64,000 bases of DNA, taken from Naegleria gruberi. Taxonomy: Eukaryota. Positions 1 to 64,000 of the stretch are shown here, one piece after another. Where the stretch lies: assembly GCA_000004985.1 (NCBI GenBank), contig GG738904.1; one strand, given 5' to 3'. Made by a program: the position numbers and the translations under genes. Within the stretch, counting starts at the first letter, position 1, and each line of letters opens with the position of its first letter. The notes under the pieces were generated by a model. The model did no database searches. It had not been told where the DNA came from and saw only the letters and a program-made list of their open reading frames with translations.

Positions 1-723
1 TCTGAACATTGGGTTTATTTGGTCGATTCTAAGGGATTAGTTACACAAACTCGTTCTGATTACGAAGAAATGCCACATCACAAGAAGAAGTATGCCAAGA
101 AGGGTGATGAAACTTTGGGTAACTTCCAATCCAAATCTCTTTTGGAAATTGTTCAAAAGACTCAACCAACTGCTCTCATTGGTCTCTGTGGTCAATCTGG
201 TGTTTTCACTCAAGATATCATTGAAGAAATGGCCAAGATTAACCAAAAGCCAATCGTTTTTGCCTTGTCCAACCCAACTAAGAATTCTGAATGTACTGCC
301 AAGGAAGCTATTGAATATTCAAGTGGAAGAGCTATCTTTGCTTCTGGTTCTCCATTCGAAGATGTTACTTACAATGGAAAGACTTATCAATTGAGTCAAG
401 GTAACAATTTGTACATTTTCCCAGCTTTGGGTCTTGGTGCTGTCGTTACCAGATCAAAGCACGTTTCTGATGTTATGATTTTGAGAGCTGCTCAAACTTT
501 GGCCGATCTCACAAGCCAAGATAGATTGGACAATGGATTGTTGTATCCAAGTTTGACAAATATCAGAGAAATTGCTCAAAAGATTGCTGTCCAAGTTGGT
601 AAACAAAGTGTTAAGGAAGGTCTTTCTCAATTGACTGAAGAACAATTACCAAAATCTGAAGAAGAATGGGTTAAAATTGTTAAGGATTATGTATATACTC
701 CAGATTATGAGTCCAAATTGTAA
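1..723 (+). CDS. NAD(P)-dependent malic enzyme, C-terminal part (5' end lies outside the window)
   Basis: The frame is open from base 1. Translation ...WVYLVDSKGLVTQTR...IVFALSNPTKNSECTAKEAIEYSSGRAIFASGSPF...QGNNLYIFPALGLG matches the conserved malic-enzyme C-terminal half (IWLVDSKGL, IIFALSNPT, GRAIFASGSPF, QGNNxYxFPG). The stop is at 721-723. Codon bias is strong (AAG/TTG/CAA/GGT), suggesting high expression. Confidence 0.85.
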   Translation, partial: SEHWVYLVDSKGLVTQTRSDYEEMPHHKKKYAKKGDETLGNFQSKSLLEIVQKTQPTALIGLCGQSGVFTQDIIEEMAKINQKPIVFALSNPTKNSECTAKEAIEYSSGRAIFASGSPFEDVTYNGKTYQLSQGNNLYIFPALGLGAVVTRSKHVSDVMILRAAQTLADLTSQDRLDNGLLYPSLTNIREIAQKIAVQVGKQSVKEGLSQLTEEQLPKSEEEWVKIVKDYVYTPDYESKL

Positions 724-1081
724 ATATTTCAACAATTAATTTAAACCAACTATTATAAACATTTAATATTTCACTGATATTATTTCACACACTTTCAATA
801 TATTCTCCATTCCAATCGCAACAGCGTCCAACCATACTCAATTCTGTCCAATTCTATCTAAATGCAACCTGAGGATCTCCTTCACAACCAAGCGCATCAA
901 CCAAACACTAGTCCGACCAGCACTACGATCCTAGTGCACTTCAATTAATATCATGTCATGAAATCTCTCCACCGTATTACTTTTAAACAAAAAGAAAAAA
1001 AATCTCCAATTGTTAACTGTACAAATCTTTCATCTTTTTCCGAAAGTTAGAGAATAATTTGAAAGAGAAGGTGAACACAAA

Positions 1082-2092
1082 ATGACTAGTCAAGAGAGTA
1101 ATGATGGATCAATTTCCTATGGATGGTGGATTGCCACTCTTTTAATAGGAATTGTCCTGATGAGAATATTGCAATTAATTATGAAATTGAAAAGACAAAT
1201 AAGCAAGGCTGGTGGAACTCCTGGTTATTGGCAATTATTGGCTGAAGGCTTGTTTATCATGCCAATTCTTTCGCCCTATATTGCTCATGGTAATTTCCCA
1301 GTGATTCAAGGATTGATTGCTAAGGAGGAAGAGAGAGCTAAGGGAAGTGATGAAAAGCAATTGATTATTCGTGTCAGTACTCCCTATAGAAATAATTATG
1401 TAATTTGGGATAAGGATTCAGTGAAGGAAGTTTTAGTTACAAAATCATCATCCTTTCCAAAACCTTTGGATTTTTATGAACCTTTCAATATTTTCGATAA
1501 GGATGCTACTTCAATTTTGACAGCTGCCGATGGTCCAGTTTGGAAGAATCATAGACATGTGGTGGCTCCTTCATTCTCAACTGGTAATTTGGTTTTTATG
1601 AGTCAAGTGACTGTAAAGACAGTTGATGCATTGTTTAGAACAAAGTGGAATAAGTTATTGGACCAGGATAGTAAGGGATTCATTATGGATATGGAAGATA
1701 CTACAGCTGTCACTCTTCAAATTATTGGTGAAAGTGGATTTGGTATGGATTTTGGTGTTTTCGATGAAACTAGCTCTGATTCTAAAAAGTTTAGAGAAGC
1801 ATTGAATATTGTCGTGAGAGTTGACTATTATGCCAGATTCTTCCTTGCTAAAATCCCATTCCTTTACAATGCAGTTTCTGATTATACTGGAAATACAGAA
1901 GCTCTCAAGGTGATGAGTGAAAAGCTTGAACAATGCATTTCTCAAAGAGTAGCCGAATTCAAACAAGATCCAGAAAAACCAATGAATGATTTATTGTCGC
2001 TCCTTGTTAAGGCAAACATGATGGATGAAAAACTCACACTCAATGAATTGAAGAGTAACAGTTACATCTTCGTAGTTGCAGGTCATGAGTAT
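1082..2092 (+). CDS. Cytochrome P450 #1 (CYP4-clan-like), first exon through the I-helix AGHE
   Basis: The ORF has an N-terminal TM anchor, P450 core motifs (WKNHRHVVAPSFS, GESGFGMDFGVFDE) and ends ...FVVAGHE, the I-helix AGHETT. The reading frame is lost right after catgag at 2092. The continuation TTATTMQW... is found 5.1 kb downstream. Confidence 0.75.
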
Positions 2093-2685
2093 TGAAAATC
2101 AGAAGGTGTTCTTAAAGATGGTCACTGGTGCCATCAATGGTTTGATTCGTGGATTTTGGTTAAAGATATTATTCCACTTGAAGAACATTCTTCAATTATT
2201 AGGAGATGTTACAGCATGCTATGTGGAAAGTACCGTTAATATTTCCAAAGATATTTTGGAAATGTACAGTTTCATAATGAAGGAATCATTTTTGGAAAGA
2301 TTAAATTCAAGAATTGAGGAGAGAAATCTTTTATGTATTGATTTTGAAATTGTTAACAATGGATTGGTAGATAGGAATGCAGAGTGTTTTAACTCATGGT
2401 ATGAAAATGTATCTAAACATCTTATTGATTGGTCAAGTAAGGCTGTAAGTAATCGATTTGCAGAGTTTACAGAGTTAGTGGATGAAATTTTTGGTCAAGT
2501 TAAGAATGATTATGCAATGATTGCTGATAAAACTATTGAAAAGAGAACAATGGAGTATAATTTTATTACTGAAAAGAAGAGAAGATTGACAGAATTGATC
2601 AAAGAGTTAAAAAAGTAGATTGGTAATGAGTAAATTGAATTGTGTCTGTGCAATTCTGATTGTATTCTTGTAAAGTGGTGATGGT

Positions 2686-3050
2686 ACCTGTCAGGTACCG
2701 TCACAGGTACTTGGCAGGTACGATTTTTACCATCACAGGTACCGTCACAGGTACTTGGCAGGTATCACAGGTACCATCAGGTACCATCAGGTACCATCAC
2801 AGGTACCGTCACAGGTGCAAATGGTACCTGACAAGTACAATCACAGGTACCGTCACAGGTATCTGAATTTCCTCACAGGTACCATCACAGGTACTTGGCA
2901 GGTATCACAGGTACCATCACAGGTACCATCACAGGTACCGTCACAAGTACTTGGACCATCACAAGTACCCTTACAAGGACTTGTAAGGTGCTCAACACGT
3001 ACCTACAGTGTCTGACAAGTATGGTACCTCACAATAACCATCACAGCTAC
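2686..3050. repeat. Minisatellite: ~30 degenerate tandem copies of a 12-nt unit (A/G)TCACAGGTACC
   Basis: Reading the sequence directly: atcacaggtacc, gtcacaggtac and ttggcaggta variants repeat head-to-tail across ~365 bp, with many GGTACC (KpnI) cores. It lies inside the P450 #1 insertion. Confidence 0.8.
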
Positions 3051-3099
3051 AACAAACACCATAACAAATACTTTTTATATCTCCTCCAATCAACTATAT

Positions 3100-4299
3100 T
3101 TATTTGAAATATTTGGATTTCTTAATAGGTCTATGGACATTATGATCATTTTCTGAATCAGAACTAATACCACCTCTATCTGAAGAATCTTCTTCAACAT
3201 CTTCTTCTTCATCATCCTCTTCAACTTCACAATGATCAGCATTTCCAAAGCAAATATTGTACCAAATTGGAGGACCTTCATCAGACTTGTTACAATCATC
3301 TTTATCCATTTGCTTTTCAAAGAATAACTCCATTTCAAAGGCATCAAGTTCTTCATTCAATTGAATAACATCCTTAACAGGTGGTTCTATGATGGCTTCC
3401 TCTTCAATATAACCATTCTCATTGTAACGATTGATGAGAAGAACTGTTTCCTTTGAGGTGTCAAATATCTCTTCTTCCTCCTTCTCATTAAAATCAATAC
3501 TTTCATCATCTGCTATAGTTGCAGATTCCTTCTTTTCATACTCCACAATTAAATTCAAACCACTAACATCTGGTTTGATTACAAGACTGGAAAGCGTGTC
3601 TTCATTTAGAGATGGCAAATCATCATATGGGAAAACAATACTTTGAGTTTCACTAACGGATGAGTATCCATCTTGATCTGCTCTAGCCATTTCGACAGAA
3701 TCATCATCAGTGAGTGCATCATCTTCTGTTAGAATCAATGGTTCATTAAATACATCAACTTGTTCTTCCATCTGAGTTTCTGCACTTGATATAATCAATA
3801 AAGGTTGAACCAATTCATATCTCTCATTGGTGTAAGAGTAAAGGTCAATGTCATCATTGTTTAATAACAAGTTTAACAATGTTGAATTACTAGTCTGTGA
3901 AAGCACTTTTCCCTTCTTACTAAACTCTCCAACAAATGCTTGGAAATTGAATTCACTATTACATTGTTCCAACTCTTTGAAATAAATCAAAGAAGGGTTC
4001 ATTTCAAGTAAATCTGCCAAATCTTCTAATTTACTATCCATGGATAAAAAGTCATCATGCTTCTTCTCCTTAAAAATCAAAAGTAAGAGACAAAGTGCAA
4101 AATAATCACAAGAGTAATCTGCTGATAATCCATTAATATCATCTTGATTGATAGGATCGTTACCAAGCCAAAAAGATGTCAATTCCTTCCTTAGCTTGAT
4201 ATCCAAATAACAGAAATCACTGACAACTTCACTATAAAATTTCTTCTTTACTAATTCTTCTACTAAACACCACTTGTTGAAATATGTATTGTACAACAT
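3100..4299 (-). CDS. Hypothetical acidic protein (399 aa, D/E-rich, no recognised domain)
   Basis: It is a long uninterrupted minus-strand ORF with genome-typical codon usage. It has D/E-rich tracts (EEDDEEEDVEEDSSD). I recognise no domain. Confidence 0.4.
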   Translation of the reverse strand: MLYNTYFNKWCLVEELVKKKFYSEVVSDFCYLDIKLRKELTSFWLGNDPINQDDINGLSADYSCDYFALCLLLLIFKEKKHDDFLSMDSKLEDLADLLEMNPSLIYFKELEQCNSEFNFQAFVGEFSKKGKVLSQTSNSTLLNLLLNNDDIDLYSYTNERYELVQPLLIISSAETQMEEQVDVFNEPLILTEDDALTDDDSVEMARADQDGYSSVSETQSIVFPYDDLPSLNEDTLSSLVIKPDVSGLNLIVEYEKKESATIADDESIDFNEKEEEEIFDTSKETVLLINRYNENGYIEEEAIIEPPVKDVIQLNEELDAFEMELFFEKQMDKDDCNKSDEGPPIWYNICFGNADHCEVEEDDEEEDVEEDSSDRGGISSDSENDHNVHRPIKKSKYFK

Positions 4300-4590
4300 G
4301 ATGGATTATTCCTTTTTTTTCAAAAACAAAAGCTTTCACACAACCTCGAGTCGTGTGAAATGTCTCACACTCTAATATTTTAATATTTTTATAAGGCTTG
4401 AATATATATATATATATATTGAAAAGGGATTGACCGAAACTGGAAGACACATTAATTGGATATCTAAAGAGACCAAACAAATTTTCCTCAGAATTGAAGA
4501 GTCACGTCGCTACGTCCCTCAAGACATCCACACAACTTTGCAAATTAATACAATTGAGAAAAAAAAACTACTTTTATTTTCGACTCAACT

Positions 4591-6966
4591 TTGTTACAAG
4601 TAACAACACACATCAAATTCCAACACAGAACTCAATATAGCAGAATGATAAGAAAAAACTGGTTAAAAGAAGAAGAAGATCTTTTGGTCAAATTGGTAAA
4701 GGAAAAAGGCCACAATTGGACTGAAATTGCTCCCAACTTCGATGTTACTCCAAATGCCTGCCACAAAAAGTATAAGGATTTGTTAAAGAATCTTGGCAGG
4801 AAAAGATCGTTCTGGACTGATGAAATGAAAGCTAATCTCCTTAAATTAGCAAAAGAATATGCCGATAAAGGAATAGAGAAATGGAAGATTATTGAGGAAA
4901 AATTAGGAAAAGAAGCTAAAGCTTGCCAACAGCATTTTTATTATTTAGTCAAACAGCACGGGTTGGATTCTAATGATTTCAACAGCGTCAGACCATTTTG
5001 GACCATGGAAGAGAAGCGCGAATTGACTGAGTTAGTCAATTTGCATGGAAGGAAGTGGAAGAAAATTGAGAAACTAATTAGCTGCAACAGAGATGCTCAT
5101 TCTTGTCAGAGCCAGTTTATGCTATTAGAAAGTAGACAGAATGATCCAATTGAAAAGAAGTTGAACGATATCTTTCAAGCAACGACTTCAGAGACAGATT
5201 TGAATGAAATCTCTCTTTACGAATTCTTCAATATCCCAACAAGTAGATACAATGGGGTTCCAGCATCGACTTTGTTGGTGGATCAAGCAGATGAAGTTGA
5301 TGAAGAAACATTTCATCGTTCTTACATGGCTGGAGATACTGAATTTAGTGTACGTGAGGTTGCAACTGGTAGATTGGTCAGAAAAACCATTGAGGAGATT
5401 TATCTTTCCAGTGGAACATATGAAACATATAGTATTGAATCTGGATTTAATGTGGAAGAAATTGGTAAGTTTCGTTTCAATTACTATTTTCAAAGAATAA
5501 TAATAATGAAAGAATGTAAATTGTTTCCAGCAAATGAAGTATTAGAGTTGAGTGCTACTTGTTTCAAAGCAAAATTATATTTCAATGAATGTGCTCGAAT
5601 TGTTGAAGAGAAACGTTTCATATTTTCCGAACAAGTTCAAGTCCGTCCAGATGAGTGCAGTAGTGTGAGATTACCTGTATCAGATCTTCAAGACAATATG
5701 TTCATCATTAATAACTATCAATTGAAATCCAAGGAAAAGCTTGTAAGAACATCATTACCATGTGGTCAACTTACTGACACCACCCAAACAAAAGAATGTA
5801 AGTATTTTATGAATTATTCTCATAATATTTTAAAGATTTTGACATTTTGTTCAGAACTTTCCCAACTCTAGTTGACTCCAAAGACAAACAGGGAGTCATG
5901 GTTCAACTATTGGGAGCCTATTTAGCAGATGGTGATGGAGGATACTTTAAATTGTATTTTAATGCCAAAAATGAGCAAGAACTTACCTATTATTTTACAG
6001 ATTTCTTAAAAGAAATTTGTGAATTGAATTCAGAGACAATAAGAGAGGATCTTAAATTCAAGAAAGAGGAAGAGTATGTCACCATTAAGCTCAATGATAA
6101 GAATGCTGACAAGGATATTGAACGAGTCTTACAAAATGGTTATCAAATATCCGGGTCCATACTTGTTGCACCTGCATGGTATGTTTTTCACTTTCAATAC
6201 ATTTTTACTAGTAACAAATAGTACTGGCTTACACAGATTTTTAAAAGAAATAGAATTGTTATGTAATAAGTATAATGGCAGTTACCAAACTAGAAAGAAT
6301 TTCTCTTCCATCTTCAACATTACAAATTTTGGTATGTTTAGCTTGTACAAATTTTTCGAAGGTTCTGTACAAGGAGATGGCACATTAGAGAGTAATCGTG
6401 TAACGTTTGGTCAGAATTGTTCAATTTCAGATACTCACCAACAGTACTTTAATCAGGTCCACCATTGTGCAACCATGCTTGGGTTAAAGACTGGCGTGGG
6501 TAAAGTGTGTGAAGAAACTACAGGTTTGAAAATGACTGGTAAGAACATGACCATTTTTGAAAGTGAAGGACTTGAGAAAAAGAAAGTAAATGCAGATGTT
6601 GTGTTTAGACCATTTAATCTTACAGTTCAAAGATTAATAGGTGAATCAATGAAGAAGATGTACTGTTTCAAGAAGAGTAATCACTCCTTCCCAATGTTTA
6701 ATGGAATGATAGTGCAAAATGTTGATACTGATCTAGTTTCTGCTAAAATATGTTATGGGAATAGATGGGAAATTCGTGAAATGGACAACTATGAATCTGC
6801 TGCCACTTTCTGCTTGAAGAAATATATTGCTTCCTTAGGGTTTCCAAGTGACCGTATGACAAGAAATGCTGTAAGAAGATTAATACTAAAAATAGAAGGA
6901 ATAGTATCTGTTAAAAGAAAGCAAAAATCAAACAAGGAATCAAACAAGAAAGTTAAAACACAATAA
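4591..6966 (+). CDS. Three-repeat Myb/SANT-like protein with a C-terminal LAGLIDADG-like motif region (3 exons inferred)
   Basis: Exon 1 (to ~5797) encodes three W-x19-21-W Myb/SANT repeats (WLKEEEDLLVKLVKEKGHNWTEIAPNF; WTDEMKANLLKLAKEYADKGIEKWKII; WTMEEKRELTELVNLHGRKWKKIEKLI). A GTAAGT donor at 5798 and a tattttaaAG acceptor at 5835 join in frame to FDILFRTFPTLVDSKDKQGVMVQLLGAYLADGDGGYFKLYF, which carries a LAGLIDADG-like hhDGDG motif. A GTATGT donor at ~6179 and aaatAG acceptor at ~6221 join to the 6076..6966 frame. That frame has a weaker second motif, LYKFFEGSVQGDGTL. The true start may be the Met of MIRKNW at ~4645. Confidence 0.5.
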
Positions 6967-7128
6967 CATTTCAATTAAAGAATATATTTACTGAACTTTA
7001 TTAAATGACTTTTTATTTCTGAATAAACAAAAGTATATTGAGCACTTTTGCATCCATTTGAAAATTGACAATCATTTCTGCTGAAATGGTCATGTAAGAA
7101 GTATGAATTATGTCATTCTGGAAACTCT

Positions 7129-7186
7129 TCGTATTCATCCACCTGTAACATGTGTTTAGAGTTGCTAAGAAGACAACCACATGAGG
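7129..7186 (+). pseudogene. Relic P450 fragments: ETLRIHPPV pseudo-exon followed by an ACATGAG micro-exon-like copy
   Basis: gaaactcttcgtattcatccacctgta translates to ETLRIHPPV and is followed by a stop. This is the P450 K-helix/ECLRLHPPV region, out of order relative to the gene. Immediately 3', acatgag|gttcgtg... is homologous to the micro-exon plus donor of P450 #2 at 24333-24345. Confidence 0.4.
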
Positions 7187-7234
7187 TTCGTGTTTTATAA
7201 TTAATTTTACAAGTGTTTAACAAAATATTTAAGA

Positions 7235-7842
7235 CGACTGCCACAACCATGCAATGGTTAATGTACGAATTGTCCAAGCGTCCAGAAGCTCAACAAAAGG
7301 CCAGAGAAGAAGCAATCAGAATTGGAGGAGGTGACAATGTTTTGAGAGCTCCAGATTTTGATGATTACAACAATATGGACTATATTCATGGTTGTGTAAT
7401 GGAATGCTTACGTCTCCATCCACCAGTCGTTTCCATGGTAAAAACCTGTGCCAAATCTACCAAAATTGGAAAAACAAGCATTCCAAAGGGATCTTGCATC
7501 TATGTAAATGCCAAGGCCTGTCACTTGTACGGTGAAGATTTTAACACCACTGAATTTACTGGTGCTCAATTCGCTCCAGAAAGATTTTTGGATAAGGATT
7601 TCAAACAAAAGGTTCAAACAAGTGGAGCATGGTTCCCATTCAATATGAGTAATAGAAAATGCATTGGTTACATGTTTGCCCAAATTGAATTGTGTATCAT
7701 GTTGTGTAGAATGTTGCAATTTTATGAATTCAAATTGTTGAATGATGAAAGTAAACCAGCTGAGAAGGTTGAAGATCTTCCTGGTATTACCTTTAGACCA
7801 TCTTCTAATTTGAAGGTTTTGGTAACAAGAAGAACAAAATAA
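7235..7842 (+). CDS. Cytochrome P450 #1, terminal exon (I-helix TT... through heme loop to stop)
   Basis: It follows the acceptor tttaag and translates TTATTMQWLMYELSK...ECLRLHPPV...FPFNMSNRKCIGYMFAQIEL (PFxxGxRxCxG cysteine loop, CYP4-like). The stop is at 7840-7842. It pairs with the exon at 1082-2092. The exon start is ±2 nt. Confidence 0.75.
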
Positions 7843-7964
7843 ATATGAATGTGTAAATATTTATTATACTTAATATATTTAAATTATTGAAATATTGAAA
7901 TATTGAAATTGTAAAGTTTTTAAATAGTTTAAAAATAGAGTTTACAATTTTAAAAAAATAAAAA

Positions 7965-9035
7965 ATGTCTGATGACCAAAAACAAGAAGAAATTGCTTCG
8001 GAAGAAACCATGGAACATATCGCCCAACTGATCAACAAGGCAAGAAGAGTCGTTGTATTTTCTGGTGCTGGTATGAGTGCAGAGTCTGGAATTGATACTT
8101 TCAGAGGAGGAGGTGGTTTATGGACCGGATTGATGGGAAAATTGTTTTTGGCTTATGGAGGTGAGTGGATTTGTCTTTAAATTCGTGTTTATATATATTG
8201 GATATATTGGATTGTATTTAAAATTATTAAAATTATTTAAATATTATTTGATGGTAATTGATTGGAATAATTTATAAATTAATTATTCGTGTGATGATTA
8301 TATGAATGAATGAATTGATGGAATATGATAATATTAGGAACACCATTTGGATGGAATATAACACCACAGATTTGTTGGGGACAATATATTAAACGATTTT
8401 ATGGACCGATTGCTAAAGCTGATCCAAATAATGGACATTTTGCATTGGCCAAGTTGGAACAAGAAGTGTTTGGAGATTATATGGAAGTTATTACACAAAA
8501 TGTTGATGGATTGCATCAAAGAGCTGGATCAACTCATGTCTATGAAGTGCATGGTACAGTAATGAGACATTGCTGTATTGCTGAACGTCACATTTTCGAT
8601 TTTGATGAATATTGGGGAGAAGAGAATGATGAAAAGAAAATGGACTTGCCAGACAAGTCACCAAAATGCAAACATCCAGGGTGTAATAGTACACTTCGTC
8701 CTGATTGTGTCCTATTTACAGAAGCCCTGCCAATGGACCAATGGGAACCTTCTTTCCATGCAGTTGACAGAATGAGAAAGGGAGATGTCATGATTTGTGT
8801 TGGAACAAGTGCCAAGGTCTATCCAGCTGCTTCACTTCCTGGAAGAGCTGCCAGAAGAGGAGCTCATTTAATTGAATTCAATTTGGAAGAAACAGATTAC
8901 AATCAATTACCGAATTATATATTCGTTAAGGGTCCAAGTGGTCAAACACTTCCAACCATTGTAGATAGAGTAATTGAATTGAGAAATGCAAATCAATCAA
9001 TACCATCGGAAAATATTTCTCAAATTGTAGAATAA
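7965..9035 (+). CDS. NAD-dependent protein deacylase, sirtuin (class III/SIRT5-like), 2 exons
   Basis: Exon 1 is 7965-8160 and contains GAGMSAESGIDTFRGGGGLW, the Sir2 NAD-binding motif. The intron has a GTGAGT donor at 8161 and a ttAG acceptor at 8337 and runs in phase 1. Exon 2 is 8338-9035 with QNVDGLHQRAG, HG, the Zn ribbon CC...CKHPGC...C, and GTSAKVYPAASLP. Confidence 0.8.
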
Positions 9036-9208
9036 TATATTGTAAATATTTTAACACAAAATGTAAAAACCAAATTATTAATAGTATTTAATATTGCTAT
9101 AAATTCAAAGTAGATTTCCTAATATTTCCAATTTTGAACATTCAACTGAACCGCCAAAACAAAATTTGAATCAAAAAAAACAAACAAATTACCACGTGTC
9201 AGACAAAG

Positions 9209-11332
9209 ATGACAGCAGCAACAGCAACGAGTAGTGGAAAGGATTTGCTTGTGCAATGCCTGGGACTTGTTGTCTTTTGTGTGGTGGGTGGTCTTTTCGT
9301 CTACTTTATTCCATCGGAACAATATGGAAAAGAGATGATGAACAAGATGACGAATCACGCAAAGATAAAAGATTTGATGAGTAGATTTACTTCTTTGGAA
9401 AGTAAAATAGTAAAGAAAGATAGAGAAACTATTCGAAATCTTTCACCTTCGTGTAAATTAGCACTTGTCGAGAATAGTTTAAAGACCAAACACGTTTCAC
9501 AATTCTTTTCAAGTATTCTACCAAGTGAAAAGTATGAGAAAATTGCCAACCAACTCTCGGAACAAGTTACAGATCAAACTTTTAACAAGTGTGAAAAACA
9601 AATTGATTTTACCAATTTAAAAATCAATTTGAATTTAGAAAAGTTGAAATCAAATCAAGAAATAGTTATTGATTTGAATTTTATGAAAAAGATGGAAGAA
9701 TTAAGTTTCCTTCAATCTTCATTACAACAAGAGCAACACAGTGGATCATGTTCTCAACGAGTGATTGAATCAATTTTAATTCAGAAAGAGTTGCACGATA
9801 TTTCAACACTTCATAATATTACAACACTCGATAAGGCAGTTAATTTTTATGGTCAATTGTGGCTTAGACAAGATTGTTCTGAATCTATTAGTACTATCAG
9901 CAAGTCGTCAGATTTGTTAAAGGAATATTCTCATTTGGTCAACCAACAGGATGTGGATAAGCTTTACCAATTATTGGATGTTGAACCATCTGATCATTTG
10001 AAACCTTTAGAACCAAGAGTGTTAAAATCAATTTTCCAAGAGCAAGAAAAGAAAATTGTAAATGCACAAATTGACAAGTTGGAAAAGCAAATTACTGAGC
10101 TGAAGAATACCATTGGTGAATTTGAAAATCAATCCAAAATCTTGTCTAGAACCATTTCAGAAAAGGAGAAGGAATACAAGATGTCCCTTGAAAAATCTCA
10201 AGCAGAAAATGACAAACTGCAAGTTTTAATAAGAGAAAAGCAAGTTTCCATCTCATCACTTGAATCCAAGCAAAAATCATTGACAGAAGAAGTGGTGAAT
10301 TATCAACGATCTGTATCTAATCTCAAAAGTGATTTGGAAAAGGAATTTGAGAAATATAAGGCTATCAATTTGAAGAATATTCAATTAGAAGATTCCAATA
10401 ACAAGCTCACTCAAAAATCAAAGGATTTTGAGAATGAAATCAAGAAGAAAATTCCTTCCCTTGAAGAAAATATTCAACTCTTGAATAAGGAAAAGACAAC
10501 AATGGAAAAACAAATTCAAGAACTCAAGAATTCAACCTACACCGATTTGATTTCTGGACGTGAAAAGCTTTTCAAGCAAGCTGAAGTATTACAACAAACT
10601 GGAAAGAATATTGACACTATTGGTGGCTTATTGAATCAATTCAATGAAACTCTTAAAGGAGACGAATCCCTTCGTGAAAGAATTGGACAACTCTTGGATA
10701 AATTAGAAAAACAACAAAAATCTCAAAAGGAATTGGAAGAAATAATGTCAAAATCCAAACATTTGGAAGTGGAAGGAAAGGAATGTTTCAGTGCTCTCAG
10801 CGTTTGTCGTGAAGAAAAGTCCAAACTCCTCAATGATAAGCAAGTTGAAAAGCTAGTTCTCAAAGTTTCTTCATTGGAAAAGAAAATTGAAGCCCTCAAT
10901 CAAGAAAAACAAGAATTAGTTTCCAAAGTTGGAGATTATTCGAATACCATCTCAGAAATTGAGCAGAAAAAGAATGAATCTATCGAAAGATCAGAAAACT
11001 TGTCGACCATTCTTGTGGATTTGAAATTAGAACATGTTGAAGAACAAAAACGAAACAAACTCACCATTGAAACTTTAGAACAAGAATTGAACGAAACAAG
11101 GCAATTACTCAATCAAACATCGACCCAACATTCAACAGAACATACTCAAAATGAACAATTACAAAACGAATTGACCAAAATTAAGGACCAATTTACCACT
11201 TGCCAAACCAGCAGTGAAACCATTCTCGAGGAAAATAGAAAACTTTTATTGGAATTGGAAGAAATTAAGAAGGACTTGGTTATTGCTCAATCTGCAAAGA
11301 TTGTTTCTGATTTGAAAGAGGAAGATAATTAA
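9209..11332 (+). CDS. Coiled-coil protein with N-terminal transmembrane helix (707 aa)
   Basis: The ORF is long with good codon usage. The N-terminus has a TM helix, LLVQCLGLVVFCVVGGLFVYFIPS. The rest is a heptad-rich K/E/Q/L coiled coil. Confidence 0.6.
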   Translation: MTAATATSSGKDLLVQCLGLVVFCVVGGLFVYFIPSEQYGKEMMNKMTNHAKIKDLMSRFTSLESKIVKKDRETIRNLSPSCKLALVENSLKTKHVSQFFSSILPSEKYEKIANQLSEQVTDQTFNKCEKQIDFTNLKINLNLEKLKSNQEIVIDLNFMKKMEELSFLQSSLQQEQHSGSCSQRVIESILIQKELHDISTLHNITTLDKAVNFYGQLWLRQDCSESISTISKSSDLLKEYSHLVNQQDVDKLYQLLDVEPSDHLKPLEPRVLKSIFQEQEKKIVNAQIDKLEKQITELKNTIGEFENQSKILSRTISEKEKEYKMSLEKSQAENDKLQVLIREKQVSISSLESKQKSLTEEVVNYQRSVSNLKSDLEKEFEKYKAINLKNIQLEDSNNKLTQKSKDFENEIKKKIPSLEENIQLLNKEKTTMEKQIQELKNSTYTDLISGREKLFKQAEVLQQTGKNIDTIGGLLNQFNETLKGDESLRERIGQLLDKLEKQQKSQKELEEIMSKSKHLEVEGKECFSALSVCREEKSKLLNDKQVEKLVLKVSSLEKKIEALNQEKQELVSKVGDYSNTISEIEQKKNESIERSENLSTILVDLKLEHVEEQKRNKLTIETLEQELNETRQLLNQTSTQHSTEHTQNEQLQNELTKIKDQFTTCQTSSETILEENRKLLLELEEIKKDLVIAQSAKIVSDLKEEDN

Positions 11333-11404
11333 ACCTTTCAAATCAGCATCCTTAATACAATTTACATATTTACAAATTGAATATTTATTATCAAGAAATT
11401 ATTA

Positions 11405-11929
11405 TTAGTAGTAGAATGGTTGATTGTATCCATAACAAGATTGAGATGGTTGTTGATATATTGGATTGAACATTTGATTTTGTGGATACCACATTGGATT
11501 TGGTAATTGACCTTGTTGAGAATACATTGGTTGTTGCTGTTGTAGTGGTGGTGGTGGTGGATATATGACAAGTTGTTGAGCATTACTACTTGGTTGACAA
11601 TAACCATATCCATTCACAGGTTGTGGAAATGGACACATTGGAGGTGGTGGAGGAATGAAACATTGATATGAATATTCATTTATCAACTTGACTTTCAAAG
11701 TACCCATCTGCCAACCCTCACATTTCAAATCAAGATACTTTGATTCACCATCCAATAAATCTCGTAAACGAACTGAGGCTTCATAAAACTTGCCATTGTT
11801 AAAAACTTTAAAGTAGATTCGATCCGTTCCAATGGAAGGAGGATCGAATAGAGTGCTGGTTTCCCAAGGATAAACAGTTGCCTTTAGTTTGACCATTAGT
11901 TTTTTGTTGAGTGTTTCGAATAGTTTCAA
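11405..11929 (-). CDS. Hypothetical protein with P/Q-rich low-complexity C-terminus
   Basis: It is a 174-aa ORF. The N-terminal ~100 aa are globular and the tail is poly-Pro/Gln/Tyr (PPPPPLQQQQPMYSQQGQ). Coding status is uncertain. Confidence 0.35.
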   Translation of the reverse strand: MKLFETLNKKLMVKLKATVYPWETSTLFDPPSIGTDRIYFKVFNNGKFYEASVRLRDLLDGESKYLDLKCEGWQMGTLKVKLINEYSYQCFIPPPPPMCPFPQPVNGYGYCQPSSNAQQLVIYPPPPPLQQQQPMYSQQGQLPNPMWYPQNQMFNPIYQQPSQSCYGYNQPFYY

Positions 11930-12286
11930 TTTCTTTGTGTTCTACCAATGGCAGAATTTCAAATTAAAAAAGAAAATTACTATAACAGTAAAGTGAATAT
12001 TACCAATCCAAAACTGAAAGTTTTCCTTAGTTGGAATTCATCTACGCTATGATTATTTTCTTCAGATACATTTCATAACATTTTTATGGTCAATTCTGCC
12101 TTTGAGTACAACTTATATATATTAAGGGAATTTTCTCAGAAAATTAAATCCAATCAAAAATCCTTGTCAGAAGAAAAGTGAAGTCTTATCAACACAGTTT
12201 CAAATCAATATATCAAACGTGATAGCAATCTAAGCAAACAAAAGTATTTTTCCGAAACGTGATTTCATAAATTCTTCATAAAAAAA

Positions 12287-12877
12287 ATGTCGAACACTCT
12301 CACCATTACTGAACCTGTTGTCTATAATTCGAAACAATTGAATGTTTTGAGAGAAATAGTATTAAAATTGAAGAAGGAAGATCCCTCTCAAACAAATATT
12401 GATTTTGGAGACAAGGAACAAGTTTCGAAAATGTTGAAAAACTATTCGAAAGAATGCCACTGTCCTATCTGTTTAGAAGGAGTATTAGAGGAAGGAGGAA
12501 ATCGAATCCTTGCCTGTAAACACTTCATACACGACAATTGCCTTGATCAACTAACAGAAATTCATGGAAAAAACACAAAATGTCCAATTTGTGTTCAACC
12601 TGTATTTCCAAAAAAGGAGAATAACAAGAAACAAGAACAGAAACTAGGTACTGTCTTTTTTACATCATCTTTTTTCTTAATTACTGGCACATGTATTGCG
12701 TATATTGTAAACACACTCAACCAACCAAATTTGGTTACTGAAATTGTCAATTCGTCCACTAGTTCACAAATTGTTGAATCTTGTGCAAACCTATCTTTGG
12801 ATATTGACTATAAATCGTTTACCGATTGTATTAAGCTTGATGGTTTTTCTGGTAATTGCTATTCAACTTTTTTGTAA
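12287..12877 (+). CDS. RING-H2 zinc-finger protein with C-terminal TM segment
   Basis: CPICLEGVLEEGGNRILACKHFIHDNCLDQLTEIHGKNTKCPICVQ is a C3H2C3 RING. It is followed by a hydrophobic helix, FFTSSFFLITGTCIAYIV. Confidence 0.65.
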   Translation: MSNTLTITEPVVYNSKQLNVLREIVLKLKKEDPSQTNIDFGDKEQVSKMLKNYSKECHCPICLEGVLEEGGNRILACKHFIHDNCLDQLTEIHGKNTKCPICVQPVFPKKENNKKQEQKLGTVFFTSSFFLITGTCIAYIVNTLNQPNLVTEIVNSSTSSQIVESCANLSLDIDYKSFTDCIKLDGFSGNCYSTFL

Positions 12878-13000
12878 AGTTACAAATAAAGAAAACGAAA
12901 GAAATTAAAAAAAACAAAAAATAAACTTTTTAAAAAATTGTTAACAAAATTGCGAATTTTATACAAATTTATTTTAATACAAACAACTACAGACAAGTTA

Positions 13001-13047
13001 GTCACGTTTCGCACTAAGATCACGTTTGCGAAACGTGATTTCCAGTC
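13001..13047. promoter_or_regulatory. Palindromic AAACGTGAT/ATCACGTTT element cluster in the promoter of the 13066 gene
   Basis: atcacgtttgcgaaacgtgat (13019-13039) has 9-bp perfect inverted arms around a gcg spacer. An upstream gtcacgtttcgc half-site and flanking agtcac(c/g) accompany it. AAACGTGAT also occurs at ~12225 and ~12255, just upstream of the 12287 gene. Confidence 0.3.
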
Positions 13048-13065
13048 ACCAGTCAATAAATTAAC

Positions 13066-14181
13066 TTGATTGCCTATTTATTTGGCAAGCAAAAAAAAAT
13101 GGCAAAAGTAAGGTACTACTACAATGACCAATTCGAATCAGATGATTTACTTTCTACAACCTTCTCTTGTCAAGAATCTCCATTCCTTAATCAAGTCAAC
13201 CCTCAATTCAGAGATAACATTAATGTTCAATTGGTATTTAACAAGAAAATAATGCCACCACTTGAAAACCAATCTCTTGCTCAAATTGAATTGGAAAAAA
13301 CTTTTGATGGCTGTCAAGATGTCACAATTATTTATACTGATCTATCAAGTGATGGAAAATTTTGTGGTTACATGAAAACGTATTTGGTTTCTGGTGATGA
13401 TGAAATATTTACAAGGAATTCATTGGTTAGAAACTTGTTGGATTTGGTCAACCAGTTCGATATTCCATACGAAACAGTCTTTGAGAATTTCAGAAACCTT
13501 ATTTCTCAACGTGTTTTACATGTCAATTCCAAAAGTTCTGGTTTTTCAAAGTATTTCAATGGTAATGAAAGAAGATATATTAATGGTTTAGGTATTTTTG
13601 GTGCTTTGAAGAAACTATTCGAAACGGACAATAAGCTTTCGAATAGTTTGAGTCATTATTATGAAAAGAAGAAATTAGTTGACCGACTTTACAAACACGG
13701 AATTTATCATTATTCTTCTTTTTGTAGACTCAGTCTTATTCCACTAATTGGATTTGAAGGAAAAGAAGGTGAGAGAATTAATGTTTCGTCTCTGATACAA
13801 GCAAGAGATATCTATTCGAAACATGAACAATTGTATTTATGTGCTGATGTCGATTCAGAACTAACTATGGGTTTTCATGACATGTTGATTTCAGAATTAG
13901 CTACACAAGTTTGTGATCAGGGAGGCGAAATTCCTGAAACTGGATGCAGAATTCCAGGTTTTTTGGAAGCTTTTGGAAGATTAGGCAAGTTTCTAATAGA
14001 AAGTTGGAAGATTGGAGTAGGACTTGTTTGTTGTTTGGTAATTCCAGAGTTAATTCCTTTGGCAGCAATAGTTGTTGGAGTTTTTTGTTATTATTCTGTT
14101 TCATCATTAAAAAGAAAAGAAGTGAGAATTCTTCTAGCAAAGAAAGTCAAATCAGACGAAACTGGATCAATTTGTTTTTAA
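13066..14181 (+). CDS. Hypothetical protein with C-terminal transmembrane hairpin (371 aa)
   Basis: It is a long ORF with no recognised domain. The C-terminus is hydrophobic: IGVGLVCCLVIPELIPLAAIVVGVFCYY. Confidence 0.45.
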   Translation: MIAYLFGKQKKMAKVRYYYNDQFESDDLLSTTFSCQESPFLNQVNPQFRDNINVQLVFNKKIMPPLENQSLAQIELEKTFDGCQDVTIIYTDLSSDGKFCGYMKTYLVSGDDEIFTRNSLVRNLLDLVNQFDIPYETVFENFRNLISQRVLHVNSKSSGFSKYFNGNERRYINGLGIFGALKKLFETDNKLSNSLSHYYEKKKLVDRLYKHGIYHYSSFCRLSLIPLIGFEGKEGERINVSSLIQARDIYSKHEQLYLCADVDSELTMGFHDMLISELATQVCDQGGEIPETGCRIPGFLEAFGRLGKFLIESWKIGVGLVCCLVIPELIPLAAIVVGVFCYYSVSSLKRKEVRILLAKKVKSDETGSICF

Positions 14182-14822
14182 ACATCATGATTTAGAATAA
14201 ATGTTTCCTGCCAAGACTTTTACCAGAATTTCTATCTGGGCTACATTTCACCATCTAGTAATTAAATAGGTAGATGGTTCTGTTCAAGTAGTTTTTCAAT
14301 CATCATAAGATTTTCAAAATTCCAAACATTATCATCAGAAATATGGATAGGAGAGAACACTCTATGAGAAACTCTAGTTGAAGAATTGATTTGGAAATAG
14401 TCCACTATTTTTCAAACATTCGAATATATCTAATCCTGATTGGAGAGAATGAAACTCCAAATTGATGAAATTTATAAGAGAGGAAGATTTGGAATATTTT
14501 AGAAAGGAATCACTTGAATTATTGGAAGAAAATCAAGACGAAAGTGAAGAACCTGAGTAAGGAATATCAATTGAGGAGAATGTTAAGGGGATGATTCTTT
14601 CGAGTGTATCTACAATTATTTAAATGATGAGTAACCCATCTCATTGTATCAATCATTTTCATAATTAATAAATTAATAATTTAACTTAAACTCCGTAAGA
14701 TACTTTGTAATGTTTTTGAACACACAACTCCGTTCCGTTCCACTCGGCGATGGGGCTTTCCTTTTTCGTCTTCCGAAAAATCTAAACTCAATTATCTATA
14801 AATATCATCCTCATTCATCACT

Positions 14823-16010
14823 ATGACAAGATATTATCAAAAAAAAATGCAACAATCTATTCGTTTCGTATTGTGTTTCCTCTTAATTGCCACAACTTTC
14901 GTCTGTGGTCAATTCTCAGCTTTGGACAAGCCAGTTCATGAATTATCCTTGATTCAAAAGATTAATTCTGATTCCTCTATCAGATGGAAAGCAACCACTT
15001 ACAAGAAGTTTGAAGGAATGACCCTTCGTGAAGCTAGAAAGTATTTGGGAACTGTCATTATTTCACCAATCAATAATTTGCCAAAGAAAAAGATGCCAAA
15101 GAATTTGAAAGCTGCTTCTCATTTCGATGCTAGAGAAAAGTGGGAGGATTGTATTCATGAAATTCGTAATCAAGAAGTATGTTTTTTACAAATTTTACAA
15201 ATCAAATTTTACAAATAATTCAAAAAAAAGGAATGTGGTTCATGTTGGGCTTGTAAGTAATTTTTGTGTGAAATTTTGTGTGTGATATATATATCATGAT
15301 AGTCTCTGCATCTGAAGCCTTCTCTGATAGATTGTGTATTGCCACCAATGGAAGTGTCAATATTGTCTTGTCTCCTCAATATATGGTCTCTTGTGATGCA
15401 ACTGATTATGGTTGTGATGGTGGTTACTTGAATAATGCTTGGAATTTCTTGGCAAATACTGGTATTCCATCTGATGAATGTGTTCCATATCAATCTGGTA
15501 GTGGTCATGTCCCATCATGCTCCAAGCTTAATAAGAAGTGTCAAGATGGATCTGACATTAAATTGTACAAGGTCAGCAAAAAGTCAATTGCCAATTTGGA
15601 CAGTATTGAAGATATCCAAAAGGATATTCAAGAGAATGGATCAATACAATCAGGCTTCTCCGTATACAAGGACTTCTTCTCCTATAAGTCAGGTGTCTAT
15701 CATCATGTCACCGGTTCTTTGGCAGGTGGACATGCCATTAAGGTAATTGGTAAGTAATTTTTGAAAAAAATTAGCACTTTTTAACACTTTTCAGGATGGG
15801 GAACTACAAGTGATGGTCATGATACTCCATATTGGATTGTTGCTAACTCATGGGGAAATTCTTGGGGATTGGTAAGTTTTCAAAAAAAAAAATTTTTTTT
15901 TTTTTTTAACACATTTCCTATTATAGAAAGGATACTTCTGGATCTTGAAGGGTTCTGATGAATGTGGTATTGAATCCAATGCTTGGTCTGGTTTGCCTGA
16001 TTTGCAATAA
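14823..16010 (+). CDS. Cathepsin B-like cysteine protease, 5 exons
   Basis: The exons are 14823-15176, 15231-15252 (22 nt, ECGSCWA), 15303-15749, 15795-15871 and 15927-16010. All introns are GTATGT/GTAAGT...AG, 43-55 nt long, and the phases are consistent. The protein has a signal peptide, HFDAREKW, CGSCWAF, GCDGGY, GGHAIKVIGWG, YWIVANSWG and GYFWILKGSDECGIES, the cathepsin B hallmarks. Confidence 0.8.
15888..15915. repeat. A(11)T(16) homopolymer palindrome inside cathepsin intron 4
   Basis: The sequence is caaaaaaaaaaatttttttttttttttt. Confidence 0.6.
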
Positions 16011-16041
16011 TCAAATGGCCAAGACCTAAAAAATTTGTAAA

Positions 16042-17589
16042 TTACAAATCCAATGACTTTCTGAGAGCAATAAATTCTTCTCTAAAGCATTCAGCATACA
16101 TGTGAATATCTTGAATGATTCCCTTATCGCAAACTATTGATAAACCAACTCGATCGTTAAATGTCATGAGTGTGCAATTGACAGCTACTGCAGATACTAA
16201 TGGAATGAAACCAGCTCCCTGTACAATGTTTCTTCCCAACATGGTATATTTCAACTTGTCGTCTGCTTCAAAACCTTGAACGTTGGAACAGGTGAAGGTT
16301 GTTGAGGCAGCTCCCCAATTCATCAATGAAACTGCCATCTTCTTTGGAAGAAGTGCAGTTCCCAACCACAACAAGTATCTGTTAAAATAGGGCTGTGGAA
16401 GGAACTTGGCAAAATTCATGTTATTCCTCACAGTTTCAAATCTCTTCTGTGGCTCTTCAATGAGTTGAATATTGAGTGGAATGCTACCGAAAATAACGCC
16501 AACAATATTGCCACTCTGTGACTTGCTCTCAGTAGATCTGATATTCACTCCCATTCCCATTCGAGCATTTGTTGTGCTCAATAGTTTTTCCCTCTCTTGC
16601 ATGTTGGATGATTCTTTGGCACTGAGTTTCAATCTGTAACGATCGGAAGCTCCACTCAGCAAGCTCAAGAATAGGTCATTCAATTTTCCATCTAACTTTT
16701 TGGCCACCTTTTTAAATTCTGGCACTGTAAAGTACTTGTCTGTTTCATTTCTCAAATCATTCTCATCATCTCTCAATTGCTCTGTATCATTGAACCAAAT
16801 GAATGAACAAGTGACTTGACCACATTTTGGATGTTTCTTGGAAGCTCTAAACATGGTATCTGGCTCTCCCTTAACGCCAATTCCCAAAATCAAAAAGAAT
16901 GTTGCAACAAAGGCCAAAATCTTCAAAAAGAATCCAATGCAATAGCTCACCAAAGAACCCAACAATGGAATCCTGTTCAATTTTCCTGTCAAATTATTAA
17001 TAATGGTCAATGCTGAATTCCAATTGCTGTGACTACCTTTCATAATCTTGTCAAATTTACTCTGAACATATTCACTTGCCTCCTTCTCATTATCCAACAG
17101 GTCAGTTCCAACAATTTTCTGCAACAAGGTTCCATCTCCAATCCAATGATGAATTCTAAAGAATAGAATCAATCCTCTCGAATAATTTTCAATAACAATA
17201 CATTCCCATAATGGAATAACTCCCTTCACTTGTGAATTTTCCACAGGTTTGAAGGGAGAAAACAATCTTGAACCAATCAATTCACTCAAAATCTCATCCT
17301 CACTCTTTTCCTTGCTCAAATTCAACATTTCATACTTGACATGATTCTCCAAACATACTTCATCAACTCCAATATCAATATACTCTGATTCACTCACTAG
17401 AATACTTCTGAATCGAACATATCTTTGTAAAAGTCTTTCCTTTAATCGTTCTTCAAATGCTTTCCTATCAATCCGATGAATTTTCTCCTCAATATTGTTG
17501 TTGTTGTCATCTTTGGCTGATAATAAAACCAATCCTCCTACAACACATGGTGTTGTCTCGGATTCTTGCATGACCATCAATTGGGACAT
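16042..17589 (-). CDS. WS/DGAT-family acyl-CoA acyltransferase (wax ester synthase/diacylglycerol acyltransferase-like)
   Basis: The 515-aa ORF has the HHxxxDG catalytic motif (FFRIHHWIGDGTLL) at the WS/DGAT position, about 140 aa from the N-terminus. The length and C-terminal region resemble DUF1298. Confidence 0.5.
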   Translation of the reverse strand: MSQLMVMQESETTPCVVGGLVLLSAKDDNNNNIEEKIHRIDRKAFEERLKERLLQRYVRFRSILVSESEYIDIGVDEVCLENHVKYEMLNLSKEKSEDEILSELIGSRLFSPFKPVENSQVKGVIPLWECIVIENYSRGLILFFRIHHWIGDGTLLQKIVGTDLLDNEKEASEYVQSKFDKIMKGSHSNWNSALTIINNLTGKLNRIPLLGSLVSYCIGFFLKILAFVATFFLILGIGVKGEPDTMFRASKKHPKCGQVTCSFIWFNDTEQLRDDENDLRNETDKYFTVPEFKKVAKKLDGKLNDLFLSLLSGASDRYRLKLSAKESSNMQEREKLLSTTNARMGMGVNIRSTESKSQSGNIVGVIFGSIPLNIQLIEEPQKRFETVRNNMNFAKFLPQPYFNRYLLWLGTALLPKKMAVSLMNWGAASTTFTCSNVQGFEADDKLKYTMLGRNIVQGAGFIPLVSAVAVNCTLMTFNDRVGLSIVCDKGIIQDIHMYAECFREEFIALRKSLDL

Positions 17590-17772
17590 TCTTTATCATT
17601 CCGAAAAATATCATATTTGTAAAAACATTTAATAATTAATAATCATCATCATCTTCTTGATACAAACCTCGTAAGTTTTCTTCTTGGTAAAACTTGGAAC
17701 GAGGTAGGGACATGAAATTTTGACATTTTTTTATTCTTTCCTTTTGTAAATGTTTGTGTTGAAATTTACTTG

Positions 17773-19695
17773 TTACATGGTTAAACATTTGGATGTTAGA
17801 CTTGATTTTTCCGGTAAACGAAAGAGAAATCTTGTTATTCCTGTATAGTGTGTTCTATCTGGTTGGATGTAATTTCTAAATTTTTTGAAAGAGTTAAAGG
17901 CCACAACATTATACGGAGCTTTGTTTTCTATCAGTAAGGTTGCATAATTTCCTGGATCCATAACTAGAACGCAATAGATATAGTCTCCATTACATATAAA
18001 GTATCTTAATTCCATGCAATCTCTCTTAAAGGTAGAAAGGATTATCTCAGATAGTTCATCACGAGTTGGTTGCAAGAAATGTAAAGGAGTTAGAGCAAGG
18101 ACAATTTGAGGTGGAAGTATAATGAGGGCCTGTTTGAGTATTTCAAGGTTTGCAAAACAATTTACAGGAGAACCTGTTAATTTGATTGTCATAGGATAGC
18201 TAACATTGAATACTTTCAAATTGATCATCCTTTCAATTGTAAAAGTATTAATCATTTCCGCATCAGCCATATAAATATTTAGATATTCCAATGAAGACAT
18301 ATTCTCCAAGTATTGTAACTCTTCTGCTTTGTACACAAAGCTATCAAGATGAAGAGCGGTCAAATTCAAATCTTGTAATGTTGACAAGTAAAATTGTTGT
18401 ACTAAATGCCTTGTGTTTTTAAGAATAAGCTCTGTCAAACGAGTTCTCTTTGGGCACTTAATTGAAGGTCCGCTGAACTCGCAACTAATAAAGTGTACCA
18501 TTTCCAATGTCTCCGACATTTCAATTATTGCCTCTGCTGACGGTACTGTGCATTCTTTAAGGATTACAACTTCTAGATTCTTCAAGCATTGATTGGTAAC
18601 TATTTTAGCATTCGAAAGTTCAAGTCTTCTCAAATGGGCAAACCTCGAAGGATACATTGTAAAGACATTGTTACGAAATTTTGTTGAAGGATTGAAAATG
18701 ATACTTTTAGAATCTACTGGGAAAATGTTTTCGTTTGCTGTTAGGGCTGCATGATCAACCCTAAAAGAAAGCACCTTATGTAGAGACAATACTTCATCGC
18801 CAGAATTGTGCATTTCAACTATTGATATGTGCATTTCCCTACAAAATTTTGAAACATCATTGAACTTGTTTAAGAATGAAATAGAAGGTACATTGAAGAA
18901 GTGGAAAGAAATCCTTCCCTTTCCTTGCAGAAAGCATGATGTGAAGAGTTCCAATAAGGCACTATTATCTGTAAATACCTCACAATTGAGAGCTATTGAA
19001 ATATTTCTCAAAGGTCGAATAAATTTACAATACTTTTCCACGTGTTCCTTGCTATACAAATACAGTGTTGTTTCAAATGTTTCCATCGATTGCATTGTTA
19101 CACACGAGTCGAGTACAACATTTGCATCCACAGATTTACCAATAAAAAGCCGTAACACTTTCAACTTTTTGAAACGATGCAAACCAGAGCACAAATACTT
19201 GGCAAATTCAGAATCCAACAAGACACTAATAGAAAGCTCACTCAGCCACTCTCCACAAGCAGAAGCAATACTATCAAACAAAGAAGGTTGAGCCTTGTTG
19301 AAGACAATTTCAACTCCCTTGAGTGTTTCCTGATGTTCTCCAATGAATGTAACCAATTCTAATAGTCTAGACTCATCAATAGGTTCGTTTGTGAGCCTGT
19401 CCGAATCACTTGCTTCAATATACTTGACAGCACTATAATACGACTTGATTCTATCCAACCTTTCATAGTTGGTAAAGGAAAACTTCCATAACAATCTACT
19501 ATAATGATAGGGTTTGTGTGCAAGTTGATGGAATTGTTGTGAACACGTAGAGAGTGTATCTAGGACAAAGAATCGATCTAGAAATTCGAAAATATTCAGA
19601 ATGACATCTTCATTGAGTTGTTGTATGAATGTTGTTGGTTTTTCCGCTTCTTGAAGAGTTTCATCGTCTAGCTGAGGATCTGTTTCTATTATCAT
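17773..19695 (-). CDS. F-box-like / leucine-rich-repeat-like protein (640 aa)
   Basis: The N-terminus, NEDVILNIFEFLDRFFVLDTLSTCSQQF, is F-box-like. The body is L/I/N-rich LRR-like repeats. Confidence 0.5.
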   Translation of the reverse strand: MIIETDPQLDDETLQEAEKPTTFIQQLNEDVILNIFEFLDRFFVLDTLSTCSQQFHQLAHKPYHYSRLLWKFSFTNYERLDRIKSYYSAVKYIEASDSDRLTNEPIDESRLLELVTFIGEHQETLKGVEIVFNKAQPSLFDSIASACGEWLSELSISVLLDSEFAKYLCSGLHRFKKLKVLRLFIGKSVDANVVLDSCVTMQSMETFETTLYLYSKEHVEKYCKFIRPLRNISIALNCEVFTDNSALLELFTSCFLQGKGRISFHFFNVPSISFLNKFNDVSKFCREMHISIVEMHNSGDEVLSLHKVLSFRVDHAALTANENIFPVDSKSIIFNPSTKFRNNVFTMYPSRFAHLRRLELSNAKIVTNQCLKNLEVVILKECTVPSAEAIIEMSETLEMVHFISCEFSGPSIKCPKRTRLTELILKNTRHLVQQFYLSTLQDLNLTALHLDSFVYKAEELQYLENMSSLEYLNIYMADAEMINTFTIERMINLKVFNVSYPMTIKLTGSPVNCFANLEILKQALIILPPQIVLALTPLHFLQPTRDELSEIILSTFKRDCMELRYFICNGDYIYCVLVMDPGNYATLLIENKAPYNVVAFNSFKKFRNYIQPDRTHYTGITRFLFRLPEKSSLTSKCLTM

Positions 19696-20190
19696 GATGA
19701 CGCTAATTTTTTGTTATTGTCCTTTTGTTGGAAGGATGAACAAGATAGAACAAGATTATTGGGTGTTGTTGATGTTTTTAATCCAACACTTCAGGACGTT
19801 CAACAGAATGTGATGATGAAATCACTCATAGTAATGACGTGGTTTTTTTAAAAAAAAAAATAAAAAGAATAAAAATATTTTTGATGCACAAAACTTGTAT
19901 TTTCTAAAGAACAACACATCACACTAGTATTTCCATCACAATAATTATCAGGATATAACACGATGAATATCAAGGCTATTTTTCAACACTAGTTACACTA
20001 ACCAAGGAAAATTGGACTACTTTGATTATTATTAATATCATGAAATTATTGATGATGACGATTAATTCTAATTCCTTACAGCACACATTTGATCATCACA
20101 TCATCATACATTTCCATCCTACATTGTGAGTACTCTTATATAGTAAAATAATATAACAATAATAACAACAAGTTCTCTGGCCTCCATTTC

Positions 20191-22920
20191 ATGTTTTCAT
20201 CACTGAAAGAGTTCGAAAGTTCTCCTTTCTTCTCCTTTCCCTGCAACAGCCGTTTGAATTTCATCAAAATGATCTACTCTCTGCAAACTCATGTCAAAGT
20301 GTCAGAACCCAACAGAAAAAAATACATCAACATCATGACATTTTCATCATCTCCACAACAGCAGCTGATAAGAACACTTACAACAACAATATTCATACTA
20401 TTATTCATCACATCTTTCATCCATGCCAATGTCTATGACTTTTTACATAATGCCACTATCAAGACACAATCAACAATAACAAATTATAATTCCCTGAATG
20501 CGACTATTGTAAATATACCGATTGCTTATCAAGTTTATGTAAACAAATTGGCAAAACTTCAAACAGGATCATCAACATTTGAAGATGTCTCTGATTTTAT
20601 TGGTAGTTCATTGGATTTTCTGACATCTTCAACGAATCCTAGATGTGTCATTTCACAAGATTATGACACCTTTCCAAGTATTAACAAGTATAAGGAAACG
20701 TATAATACTATTGTGAAAAGCATGTCAAATGCCTCGGATGTTTGTAATAATCCTACTGTGATTAATACGGGATCGATACCTATTGAAACGGCTCACTATT
20801 CGTATATTATTAATCAAGTTTCTCCTAGTGTGGTTATTTCTACATTAGATTCGTATGAAAAATGGTTGAATATTTTGAGAAATTCTATGGTTTCGAAGAA
20901 TACGAGACTTTCACTTTGGAATGCAACATTTAGTGATGCATTCAAGACACAACCAGTGCATAATGCACCATTTTCTTTTGATTTTGTTCCTTATTCAAAT
21001 TGGAGTAAACTCTACACAGATAGTACAATGAGAAAGGAGCTGATATCATATCTTCAGGAGGATATAGTGACGGATATGGCCTTGTTTAAGTTATTCTATT
21101 CTACACATTTGAAAAATAATGGAACTGGACTTGCTTATTCACCAATTAGTAGTAAGAGTGTAAATTGTGGCTCAATATTTACCAATTCTACACTCAGATA
21201 TCAATATCATGCAGCCATTATGAGGATTAATGCTCGATTGGCCTATTTTCTTACCAAAGCACCAACTGGATCGAGTAGAAATGTTTCTACAGTATTTAAC
21301 TTGGCACTATTCAATGCCAAAACATATTTTGATGATTCAGTTGTTTCCATTGATTATAGTTTCAATTTTGAAGCAACTAGAAGAATGTTATTCAATGGAA
21401 TATTTGATGACTTTCTTTCTCTATTCATCAAAAATCCTTCCAGCAAATATTTGACATTTACCTCATCTGATTTGCAAGATGTCTATGCTTACTTTGTTCA
21501 TCCAGCATGTTTCACTTACTATTATACCTACAGCCAATTGTATCTCAGCACAACAGACTCTACTTCACCAATAATAGCCAATGATGCCATTTACATTACA
21601 ATTGCGAGTGTTGGATTTTTAATTTTCATGACTAATTTATTTGCCTACTTTTTAGGATTTAAAATCATGACCAAGAAGAGACTCTTCTTACCATTGTCTG
21701 CTCCTCCATTCCTATTTACATTGTGCATTTTCTTTGTGTATGGAGTCAAGTCGAATATTCCAACTGAATCTTATTGGGTTCAAATGGCTTTGGCATTCTT
21801 CCCTGCTCCATTATTTATTGCCTCATATTTAGTTTCAGTTTCCAGATTTACCTATTTGAAGAATATTGAAAAGTGCACCAAGTATTGTTGCAAATCTTTG
21901 AGATTTCACAGATGCATGACCTCTAGAGGAATTTCCATATTTGCTGCATTATTTTTGACTATATTCCTCTTCATTGTTTGTGGCATTCCAATCCTGATTG
22001 TTTTAGTTGCTCTTGTCTTTTCATTTGTCAATTTCCCAACTGAAATTGTTATTTTAATGATTGCTATCCAGACAATTTTATTGCTTTTCATAGCAACTTT
22101 ATTCTTTATATTTGATTTGGCCTCCTCTGGTATCAATACAATCAAAAAGAAGGGTCTCTCCTATTATTTGGCTTTTGACGATCCATTCATGTATAGAACA
22201 GATCTCTTCTTGATGTTTATCATGTTTCTCTCGGCCATTCCTTTCATAACAGGTGCCATTCAGGATTCTTTCGATTTCTTTGTTTTGAGAAAGATTGCCT
22301 CCATCATTTATTTCCTTTGTTTCTATCTAGTTTTGGGAGGAAGTGTTTCTTTGAAATTCTGGTTTGATACCCTTTCAAAACTTGTAAGAAAGAAAACAGA
22401 TATTACTCATGACTTGCAAAAGTACATGAATGTGGAATCATTCAGAGAAATGTTCAAATCATATTGTGAAAATGAATTTTCAAGTGAAAATTATCTTTTA
22501 TATGAGGAATTGGAAAAATTACAACAGAAAGGAAAAGTCTATGAGGATGATCTTGTCAGAATTAATACATTGTACTTGGCCAATCGTGCTCAATATGAAG
22601 TCAATTTGCCATCTGTCACCAAGAGAAAGTTTAGAGAGTTATTGGAAGATTTTGACATTACTGCTTTTGAAGGAGGAAGTATTGAATCAGATTCTTCCAT
22701 TCCACTCTCAGATACATCAGGTTCCTCCTCTCAAGCACTAGTTTCCAGTCAACCAAAAAAGAAGAAATGCATCACTGTTCAACAATTGAAAGATGTTTTA
22801 GCATTTGAAGTTGTCAAAAACATGGTCGACACTTACAGTAGATTGGAATTGACTTCTGAATTTAACAAATGGAAAGAATTGAATGATTTTAAAGCAGAAC
22901 AAATGGGAGTCGATGTTTAA
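20191..22920 (+). CDS. Multi-pass membrane protein with C-terminal RGS domain
   Basis: The likely start is MTFSS at ~20335, with a signal peptide. An ~450-aa ectodomain is followed by ~7 hydrophobic helices and a C-terminal RGS domain, SFREMFKSYCENEFSSENYLLYEELEKL...YLANRAQYEVNL. Confidence 0.6.
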   Translation: MFSSLKEFESSPFFSFPCNSRLNFIKMIYSLQTHVKVSEPNRKKYINIMTFSSSPQQQLIRTLTTTIFILLFITSFIHANVYDFLHNATIKTQSTITNYNSLNATIVNIPIAYQVYVNKLAKLQTGSSTFEDVSDFIGSSLDFLTSSTNPRCVISQDYDTFPSINKYKETYNTIVKSMSNASDVCNNPTVINTGSIPIETAHYSYIINQVSPSVVISTLDSYEKWLNILRNSMVSKNTRLSLWNATFSDAFKTQPVHNAPFSFDFVPYSNWSKLYTDSTMRKELISYLQEDIVTDMALFKLFYSTHLKNNGTGLAYSPISSKSVNCGSIFTNSTLRYQYHAAIMRINARLAYFLTKAPTGSSRNVSTVFNLALFNAKTYFDDSVVSIDYSFNFEATRRMLFNGIFDDFLSLFIKNPSSKYLTFTSSDLQDVYAYFVHPACFTYYYTYSQLYLSTTDSTSPIIANDAIYITIASVGFLIFMTNLFAYFLGFKIMTKKRLFLPLSAPPFLFTLCIFFVYGVKSNIPTESYWVQMALAFFPAPLFIASYLVSVSRFTYLKNIEKCTKYCCKSLRFHRCMTSRGISIFAALFLTIFLFIVCGIPILIVLVALVFSFVNFPTEIVILMIAIQTILLLFIATLFFIFDLASSGINTIKKKGLSYYLAFDDPFMYRTDLFLMFIMFLSAIPFITGAIQDSFDFFVLRKIASIIYFLCFYLVLGGSVSLKFWFDTLSKLVRKKTDITHDLQKYMNVESFREMFKSYCENEFSSENYLLYEELEKLQQKGKVYEDDLVRINTLYLANRAQYEVNLPSVTKRKFRELLEDFDITAFEGGSIESDSSIPLSDTSGSSSQALVSSQPKKKKCITVQQLKDVLAFEVVKNMVDTYSRLELTSEFNKWKELNDFKAEQMGVDV

Positions 22921-23238
22921 TCCTCAATCTTTCAATAAAAAGTTTGACAAATTTCAAAATATTTAAATATTTGAATAAGTTCATAGATTCGAATTTCGGC
23001 AACATCATCTCGTACACAAAATCTCTCACTATTGCAAAGCACGATCGCTCAAAAAACCAAATAACCACAGCGCCAAAGCATCCTTATTTGGAAAAACTAA
23101 TATCCGTCATCGCACGCTCACCATTTCGGGGAATATATTACAGAGAAAGAATCGACCAACAAATAATTGAAATAAATTCCTCACCTTCTCCAAGGAGAAA
23201 TTCCCAACAATTTGAAAAAAAACAAAGAAAACATCGTC

Positions 23239-24928
23239 ATGGCTTTAAGCGAAATTATTTTGGGAATTGTTTGCGTTTTTGCTGCAATTCTTCTCTTCTT
23301 CCTCATTTCAATTTATAATAATTATAAGAAAGTGAGTCACATTCCAGGTGCTTTCCAATTCTTCTTGACTTTTAAGAATATTCCAATCATTTCACCTTAT
23401 TTGAGTTTCGATGGACACAAGAGAATGGAACAATTGGTCAAAACTCACGGAGATCCAAAAACTGGACTTGTCAGATTATCCATGTTCGATAGAAATATGG
23501 TTGTAGTTTCAGATAGAGACATGTTGAAGGAATTGTTGGTCGTTAAGGGTGGAATTTTCATCAAATCTTGGAAATTATATGAAGTTTTCAATGCTTTCGG
23601 CAAGAATATCTTATCAATTCTCGATGGTACCAGTGATTCATGGAAAAATCATCACAAAGTAGCTTCAGGTGCTTTTGCTTCTAAAAATTTGGAATACATG
23701 TCAAGAGTTGCCTCAAAATCTTTGGATTTGTGTAAGGAAAGTAAATGGGATGGTGAAATGGAAAAGGCATTGAAGGAAGGAAAGGAAGGTATTATTATTG
23801 ATACCAATGCTGATTTTAGTGATATTACTTTGGGTAAGTTTCGAATTTTGACATTGTCATGTTGACCTTTCGAATAATAGACGTTCTTGGTAAGGCTGCT
23901 TTCGGTTTGGACTTTTCCATCTTTGATGAAACTAACCCAGAAGGTAGAATTTTCAGAAAATCCCTCGAAAAGATGTTTACCACTGGTGTAATCTTAAAAC
24001 GTTTCGTCGGATTAAATCCAGTCCTTTCCTGGGCTTTCCCATGGGCTTGCAAATATACTGGTTTAGATAAGGCAGTAAAAGTTGTGAGTGATAAGTTGGA
24101 TGCAATCATTGCGGAAAGAACTCGTGAAGTAGAATTGCGTGGAATGGAAGATGGAAACACATCCGAAACTGGTGTTGAAGAAAGAAAGGATTTGTTGAGT
24201 GTTTTGGTTGAAGCCAATTTCATTCAAAAGGGAATCTTGTCAGGTGATGAACTCAAATCTGACGCTTATATCTTTTCGCTTGCTGGGTATGTATTCGAAT
24301 TTTAAACTATTTGTCCTAATTTATTTTCATAGACATGAGGTTCGTATTTGCAAATTTACAATTTTTTGTAATGATTTTTTTATTTGAAATTTTAGACAAC
24401 TTCAACAACTTTACAATGGGTTTGTTACGAATTATCAACAAAACCAGATATTCAAAATAAGATTCGTGAAGAGATTGATTTACATCTCGGAAAGGGTGTA
24501 AATGCCAGAGCTCCAAACTTTGACGATTATCCAATTATGAACTATGTCAATGCTGTCATTATGGAAACTGCAAATAGAAGTGATCGAAACTGGGATAAAC
24601 CTTTAGAATTCATTCCAGAAAGATATCCAATGAATGCTGAAGAACAATTGAGAATTCAACATGATTTCACTTGGATTCCATTCTCTATGGGTAATCGTAA
24701 ATGCATTGTAAGTACTTTTTGAAAATTTCACAAGTTTACAAAATTTTTCAGGGTTTCAAGTTTGCTCAAATTGAAGCTTTTACAATTCTTGTAAGATTAC
24801 TTCAATTCTATGAATTAGGATTGGATAATGATGAATCTAATCCAAAGGATCAAATTGTTGATGTTCCTGGCGTTACAGTTCGTCCAGGAAATTGTAGAAT
24901 TATTCTCAAACCAAGAAAGGATCTTTAA
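23239..24928 (+). CDS. Cytochrome P450 #2 (paralog of #1), 5 exons including a 7-nt micro-exon
   Basis: The exons are 23239-23833, 23881-24286, 24333-24339 (ACATGAG encoding (G)HE of AGHETT), 24396-24707 and 24752-24928. The donors are GTAAGT/GTATGT/GTTCGT and the introns are 44-56 nt, with consistent phases. The protein has ...DVLGKAAFGLDF...FSLAGHETTSTTLQWVCYEL...PFSMGNRKCIGFKFAQIEAF. Confidence 0.8.
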
Positions 24929-25509
24929 TTTCGAATACAATTTTGTAAATAGTAAAAATAAATAAAATAATTTAATTCATAATATTGTTGATGATACAGT
25001 GGAGGTTGAAAATGCAATTACAAGTTGTGGTTGTTTGAAAATTTATGGAGCTTGTCAGAGGGTAAATACTGACATGTACAGTTGACAAGATCTTGAGTAA
25101 TAATGAAGATCTTTTGGAGTTTAGAATCAATTTTGTTAACACTTACAATTGGATGTTTCTCATCCTCTTCGATCTGAGCTTTACAGCAAGTAATATTTCC
25201 AAAAATAGCTATTGTTTGCAATGTTAAAAAAATTAATGAGACACATTTTCGATATTTTGTTTAAAATTACCTCAAATGCAAGGTGGAAAAACAAAATTAT
25301 TTCTTTTAAGGTCTAAGTGTTTCATAATATGTCTGTTGCCAACAACCTGCCAATCCACTACAAATTAAATCTGCACAGCTTTTGAAAATAACATTTTGCG
25401 TCTAAACCACACGCCCCAACAAAAAAAATGCAACAAACAAGAATGCTTCACTCATCACCCAACCATTCCCACAACACCAACAACAAAAAAATCACAATAT
25501 TAATTCATC

Positions 25510-26389
25510 ATGAGCAAAGGTATAAACAAATCATCAGTAAGTAACCATATAAACAAGTACTCTAATAATTATAAAAGAACACTAAGAAGAAAACTAACAC
25601 CAAGACAACTGTGAAGAAAACCAACACCAAGAACACTGTGAAGAATACCAATACCAAGAACACTGTGAAGAACACTGTGAAGAACACCAATAAGAAGAAT
25701 ACCATCAAAAAGAAGAATCCAAAGCGTAAGTGTTATTGTTATTTATTAATTTACTAACATTGTTAATAGTTGCTCGGGAAGTTGTCAATTACACAACTGT
25801 GAATGCCAAATGGTTCCTTTATGCTCCAACCACCACCGAAAGTGGTTTCAAAGCTACATTTATTCCAGTCAGTGGTCCATTTAACAGAGTTGAAGAAATG
25901 AAACGAGTTGCTTGTTTGCAAATGTTTTGTGAAAGTTGTGCTATAACTTTGGGTTTTTATTTGGATCCAAGTATGTTCAAAAGATTTCAAACTGGTATTC
26001 GTATTGCATCATTGAAACCTGAATGGTTCTCTCATTATTTCGAGTCATGTGGTGGAAAAATGAAAAACAGAGTTCAATATATTCGTTACAATGGTCACAG
26101 TTTGAGTATTACTTGTCCTTCTTATGAATTCTATGGTTTGGAAAATATGCCACCTTTGAATTGTAATGGTAGTTATGCAAGCACGGTTTTTCAAGTTTCC
26201 CAACCAATATTGATGAACCATCCATTTCAACCACACTTTAAATGGATTGAACAGTGGAAATTTGTTTACAGATTGTATTTCTCTAAACTCGTATTTATAT
26301 GCAATCCAGTAACGAATATGGTTTCAGTAGATTTGGAATTTACAAAGGATGTACAAAGTATGGATTGTACTGGTTTCCAAATTGTTTAA
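25510..26389 (+). CDS. Hypothetical protein with N-terminal K/N/T-rich tandem-repeat region, 3 exons
   Basis: Exon 1 is 25510-25536 (MSKGINKSS). A 41-nt GTAAGT intron follows. Exon 2 is 25578-25725 and encodes (NTVKNT)n repeats from a 21-nt DNA tandem repeat, aacactgtgaagaa(c/t)accaa. A 44-nt intron with a ttTACTAACat branch site follows. Exon 3 is 25770-26389 and has no recognised domain. Confidence 0.5.
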
Positions 26390-26399
26390 TAAATAATTT

Positions 26400-26879
26400 T
26401 TATTCATTAAAATCAATTAATGACAAGTCACATTCTTCTCGTTTCAATTTCAAGAATAGCACATTATTGAACTTGAATGGATTTTCTGCTAAATTGTCTG
26501 TTGTATCAACATGAACAAATAAAGACTTGAAGGCTCTATTTTCTGCATACAAAATTGAATTTAAAGAGTAAAGTTTTAATCTTCGGGTTGCAGAGGGTAA
26601 ATCAAATACTTCACGTAGAATTTTCAAATATTTAGTATCTGTAAATTCTACAACACCTTCATCCTCATCAATTCCATAATCAATCAAAGTTCTTTTTAAT
26701 TCATCCATTAGAGCTCTTGGATTAACAATAGATGGTTTCATAACACAATTCGGAATATACAGATGATCATAAAATTGATCATCTGTAATTTCTTCTCCTT
26801 CACAACAAATCATAACTACGGGCAATTCGTAAATGGTGTTATAAATAGGAATTATATTGGCTTCAGCAACACGAGGCAT
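26400..26879 (-). CDS. Hypothetical protein (160 aa; the extended N-terminus in the ORF track is translation of the upstream repeat)
   Basis: The likely start is MPRVAEANIIPIYNT. The ORF track extends it through the 78-bp repeat, which is probably 5'UTR or promoter. Confidence 0.4.
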   Translation of the reverse strand: MPRVAEANIIPIYNTIYELPVVMICCEGEEITDDQFYDHLYIPNCVMKPSIVNPRALMDELKRTLIDYGIDEDEGVVEFTDTKYLKILREVFDLPSATRRLKLYSLNSILYAENRAFKSLFVHVDTTDNLAENPFKFNNVLFLKLKREECDLSLIDFNE

Positions 26880-26890
26880 TTTGTCAGTTA

Positions 26891-26968
26891 AAATATTTGA
26901 TCGTCGATTCCCCGTGCCAGTGTTGTGGTAGTAAAAGTGATTCCGTAATCGACTCTCAAAAAAACTGA
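26891..26968. repeat. Direct repeat copy 1 (~78 bp), immediately 5' of the H3-variant ATG
   Basis: aaaatatttgatcgtcgattccccgtgccagtgttgtggtagtaaaagtgattccgtaatcgactctcaaaaa matches 30545-30622 with 4 mismatches. It contains an internal inverted repeat, gtcgattcc...(g)gaatcgac. Confidence 0.7.
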
Positions 26969-26971
26969 AAA

Positions 26972-27532
26972 ATGACTCAAACTTCTTCATCAACAGCAGA
27001 AACATCTACAGAAACCTCGGAAGTTCCAAACAACACATCAACCAAAACACCATCAACAACACCATCAAAAACACTATCAAAAACATCAACCAAAACACCA
27101 TCAAAAACATCAACCAAAACACCATCAAAAACACCAAGAAAAACACCAAGAAAAACACCAAAAAAAACACCAGCAAAGAAATCTGCAAAAAAACCATTCA
27201 CAGGAGGAATTAAAAAGCCACACAGATATAGACCAGGTACTGTAGCTTTAAGAGAAATCCGAAAGTATCAAAAAAGCACTGAATTATTGATAAAAAAAAA
27301 ACCTTTTTGTAGGTTGGTGAGAGAAGTTGCTCAAGATTACAAATCTGATGTTAGATTTCAAGCGAATTCACTCCTTGCACTTCAAGAAGCAGCTGAGGCA
27401 TTTATTATTGATATTTTTGAGGATACTAATCTTTGTGCCATTCACTCCAAAAGAGTTACTATTTTGCTCAAAGATATGCAACTTGCATTAAGAGTAAAAG
27501 GTGTTAATTATATTGGTTTATTAAATAAATAA
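26972..27532 (+). CDS. Histone H3 variant with extended repetitive N-terminal tail
   Basis: The histone fold [94 protein letters not shown] is near-identical in layout to canonical H3. The N-tail is replaced by (K)[22 protein letters not shown] repeats. The gene has no intron. Confidence 0.8.
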
Positions 27533-27565
27533 TATTAATCATCATCATTTAATATCTTTAAAAAA

Positions 27566-27749
27566 ATGTCTTGTACTTTAGAAGATATTTTTCAAGACAC
27601 ACAATTCAAAAAGTTCAACGATAAAGGAAAACCGTATTGTGAAGGAGTTGTACATTTAAAACAAGAAGACTTATACAAATTTTTAGGAATAAAAGAAGTT
27701 AAAAAGAAAAGGATATTAGAAACCTCCGAATTAAATCGATGTAAAAATG
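27566..27749 (+). CDS. SAM-domain-like N-terminal ORF running into the assembly gap (partial)
   Basis: MSCTLEDIFQDTQFKKFNDKGKPYCEGVVHLKQEDLYKFLGIKEVKKKRIL shows the SAM pattern L..DL..LGI....R..IL. The ORF continues as X because of the N run. Confidence 0.4.
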
Positions 27750-28919
27750 NNNNNNNNNNNNNNNNNNNNNNNNNNNNNNNNNNNNNNNNNNNNNNNNNNN
27801 NNNNNNNNNNNNNNNNNNNNNNNNNNNNNNNNNNNNNNNNNNNNNNNNNNNNNNNNNNNNNNNNNNNNNNNNNNNNNNNNNNNNNNNNNNNNNNNNNNNN
27901 NNNNNNNNNNNNNNNNNNNNNNNNNNNNNNNNNNNNNNNNNNNNNNNNNNNNNNNNNNNNNNNNNNNNNNNNNNNNNNNNNNNNNNNNNNNNNNNNNNNN
28001 NNNNNNNNNNNNNNNNNNNNNNNNNNNNNNNNNNNNNNNNNNNNNNNNNNNNNNNNNNNNNNNNNNNNNNNNNNNNNNNNNNNNNNNNNNNNNNNNNNNN
28101 NNNNNNNNNNNNNNNNNNNNNNNNNNNNNNNNNNNNNNNNNNNNNNNNNNNNNNNNNNNNNNNNNNNNNNNNNNNNNNNNNNNNNNNNNNNNNNNNNNNN
28201 NNNNNNNNNNNNNNNNNNNNNNNNNNNNNNNNNNNNNNNNNNNNNNNNNNNNNNNNNNNNNNNNNNNNNNNNNNNNNNNNNNNNNNNNNNNNNNNNNNNN
28301 NNNNNNNNNNNNNNNNNNNNNNNNNNNNNNNNNNNNNNNNNNNNNNNNNNNNNNNNNNNNNNNNNNNNNNNNNNNNNNNNNNNNNNNNNNNNNNNNNNNN
28401 NNNNNNNNNNNNNNNNNNNNNNNNNNNNNNNNNNNNNNNNNNNNNNNNNNNNNNNNNNNNNNNNNNNNNNNNNNNNNNNNNNNNNNNNNNNNNNNNNNNN
28501 NNNNNNNNNNNNNNNNNNNNNNNNNNNNNNNNNNNNNNNNNNNNNNNNNNNNNNNNNNNNNNNNNNNNNNNNNNNNNNNNNNNNNNNNNNNNNNNNNNNN
28601 NNNNNNNNNNNNNNNNNNNNNNNNNNNNNNNNNNNNNNNNNNNNNNNNNNNNNNNNNNNNNNNNNNNNNNNNNNNNNNNNNNNNNNNNNNNNNNNNNNNN
28701 NNNNNNNNNNNNNNNNNNNNNNNNNNNNNNNNNNNNNNNNNNNNNNNNNNNNNNNNNNNNNNNNNNNNNNNNNNNNNNNNNNNNNNNNNNNNNNNNNNNN
28801 NNNNNNNNNNNNNNNNNNNNNNNNNNNNNNNNNNNNNNNNNNNNNNNNNNNNNNNNNNNNNNNNNNNNNNNNNNNNNNNNNNNNNNNNNNNNNNNNNNNN
28901 NNNNNNNNNNNNNNNNNNN
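27750..28919. other. Assembly gap (N run, ~1170 nt)
   Basis: A continuous run of n. ORF-track proteins made of X (27566..28951, 27592..28938, front of 27747..30545) are artefacts of the gap. Confidence 0.95.
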
Positions 28920-30545
28920 TTACATACTGTTCACACAAGAAAACAGAATGATAAAGTATGTGTAGATAAATTACCAGAAAAAGTAATGATTAAATTGTCA
29001 ATGGATGGTAGAGAATTTGGAAATTTACGAACAGTTGTAGTTACTTTGAATATTTTAAATTTACATTTATTCGGAACACAAGAAAGAGACTGTGTTTTCC
29101 CAATTCTAATGTATATAGGTGAAGAGAAAGATATTATTAATTATATAACTGAAATTGAAAAAGAAGTTATTGAACTTTCTACCAAACATATTACTATCAA
29201 AGAAAACGAGCATGATGCTACACTATCACTTGAAAATACAACCCAAACAATTCCATTAGAATTCTATTGGGTGAGTGATTTAAAATCACTTGAATATTGT
29301 TCATTATTGAAAGAACATGCTATGTTTTGTCCTTTCTGCAACATTAAGAAACAAAATTCATTGTCTGGGATTTGTTCTGAAAATAGTAGAAATTTACAAC
29401 ACAAAATGGGTGTTAAATCATCCAATATTTTCATATGCATTTTGCATATGGATGAACGAATTACTGAATATATTTTGAAAATGACCTTAAAAACTTCGGA
29501 ACTTGAAAAGCAAATGAAAACCAATATTTGTTCATTAGAAGGTTTTGCTGATTTTAATTTTCATTCATCAAGTGTTTTAGTGAAAGATACAATCGAAGAA
29601 GAAAATGCTCTCACAGTTAAGGAATATTCATTTATGTTATCTGGCGGGCATTGTAATAAGCTTTTTGGATCTTTTGATAAAGTTTTTGGATTTTTGAAAG
29701 ATTCAAACTCAAATATGTATAATATTTGGAAAAAATACAAATCAATTAGACAGTGGTTGTATTATACAAATGAAGATTTGGAAAAGAAATCATTAAAGGA
29801 TTGGGAAAATTTTGATTCTGAGTTAAATGAATGGAGATTGCTTTTTGTTCTACAAAAAGCTGATAGTGGAAGAATAGGAGATTACATTCATATTGCCACT
29901 GCACATCTTTATGACTTGCTTTCAACTTATGGAAGTCTGGTTCCTCTTTCAAATCAAGGTGTAGAAAGTTCTCATCAATTAGATTGTTTGATTATGGAAA
30001 GAGGGACAAGTAAGGGTAAAATGTCTATTGGTACCAAAAAAGCTCAAGCTGGCTCCTCAAAACCAAACGTGGAAACTGTATCCAAACCTGCTTCCCATAC
30101 TCTTGAGTCTAGTGATCTTGATAATGAGCAAGAACATAAGGAATTTAATTATGAATCATTTATTAAGAAGACAGAATCTTGTGACTGGAATGATTTATTC
30201 CAAGTTTGTCAAATCATGCTGAAGAAACTTAGAAAGTTGTATTTATCTTTTACTTGTGAAGAAGTACTATTTGTCCGGTTAGAAAGAAGGACTGGTAAGG
30301 TAATAAGAAAAGATTGGACAAGAGACATTTTAACTATGTCTCCCAACTTTACTCTGCCTATCCGAAAACCAACCAATGTTCTCATTCAAAAACCAGATAA
30401 CATTAACACTGAAGTGATATCTCCACAGCTTGCTCCATCCCAAGATGTTCCTAAAAGAACAGTTGAACTCAAACAATCCCAGGAATATGGATTGGTTGTG
30501 AATGGTGATGATGATGGGTTGATGAATGATGATGTCTTCTATTAA
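28920..30545 (+). CDS. Large uncharacterised ORF emerging from the gap (C-terminal ~540 aa), possibly the same gene as the SAM ORF
   Basis: The ORF is open from the gap edge: ...IKLSMDGREFGNLRTVVVTLNILN...CVFPILMYIGEEKD...FCPFC...ICILHMDE.... It has a C/H cluster but no confidently recognised domain, and an acidic tail. It is flanked by the 78-bp direct repeats. Confidence 0.45.
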   Translation, partial: LHTVHTRKQNDKVCVDKLPEKVMIKLSMDGREFGNLRTVVVTLNILNLHLFGTQERDCVFPILMYIGEEKDIINYITEIEKEVIELSTKHITIKENEHDATLSLENTTQTIPLEFYWVSDLKSLEYCSLLKEHAMFCPFCNIKKQNSLSGICSENSRNLQHKMGVKSSNIFICILHMDERITEYILKMTLKTSELEKQMKTNICSLEGFADFNFHSSSVLVKDTIEEENALTVKEYSFMLSGGHCNKLFGSFDKVFGFLKDSNSNMYNIWKKYKSIRQWLYYTNEDLEKKSLKDWENFDSELNEWRLLFVLQKADSGRIGDYIHIATAHLYDLLSTYGSLVPLSNQGVESSHQLDCLIMERGTSKGKMSIGTKKAQAGSSKPNVETVSKPASHTLESSDLDNEQEHKEFNYESFIKKTESCDWNDLFQVCQIMLKKLRKLYLSFTCEEVLFVRLERRTGKVIRKDWTRDILTMSPNFTLPIRKPTNVLIQKPDNINTEVISPQLAPSQDVPKRTVELKQSQEYGLVVNGDDDGLMNDDVFY

Positions 30546-30622
30546 AAATATTTGATCGTCGATTCCCCGTGCCAGTGTTGTGGTAGTCAAAGCGATTCCG
30601 GAATCGACTTTCAAAAATTCAA
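30545..30622. repeat. Direct repeat copy 2 (~78 bp), immediately 3' of the large 28920-30545 ORF
   Basis: The same element as copy 1. It is also followed within 10 bp by an ATG, here opening only a 21-codon ORF. Confidence 0.7.
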
Positions 30623-31038
30623 TAAAATGTGCCATCAAATAAAATTTTATCAAAGGCCTTTATTGTTAGAAATAATAATTATTATTTAAATATTAAACAT
30701 TGTTACTTCATATAATCAAATTAAAAGCATGTTAAATGTTTAATATATAACAAATAATAACTGTAATAATCGGAATTGTAAAATTCTGGAAGATTTTAAA
30801 CAGTAGTGGTTTTAATTGGTTCAAAAAGTGGCAAAAAAAAATTTGGCGCAAAGAGCGGTCGACAATTTGTCGAGTCTTGCTGAATGGTTATTTTCAACTC
30901 TAGATTTGTAGTGTGAAAAGCAAACATTCAATTTCAAAATCTCTTTTACCCGAATGGCCTTTTGCGGTTAGAGCTCGTTATCACGCACTTGCTCAAGAAT
31001 CATTTTGAAAAAAAAACTTTACGAAACTTGCCTAAACC

Positions 31039-32448
31039 ATGAACGAAACAGAATGCAAGGATTGCGTCTCGGATAACCACAGCAAAGTTTCCAGCGCAAG
31101 CACATCCAACCTTTCCAACATTACCACAACCTCTGTAGGCTCTCTAGAATTATTCGAAACCATGATTGTCCAACCGATTGGCCATTCGATTCTTCAACTT
31201 TCGTCCAAACACAAAATTCTCATCATTTCCATTAAATGGTTTGGTTGTCCAATGTGCCAAAAATTAATCGACAATCTCGATGAATACCTCCCTTCTTTAC
31301 TAATGCTCAACATTATTCCTGTCATTTGCCATCAAGAAGACGAAACCAAATTTGGAAAGCACATTTCACATACGAAACTGTTTCATTGTAAAATTTCAAC
31401 ACAAGCCAAGAGGATGCTGTTGATTGACAAGGCAAGTGTTGTAAAGCACATGAAAGCCATGCCAACGATTTTGAAATTACTTGTCAAGGAAAAGAGAAAA
31501 TTATTTTTGCCTTCGCTGTCAGAAATCAAAGATATGGAGCTGGTGTCAACTTTTGGGATGCATATTGTGAGGAATGGACAAGTGGAGACTAGTTATTTTT
31601 ATAAGAATTTGTTGGATAGACCTGATTTGGGTCAGTTTGTGTTTAATCTTTCGAATAGAAAAGAAGAAACGATTCAGGAAGAAGGAGATGATAAGGAAAT
31701 GGTAATTTCGTATAAGAAGAGTGAAATTGAAGAAGTGGAGCAGTTTTTACCTAATCTTATCAAGCTATACCCAGATTTGAAGAAAGTTTTTTCATCAATT
31801 CGGCAAAAACGAGTTCAATTACCTTCTAGTGAACTTTCGAATAATTTACAAATAGGTCAGCCAACCTCCTCCACACCAACCTCACCTACCCTTCAAGTTC
31901 CACAGCCAGCTAACGGCGGTAGACCTTCCACATCATCAGTTGGCTCATCCTCTTCCTCAATTTCCACATCTTACATTAGCATGTCAAATGTCCTCGAAAA
32001 TGCCACAATGAGAACTTATTTCAAAGCTCACTTGAGTAACATGTACAGTTTGGAATTGGTTTTATTCCTCGAACAGGTGAATATTTACAAATTCCTTGTC
32101 AAGTCATTGAAATCTCAATCAACTTGTCAAAATTTACTTTCGTCTGAAGAGCAAATTCTTCAGGACATTAGTTTGCCAGCATCTGAAATGGTAACAACTA
32201 TCCCAGAGTATGAAACTAAAGCTAGATATATTGTGGAAACATTTTTGAATGATGAAGCCATGTTTCACATTAACACGAGTCGAAAGTTGACAGATAGAAT
32301 GAAAACCCTAATTGAAGAGAAGGGTTTTATTGAGGAATTATTTGATGAGATTGAAATGGATGTGAAAACTTCCATGTTAGTTTATTTATTTGCATCGTTT
32401 AGACAAACTACATTGTTTACTGAAATGATGCAACGATTTAAAAAGTAA
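31039..32448 (+). CDS. Protein with N-terminal CxxC (thioredoxin-like?) region, S/P-rich linker and C-terminal RGS-like domain
   Basis: WFGCPMCQ is a CxxC motif. The central tract is SSTPTSPTLQVPQP...SSSSISTS. The C-terminus, TYFKAHLSNMYSLELVLFLEQVNIYKF, fits the RGS consensus F..FL..E.S.ENL.F...VE.YK. Confidence 0.5.
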   Translation: MNETECKDCVSDNHSKVSSASTSNLSNITTTSVGSLELFETMIVQPIGHSILQLSSKHKILIISIKWFGCPMCQKLIDNLDEYLPSLLMLNIIPVICHQEDETKFGKHISHTKLFHCKISTQAKRMLLIDKASVVKHMKAMPTILKLLVKEKRKLFLPSLSEIKDMELVSTFGMHIVRNGQVETSYFYKNLLDRPDLGQFVFNLSNRKEETIQEEGDDKEMVISYKKSEIEEVEQFLPNLIKLYPDLKKVFSSIRQKRVQLPSSELSNNLQIGQPTSSTPTSPTLQVPQPANGGRPSTSSVGSSSSSISTSYISMSNVLENATMRTYFKAHLSNMYSLELVLFLEQVNIYKFLVKSLKSQSTCQNLLSSEEQILQDISLPASEMVTTIPEYETKARYIVETFLNDEAMFHINTSRKLTDRMKTLIEEKGFIEELFDEIEMDVKTSMLVYLFASFRQTTLFTEMMQRFKK

Positions 32449-32768
32449 AAAACTGAATAGTTTTCTACGACTATTTAATATTATTCAATGTATGAGCAAC
32501 CAAAGGATGATTTTATCTGTTGAAATATAGGAAACTAATTATTTGTGACCGAAACTTTGTAATTTGAAATATGAGTCGAAAAGTTAATTTGTAAATTGAA
32601 TCAAATTTTGACAAAGTGAATCAGTGAAGGTTTCATTAGGGGAAATCAGATTTCCATCCAAATTTGGAACCTTACATCTAACTTTTTGAGTTTGTTCCAA
32701 ATGAAAAACTATTCGAAATGGTTTAAATTAGCACCATGGTGGTTGAACTATGCTATCCAACAAAAAAA

Positions 32769-33740
32769 ATGAAAACAAATCTAATCTTTTCAATTGCAAT
32801 TCTACTCTTACTCGCAATCCTCTCAGTTCAAGCAACTGACAGCTATCAAACTAAACCTCCAGTTGTCGTAGTTGACAAGTATCACAAGCCAAAGCATTGT
32901 AAGAGAAAATGCTTAAAGCACAAGTGGATTAAGAAGTGTTTGAAACACAAACTCGTCGGTCAAAAGAAGGTCTGTGATCAATATGCCATTGTCGGTGCTG
33001 GCAAATGTCTCAAACATAAGAAATATTCCAAATGTGACAAGTACAGTAAGGCAACAAAGAAGTGTGTCTTGCATGCATACAAGACTGTTGGATGCGCCAA
33101 GAAGAAGTATTGGAAAGTTTGCGATTCTTATGGAACTAAGAAGATTTGCATCAAGAAGGGTTTCAAGAAGTTCTGTGCCAAGTACAAGATTATCAACAAG
33201 TGCGTCAAGAAGGGATATAAGAAGGTCTGTAAGAAATTCAAGAAGGTTCCAATCAAGAAGTGTGAAAAGAAGAAGGTCTGCGACAAATACACTGTTGATT
33301 CTTACAATAAGAAGGTCGCCAAATGTAGATATGTTAAAAAGTGCAAGATTGTTTCATGGGCAAAGAAATGCGCCAAGTATAAGAAGGTTAAATATTGTAA
33401 GGAGAGAAAATCAGTTAAGAAGTGTTGTCTCATTAAGAAGAAATTCTTCTGTGCCAAGCATAAGACCATCAAATTCTGTAAGCACAAGAAGACTATTTCC
33501 AAATGTGTCAAATATCAAAAGAAGAAGTATTGTGCCAAGACAATTATTATTCCACCAAGATGTATCAAGAAGAAGTATTATAAGAAGTGTTTGAAACGTT
33601 CAAAGGGTAAGAAGATTTGTAAGAAATTCAAATTTGTTGGTGGAAAGAAGAAGTGTTGCAAGTCAATCAAGAAGAAGATTTGTATCAAGAGAAAGACATG
33701 TAAGAAGTCATCAAAACCAATCGTTACACCATCCTTGTAA
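32769..33740 (+). CDS. Secreted, extremely Lys/Cys-rich protein (signal peptide + ~300 aa of KKC-type repeats)
   Basis: The signal peptide is MKTNLIFSIAILLLLAILSVQA. Then come ~48 Cys spaced 6-10 residues apart in K-rich context (CLKHK, KKCVKKGYKKVCKKFKK...). The predicted pI is extreme. The ORF track starts 11 codons upstream at 32736. Confidence 0.6.
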   Translation: MKTNLIFSIAILLLLAILSVQATDSYQTKPPVVVVDKYHKPKHCKRKCLKHKWIKKCLKHKLVGQKKVCDQYAIVGAGKCLKHKKYSKCDKYSKATKKCVLHAYKTVGCAKKKYWKVCDSYGTKKICIKKGFKKFCAKYKIINKCVKKGYKKVCKKFKKVPIKKCEKKKVCDKYTVDSYNKKVAKCRYVKKCKIVSWAKKCAKYKKVKYCKERKSVKKCCLIKKKFFCAKHKTIKFCKHKKTISKCVKYQKKKYCAKTIIIPPRCIKKKYYKKCLKRSKGKKICKKFKFVGGKKKCCKSIKKKICIKRKTCKKSSKPIVTPSL

Positions 33741-33783
33741 ATTAATAGCATTTACTGAAGAATAAACTAAAATTCTGGTTCTT

Positions 33784-33856
33784 AATCAAATATAAAAATT
33801 AATTCGCCCACCGTGGGGGTCGAACCCACGACCACAAGGTTAAGAGCCTTGCGCTC
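33784..33856 (-). tRNA. tRNA-Lys (anticodon CTT)
   Basis: The minus-strand sequence GCCCGTCTAGCTCAGTCGGTAGAGCGCAAGGCTCTTAACCTTGTGGTCGTGGGTTCGACCCCCACGGTGGGC(g) folds as a canonical cloverleaf with a 7-bp acceptor stem, a GTTCGA T-loop and a CT-CTT-AA anticodon loop. It closely resembles eukaryotic tRNA-Lys-CTT. Confidence 0.85.
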
Positions 33857-34316
33857 TACCGACTGAGCTAGACGGGCTACATGTTCATGATAAACGTATA
33901 CTATTGATAGTCTTTACCTTTCTCAAATGATTTTAATAGTTAATTGACAGTCATTTCCATAAACCAAACTGGTTCTTGAACTGCCCTCATCACATGCACA
34001 ATAATATTCCTCACAATATGATATAATTATTGGACTATCAGAATGTGAAACAACGTTTCCCAAAACAATTGAATGGCAGGAACCTCCAAATCAGTCAATA
34101 TTTCATAAAACATGCCATCCTTTACAATCAGCATTAAATTCCTCATCTCTCCAACAATTTCTTCATAAAATCTTCTCAAATAAACAGAAGTAGCATTTTT
34201 GCGATATTCTGAGAAGAAGGGAAATATAAAATCGAGAATGTTTAATAAATCATCATGGCGATGAACATTTTTTATATAAAAATTTTAAAAAGACTTTTTG
34301 AAATTGATTTGAATAA

Positions 34317-36629
34317 TTAATTATCATCAGTCATTGTATCAAAGTAATCTAAACTCTCTGCATTGTAATAAACATCCTCAATAATTTCAACAACTTGTGG
34401 AGAATAGTCGAGAGTGAGAGCAGCTTCCTTAATAAGTGGAATGTGTTCCTTATTTTCTTCTTTGAGTAATTCATTTCTAATCATTAAATAGTAGCATCGG
34501 AATACTGGATTAAGTAATTTAAAGCAATCTTCTACTAAGGATCCTTCATAGTGATCTGCTAAAGCGGCACACGAAATGACAATTCTGTCATTGTCTGAAT
34601 TTTGAAGGAGAGTCGAATCTGTGCACTTTTCAATCACATCCTTGTTCAGCACATCCACACCCGAGTAGAATTTGTTGGCCAATTTCAATCTAGGAATCAA
34701 GTAATGAAGTGGAGAAGCCAAATGATACACTACTTGTCCGCTATCTTGCATAAAGAGGAATCCACTATATTCCTTAGGATTGAGCTTGAGAGATTCTTCA
34801 ATCATGGCCTGTTTCCACTTCTTGAGAGAAAAACCATCCTGAACATAACTGGTCAATTCCTTCTCTTCTTGAATAATGTTTGGTTTATCTAAAAATCTAA
34901 AAATTGATTCATCAGCTCCATATTGTCCAATCATTGTCAGCTGCTCACCATTCCAAATAAACATTATAGTCGATTTCTTATTAAGCTCATCCAAGGAAAG
35001 ATTTTGTTGCTTCCAAACTCTCCAAAAATCTTCTCTCCAGTTTGCTCCCTTTTTTTTAAGGAGTGGCCAATCAATCCAGTCTTGATTATCCAATTCAGGA
35101 CAGCTCACTTTCCATTCATTATTGTAGTGGAAGAGACTCACTCTCTTTCCGCATGGAACCTTGAAGCAATAGAGGTAGTCATCAAATCTTGGGAGTATTG
35201 ATGAATCTCTCAGATCAACAGTTCTACCACAAGTTTGTGAAACTATTGAGTAGCACTTGTCAAATTTAATGATACAACCATCAAGAGCCATTAAGTGTGG
35301 ATGAAGGTTGTCAACATTTGGAGGGATGGAGCATTGGAACAGGGTGGCATTTTCGATCTCTGAATTGTTACTAGCTTCAAATGGCACTACTCTAATTCCA
35401 AATAAGTGTTTTAAAACGTAAATTCCATTCATGAAGAGATTGGCAACATAGGATTCAATTGAGCTGATTTTGTTTTTCTTGATATGTTTAGATTCATTCC
35501 TGAATGATGCTCTCAATTTAGAAAGATTATCTGTAATGCAAAACTTGTTCAAGAAATTAATGACATCCTTTTGTTTTTCCAAAAGTTTCTTACCAAACGC
35601 AATAACTTCATCACAATCATCAGTGAATTCAACTTTTAACTGATCATACTCAGGCAAAAAATTCTGCTCATATACATCCCAATTATGATTCGGGAAACTC
35701 AAGACATGATCTTGAAAATCGTTCATCTCTTGGTAGTCTGTAATTTCATTATTTTCCATCAATTGTCTGGAAAATAAGAGTTTTCTCTTGCCATGAACAA
35801 TATTCTTTTTAGAGGTTTTTAGTAATGCTTGGGTAGGTCTTCTCGATAAGTAACCAGTGTAAACGTCTTGATAGTTTTCTCTTTCATCAGAATATGAACC
35901 ATTTTGTGCAAGTTCGAAAAATCTCTTTGCTTTTTGGAAACAATAATCCAATTCTTCTGCATTTGCACTGATTAATCTAGGAATATTTAAATGATGAATA
36001 GCCCAATTCTTTCTGAAATAGCTCATCTTTTCATCTTCATAAATGACATAAACCTGATCAATCAAATGACTTGTCACTGCTTGGTTATATACAGGTTGAT
36101 GATAATGCATGTATGAAATGAAATAACTAGTGTTATACACTGAAACATCCAATTTAAACTCAATGTCTTCTCCCAAGCAGGTCTTGATCGAAATTTGAGT
36201 CTCCCACTTGCTTTGCATATCACTTGCCAAAGCTCCCAATAATTCATCTGTAGATTTATATTCATCCACAACCAAAATTATATCAAAATCAGATTCTGCC
36301 AAATATTGAATCACCTCCTTCTTTTCATCATTCCTCCAACAAACACCAATCAATTCATTCCCATGCGAATCAGTCACTCCATATGGCTCGATCGATCCAG
36401 CATCTCTCACCTGTGAATAATAGGCCTGTGATCCGAAAATATACATTCCTCTCACCTGATCATCACCAAACTTTTCAATTCCCATCTCCCGAACAATTTG
36501 CAAGATCGGATCCTTAAAATCTGATAATTTTTGTATGGAATAAATTTTCTCCCCCTCCCCTGAAGCTGAAGAAATCATAGGATCATGATCAACAGCATCA
36601 TCAGACATTGTAATATTGTTGCTATTCAT
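34317..36629 (-). CDS. Hypothetical protein (770 aa), no confidently recognised domain
   Basis: It is a long ORF with genome-typical codon usage. The N-terminus has a weak GS...DFDII pattern (nucleotidyltransferase-like?), but the spacing is atypical. Confidence 0.5.
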   Translation of the reverse strand: MNSNNITMSDDAVDHDPMISSASGEGEKIYSIQKLSDFKDPILQIVREMGIEKFGDDQVRGMYIFGSQAYYSQVRDAGSIEPYGVTDSHGNELIGVCWRNDEKKEVIQYLAESDFDIILVVDEYKSTDELLGALASDMQSKWETQISIKTCLGEDIEFKLDVSVYNTSYFISYMHYHQPVYNQAVTSHLIDQVYVIYEDEKMSYFRKNWAIHHLNIPRLISANAEELDYCFQKAKRFFELAQNGSYSDERENYQDVYTGYLSRRPTQALLKTSKKNIVHGKRKLLFSRQLMENNEITDYQEMNDFQDHVLSFPNHNWDVYEQNFLPEYDQLKVEFTDDCDEVIAFGKKLLEKQKDVINFLNKFCITDNLSKLRASFRNESKHIKKNKISSIESYVANLFMNGIYVLKHLFGIRVVPFEASNNSEIENATLFQCSIPPNVDNLHPHLMALDGCIIKFDKCYSIVSQTCGRTVDLRDSSILPRFDDYLYCFKVPCGKRVSLFHYNNEWKVSCPELDNQDWIDWPLLKKKGANWREDFWRVWKQQNLSLDELNKKSTIMFIWNGEQLTMIGQYGADESIFRFLDKPNIIQEEKELTSYVQDGFSLKKWKQAMIEESLKLNPKEYSGFLFMQDSGQVVYHLASPLHYLIPRLKLANKFYSGVDVLNKDVIEKCTDSTLLQNSDNDRIVISCAALADHYEGSLVEDCFKLLNPVFRCYYLMIRNELLKEENKEHIPLIKEAALTLDYSPQVVEIIEDVYYNAESLDYFDTMTDDN

Positions 36630-36840
36630 TTGTTTTTAATATTTTGAATTTTTTTTTGAATTTATTTTTTGTTGAGTTTTTGAAAGTTCCAATTTGAATT
36701 TGATTAAATTTTTGGATGTGAGTGCGAACTTGTATTACAACAAATTGTAAAACACGTTGTTTCTTGAAGAATTCAAATCGTAAATGATTAATAGTTAGTC
36801 AATGGATGGACCTGGGTGACACATTGAAATTCTTCAGGTC

Positions 36841-38973
36841 TTAGTCAACATCTTCCATGTAATGTCCATCATGATTAATAAATTTCCAATTTTCTAGCAA
36901 TTTATCAATTGACATTCTTTTTGAGGGATCTTTGTGCAATAGCCCACAGAGAGTTTCCTGTAACATTGTTGTTTGTCTATCACTTAGCTCAGGATATTTG
37001 TGAACGAGTTCATCAATAACTTCATTAATAAATGAGTGAATCGCTTCATGTGAATCATGAGCAGCAACCCATTCACCAAATCCAATTAGTTTTTCATATT
37101 CTTGATTGGTGTTTTCATGAAAACATTTCATCCTTTTCATAACAAGCTCTTCAGATCCATTGTAATTAAGCAGGAATTTTAGAATTAATAGAAGAATATT
37201 AATTCCAACACTCCAAGAATCCATTCTAAACATAAAATTTGTGTGGATGATTCTATTTCCAAAATTATATTTGCAGTAATAAGATTCTGGTGAATTTACA
37301 AAGTCTGTTCCAGTTGTGGGAAGAGAAATAATAACTTTGTCATTGAAAATCTCCATGTCTGAAACATCAATTGATTCCTCAAAATCACAGAATAATAATG
37401 TAAATATCTCATTAACGAATTTAGATAATAAATTATCTGATTTGGTATCCATGTGAACTATATTAAGAGAATGCAAATCCTTAACACAGAGACATATTAA
37501 TTCAACCTTGTTAAGGAAATCGGTAATGTTAGATATTTTGTTTTTTTCTAAATATTTAGAAAAATCAGCTTCACATCTCTCCATTAAAACAAATTTCATT
37601 TCTGAACCGTCGTCGCTGAACGCATGACCAGCCCTCAAGACTTTCACTAAATATTGTTTCTTATGTGTTAATAATTTCTTATATATTTCTTCGAAATTAT
37701 ATGAGTGATCCATTGGAATTGTTTTCAAATATTCACTTTCACTATTTACACATTCTTTAAGCTCTCTTAGTGATATTATGTCTAATTGCTTTTCTTTGTT
37801 TTCTTCCATCTTTTTGAGAACAGTATAATGACTCAAATGTTGTAATTGATCAATAGATTCAATACGAGATCCAAGAGGTTCAATTAAATATTCCAAAGAC
37901 TGGTCATTAAATATTTCTTTACATTTTTCTATTAGTTTTTCCAAATCCACACCATTGAGCATTACAACATGTTGTACTTCATTGAGGTAATGTACAAAAA
38001 TGTATCGAATAGTTGAAAATTCATCCCACATGGGAGCCACAATTATTGTTTCCTTCTTGATAAGTTTCTTCCAAACTATTGGATCACACTCAAGTTCTCC
38101 AAAATATGGATCCGTTAATGATGGAAAGGAATTCATTTCTTGATAGATTTGTCTTGCTTTTCCTCCTTCACCTATCGACAGGTTTCTTATAATTTTATAT
38201 ACAAATCCTGCCTTACATTTAGGGTCAATACACAAAATGTTTTCAATGCATTGAATTGCATCATTAAATTCTCCTAAATTTAAATGGCAATTTGCCAATA
38301 GTAACCGAATACCAGTTAAAAAATTCAAATCTTTCAAAATTTTGTAAAAGTAGGTTTTTGCACTTTCAAAATTTCCAATTTTGTAATAATCTAAAGCAAT
38401 TTGAAAAATGCTCTCTATATAGTTTGCAGTTATTATCGTACAGTCTGAAAATTCAGTTGTGTTCTTCTTAATAAATTTCTTTGAATCAATAATTGATTCT
38501 ATAATTTTCAGACATTGCATTCTTGTTAGTTCGCGACCTTTAATTTTCATTATTAAATCAATCAGTTCAAAATCAATTCCTCTTTTCTCCAATTCATGCT
38601 CTATATTATCTGAATCTATTTCCTCTCCAAAAACAAAATTATTTTCTAATTTCTTAATTCCTCCAATCTCTTCAAAACTTGATACTTCAAAATCTGTTAA
38701 TCTGATTATTGGAAATTCTATTGGATTAATATTCAATACTATAAAATTATTTACGCTAATATCGTAATGTATAACTTTATGCCACGGCCTTGTTTGTGTT
38801 AAATAATTTTTCAAGAATTTTAGTAATTCATCTTGACCAAAATTCGAAACTGAAACTAATCTTGGGATCAAGTGCTCGATCTCCTCGTTATCAAATTCGA
38901 AAACATAATCCAATGTATTATTCAAAATGATTACTATTTCCGTGTGGCCCAAGTTATTCGCAAGATCTATCAA
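36841..38973 (-). CDS. TPR-repeat + protein-kinase-like protein (710 aa)
   Basis: The central TPR-like helices are NFESAKTYFYKIL...LLLANCHLNLGEFNDAIQCIENIL. The C-terminal kinase-like region has LHSLNIVHMDTKSDNLL, an HxDxKxxN catalytic-loop variant, followed by an activation/helical region. Confidence 0.55.
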   Translation of the reverse strand: MIDLANNLGHTEIVIILNNTLDYVFEFDNEEIEHLIPRLVSVSNFGQDELLKFLKNYLTQTRPWHKVIHYDISVNNFIVLNINPIEFPIIRLTDFEVSSFEEIGGIKKLENNFVFGEEIDSDNIEHELEKRGIDFELIDLIMKIKGRELTRMQCLKIIESIIDSKKFIKKNTTEFSDCTIITANYIESIFQIALDYYKIGNFESAKTYFYKILKDLNFLTGIRLLLANCHLNLGEFNDAIQCIENILCIDPKCKAGFVYKIIRNLSIGEGGKARQIYQEMNSFPSLTDPYFGELECDPIVWKKLIKKETIIVAPMWDEFSTIRYIFVHYLNEVQHVVMLNGVDLEKLIEKCKEIFNDQSLEYLIEPLGSRIESIDQLQHLSHYTVLKKMEENKEKQLDIISLRELKECVNSESEYLKTIPMDHSYNFEEIYKKLLTHKKQYLVKVLRAGHAFSDDGSEMKFVLMERCEADFSKYLEKNKISNITDFLNKVELICLCVKDLHSLNIVHMDTKSDNLLSKFVNEIFTLLFCDFEESIDVSDMEIFNDKVIISLPTTGTDFVNSPESYYCKYNFGNRIIHTNFMFRMDSWSVGINILLLILKFLLNYNGSEELVMKRMKCFHENTNQEYEKLIGFGEWVAAHDSHEAIHSFINEVIDELVHKYPELSDRQTTMLQETLCGLLHKDPSKRMSIDKLLENWKFINHDGHYMEDVD

Positions 38974-39176
38974 TGCTTCAATTTCATGATTAGCAAGTTC
39001 CGATCGAGCTAAGAACCTCTTTCAATTTTTCTGGATTGTTTTCGTTCACACAATCAATACAATTTTGAAAGACTGAAGAATGGATATTCTCCAAGTTTGA
39101 CAACTGTTTTTCTGTCATCACAATATTACATTCAATATTTTTTTTAATTATTTTAAATAATTTTATTCGAAAGATC

Positions 39177-41357
39177 TTATTGTTTATCATTTTTATGACC
39201 ACCAGTGTACATTCCCACAACATTTGAATTACTTCCATTATTAAACTCTGATTCACTTGAATATTGTAATTGACAATCATCTTCTGGTAAAAATTTCAAA
39301 ATAAATTCACCAATCGATGGTGGAACCAAAACTTGAGCTGGATTGGTGCTCTTCTTATCACTTCCTCTAATCATGGAAGACCACGAGCTCAATAAACCAC
39401 CTCCACTACTACTACTACTGCCACCACTCATCGATGAATTCTGATGTGATGAGGTAATGCTTAATGATGGTTGAGTTGAATTCAAAATTTGAGTAATTGA
39501 ATTGTTCAATGAATTTTCATCCAATACGCTCTTCTTGATCTTGAAATTCATTTGAACATCCTTAATGTTGGTAATGTGATTTTGGAGAGCTGCTTGAATG
39601 TGACTGGTCAAGTATGAAGTCATGCAGTGAATTCTCTCAGTAGATTGAGAAGCCAACCAGATACGAATCAAAGCATAGGTCAATTGATTGTACTTTTGTC
39701 CAACTTCAGAGTCCTTCTTTGCCAAAAAGACATGATTAATAACTCGATTTCCACTTCCAGAAGTAAAGAATGGAGCAAATCCAACTGTAATGTTCTGACC
39801 ATTCGAAGAGGATCCATTCACAATATTCACCTCCTTACTTCTCAATTCTCCAGGGAAGGCATCGACAACATATCTCTGAACCATCTTGTTGAAATCTTCC
39901 AAAGTTTCACACTCTTTAAAATTGTGAACGACTACTACGGTAATCTTTCTTGGTTTTCCAGTGGTTGGATTAATACCAGTATCTCTCCTATTCAATAAAT
40001 CGTACAATTTCTCATGTTCTTCCCATGTCATTTCATTTACAACGTAGAGAATAAAGTGAGACATGTTCAACAGAACTTCCTCAATGGTATCTTCGAGCAT
40101 TCTCTTCTCACGAACGTTTCTCTTAATGGCCTCATTCCATTGTTGCTGTTGAATAATTTCTGGATCGATCCACATTTGTTGTTGAGTGCTTGTGGATGAG
40201 AGTGGAGTAGTTGGCATCTTTTTTGAAGCTGTCAATTGTTGATTTTCATGAACGATAATCTCATCAGAGGTAGGAACCATTCCTTCCTTTTGAATTTCTC
40301 TCAATTGTCTCTTGACATCTGCCACTCTGACAGCTCCTCTCAATCCCATTGTATCAACAAGTAACCAATCTCTTCCTTGATTATTCTTTGGAACTTTGAA
40401 ACAAAGAGCTGGAGTACTCTGAGTCAATCCAACTCTCAAATCAGATCCACTCAACTCATTCAACAAGTGAGTTTTTCCACTATTCTTAAATCCCAAAACA
40501 CTGACAACACAACTTGGTTGTTGTGTGAATTTGTGTTCAATTTCAGCAAAGTAATTGATATAGTGATGATCACGACGATTACGATGCTTCTTTCTAGAAG
40601 AATTTGATGGATTGGCAGTTGAACTGAATGGATCATCAACATTTGAATCACGTGGAGTCAATTCACCATCTGAAGCACTCGACAAATCTGAATGATCAGT
40701 TGCTGTATTATTACTTGGCAATCCTCCACATGCAAAACTAGGAGATGGAGGTCTAGAAGGTGCATTTTGAATGGCACTTGCAGTTGGCAACACTCCAGGA
40801 ATAATTGCCTGAGTATTAATATAGGAATGATTCGAATTTTGTGTCATTTGATTTTGAATACTATGATAAATATGTTCATTCTGTTCTTGATGAGCTAGAG
40901 CAGCTGCTTGATTCATAGATTCTCTTATTCTATCCAAAATTCTCAATTCCAATTCAGTTGACAATTTAATTGACCATCCCTTATGTGTCAAATGATGAGG
41001 AGAAGGATCATCCATGTCAACAATCAAATCATAATCTTCATGATCATCTGTAAATAAATTTCCACCATTCCATTGATATTGATTGTAATATTCCATCATT
41101 GAAGGTGATAATTGATGAAGAAATTGAGACGAAACTTCTAAATGTCCGCTTCCCAAATTGCCGTTATTATTCGAAACAAAATTATTTTGAAAATGATATT
41201 GATCAGATGAAGACATGGAACTTCTGTTGGAGGAATTAGGAGAGCTGTGATGATAGAAAGCGTGATTACTTGCCACTAATCCTGAAGAATTAATTTTGGA
41301 CAGGTCAGTTATGGCATGTGAAGGACTACCAGTTTGTGAATTGATGGTATTTCCCAT
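39177..41357 (-). CDS. P-loop NTPase (GTPase-like) protein with S/Q/N-rich low-complexity flanks (726 aa)
   Basis: The Walker A/G1 motif is VLGFKNSGKTHLLNEL and the G3 motif is LLVDTMG. Long N- and C-terminal low-complexity regions flank it. The family is not assigned. Confidence 0.5.
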   Translation of the reverse strand: MGNTINSQTGSPSHAITDLSKINSSGLVASNHAFYHHSSPNSSNRSSMSSSDQYHFQNNFVSNNNGNLGSGHLEVSSQFLHQLSPSMMEYYNQYQWNGGNLFTDDHEDYDLIVDMDDPSPHHLTHKGWSIKLSTELELRILDRIRESMNQAAALAHQEQNEHIYHSIQNQMTQNSNHSYINTQAIIPGVLPTASAIQNAPSRPPSPSFACGGLPSNNTATDHSDLSSASDGELTPRDSNVDDPFSSTANPSNSSRKKHRNRRDHHYINYFAEIEHKFTQQPSCVVSVLGFKNSGKTHLLNELSGSDLRVGLTQSTPALCFKVPKNNQGRDWLLVDTMGLRGAVRVADVKRQLREIQKEGMVPTSDEIIVHENQQLTASKKMPTTPLSSTSTQQQMWIDPEIIQQQQWNEAIKRNVREKRMLEDTIEEVLLNMSHFILYVVNEMTWEEHEKLYDLLNRRDTGINPTTGKPRKITVVVVHNFKECETLEDFNKMVQRYVVDAFPGELRSKEVNIVNGSSSNGQNITVGFAPFFTSGSGNRVINHVFLAKKDSEVGQKYNQLTYALIRIWLASQSTERIHCMTSYLTSHIQAALQNHITNIKDVQMNFKIKKSVLDENSLNNSITQILNSTQPSLSITSSHQNSSMSGGSSSSSGGGLLSSWSSMIRGSDKKSTNPAQVLVPPSIGEFILKFLPEDDCQLQYSSESEFNNGSNSNVVGMYTGGHKNDKQ

Positions 41358-41631
41358 TTTTCTATTAACAGTCGGTTAGTTTGGTGGTTAGTGGAAGGAA
41401 AAACTGCTTCCCAGTGTTGAAATTTTTTTTAAATTTATTTTTAATTTTTTAATTAATTGATGACGTTTGACTTGCAAGCAATTTCCATATGTGTGAATTG
41501 GGAAACCTTATCATTTGAAAATTATTGAAATATTCTTAAATTCTTTCAATAATAATTAGCAGTACATTAAAGAGATTGATTCTACTATTTTTCCTTCACA
41601 AATCACTTTCTAATTTTGCTCTTTCGAATAA

Positions 41632-42691
41632 CTAGCAAAAAGTTTCTTCAAATGGCTGGCAATTTCCCTTTCCCAAAATTGCAAAATAAACATTATCAAA
41701 CCTATTCTTGAAAGCTGGTTCGTTCAATACTTGTTCGAAACATGACGAAACTGTCTTGGTATCATTCAAGTAAGCTCCACATCCAAATGCTCCCAACACC
41801 AAATCTCTTTCCTCCATCTTTAATGCACAATAGAGCACCATCCTAATCTTTAGTTTCGTATGTTTGATGAATAGTTCCTCATTTAACACTCCGTGCTTAT
41901 CATAATATTTTGAATGATCTGTCTTTCTGAAATATTTGATTCTCAAATCAATGGCACCAGCAGCAGCCACATTAATGAATATACAGGGATCCACAAGTGA
42001 ATAATCGCCAGTTTCTTTAAAGTTTCTAATAATTGGCAATTGAGGAGTATAGGTTACTCCAAATTCCAAAATATGATGAGGATCTTCATCTGTATTCAAT
42101 GCTCGCTTTTCAAGTTCCTTTCCAACAATTTCATTCAAATCAGGATCAATACTATATCTGTAAATTACTGATTTTCTCTCAATGAATTCTTCCTGAGTTC
42201 CTAAATAAGGAACCCAATACTTTCCACAAATTGTTCTTCTCGATGCTTTCAACATTTCCAATTTTAACCATTCAACAATATTTGATGAACCTACCCAAAT
42301 TCAAAACCATTGGCGTTCTTCCAGTTTTTTCAAACAATTCAAAAGCAACTTGCAAACAATCAGCATCCAAAACTTTAAAACAAGTTTTCTTTTCTTCATC
42401 ACTTGGTAATGATGACGATTGTAATTCTATAAATTGTGCAACTTCTTCCTCAGCTTTGTGTTCATCATCATGTCCAAGCAGCACAGTTCCTTCCTTGATT
42501 GTTCGGATGTGGTCCGATAAATTAATTTCCTTCTTTTTCAAATAGTAAGTCTGCTCTGCGAATATTTCCTTATTTTCAGCAAGGACAGAACCAGGCAATC
42601 TGGTGAATGGCAAGAGATTGATGAGGGAGAATGAACAATCGTTGGTTCCTTCTATATTGAGTGTAGGCATTTTTTTATTGTAAAACCCCAT
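41632..42691 (-). CDS. Macro-domain protein of the bacterial-type PARG / DUF2263 family, 2 exons
   Basis: Exon 1 (minus strand) is 42691-42295 and ends ...TPMVLNL. A 49-nt intron spans 42294-42246, with GTAGGT donor and gaaAG acceptor on the minus strand. Exon 2, 42245-41632, continues ASRRTICGKYWVPYLGTQEEF...LVLGAFGCGAYLND. VLNxAS...QEE...GAxGCGxF is the signature of the microbial-type PARG/macro family. Confidence 0.5.
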
Positions 42692-42772
42692 TTCATTCTC
42701 AAATGTTCATTGTTCTGTATTGATGGTTAGTTTCTTATGAAGAAGAAATAATATAAGTAAGATTTTGATTTC

Positions 42773-44263
42773 CTAAAGTTTTAACGAAGTCATGGATGAT
42801 AAACTGATCATTGGAGATCTTGGTGATAGCCTCTTTTGCTTTGCATTCCAATCATTTGAAACTTTCTGAATGGTCTTGTTAGAGAATTTGAGTCTTGAAT
42901 AGGAATCTACCAAGTTGCTCAGCACGTGAAGTTGAATATCGGCAAATAAATCATCTGTTAATGCATTTTGATTATCTGCAAAACTAATATTGTCCATAAT
43001 TACGGTCTTTACAGAATAGAGATCAGAGGGCAAATTCAATTGGAAAGGTGAATCTTCGTACAAGTATTTCTTTACCATTCGGTGTGCAATTTTCTTTCTT
43101 TGCCTTAATGCTGTTTCACGTTTATATTTCTCAATATCAGCATAGCACAGCAAATTTTCAGGGCAAAACGACTTTCTCAAATAATCCAAGAATATTTGAA
43201 ATGTTTCCTTATTGGAAATTATCATTTCAATTTCTGAATCACATTCTCTTTTTTCTTTTGAATCTGCATGGATGGCTCTAATTATAGGAATTAAAATTGT
43301 GAGAACCAACTCGAATGTACTGTAAGCTGCAACTACAAATCCAGAAGGAACGAAATAGTCCACAATCTCTACCACTGAAGCAACACTTAAAAATGTAAAG
43401 ATTACTGCAGTCAAGATTTGAGTGGCAACCAAAAGGAAAACTTCCCTCTTAATATGCCAAGTATCATTGTCAACAGTAAAGCAAAGTCCAATAGCAATAA
43501 ATTCCACAATAAAATAGCAAATACTAATTCCCACAACAAATAGAGTTGAGGGAAACCCTAACCCACATCCTTTTCCAAGTGAAATCAAGAGTGCTCCATC
43601 CATAAAGTAATGTTCATTTTGGAAAAAGCTATCCTCTACTACCATAAGCACAAACCACAGAAAGAGTTGGACTCCAATGGAAAGCCAAAATACTATGAGA
43701 GATGCTGTATTGTTGGTGAGAATGGAGTGTGCCTTGATGATGAATTTCTCTCTTGTCGTATTCTCTTCACGAGCTATAACTTGATTATTTTCAAAAGTTT
43801 CCACAACAGATGTCATGACTGATGAATTGACATTCCTATTACTAGTTGATATACTGTTGTTATTACTATTGTTGGAATTTTGTTTGGCTTGAATAAACAA
43901 GCTCTCTGTGTTCTGTTGTTCTTGTTGCATGCAATAGGAGCTTGATAAAGTGTTTGTCTTTATCAAATTGAATCTGTGCTGAAATACTAATCGCAAACAC
44001 CTCAATATTGAAGGCATTGCAAAACAAGGAGGAATTGAATAGCTAACAATACTAAATATCATACAGGGAAATCTAGATCTACCAACCGTAAAACGGAGAA
44101 GAGTAACAGATACATAGATAAAACTCCCTGTTAGTGTAACTACAATACCACTGATGGTACGTGATTGAAGATGTCCACTTTTCCTCTTCTTTATCACTCC
44201 TATGGCACAAATAACAACAAGAATGATGTACAAAACCAAACATGTTGCTGATAATATTGGCAT
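42773..44263 (-). CDS. Multi-pass membrane protein with C-terminal RGS domain (496 aa)
   Basis: It has ~7 hydrophobic helices. The C-terminal RGS domain is ETFQIFLDYLRKSFCPENLLCYADIEKYK...YLYEDSPFQLNL. Confidence 0.6.
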   Translation of the reverse strand: MPILSATCLVLYIILVVICAIGVIKKRKSGHLQSRTISGIVVTLTGSFIYVSVTLLRFTVGRSRFPCMIFSIVSYSIPPCFAMPSILRCLRLVFQHRFNLIKTNTLSSSYCMQQEQQNTESLFIQAKQNSNNSNNNSISTSNRNVNSSVMTSVVETFENNQVIAREENTTREKFIIKAHSILTNNTASLIVFWLSIGVQLFLWFVLMVVEDSFFQNEHYFMDGALLISLGKGCGLGFPSTLFVVGISICYFIVEFIAIGLCFTVDNDTWHIKREVFLLVATQILTAVIFTFLSVASVVEIVDYFVPSGFVVAAYSTFELVLTILIPIIRAIHADSKEKRECDSEIEMIISNKETFQIFLDYLRKSFCPENLLCYADIEKYKRETALRQRKKIAHRMVKKYLYEDSPFQLNLPSDLYSVKTVIMDNISFADNQNALTDDLFADIQLHVLSNLVDSYSRLKFSNKTIQKVSNDWNAKQKRLSPRSPMISLSSMTSLKL

Positions 44264-45455
44264 GATGATGGTATCATTACAATTGGCCCATTCATTCTTT
44301 TGAAAGGAAGGTATGGAGGAAATAAATTCGGGACACGTTGAATTACTACTATTAGTATTGTTGTTGTTGATATATTAAAATTATTATTGTTGGTAGAATT
44401 TTGTTGTAATTTAAAATTAATGAGTAACATCCTAATTGTAATGAACAGGCTTAAATTATTATTACTATTATTACTATTATTCTTGTTGATGTTTTACTGA
44501 CTTGTTTGCAAAGTCTCTTTTTTATAATATAGGAAAAATTCAAGCAAATGTTATCATACATCATGGCAACTAATCAGGAGTATCTCCAAACATCATTCAG
44601 AGATGGTACATCATCCCACATTATACCCATAATGATGAAAAGTATTAATATAACAGTTTTTTTCTCATCACCAATTTAATTACATATTTTTTGAAAAAAT
44701 TATTTTTTAAAATATTATCATAATACCTTGCTTCACCAATAATTACTTATGATAAGGAGAAGACTTGATTTCAATATCAAATAAGGCTTCAAAACGCTTA
44801 TTGAATTTACGTGAACAGTTGGTGGAAACCGTTGGTGGACCCAACACATTACGCGCGCAAAATTATTTTCCCTTCACTTCATCATCAACTACAGCGGTAT
44901 TCTATTTAATTCACCACCGAAACAAGCCAACAAACAAATTTCCAATATCAACTATTGAGCAAGTTTACAAAATTTTAATACAATCCCCAATTGTATAATT
45001 CTATATTCTCCAAGACATCAACATTTCCAATACCTTTCAGTCAAATTCTCAGCGATTTCATTCAAGTTATGTGCTTTTTTGGTGACCTTCTCCGCCCTCA
45101 TCAATCCTTAAAAAAGAAAAAAAATTTAAAACACACGCACCATTTTCCACAACAACAACAAAAACTGCACACAACAACAGAGAGCTACAAGAATAATAAT
45201 AATATTAAGAATAGCGACAGGACAATATAAAATTCATATACAAAAAAATGGTCCAAACCTTTGAGAATAATCAACTTGATGATGATGATGAATTAATGAT
45301 CACGATGAAGAATACTTCATCTGCATCGGTATCGAGTAGTGTTGATGCTACTGCTGTTGTGGCCGAATCCGAGAGTAATTTAATGGCAGCAACAAATTCA
45401 TTATCTACAACCGAAAACAGTAAAATAATTCGATGATCATCATGGCAAGAAACAG

Positions 45456-46334
45456 TTGCTGTTACCATCGACATCTACCACATCTACAATACGAGAATAT
45501 TCGCCAATTCATCATGAGCATGCCATGTCCATTGTTAATCAATTGGTCAGAGAAGGAAAGGTTGCAAGTTTTAGTGCATCATCTGTGAAAGATGTCAGTG
45601 ATCATCATTTGGCAGTTAAGTCTCTTGCACAATTATTAACAGAAGAAGAAGAACAACATGATGCAATGAATCAGCCACTTTCACCCAATTTCTTACTCGT
45701 TATCGTATTCAAGACAGTTCGTTTATTGGATTTACTTCACAAACATCACCTCGTGTACAGAAACTTGACATTGGAAAACATTCTAATTGAAAAGTTGCAA
45801 GATGGCAACTTGAATGTCCATTTAAATAATCTCGACAAGTCAATTGAACTCTTAATTGACCAACAAGTCAATTTAACATCCACAATTTCATTCCAAGGTG
45901 ATGAACATGCAGTTAGTTACAATGCTCCACTCCATCAATATTTTGACTTTAACAGAAATGCACAAATTACTCATGGCTATGAACCTCCAGAAATAATCCA
46001 CTCAACAACTTGCGAAAAACCTTTCATTTGCTTGAAAAGTGAAATTTGGAGTTTGGCCATTTGTATCCTACGAGTTCTTTTTAGAAAATCAATAATTATT
46101 CATCCAGAGAATTATGTTGAACAATTGGATGAACTGTTTGGTAGGGAGGTTGATGAAGATTTGGTGGCTACTCAGGACGAAAGTAAGACAATCATGACAT
46201 GTCTTAAGGAAATGACTAGAAATATGTTGTGTCCGAATGTATACGAAAGGTGGAGTTGTGCTGATGTTATTGAGTACATTTGTCTTGCTTCCACTTTTTT
46301 GAAAAGTATTACTCAAGAGTTTTTGAATCAATAA
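45456..46334 (+). CDS. Protein-kinase-like protein with degenerate catalytic loop (likely pseudokinase)
   Basis: LHKHHLVYRNLTLENILIE sits where HRDLKPENILI is expected. GYEPPEI and EIWSLAICILRVLF follow. The upstream ORF 45248-45436 may be a 5' exon. Confidence 0.4.
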   Translation: MLLPSTSTTSTIREYSPIHHEHAMSIVNQLVREGKVASFSASSVKDVSDHHLAVKSLAQLLTEEEEQHDAMNQPLSPNFLLVIVFKTVRLLDLLHKHHLVYRNLTLENILIEKLQDGNLNVHLNNLDKSIELLIDQQVNLTSTISFQGDEHAVSYNAPLHQYFDFNRNAQITHGYEPPEIIHSTTCEKPFICLKSEIWSLAICILRVLFRKSIIIHPENYVEQLDELFGREVDEDLVATQDESKTIMTCLKEMTRNMLCPNVYERWSCADVIEYICLASTFLKSITQEFLNQ

Positions 46335-46492
46335 GTTTCTAATAAAATGTAAATGTTTGGGGTTTAAACATTTTGAGGAGTTTAGAGATATGGAAAATGA
46401 AAAATCTTAATCAACAACTGTTGATGGTTGTCTACTTGTAGATTTTCAGTAAGCAACAGAAAGAAACGAAACTGTAGACGAAACTGAAAAAA

Positions 46493-49056
46493 ATGGAACA
46501 AGACTTTGAATACAATAGCTCATCAGAGGCGATTAGCATTTTGAATGAAGATGATCAAGAGGGAGAATGTTCTCCACTCACGGATCATATTACAGAACAC
46601 TTGTTGGCTCTTTCGTCTGCGGATATAAGTGATGATGAAGAACATGAGGAAGAAATGAGCCGAAACATGGACGAAAGTTGTTATTCATTGTATTCCAATT
46701 CACCAAACAAGAGAATTGAAGACATTTTGAATACAGGAATTAAATCTCCATACAACAATCGACCAAGAAGTGAATTTTCATCAGAAAATATATCAGAATA
46801 CAATGATGATGAATTGGACGAAACTATGCTCACGCCACAAGTCAGAAGAAGTCAACCTCCTCAACCGATTAGTTATGAAGCTGATGATACTTCATCAATT
46901 GAATCATTGAGTAGTTTGAGTAGTTATAATAGCGAAGATTATTCATGTAGTAGAAGTAAGTTTCACTTTCTTTCGTATAGTTTTCAAATATTTTAATAGT
47001 GCTGAATAATCCAATTCTTAATCACCCTTATCATTCTCAATATCCTCAAGTGAGTGCTCCTTCCCTTTCCCTTCAATTAGGAATCAATCAATTTGTCACT
47101 AATCAATTACAAAAGAAAAACATAGTTCAATATCTTCAAGATTCAGAACAAGAAAAGGAAACAATCAAATCCAATGTTGAAAATCTCAAGAAGGAGTTGG
47201 AAAGAAAGGATGCAGATGTCAAGGGAGCAAGAGGAGAAAACGATCACCTCAAAAAGGAAATTCAAAAATTAAATGACAAGATTAAACATTTGACAGAAGA
47301 GCTCACAAACGAAAAGAAAAATGTACTGGAGAATAAGAATAGCTTTTCAATCGATTTGGAAAAGAAGGAATCTGAAATTGAATTCCTCAATTCAAATGTT
47401 GAAAAATTAAGAATTGAAAATGAAAAATTAAATCAAGAACAAGGAATTGAAAAGATGAAACATGATGAAGAATTGTCAAAGATGGAATTCATGTTGGCTG
47501 AATTGAAATCTGAATTGGTTGGTTTGAAGGAGTATTGTTTGGAGACTCAAGCTCAGCTGACTGATGAATTGAAGAGAGTTGTTGAATATAGTAATGATCT
47601 TTCGAATAATATCAAGATTCAGAAGGAAGAATTGGTTGTAATGAAGAGTATTAATAGTGAAATTATAGAAAATTTAAAGGAGAAAAATGATTGCTTGAAA
47701 ACTTATGGAGAATTGGTCAATTCAAAGACTCAATCGCTTGATTTGAGAGAATCGTATATCGAGGAAGAAAGGCAACGACACAGAGAAGAACTGACAATCC
47801 TTATGGAAAGATCACGAGCTATTGAGCAAAACAATGAAGCACTCAAAGAGTTGAATCAAAAATTGGCCATTCAAATCAAATCTCAAGACGGTGCCATGAA
47901 AAATTTGCTGTCACTAATCAAGAAACTTGAAACTGAAAGCGAAGATTTAAAGCAAACTCACAAACAGAACATTAAGGAATTGACTGATTCGTTCAAACTC
48001 ATGTTAAAAGAATCAGTTCTGAAAATGTCATCTGAAAACAATTCATCTCCAGAATTGGCAAAATCAGAACAAGTGAATTTCGAATTGAAACTTGTCATTA
48101 AGAAACAAGAGGAAGAATTAGCCAAAACGAGAAAATTACTCCAACTCTCCAAGAAGGAAATCGAAGATCAACATCACAGATTCGAGCTCTATAAATTCGA
48201 ATTGGACGAATCTTCCAAAAAGAGAGCATCAGAATTGAATCAATTAAGATCTTCAAATTCTCAATTATTGGAAAATTATTTAGATACTGAACGAGAAAGA
48301 AGTGTCATTCAAATTGAATTCAATGAATTGAAATTGGAAAATTCGAGAAAGGATCATTTAATCAAACATTTGGAACAATCTCTATCCGAAACGAAAGCTG
48401 GAATGGAATCAATATTTAAGGAGAATAATTCATTGAAAAATCAAGTTGCCTCCATTAAGCAACAATATGCAGAGGATCATTTTGTTGTGCCGCCAATTAC
48501 TCCAAGAACTCCTATTCGAAAGGAATCGAATACCACTCCAACTAAATCTCGAGTTATTACACCAGCCCAGACATCTGTCAAACGTCCTACCAGTGCTTCC
48601 AAGTCAACCAATTCGTATAACAATTACAACTCAACCTTAGTCAATACTCAAACTAATTCATCCTATAGTTCACAACATCAAAGTTTGAGAAATTCTGGCA
48701 GTTTCGGCTCAGCTGTCATTAAACCAATTTCTCCAAAACACATGACGAATCATTCAGCTTCGAATACAAGAATGAAAGATTATCCAGTAGACGAAACTGA
48801 GATTACAGTCACTACCATCATTCCAAAGAATTCACAATCGTCAACTCGTCCAGGAAGTGCTGGAAGATCAGGTATTCCAACAATGATTTCGTCTTCCAAT
48901 CAGAAACGACCTCCTTCTCGACCAAACAATTCGAATAATTCTAATAGAAAGTCAACTCCAACAAGTACAAGAACTCAACTTTCGTCTACGATTGGATCGA
49001 CTAGACCACAAACAGTTTTGAAGAATTTGACACCTGCCAGAGGACTTTTTATGTAA
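46493..49056 (+). CDS. Acidic N-terminus + long coiled-coil + S/T/N-rich tail protein, 2 exons
   Basis: Exon 1 is 46493-46955. A 44-nt intron (GTAAGT...taatAG, 46956-46999) joins in frame to exon 2, 47000-49056. The middle ~450 aa are K/E/L heptad coiled coil. The C-terminus is Ser/Thr/Asn/Pro-rich. Confidence 0.55.
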
Positions 49057-49199
49057 ATAAATTTTTTCACAATAGTTTACAATAGTTTAATTTATTGGAA
49101 ATCAATCAATAAATAGAAATCCAAAAAAGTAGGAAAATTGTAACCAAGAAAACTGTTCTGCACATCACTGTCAGCAATCAAAAAAAAATATATTTCCAA

Positions 49200-50513
49200 A
49201 TGATTCATCACGATATTATTTCCGTGATTGCCAGCTTTCTACCACTTCAACAAATGATGAAATTAGAAAGAGTTTGCAAGGAGTGGAAACTAGGTCTCTA
49301 TCTTCATTGCTCCTCTGTGAAATCTTTCCAATTGACCAAACATTTACTCTATTTAATACAAGTACCTATTCCGAGACCTCTCATTTCGGATAAACAGGCA
49401 AGGAATGCACTTCGAGAATATTGTTATTCGAATGAAAAGACATTGTTTAATAATCAAGCATTTATTGCACCGAAAGATCAGAATCATCGGTTGACTATTC
49501 GAAAGATGGTTTCCAAGTGGTTTGGTGAGATGTTCGTGCATGTAGAGAAATTGCACTTTTCTGATGTTAGATTTTCAGGAGATTTGGTTGATGATTTCTT
49601 TTCAAGTCGAGTGTTTTGTGAAAAAATTAGACAATTGACATTTGTTGGATGTCACTTGATGAAATCATGTGCCAAAGAGTTTACAAACAAGATGAAGAAT
49701 GTGGAATGTATTATTTATTATAAGAATAAGTTGGAGGATGTGGATTTGAAGCATTTGACAGAATTTGTGAAAAGTTCTTCATTGAAATATTTGTATTATC
49801 CACAAGCTGATTTGGTCAACTTGTCTAAATTGACAGAGAAGGATAAACTCTCACCATTTTATTATGAATTGGATGATGAGTTCAAAGGAGAGGATGGAGA
49901 GGATGCCAAACATCAGGTTACCATTTTCGATATTGAAAAAACCAAACAATTTCACAAAACAAAAGGAAATTTTCATGAAACTTTGAAAATGTTTGGAATT
50001 ATTTCAAATGAATTTGAAGAATTTTATTACAAAACTTTGGAATTACCTGCCAATGAATGTATTTCACAATTTAATAGATTAATTGACAATGGAATGCACT
50101 TTTTTGATGTTAATTTTAAAAACGACTTTGTGATGGAATTGTTTTATAATCATTGGAGGCACTTTAATGTCATTGATTTTTTCCAAAATTATTTCAATCT
50201 CAAGCGGCACAAGACAGAAGTGTTACAGAAATTGTTAGCAAACTCAAAGTCAACTGAAGAACAATTTGAGATTGTTCAACAATTTTGGCCTCGATGCTCA
50301 ACCACCATAGAAAAGATTTCCCTATTGCAAATCTCCAGGATGAACAACGTGTTGGAACAATTAATTGAGGAGAAAATTGTAGAAATTGATTGGAAGGAAT
50401 TTGAAAATGAAATTGATTTCTGTGGTGTGTTGAAAATTGTTAAACAATGTTTAAGGAAGCGAAAGACAATGGAAAACAAGCTTTCCCCAGCCAATAAGAA
50501 AGCCAAACAGTAA
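49200..50513 (+). CDS. F-box-like domain protein (437 aa)
   Basis: The N-terminus, IISVIASFLPLQQMMKLERVCKEWK, has an F-box-like LP..(I/L)...L......V(C)K.W pattern. The remainder is unassigned. Confidence 0.45.
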   Translation: MIHHDIISVIASFLPLQQMMKLERVCKEWKLGLYLHCSSVKSFQLTKHLLYLIQVPIPRPLISDKQARNALREYCYSNEKTLFNNQAFIAPKDQNHRLTIRKMVSKWFGEMFVHVEKLHFSDVRFSGDLVDDFFSSRVFCEKIRQLTFVGCHLMKSCAKEFTNKMKNVECIIYYKNKLEDVDLKHLTEFVKSSSLKYLYYPQADLVNLSKLTEKDKLSPFYYELDDEFKGEDGEDAKHQVTIFDIEKTKQFHKTKGNFHETLKMFGIISNEFEEFYYKTLELPANECISQFNRLIDNGMHFFDVNFKNDFVMELFYNHWRHFNVIDFFQNYFNLKRHKTEVLQKLLANSKSTEEQFEIVQQFWPRCSTTIEKISLLQISRMNNVLEQLIEEKIVEIDWKEFENEIDFCGVLKIVKQCLRKRKTMENKLSPANKKAKQ

Positions 50514-50584
50514 ACAAATAAATTTCGAAAGTCCATCTAAGGCATTATTATTAAGCCAGTGATTAATATGGGTAATTTGTGTAA

Positions 50585-50656
50585 GGGACCATGGTCTAGT
50601 GGTATGATTCTCGCTTTGGGTGCGAGAGGCCGTGGGTTCGATTCCCACTGGTCCCC
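50585..50656 (+). tRNA. tRNA-Pro (anticodon TGG)
   Basis: GGGACCATGGTCTAGTGGTATGATTCTCGCTTTGGGTGCGAGAGGCCGTGGGTTCGATTCCCACTGGTCCC has a 7-bp acceptor stem GGGACCA/TGGTCCC and a GGTTCGATTCC T-arm. The anticodon loop is TT-TGG-GT. It is highly similar to eukaryotic tRNA-Pro. Confidence 0.85.
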
Positions 50657-50734
50657 TTTCCTTTTACTCCCTTCATATTTTACAATAAGGCAGTTTATTT
50701 TACATGCTTTTATTGTTAGATTAACAGGTTTTGA

Positions 50735-52153
50735 TTACACTTCAAATGTTGAATAATTTAAACAAGCATCCAATATAAATTCCTTATCCAATAAAAAGTG
50801 GTCCCTTATGTATAATAGGCATGTATAATTGTTTTGTATACATTCCCTGACAAAAGATCGATTCAAATCCATTGAATTTCCAACTCTTAATAAAACCATT
50901 GCGTCCTTCTTAATTGCCTCCAACATGAGTTCTCTATCCTTATAAATTTCAGGATAATTAATATTGGATGGGACGAATCCAAGTCGAATAGCTTCCTTAG
51001 CATCGTTTTTATCCTTCGATAACGACAATTTATCATTCCAATATTGTAACATATTTCTTTCAATAGACCATTCCTCCTCAGTGGATTGATCATCAACTTG
51101 AGATTGGAATTCATCCTGAAGCCTCTTAGAGGCATGGACGATAGCATGTCTATTCTTTGAAATTGCCAATTGTACTATTTCTGTATCATCTCTAAATCTA
51201 TCTGCATATCTCAGAGATAGAGGGTTCTTTCCAATAGCTTCTTCCACTATTTCTTTATCATATTTCAATGGTTCTTCAACATATCTCAATAAATCTCCAT
51301 CCTTCCTTAAAGCACACAAAACAATTTCTCTATCGTATCCTCTAATCATCTTACTAGCAAACCGAAACTCTGCCGAATTCTTCTTAACACTCTCCAATAC
51401 TATTGTTCTATTTTTACGAATTGAAATATCCACATACTCCAAAATCACTGGCTTTCTACTCCTCTCAATATACTTTATCACAAACTCTTCACTTCTTAAA
51501 AACTTGAAAAGTCCATCCAATTTCAATGGTTTTCTTAACATGGCTACCATTGCCATTTCTTCATCAATGATTAGCTCATTTGCAAATTCAATTGCATACT
51601 CATTCCTATACACAGCTTTCATCATGAATTGTTTGTTCCCTAATAGTGATTTATCAGTATAATTGAGAATATACTTGTTCTTCTCAACCAAGTTCAATAA
51701 AACATCTTCATACAAGCTAAACTCAGGCCAAGTTGTGAAAATGTGTTCAGTAACTCCCCGAGAAGGTTGGTTTTTGGAATTTCTCAAAACAGCCAATATT
51801 ATTTCAACCTCAGCTTTCAAATGTTCTCCTATAAACCAATAGGCATCTGCATGACTTTTGACAGCAATCAAAGCAAGTTCTCTATCATTCTGAATATCAT
51901 CCCTCAAATGTTCCATAAATAATCCACAATATTCCAACAATATCTTTATAAACTCTCTCTTTTCCATTAATTGATTCGGTATTTCAATCGTTGTTGAACG
52001 TCTATATTTTCTACAATAAATATACGAAACAATTTTGAAATATTTCAATTCTCGCTGAATGAAAAAGTAATTTCGGAATAAATTTTTCAACCATTCACTC
52101 TTAAAATTGACATCAAGAATAATAGAAACTCTATCACCAGCACGATCACACAT
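50735..52153 (-). CDS. DUF4116-like repeat protein (472 aa)
   Basis: A ~35-aa unit repeats: (I/V)(V/L)xAVxxNxxAxxFAxxxL(R/K)xDxE (VLESVKKNSAEFRFASKMIRGYDREIVLCALRKDGDLLRYVEEPLKYDKEIVEEAIGKNPLSLRYADRFRDDTEIVQLAISKN...). This is typical of the DUF4116 family. Confidence 0.5.
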   Translation of the reverse strand: MCDRAGDRVSIILDVNFKSEWLKNLFRNYFFIQRELKYFKIVSYIYCRKYRRSTTIEIPNQLMEKREFIKILLEYCGLFMEHLRDDIQNDRELALIAVKSHADAYWFIGEHLKAEVEIILAVLRNSKNQPSRGVTEHIFTTWPEFSLYEDVLLNLVEKNKYILNYTDKSLLGNKQFMMKAVYRNEYAIEFANELIIDEEMAMVAMLRKPLKLDGLFKFLRSEEFVIKYIERSRKPVILEYVDISIRKNRTIVLESVKKNSAEFRFASKMIRGYDREIVLCALRKDGDLLRYVEEPLKYDKEIVEEAIGKNPLSLRYADRFRDDTEIVQLAISKNRHAIVHASKRLQDEFQSQVDDQSTEEEWSIERNMLQYWNDKLSLSKDKNDAKEAIRLGFVPSNINYPEIYKDRELMLEAIKKDAMVLLRVGNSMDLNRSFVRECIQNNYTCLLYIRDHFLLDKEFILDACLNYSTFEV

Positions 52154-52436
52154 TTTTTCATCAATTAATTTTTTAATTAATCACCTCGTTGTGGTTAGAA
52201 AATATGATCTTGATGATTTTAAGGCTGCAATGTTTTTTTTGGATCCGAGTTCAACACACAGCCAATAATTGAAATAAATTGTAAATTCCGATACTCTATA
52301 TTCTTATTGACCAATAAATATAAACATGTTCGATATTGTTCGGTGCTCGATTCGTCCTTCCTCCCTCAACAGAAGCAAAACCTCCTTATTCATTTTTATT
52401 ACATTCAATTGCTACATTGTTTTTGTTTATATGAAA

Positions 52437-53660
52437 TTATTTCTTCTTCTTGGCAAAGAAGTTACCAGAAGAAACCTTCTTTTCATCCACTGAAGTCAAA
52501 TTAGAAAGCTTATCCGAAACTTGGCATGAAGCAATTCCTTCGTCATAGAGTGAAAACCATGGATAATTATTCTCCTTATATGTTTTCTTAGAGATTGGAG
52601 TAGGTGGACACTCCTCTCCAGTAATTTTCTTCCACATTTCACTATTCACAATGTGGACGAAACATTTGCCAGCTGCAGTCAAATCCCAGAACGATAATCC
52701 AAAAGGATCCTTATAAATCTTTTGCTCAATTCTTCCACCAACACCCAATCCCATCTCCATTCCATCACTTTCGTCTTCGGTTACAGGTCCTCCTCCTCTC
52801 AATCTCAATACCAAATGAAGTACACCTCCATTTGTAATGTTGTAATCTTTCAATGTTCTTCCATCTTCCAATTGTTTACCAGCGAAAATCAATCGTTGTT
52901 GATCTGGAGGAGTTCCATCTGCCATCTGAACTGCATACTTGACATCTTCAATTTGATCATTTGAATCTGTATAAACAACAATAGTTTTACCTGTTAAGGT
53001 TTTGACCAAAACTTTCATGGATCCACCACCAACAGTTCTAACTTGTCTTTCAAGTGGTAAATGTGAAAGTGCATCTTTTCTTGCTTGATAAATCCTAAAT
53101 TGAATTCCACCATAATCAGCATTTCCAGTCAACTGTTCCTCAACTGTTTTTCCACTTCCAAGTGGCATGGCAACAAATTGCTTGACAGTTGTTTCATCAC
53201 AAGCAATTCCATCAATCCATAATTGATTAGGGAGAACCATATAGTTTTGTTTCTTATTCTTTCCAAAATCTGATTCATCCCATTCATCTCCAGTGAGTGC
53301 ATTGATCATTCCAACTCCCATTTGAACAGCAAGTGGGAAATCATTGTTGGTTACATCTGATTGACAGAATGGCATGTTGTGGAAACTATTCGAATAGGAA
53401 AATTGAATCCACATGGCTTCACTCTGATATAATGGAATGAATACTCCACCATGTTCTAACCAATGGGCAGGAACTGTTTTTGAATAATCTTCTACTCTCT
53501 TTATTGGAAATCTACCTAAAGAGCATGGAAGAGGATAAGTTTTTCCATCATTGGGAATTCTCAAGGTTCTATGGAAGGAAATTTCTAACGAAGAATCAAA
53601 TAGACGGAGAGAATGTTCTTCATTGACAGTTATTGGAATGTTATGTTCTTGTACGAGCAT
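52437..53660 (-). CDS. Protein with an embedded ubiquitin-like domain (407 aa)
   Basis: The central [76 protein letters not shown] is a clear ubiquitin fold with an LRLRGG C-terminus. It is flanked by ~220-aa N-terminal and ~110-aa C-terminal unassigned regions. Confidence 0.55.
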
Positions 53661-54166
53661 TTTTTTTGTTTACAAAATCACAAAACTCAAAGTTAACCCT
53701 TTAGTATTATGAAAATGAAAAATTGGCAAGGGTTCCCCCTGTTTTCTAGTCGCTTGTTTGCGACTAGCTAGGACTAATAAAAGTTTATTTTTACGACGAT
53801 TATTGCAGGGCGATAGGTTTTTGGTTGGTGGATAGTGGCAAAAATTGTTTGAACCAAAAAAAGGATTGATTTGTTGTAAATGTACAACAAATCGAAAATA
53901 AAAAGATATATTTCATTCGCCCAATACTGTACTAATTCTCTCCTCTTGAATAGTACCAAAAGGGTACTAATCTTCCACCCAGAGTATTCTTTCGATTACC
54001 CATCAATAGTGGTGAGGCCAAGATTCAATACTTAATTGAGTGAAATAGTAACATGTTCATTGTAAATTTTACGACTGTAGCAATGTTCATTGTAAATTCC
54101 TAAAATTCTATTTTTAATCTTTAAAAAAAATTCTAGAAAAGACGTTTCTGCACCAAATCAACCAAA

Positions 54167-55294
54167 ATGTTCGCAACTCATAACCACAACAATAATCAAT
54201 TCGTGCGTACTTCTCAGTATGAAGAAGAGGAAAATAACGATGTAGATTATCAAGGAGTTACCCATGTGCGTAGAATGATACCCATCATATTCAACAATCA
54301 AGAAGTTGGATATGAAGCCTTCGTATCAGAGGCAGGTGCTTCTTTCGATCAAGGAAATTCTTCTTCCTCATCAGCCACTACACCGTTCGCCTATGATGAT
54401 GAATATGATGATATCTCTCCAGAAGAGCAACAAAGGTGTCCAACCATGCTCATATACTTGAAGGGTTCTAATGGTGTCAAACGTAAAATTCTACAGGATA
54501 TTACTTGGGAATTATATCATTTTGATGGACTCATGATGCGTATCGGAAAACTCTTCCCACAAGAAGAACAAGTGAAAATTTCATGTGTAATTGGTAAATC
54601 ACGAAAAGTTGCCATTCAAAACGACGATGATTGGCAGCATGCTCTCCAACAATTGCTTTTAAATGATGAAACTATGATCAAGATATTCATCAAGAGTCAA
54701 AATCAACACCAACAGTCAAAAAAGAAGAATAAGAATCTCCTTCAAAAGATTGTTGACAAACAAGAAAAACAACAAGCAAGGAAACACTTTAAACAAGACG
54801 CTCTCATTGATACTTCTTCCATCAGGAATGTTTACATTGATGCTGGTAGTATTCTTCTCCACGTCCGTGATTTGAAGAGTCTTGCTTTTAACAGTGACAA
54901 GGATATTGCAGAGAAGACACTCCTCCGACTTGCAAAATCTCTCCATCAAACCGAATCATTCAACCACGTACACGTTTTCTTCAACTCCACCATGAATGTC
55001 CAACCAGAAGAGAATGAAGCAGGTACATTTGTTGTATCTATTGCTGAACCATTCTCCACTTCTGGTGACTTGATGAAGGAATTTTTAAACAGACAGATTA
55101 TAGCTGGCGCTTTGGAATCTTGTCTGGTTGTTTCTTGCGACCGTGTATTGTTAAAGGATTTGAATGATTATGGTGATGTGAAGGTTTGCAATGCTCGTTC
55201 TTGGTTTCGAATTTGTCAACATTCTGATGAGTTGATGATGACTAATAATCATAACAATTCCAAGGATTGGTTGAGAAATATATTAGTGAAATAG
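54167..55294 (+). CDS. Hypothetical protein (375 aa), possible PB1-like N-terminal module
   Basis: It is an ORF with normal codon usage. The segment ...KVAIQNDDDWQHALQQL resembles the acidic OPCA-type PB1 segment. Confidence is low. Confidence 0.4.
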   Translation: MFATHNHNNNQFVRTSQYEEEENNDVDYQGVTHVRRMIPIIFNNQEVGYEAFVSEAGASFDQGNSSSSSATTPFAYDDEYDDISPEEQQRCPTMLIYLKGSNGVKRKILQDITWELYHFDGLMMRIGKLFPQEEQVKISCVIGKSRKVAIQNDDDWQHALQQLLLNDETMIKIFIKSQNQHQQSKKKNKNLLQKIVDKQEKQQARKHFKQDALIDTSSIRNVYIDAGSILLHVRDLKSLAFNSDKDIAEKTLLRLAKSLHQTESFNHVHVFFNSTMNVQPEENEAGTFVVSIAEPFSTSGDLMKEFLNRQIIAGALESCLVVSCDRVLLKDLNDYGDVKVCNARSWFRICQHSDELMMTNNHNNSKDWLRNILVK

Positions 55295-57625
55295 TTACTA
55301 GCCAATAATACCATTATTATCTCTACATTGTAAATATCCACCACTTCCAAATAAAACAAGTTTTCACATATCTCACACAATTTTAATTTACTAGAGCATC
55401 TCTACTAAACTTCATACTCAACCGAGAACTGTGAACATGAAGATAAGAAGATGAACTGCAACTTTTGTATGTCAAGACTGACACTAAAATATGTTCCATA
55501 TTTGTATGTCCACAACAATAACCAACCTGGATTTTGGAATGGTTAATATGGGCATAAAACGTGGATGCAAGAGATTCCACTCAATGTGTCTCAATTCTTC
55601 TCTTTCTGTCCAATCTTTCTATTTATTGAAACTTGTCATCACTTTCAGATTGGAGAATCATGCATTAACTGATCACTTGAATATACTACTTTTGAAATTA
55701 AAGAGAGAGGCAACTACAGCTCCGTTCCAATTCATTTTTCTTGGAGTTCAACTACAGTTTTTCAACAAACTGCTTGACCGTTTACAATCATTTACAAAAT
55801 ATTAATTATGAAAGTTGTTGGCAATTTACAGTTCAGAACAACTTCACCTCTCAAACCCTTAACTGCCAAACATCATTCAAACCTTAGATCATTTACAATT
55901 CGGTCATGGACTCTTTTGGCTAATTATCTATTATCTCCAAACTATGAAACCTATCCTCAACCATGCCTTACACTAATCACCAACTTTCGTTCCTACAAAA
56001 TTGACTAAGGTTGAGTGACTTGTTGATGGAAATCTCCCGCCAAATAAATTAAAAACTCAGAGACGTTACGTTTGAAAATTTTAAAAAAAAAGGCTAGAAA
56101 TCTTCCCTGCTGGTTTGATAAGAAGCCTCAAATGAAGAAGCCTTTTCATCATCAGAGTAATAATTTAATTTATAGTATGATAGTAGTATTTATTCCTAAT
56201 AGTAGTAATCAATGAAATGATCATTCTACTGTGATGCGATCAATATTCAATATATTATTAATATAATTCAAATAATTATTTAAATAAGCCTAAAGTGAAA
56301 AAAGCATCATGAATCATCAAAAACTGTAGATCATCATATGATCAATTACAATTTATCGTAAACAGAACTGATGGCCAACAATTTATTCAAAATGGCAGAA
56401 TTATCAGCATGAATCATTAATTATTCAAATTAATATTATTTTCGATCAATTTACTTTTTCTGATATCATGTTTCTTTTCATACTGTGCTTGCTGATTATT
56501 AAACCATAACAACAATTAACATACCAGAGGAGAACAATTCCCCCTCAATACCGCAATGACAATAGTACAAATTAATTCAACACAATACTGTTAATGGTAG
56601 AAAATTATACACTGTGGCCACACACGAACATAACCAGAATTGTACCTCTATTAATTATACTATCTAGTAATTATTGAACATATTATAATACTTAATGGTA
56701 TTTAACTGGGACAATAGCAATGAAATTCGAATATTTTCAAAATGTTTCATTTATTGAGACCTTTTATTGGTGATATGAATGTTGTGAATTTATTTTACAC
56801 CAGATTAGTTTTGAAAAACCTGAAAAGATGTTCATAGCACCTTATTTTATTTATGCACCAAAATTTCCATGTTTGTATTTTTGATCAATTACGTCTACAC
56901 CACATTTAAATACCGGAAATAACCATTTTAAAAAATTGTCATCTTTCCAGTCGTATTTGCATCCTTATGATGATGTTTCAACATGCAATCTTAGAGAGAT
57001 AATCATCTCTGTTCGTATTACTTCATTACTTCTGATATCATGTCATAATGATTGTATTTTTAAGTTATAGAGATACACTTCACTATTGTTACAATAGTGG
57101 AATTGAGGCGGGAATGACAGTTGGCAGTTAGTTAGTTGGCATTCAATATCTTTTATCTTGTACAACCAACTCAACGTTTGTTTCACAACAAATCATAGAA
57201 TATTCACTTTCAATGGCATTACCATTTTTCAAACTCAAATCTCCTATCATTAATAACTTCAAAACACCTCAACTATACCATACAACAAAACTTGGAGGAA
57301 TAGAATAAGATAATTACAGTGAAAATTCTTGTATTTGCTCTCAAATTACCCGATATAGAATTCTATTTACTCAGTTCGATTATAGAGTCCGTATCTTGTA
57401 CTATAAGAGAGATAATTTAGATTGGTTTAAAACATTTATGGCGTGAAGTTTGTACAATTCGATAATTCCAATAGATTCAACTTAAATTCATGGACCAACA
57501 ACAAATTGGTGGAGCAAAATGAATTTGGATTGGACGTCTGATGCCTCCCAAAAGTATAAATTCAAGCCAAACAGCAACATATTCCACCCAAAAACAAATC
57601 AAAAAAAAAACAACACACAAGTGAA

Positions 57626-58183
57626 ATGAACACTACTGCATCAAATAACTCTGCTCCAGTTTTTGGCAAGACCTCAACAACTAATAATCAATTACTTGAT
57701 ATTGATAATTTTTCCTTTACTGACATAATGTCTGCTGCTAGTCAATTTACTGATAACGCTTTTACTTTCTCTGAATCATCAACATATACTGTTGCTTGTT
57801 CAACTCCAAAGAAGAGAAAGATGAGTGCTAGATATGAAGACGAAATGGTCAATCAAGATGGTGATAACGAAGAACAACAATTAACTGTAACAACATCTTG
57901 TAAGAAAGTCAAAATGGAAACCTATACTGCTGCTACTTCTCCAACAAAGAAAAAGTTGCCAATCTTTAAACTCTCTGAAAATAAGACAAAAGATGCCAAT
58001 GTTGATCCAATGAACGCTGACTGTTCATCAATGAGTGCCTTGAAGGGAAATATGTTAGATTGCTTTAATTCAATTAATAGTATTGCTAGTGAATTGAATG
58101 ATGACTTTTTCAAATCATCAGTTTCTTCCTTTACTTCAGCTGATTTACAAGATTGTCTCAGTCTCTTGAATCAAAACTTTTAA
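57626..58183 (+). CDS. Small basic-NLS protein A (185 aa), paralog of 61590-62093
   Basis: A TATAAAT box lies ~70 bp upstream. TFSESSTYTVACSTPKKRKMSARYEDE aligns with TFSMTMIYDVAASNDKKRKTSPVSEEE of ORF 61590. Both share a C-terminal DC(F/L)N... helix. Confidence 0.35.
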   Translation: MNTTASNNSAPVFGKTSTTNNQLLDIDNFSFTDIMSAASQFTDNAFTFSESSTYTVACSTPKKRKMSARYEDEMVNQDGDNEEQQLTVTTSCKKVKMETYTAATSPTKKKLPIFKLSENKTKDANVDPMNADCSSMSALKGNMLDCFNSINSIASELNDDFFKSSVSSFTSADLQDCLSLLNQNF

Positions 58184-61100
58184 TTCTCTCAACAATCAAA
58201 ACTTTTAATTCTCCTAACTGTACAGATTTAACTTGTAAATTAACTGTAATCTAACTCCCTCTAAGGTTGAATCAACTCTCATGGCTCAACAACTCTAAGA
58301 AATACTTTATGTATTCTAATAAATCAGAAAATCTTTGAAAAAACTTGAATTGTTTATTCTCTCCAATATTTAGTGAGATTTCTCTTCTCTGTAATGTATT
58401 CGAATCAAATGATGAATGCCCAAAGATTTGATCGTTTGTATTGTCGTCATCTTTACGAGAGGTATCACCATCACTGCTGAGAGCAACATCTACTTTAAGA
58501 TAGTTTACAAACCAAACTTGGCGCCAAAATTACAAAAATCTCTCGAGTCATCATTGTAATGGAATCCAAACTTGATGAAATCATAGACTATTATATTAAT
58601 TGATCAACCAGTAAGCAATACCAAATGCTGCTTTACAATTTCCTTTCAAATATTAACTTGCAAACAACATGAAAATCATCGGCGGTACTTAGTTGATTGC
58701 TGACATTAACTTCACTAACAATAAAGTTCAACAAATGCCTCATAACAAGTAGGAAATCACTCAAAGTAAGTGAACGGTTTTTTGTCATTGTACATTACTC
58801 ATAATGAAGTTCTTGATTCAAGTCCCATATTTTGGCAGGTATAGTGCTAAAGCGTAAGTAAAACTGTCAGATTTCATATTAAATTTGATAAAACATTAGT
58901 AAGATGTATAGCGTGTTCCAAAGAGAAGAGATTCTCTGTTCTTAAGTTCTTGTTGTTGATTATTATTGAAATTACCAACTTTAAAGTTTCCTAAAATGGT
59001 TAATTTGTGAACAAAATTAAAGGTATGTGAATAGATGATTCTTTACTGTAGATTGTTTTCATTTGTGGATGATTCTTACTGTAGATGACAATTTAGTTTG
59101 GAGTTTAGTTTCGTTTGTTGATTCGCTCCAATATTTGAGGCTAATGTCGTCATTGTCACCGCTTAATTATTGAAGATTGACATCATTTTAAATCATGGAA
59201 TTATTCCTCAGCTATTAATTATTCTTTAATCTGCTTGTTGCTCAATAAAAAAACCTGTCGATTAAGAACAAGTTTCGAATATCAGATTGAGTTGCTCATT
59301 TGGAGTTTGAACATGATAAATTAAATCAAACAATTGGAAAACTTGCAATTCTGTAAGATGACAAGCTGTAGACGATTATTGTATGAATGTATAATAATTA
59401 GTTTGTAAAATCTATTCGAATGTATATTCATCTTCAGAGGAAGCACTAACACATGGCAATTAACTTTTCTTTTTGGCTAATCCGAGCGTTTCGAATAAGT
59501 GGAATATTGATCACAAAGTAGTAAATTTTCAACTATTTGTGAAATGATTCTCATTCGTGGGATGAGCGACATGTCGTTGATCAAAATTATCAGAAACTGG
59601 ACTAAACACGATGTTGTTGATAATTCTCATCCGAAATAAATGAGAGAATATATTGTAATTCAATGAAATGGTCAATCAGATTCTTATTTTCACTTGAATA
59701 ACCGTAGATGTTACTGTAGTTTCGTTTCGAATGTAAACTAATCTGCAAGTGAAGCCCAATATTCAGATTCTCTTCAGTATCATATCACAATTCAGCCAGA
59801 TACTGATCCTCATCATCCATTTACCATAATTCCAATAGATGTCAAACTGTAGTGACCTTTCTTACAAAGAGTGGACGAAAGCTTTAGTATTTGATATTCA
59901 AGATGATAAATCATGCAACTCAATAAGCAGTAGTTTCTGCAATTGACTGGAGAATATTCATTAGATACTTTAATTTGCAAGCGTTCCAAATTCTGCAATC
60001 ATATCATAAATCTTCAAAAATATCTGAAACTGAACTAAAGTGGATCAAGGAAATCAAAAAAACATGATTCGTTAGATTTTTCAGTGAATATACAGTGTGA
60101 TTGTAAAACTGAGGAATACATTAGAATTGTTCTACATGCATAAAAATTGTAAATTTACTGTAGTTCGAAAGTGAACTAATGTGAAACGATTCTTCAGATC
60201 AATAAAAGGATAATATCACCCATGAGCAGATAGCTATCTCTCTTCCATCTATTTCACATGTTCAACGATTAAAATTCACTTCAAACTCTTTTTCACATGG
60301 TTTGTAAACTTTCGAATAAGTTTTTATACAATAAATCGACAACTTTCAAAGAATCTTCAAAACTTACTATTCTTGTTGAGCTGTCATCAATGAAAATAGT
60401 TATACGCCAAACATTGATAATTAGAAAGTTACCATCTTTTGCAGAGGATGAAGTTCCCTGTCAAATAATTGGCAAGTCACCTGCCAGTAAATAAAACTCT
60501 AATTTAAAGTGTAAAATTTACTTGTTTTTCAATTATGTTTCAACTCTGTCGATATTTAAACATTGTATCAGTTTCGGATTATACTTTCGAATAGCTGTTC
60601 TCAGGCTGTCATTCGAATAGGATTAATTTTCTTGATTTGGTAGTCCTATATCCGTATCAAAGATTCTTGTAGCCAATAATTTATGTTGTAAGTTGGAATC
60701 TTGATTAATTACCATTCTATATTTTCGCTATTCGAATTATGTTTCGTATACGAATTATTGGACTTGTGAAATTAAAGATATATTCAAATGTTGCTCCTGC
60801 TCTATTGTTATCCAGTTGTGGTTGATCATGTTTCCTAACATGTTCCTCAACTCGTCATCTCACCTATTATCCATTCTTGGAATTTCAAAAACCTCAATTA
60901 TTCGAAACTCATTGTAATCGAATGCAAATTAATAAAAGAAGAACTGCATTTCATCATTGATATCAATTCCATTCTTTTTGAAATTCACTGTAGATTAATC
61001 TCTATTCGAAACTACAGTTAGTGAACTAGTGTGTGAGTGGGGAGAAATCAATAAGAACGCAACAGATACGAAACTTGAAGGAACTATCCAAACACAATCA

Positions 61101-61589
61101 CTTTCAATCAACGGTGAAAAGTAACTAATTAGAAATTCGTAAATACGAAATAAAACTAATGTCTCTGTCACTTGTTATTTTATTTCTAACGTATTTTGAA
61201 TTGACAGATAGCTAGCCGGCATTGTGCAAAATCCATTCATTCATGAAAATAATCATTTATTTAGCTCTGTAATCATTTAACAGCTTTTTCAATAAATTGA
61301 TAAAACATTTGGCAGTTGACAGCTCTTTTAAACAGCCAACCTCAAATTTTTGACTTATCTATCACGAATAAACTTGATTTCATCTTGAAAATACTCGAAT
61401 TATTTTCTTTGACTTGTTTTATACTGAAATAAACCATAAATACAGAAATTTTGAATCTCCCAGAATTGATTCTATTATTTCTAAAACGGAATCTAATTAC
61501 ACTTTGAGTGATTATCATCTTCATACAGCTGAAAACTTTTTCATGGTCCACAGAATTAACATTTTCAATCCTTCTTCCTTTTTCTGTCA

Positions 61590-62093
61590 TTGACAAGTGA
61601 CAAGATCATGGACAGTATAAATATCAACGAATTTTGTGCATCAAATGATTCAACAACACAAACAAAAAAAAACAACAAGAACAACAAAGCAAAAATGAGC
61701 TCAACTGCTATCCAAACTCCAACTTTCTCCATGACAATGATCTATGACGTTGCTGCTTCAAATGATAAGAAGAGAAAAACTTCTCCAGTCAGCGAAGAAG
61801 AACATCAAATTGCCAACTGTCAACCAAGAAAATCAATCAAAGCTTCATCATCAACATCTCCTTCAAGAAAGAACAAAACAATTCCTAGAGTTGAAAGTCC
61901 AAAACAACAACCTGCTCTCCGTACTAGTGGTTGTACTTTGAATGCTGTCAATAATCAAGAATTATTGACATCTGTCTACTCAATTGAACAAAATATCAAA
62001 GATTGTTTGAATGAATTGAAGGGAATGGAAGAATTTGGTTTCTCTTCTGAATTGAGCATGGAATTTGAACAAGCTTTCTCCATGTTACATTAA
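61590..62093 (+). CDS. Small basic-NLS protein B (167 aa), paralog of 57626-58183
   Basis: See protein A. It shares the TFS-x3-Y-x-VA-x-S-x2-KKRK-x-S...E-E core and the C-terminal motif. It lies in a gene-poor region. Confidence 0.35.
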   Translation: MTSDKIMDSININEFCASNDSTTQTKKNNKNNKAKMSSTAIQTPTFSMTMIYDVAASNDKKRKTSPVSEEEHQIANCQPRKSIKASSSTSPSRKNKTIPRVESPKQQPALRTSGCTLNAVNNQELLTSVYSIEQNIKDCLNELKGMEEFGFSSELSMEFEQAFSMLH

Positions 62094-63264
62094 GTCAACT
62101 GTCAATTTGACATCTAGGAATTTTGAATCGATAATTGTGATTCAAAATTTGTAAATTTATTCGAATGTAAAATAAGAACAACAACAACAACTCTAGGCAA
62201 ACATCGTACTCACACAAGTAGTACCAAGCGAGAAGAAACATACACTTCCTTCTCAATATTCCAATTTTGTAAAATTTTTGATCATTATAAATTATTATTT
62301 CTTTAAAAGTTTATTCAATTTCTTAAAAAGTGTTCGAAATAAAGTTTCTAAAAGTATTCGAATCAAAACTAAATATTAAGTGAACATTCATCCGCAACAA
62401 ATAGGATCAGCATTTAATTCTCCAAATAAGGGTGTAATGAAATTCAGTGATCACAAACAAGGTGATGAAAATGATAAATATTGTTAATAGCAATTTTCCA
62501 CTAATTTCAAGGCATACAATTGACAATAAAGGAGTGATTTCGCCTGCAACAGATGGATTTGGTTGTGTGACGGTTCATTGCGTGAGGAGTGTTTGCTAAT
62601 ACAATTGATTTTACAATTTCGAATGGAAGAGTGGATGATAGGGACTTGAAGTTTGTAGTGGATCCTTAATACAACACGAATTGAAAAGCATCATGTACAG
62701 AGCTACCTTTTGGTTGTAATTCACGTGTTGGTTTTCCAGAGTTTCGTCTCCTCCAATGGCACAAGTGCTTCATTCTCTAACAGTTCTGAAAGTCTTGCCA
62801 TGATACGAACGTACTTTCACTATTTCTGATAACATGATATTCTCCAATATATTTGAATCTTAACTACGATAGTTAGGGAAATAAATAATTTACAAATCAT
62901 TTTGGTGGAAAAGAGCTTTTTAATTATCTCAGTAATATCATTACCTGTCCACCCATATGAGTTGTCAACAAGTTTCAGAAACTTAACCTCATCACTGGTC
63001 ATGTAGAGCATATTCTTCTCTGAATTCATAAAATTGACAATATTATTAAATGTTATTGTAAACATAAACAATGGAACACAAATGAAGAAAGTAATCTCTT
63101 CCTTTGTTTCATTGTTTTTATATTTTATAATAATATTAGTAACCTTGTTACTTTGTTACTTGCTTAATTAAGATACCGCTCGTTCAAAATCAGTGCCATT
63201 TACATAAATGAGTTGCGACCTAGATGCTCAAATACGAAACATCAAAAAAAATTAAACAACTATA

Positions 63265-64000
63265 ATGCATTCCTCCTCTTTGAAGAGATTACCTTCACAG
63301 CAACTTGTGTTGATGTTTGGCATGTTTGCAGTGATGGCTCACTTAGTATTTGGTCAAAACATATTCACCCAAAACTTTAAACAGGCCATCAATGCTGCAA
63401 CCAATGAGTACAGTCATTCTCAGGAATGGAATTCTTACAAGGCAAGTCTTGGTTACACCTTTCCTGTTCCTACTTGTACCACAAGTGCTAATGACGCTGT
63501 TTATCCACAAGTATTCAATTGGACATTGAATGAGCTAGTTCTTTGCTATGAAATGGAAGCAGAAGATCCATGGCCAATGATGCATGAAAAGGCAGGGACA
63601 ATTACTTGTCAAGGCATTGAAAAATCATTACAATATCTTCAATTTGACAGCTAATTTCTTAATTCTCAATACCTCACAATCAGGATATTTCCCAACATTG
63701 AAAAATGCTGTTCAGAGTTCAATCTGTCATGTTGCTATTGCGTCCACAAACTATGAAGAAAGTAGAGCTAGTGAAGTTGACTTCCAATGTAAGTATTATT
63801 AAGAGATATAGTTCTCTAACACATGTGTAGGTCCATATGGAACAAGTTATACAGGAATATTGAGATCAGAACGTGATAATAACACCATACTAACCACACC
63901 TTCCGATCTTAACAAGGAAGGAATAATTGTTGCAGCTCCTTATTTGACAACTTCCTATGAGTATGCAAAATCCAATTTTCCAAAAGCAACCATCCTATCA
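63265..64000 (+). CDS. Secreted protein, 5' exons (gene runs off the window end)
   Basis: The signal peptide is MHSSSLKRLPSQQLVLMFGMFAVMAHLVFGQ. The ORF runs to 63654. Further open frames follow, with a GTAAGT donor at ~63790 and an acceptor at ~63830. No family is assigned. Confidence 0.35.

What the first reader, a model, noticed from the sequence alone, without database searches (positions are those of the whole stretch)
32769..33856. Secreted hyper-basic Lys/Cys-rich protein, immediately followed by tRNA-Lys(CTT)
After a canonical signal peptide, ~300 residues consist almost entirely of K and C, about 48 Cys and over 100 Lys, in irregular KKC(x)6-10 repeats (e.g. CVKKGYKKVCKKFKKVPIKKCEKKKVC). 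This does not resemble protamines (Arg-rich), metallothioneins (no K-richness) or typical defensins (too long). It could be an antimicrobial or cell-wall/nucleic-acid-binding polycation, or an effector-type small-cysteine-rich protein. Most of its lysines use AAG. The only tRNA-Lys(CTT) gene in the window sits 45 bp past its stop on the opposite strand. That is probably coincidental but worth noting.
Basis: seen in the sequence. Interest (0 to 1): 0.55.

Follow-up and report, generated by a model that had tools for sequence, protein, structure and literature searches.

The report
Secreted lysine/cysteine-rich Naegleria repeat protein
This is a real, conserved gene of the amoeba Naegleria gruberi for a secreted protein that is one-third lysine with a cysteine about every ninth residue, belonging to an uncharacterised amoeba-specific family that is most likely extracellular wall or matrix material, and the lysine tRNA gene beside it looks like a coincidence.

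Summary
The ORF is real: window 32769..33740 (+), 323 aa, intronless. It has a signal-peptide-like N-terminus, 107 Lys (33%) and a net charge of +104. Cys spacing is strongly periodic, with C-x8-C the mode (0/20000 shuffles reach it). All 7 Asp sit in D-x-Y motifs.

The window is N. gruberi NEG-M, because neighbouring proteins match exactly. This ORF is absent from the protein collection, so it is probably unannotated.

It belongs to a family seen only in Heterolobosea or unnamed environmental sequences. Named members come from N. gruberi (six other gene models), N. fowleri, N. lovaniensis and Willaertia. All are 'hypothetical', with no Pfam, PDB-sequence or fold match. An ortholog-like contig gives dN/dS 0.12, with 30 of 32 Cys columns conserved.

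The AAG bias follows position. Lys inside K-runs is 59 AAG : 6 AAA, and isolated Lys is 23 : 19, so the bias fits avoidance of A-runs rather than a tRNA link. tRNA-Lys(CTT) lies at 33805..33877 (-), 64 nt past the stop codon, as a separate convergent gene. No tRNA was found next to three relatives, although little 3' flank was available for two of them.

Function is inferred only. The best guess is a disulfide-cross-linked polycationic wall or matrix protein, possibly of the cyst wall. The main rival is an antimicrobial polycation.

The parts
32769..32834 (+). Start codon and predicted signal peptide (residues 1-22, MKTNLIFSIAILLLLAILSVQA, with cleavage expected after VQA)
   Evidence: Read from the sequence. 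The same N-terminal pattern occurs in all complete family members. No SignalP-type tool was available.
32835..32897 (+). Cys-free N-terminal linker of the mature protein, carrying two D-x-Y motifs (TDSYQTKPPVVVVDKYHKPKH)
   Evidence: Homologous (V/I)D(S/T)Y-containing linkers appear in paralogs and orthologs.
32898..33701 (+). Periodic-cysteine polycationic core (residues 44-311) with 32 Cys, modal C-x8-C units and consensus roughly C-h-K-[Y/K]-x-x-h-K-h. It includes the conserved CDKYTVDSY centre and the most conserved C-terminal module, PPRCIKK..C.K.SKG.K.C.K..FVGGKK.C.
   Evidence: Spacing statistics are and unit composition. Cys conservation is 28/32 against paralog P0003 and 30/32 columns against L003. 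The profile search hits concentrate on the C-terminal module.
33702..33740 (+). Short C-terminal tail (KKSSKPIVTPSL) and the TAA stop codon (33738-33740)
33761..33766 (+). AATAAA hexamer 21 nt after the stop codon, a candidate poly(A) signal for the gene (inference)
   Evidence: Read from the sequence. Its use is not tested.
33794..33798 (-). T5 run on the minus strand, 7-11 nt downstream of the tRNA 3' end. It is a Pol III terminator-like element.
   Evidence: Read from the sequence. The interpretation rests on general knowledge of Pol III termination.
33805..33877 (-). tRNA-Lys(CTT), convergent with the protein gene and 64 nt from its stop codon. It is an independent neighbouring gene and is listed because the finding includes it.
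   Evidence: ARAGORN and Rfam RF00005 at 66.4 bits, E 3e-12.

Best explanation
Window 32769..33740 is a genuine, intronless protein-coding gene of Naegleria gruberi NEG-M that appears to be missing from the reference protein set. It encodes a 323-aa secretory precursor.

Shown:
- After removal of a 22-residue signal peptide, the ~35 kDa mature protein is an array of about 30 short basic units. Each unit is delimited by one cysteine, most often as C-x8-C.
- The mature region carries a net charge of about +100.
- Asp occurs only in D-x-Y motifs.
- The gene belongs to a multigene family restricted to heterolobosean amoebae and is under purifying selection.

Inferred:
- The protein is exported and oxidised in the secretory pathway.
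- The even number of regularly spaced cysteines forms a ladder of disulfides within beta-hairpin-like units. Some probably also form between molecules, giving a rigid, protease-resistant polycationic rod or mesh.
- The lysines bind anionic or polysaccharide wall polymers.
- The Tyr/Lys/Cys chemistry, including the D-x-Y motifs, provides further cross-linking sites.
- The most likely role is a structural component of an extracellular coat, in Naegleria most plausibly the cyst wall or its mucoid layer and pore plugs.

The neighbouring tRNA-Lys(CTT) is an unrelated Pol III gene. The AAG-rich lysine coding reflects avoidance of poly(A) runs in a Lys-run-rich mRNA.
For: Gene reality:
- A 972-nt ORF stands in a 33% GC genome.
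- Against the 77%-identical ortholog-like contig L003, dN/dS is 0.12 with dS 1.18, while the flanks have diverged.
- Cys is conserved far above background: 28/32 at 50% overall identity, and 30/32 columns against L003.

Organism and annotation:
- Neighbouring ORFs are exact matches to N. gruberi NEG-M proteins EFC38805 and EFC38870 on a 297-kb scaffold.
- The ORF product is not found by exact look-up.
- It also does not appear as a ~100% hit in the homology search.

Family:
- Four hits came from the word-indexed search, 8 from the profile search, and 18 among 1.84 billion representatives.
- All named hits are Naegleria or Willaertia 'hypothetical proteins'.

Secretion: a signal-peptide-like N-terminus is conserved across members.

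Architecture:
- Cys periodicity and D-x-Y enrichment both lie far beyond shuffles.
- There is no DNA tandem repeat.
- AlphaFold predicts only beta-hairpin segments, with local pLDDT of 70-84 in an otherwise low-confidence model.

Precedents for wall proteins of this style:
- COWP/OWP oocyst-wall proteins have regularly spaced Cys thought to form stabilising disulfides (PMC4514997).
- Acanthamoeba cyst-wall lectins carry a Thr/Lys/Cys-rich domain or basic Thr/Lys/His-rich spacers (PMC6541295).

Codon usage:
- In K-runs the counts are 59 AAG : 6 AAA, against 23 : 19 for isolated Lys (Fisher p 3.5e-5).
- None of 36 KK pairs is AAA-AAA, and the longest A-run is 5.
- The same rule holds in the other window ORFs: 66% vs 44% AAG, and 3 AAAAAA among 91 KK pairs.
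- Poly(A) runs are reported to cause ribosome stalling and frameshifting (PMC7295572 abstract).
Against: - No expression, localisation or biochemical data were found for any family member. The locus tags and accessions occur in no searchable paper text. I also found no paper identifying a Naegleria cyst-wall protein.
- The wall role rests on analogy of composition and architecture, not on homology.
- The structure models are low confidence (mean pLDDT 48 and 47), so the disulfide ladder is hypothetical.
- There is no recognised carbohydrate-binding domain.
- A +100 polycation is equally what one would expect of a bactericidal or bacteria-agglutinating secreted protein in a bacterivore.
- The genomic neighbours (RGS, kinase, GTPase, P450, WS/DGAT genes) give no functional hint.
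Confidence: 0.4

Rival explanations
1. Secreted or phagosomal antimicrobial, bacteria-binding polycation. The protein, or disulfide-closed cationic hairpin peptides released from it by cleavage at its many dibasic sites, would bind and permeabilise or agglutinate the bacteria that Naegleria eats or competes with.
For: - The protein has a signal peptide, a +104 net charge, amphipathic basic/hydrophobic units of about 9 residues bounded by Cys, and many KK/KKK sites.
- AlphaFold's only confident elements are beta-hairpins.
- The organism is a bacterivore, and the family has expanded in soil-dwelling N. gruberi.
Against: - There is no acidic pro-region to neutralise the cation, which is usual in antimicrobial-peptide precursors (established knowledge).
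- The units are not separated by recognisable processing spacers.
- Distant family members keep the Cys scaffold but are only mildly basic (P0012 and P0014: K 13%, pI about 9.2-9.3). What is conserved is therefore the scaffold rather than the charge.
- The conserved D-x-Y linkers and terminal DSYKP-type repeats have no obvious place in an antimicrobial peptide.
- There is no similarity to any described antimicrobial family in Pfam or PDB sequences.
Confidence: 0.2
2. Extracellular adhesive or cement protein of the trophozoite, for substrate or prey adhesion. It would work like Lys/Tyr/Cys-rich bioadhesives, through electrostatic attachment to negatively charged surfaces plus Tyr/Cys cross-linking.
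For: The composition is K 33%, C 10%, Y 6%, with D-x-Y-x-(K/P) motifs repeated at the termini of paralogs. The resemblance to Lys/Tyr-rich adhesive proteins is recalled from general knowledge and was not tested.
Against: - No homology to any adhesive family was detected.
- Tyr content is modest.
- There is no evidence for Tyr modification enzymes acting on it.
- No expression data are available.
Confidence: 0.1
3. The tRNA-Lys(CTT) gene is functionally coupled to the Lys-rich gene. This could be through local supply of the AAG decoder or through co-regulation via shared chromatin.
For: - The distance is 64 nt in a convergent arrangement.
- 82 of 107 Lys codons are AAG.
- Only two tRNA genes occur in 64 kb.
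Against: - tRNAs act in trans, so gene position does not affect supply (established knowledge).
- The AAG excess is confined to Lys runs and follows a rule seen across the other window ORFs.
- No tRNA was found within the available flanks of paralog locus L001 (about 3 kb downstream), Willaertia locus L002 (5 kb each side) or ortholog-like L003. The 79-nt 3' flank of L003 does not match the tRNA at the corresponding offset.
Confidence: 0.03
4. The ORF is a non-functional low-complexity artefact or a pseudogene.
For: - It is absent from the reference protein set.
- The ortholog-like contig L003 carries one in-frame TGA.
- The AAG-rich sequence also opens a 206-aa alternative-frame ORF.
Against: - dN/dS is 0.12 in the K/C frame.
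- The Cys scaffold is conserved across paralogs at 40-50% identity and across genera.
- The reading frame is intact, with a start, a signal peptide and a stop.
- There is no DNA-level repeat.
Confidence: 0.03

Closest known systems
Apicomplexan oocyst wall proteins (COWP / TgOWP / EnOWP)
   Same: These are secreted proteins built from repeats in which cysteines recur at conserved, regular spacing. The cysteines are thought to give disulfide-stabilised walls of an environmentally resistant stage, and the proteins form multigene families (PMC4514997).
   Different: - No sequence relationship was detected: the only named organisms among the 18 profile hits are Naegleria and Willaertia, and the rest are unnamed environmental sequences.
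- COWP repeats are six-Cys type I/II modules, whereas here there is one Cys per unit of about 9 residues.
- COWPs are not one-third lysine.
- Wall localisation is shown for COWPs and is only inferred here.
Acanthamoeba castellanii cyst-wall lectins (Jonah with a Thr/Lys/Cys-rich domain; Leo with 8-Cys domains and a basic Thr/Lys/His-rich spacer)
   Same: They are amoebal, signal-peptide-bearing, lineage-restricted Cys-rich proteins with Lys-rich low-complexity segments. They are abundant in a cyst wall and encoded by multigene families (PMC6541295).
   Different: - They belong to a different supergroup (Amoebozoa vs Heterolobosea).
- There is no CAA, CBM49 or other Pfam domain here.
- Here the whole protein is the K/C-rich array rather than a spacer next to a lectin domain.
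- Glycan binding was not tested.
Cationic disulfide-stabilised beta-hairpin antimicrobial peptides and defensins
   Same: They share high positive charge, short amphipathic segments closed by cysteines, and a secretory route (general knowledge, with composition).
   Different: - The mature protein is 301 aa with 32 Cys, rather than a peptide under 100 aa with a fixed 2-8 Cys motif.
- There is no acidic propiece.
- There is no family match.
- Less basic relatives keep the scaffold.
N. gruberi paralogs NAEGRDRAFT_67458, _64980, _64508, _48501, _66117 and _76199; N. fowleri FDP41_004030; N. lovaniensis C9374_009239; Willaertia magna ABK040_005866
   Same: These are true homologs. E-values run from 1e-16 to 1e-132, and they share the signal peptide, the Cys scaffold, the D-x-Y motifs and the C-terminal FVGGKK module.
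   Different: - All are unnamed 'predicted/hypothetical' proteins with no known function.
- The window protein is the most lysine-rich member (33% K, against 12-31% in the others).
- It lacks the C-terminal D-x-Y-K-P tandem repeats of some paralogs.
- NAEGRDRAFT_76199 and the Willaertia model look like chimeric gene models.

Membership tests
Heterolobosean K/C-rich periodic-cysteine family (unnamed; N. gruberi D2VF04/D2V7Z9/D2V6N9 etc.) | Significant full-length sequence similarity with a shared Cys scaffold | tested here: met
   P0003 scores E 4.5e-57 over 88% of the query. 28/32 Cys are aligned. The profile search recovers only this family.
Heterolobosean K/C-rich periodic-cysteine family (unnamed; N. 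gruberi D2VF04/D2V7Z9/D2V6N9 etc.) | N-terminal signal peptide and D-x-Y motifs in Cys-free linkers | tested here: met
   Hydrophobic N-termini are seen in all complete members, and D-x-Y motif counts are given per member. The signal peptide was judged by eye because no predictor was available.
Apicomplexan oocyst wall proteins (COWP/OWP) | Sequence homology to COWP type I / type II six-Cys repeats | tested here: not met
   No apicomplexan name appears among the hits of a profile search of 1.84 billion representatives, where several hits are unnamed. There is no Pfam or PDB-sequence hit. The units here contain one Cys each.
Apicomplexan oocyst wall proteins (COWP/OWP) | Regularly spaced cysteines in a secreted repeat protein | tested here: met
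   14 of 31 gaps equal 9, and no shuffle out of 20000 reaches this. This is an analogy of design only.
Apicomplexan oocyst wall proteins (COWP/OWP) | Localisation in the wall of a resistant stage | not testable with these tools
   This needs antibodies or tagging, or wall proteomics.
Defensins / beta-hairpin antimicrobial peptides | Small mature peptide with a fixed family-specific Cys motif | tested here: not met
   The mature protein has 301 aa and 32 Cys. There are no Pfam hits at E<=1.
Defensins / beta-hairpin antimicrobial peptides | Microbicidal activity | not testable with these tools
   This requires recombinant or synthetic peptide assays.
Metallothioneins | Small protein with C-x-C / C-C clusters and few or no aromatic residues | tested here: not met
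   There are 0 C-x-C, only 2 CC and 30 aromatic residues in 301 aa.
Protamines / histone H1-like nuclear polycations | Nuclear protein without a signal peptide; Arg-rich for protamines | tested here: not met
   A signal-peptide-like N-terminus is present, with 6 Arg against 107 Lys.
Acanthamoeba Jonah/Leo/Luke cyst-wall lectins | CAA, 8-Cys or CBM49 carbohydrate-binding domains | tested here: not met
   There is no Pfam domain in the window protein or in 9 other relatives. No Acanthamoeba name appears among the profile-search hits.
tRNA (Rfam RF00005), for the neighbouring gene | Cloverleaf covariance-model score above the gathering threshold, with anticodon CTT | tested here: met
   The score is 66.4 bits against a gathering threshold of 29. 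ARAGORN gives anticodon ctt.

The most novel reading that the evidence does not exclude
The family would be a previously undescribed class of extracellular protein: a hyper-cationic, disulfide-stapled beta-hairpin ladder with D-x-Y cross-link motifs. It would form the proteinaceous scaffold of heterolobosean cyst walls. That would make it the first molecularly identified Naegleria cyst-wall component. It would have been largely missed by standard tryptic proteomics, because only 67 of 301 mature residues fall in tryptic peptides of 7 aa or more.
Probability: 0.3. Interest if true: 0.6.

Novelty: new variant of a known kind. Interest (0 to 1): 0.45.

Why it matters
Naegleria cysts are the persistent, disinfectant-tolerant stage of a genus that includes the lethal N. 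fowleri. I found no paper that identifies a Naegleria cyst-wall protein.

This family is conserved, secreted and Naegleria/Willaertia-specific, with a periodic-cysteine design. It has one homolog each recovered from N. fowleri and N. lovaniensis. That makes it a concrete, testable candidate for wall or coat material, and possibly a genus-specific diagnostic target.

Two practical lessons follow.
- The gene seems to be missing from the NEG-M protein set, and two relatives appear to be mis-modelled as fusions. Extreme-composition genes are therefore easy to lose in annotation.
- A protein that is one-third lysine is shredded by trypsin, so standard proteomics would under-report it.

If the protein instead proves to be a bactericidal polycation, it would be an unusual antimicrobial architecture. 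In either case the tRNA adjacency needs no special explanation.

Tried and rejected
- Pfam scan of the protein, its neighbours and 9 other relatives found no domain in any family member.
- PDB sequence search with a family profile at E<=10 gave nothing.
- Two AlphaFold runs were made, on the full length with 7 sequences and on the C-terminal half with 6. Mean pLDDT was 48 and 47, which is unusable beyond a tendency to beta-hairpins.
A degenerate DNA pattern for CKKFKKVPIKKC in metagenome contigs gave 0 hits.
- Exact-sequence contig look-up showed that the N. gruberi reference loci of the paralogs are not indexed. tRNA adjacency at paralog loci could therefore be checked only in L001, L002 and L003.
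No paper names any family member, and none identifies a Naegleria cyst-wall protein. The N. fowleri cyst/trophozoite RNA-seq paper (PMC9959186) lists no usable accessions. The 1967 N. gruberi cyst-wall chemistry paper (J Bacteriol 94:1272), recalled from memory, is not held, so its amino-acid data could not be checked.
- A 38-nt stretch is perfectly conserved between the window and L003 at 33219-33256. A run of 12 identical codons occurs in 8% of shuffles, so it is not significant.
- The apparent AT-rich island at 28-30 kb is an assembly gap of N, not biology.
Full report
**What is there**

Window 32769..33740 on the + strand is an uninterrupted ORF of 323 codons ending in TAA.
- It encodes MKTNLIFSIAILLLLAILSVQA|TDSY.... 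This N-terminus has a short basic n-region, a 16-residue hydrophobic core and small residues at -3/-1, which is the classical signal-peptide layout. I judged this by eye because no predictor is available.
- The rest contains 107 Lys (33%), 32 Cys (9.9%), 19 Tyr, 6 Arg, 7 Asp and 2 Glu, giving a net charge of +104.
- The mature chain is about 35.4 kDa with pI about 10.1.
- The tRNA-Lys(CTT) lies at 33805..33877 on the - strand, 64 nt past the stop codon rather than 45. The finding's end coordinate falls inside the tRNA.

**Is it more than chance?**

Yes, on several counts.
- Cysteine spacing is periodic. 14 of 31 Cys-Cys gaps are exactly 9 residues and 20 are 8-10. The shuffle means are 1.4 and 4.1, and no shuffle out of 20000 reaches the observed values.
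- The units have the rough consensus C-h-K-[Y/K]-x-x-h-K-h.
- Every one of the 7 Asp residues is followed two positions later by Tyr (0 of 100000 shuffles).
- Tandem Repeats Finder sees no array across the ORF. The periodicity is therefore an old protein-level feature, not a recent low-complexity expansion.

**Organism and annotation**

- Neighbouring ORFs are exact matches to Naegleria gruberi NEG-M proteins on a 297,120-bp scaffold. These are EFC38805 (RGS domain, 31039-32445), EFC38870 (NAEGRDRAFT_81464, 34320-36629), and others.
- The 323-aa product is not in the 15-billion-protein collection by exact look-up.
- It also does not appear as a near-identical hit in the homology search. The gene therefore seems to be missing from the reference annotation.
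- The upstream in-frame ATG at 32736 is not conserved in frame in a related contig, and paralogs begin MK..., which supports 32769 as the start.

**Relatives**

- The word-indexed search found 4 proteins, and a profile of diverse members found 8.
- An exhaustive HMM search of 1.84 billion representatives found only 18.
- All hits with names are heterolobosean 'predicted/hypothetical' proteins:
  - N. gruberi NAEGRDRAFT_67458, _64980, _64508, _48501, _66117 and _76199;
  - N. fowleri FDP41_004030;
  - N. lovaniensis C9374_009239;
  - Willaertia magna ABK040_005866.
- None of ten members has a Pfam domain at E<=1. A family profile hits nothing in PDB sequences at E<=10.
- The Cys scaffold, the D-x-Y motifs and a C-terminal module (PRCIKK..C.K.SKG.K.C.K..FVGGKK.C) are conserved. 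Against P0003, 28 of 32 Cys align at 50% overall identity.
- Several paralogs end in tandem (I/V)D(S/T)YKP repeats.
- Distant environmental members keep the scaffold but are far less basic, with K about 13%. The scaffold, not the extreme charge, is the family constant.

**Selection**

- A Logan contig (L003) carries an ortholog-like copy that is 77% identical at the protein level.
- In the K/C frame dN/dS is 0.12 with dS 1.18, and 30 of 32 Cys columns are conserved. The non-coding flanks barely align.
- That copy has one in-frame TGA. This may be a sequencing error or a strain-specific pseudogenisation.

**Codon usage and the tRNA**

- AAG is used for 82 of 107 Lys (77%), against 47% in the other long ORFs of the window.
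- The excess is positional. Lys residues adjacent to another Lys use AAG 59:6, while isolated Lys use it 23:19 (Fisher p 3.5e-5).
- None of 36 KK pairs is AAA-AAA, and the longest A-run in the ORF is 5.
- The other ORFs of the window follow the same rule: 66% AAG in runs against 44% isolated, with only 3 AAAAAA among 91 KK pairs.
- This is what selection against coding poly(A) runs would produce. Such runs are reported to cause ribosome stalling and frameshifting (PMC7295572 abstract).
- Under those context frequencies about 57% AAG would be expected. A residual excess remains, which may reflect high expression or stronger selection in KKK runs.
- The tRNA is a bona fide gene (66.4 bits) with its own T5 terminator at 33798-33794.
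- The protein gene has an AATAAA at 33761-33766. The two are separate convergent transcription units (interpretation from general knowledge).
- No tRNA is present in the available flanks of a paralog locus (L001), a Willaertia locus (L002) or L003. The 79-nt 3' flank of L003 does not match the tRNA at the equivalent offset.
- Coincidence remains the best reading.

**Structure**

- Both AlphaFold runs were low confidence, with mean pLDDT 48 and 47.
- The only segments reaching pLDDT 70-84 are long beta-hairpins at residues about 150-170, 186-210 and 270-312.
- Foldseek against the PDB gave nothing.
- The disulfide-ladder or beta-hairpin picture is therefore a hypothesis.

**Function (inferred)**

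- The features point to an exported, disulfide-cross-linked, polycationic structural protein. They are:
  - a signal peptide and an even number of regularly spaced cysteines;
  - a huge positive charge and Tyr-containing linker motifs;
  - a multigene family restricted to cyst-forming heterolobosean amoebae;
  - purifying selection on the scaffold.
- The closest designs known to me are two.
  - Apicomplexan oocyst-wall proteins have regularly spaced cysteines that are thought to stabilise the wall through disulfides (PMC4514997).
  - Acanthamoeba cyst-wall lectins carry a Thr/Lys/Cys-rich domain or basic Thr/Lys/His spacers (PMC6541295).
- Neither is homologous to this family, so the resemblance is analogy.
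- I therefore rate 'wall or extracellular-matrix protein, most plausibly of the cyst' at about 0.4.
- The main rival is a secreted or phagosomal antimicrobial or bacteria-binding polycation, at about 0.2.
  - Charge and hairpin-like units favour it.
  - The lack of an acidic propiece, the conserved D-x-Y linkers and the mildly basic distant relatives count against it.
- An adhesive role (about 0.1), a functional tRNA linkage (about 0.03) and an artefact or pseudogene (about 0.03) are less likely.
- No expression or localisation data could be found.

**Verdict**

- It is a member of an undescribed, lineage-specific family whose design resembles known wall proteins, but whose sequence and extreme lysine content are its own.
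- The tRNA adjacency needs no special explanation.
- Interest is moderate at 0.45. The finding is a good candidate for wall or coat biology in Naegleria and a cautionary case for annotation and proteomics, but no new mechanism has been demonstrated.

Noticed in passing
window 27750-28919: A run of 1170 N marks an assembly gap. It causes the apparent GC dip to 15% at 28-30 kb and a spurious 932-codon ORF at 27747-30542.
   Followed up: yes
window 32769-33740: The K/C-rich ORF product is absent from the protein collection, although both flanking genes are exact N. gruberi NEG-M entries (EFC38805, EFC38870). It is probably an unannotated gene in the reference. The UniProt accession gap (D2VWB5, between D2VWB4 and D2VWB6) could instead belong to a small minus-strand gene at about 33920-34320.
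   Followed up: partly
P0002 (NAEGRDRAFT_76199, 443 aa): This looks like a chimeric gene model. A SAM/PB1-domain N-terminus, which is not encoded in this window, is fused to the C-terminal half of a K/C-family paralog about 90% identical to the window protein. It sits on a 39.8-kb scaffold.
   Followed up: partly
L002 3598-4347 and about 5270-5552 (Willaertia magna JBEGDK010000001.1): The Willaertia family member is split. A 249-aa ORF holds the N-terminal and middle part. The C-terminal FTGGKK module lies about 900 nt downstream, fused in the annotated model (ABK040_005866) to an unrelated WD40/RLD-like N-terminus. An A/T-rich low-complexity stretch lies between them, which could be an intron or an insertion.
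   Followed up: no
L003 632-634 (Logan SRR32051688 contig): The ortholog-like copy has an in-frame TGA where the window has GGA (Gly, residue 108). The reading frame and Cys scaffold are otherwise intact. This could be a sequencing error, a recent pseudogene or a recoded codon.
   Followed up: no
window 33878-33942; L004 3199-3288: A 96-98% identical Naegleria contig from metagenome ERZ929261 loses all similarity to the window at 33942, about 65 nt upstream of the tRNA-Lys 5' end. It continues with 89 nt found nowhere in the window. This could be a strain-specific insertion or rearrangement next to the tRNA gene.
   Followed up: partly
window 25355-30914 and 36803-39156 versus L005 / L004: The same near-identical metagenome strain lacks two blocks. 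One is about 5.5 kb around the N gap. The other is about 2.3 kb carrying the TPR/protein-kinase ORF 36844-38550. This suggests presence/absence variation or assembly joins.
   Followed up: no
window 34190-34195; L004 2794-2945: L004 has about 150 extra nt here that create an intact 114-aa ORF (L004 2807-3151). In the window the region holds only two short minus-strand ORFs (33923-34063 and 34027-34179). This could be a small gene with an intron, or a deletion in NEG-M.
   Followed up: no
window 20191-22917, 31039-32445, 42776-44263: Three separate ORFs with RGS (regulator of G-protein signalling) domains lie within 25 kb. The one at 31039-32445 also gives a weak thioredoxin-like hit.
   Followed up: no
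window 27035-27197: A tandem repeat of a 12-nt unit (ACACCAACAAAA, about 12 copies, with a higher-order 24/48-nt period) lies just upstream of the assembly gap.
   Followed up: no
window 32974-33594 (+, alternative frame): A 206-aa Arg/Ser-rich ORF overlaps the gene in another frame. It is a by-product of the AAG-rich coding sequence (AAG AAG read as AGA/GAA). Selection analysis supports the K/C frame.
   Followed up: partly
window 50585-50656: tRNA-Pro(TGG) on the + strand is the second tRNA gene of the window. Together with the tRNA-Lys gene that makes two tRNA genes in 64 kb.
   Followed up: no
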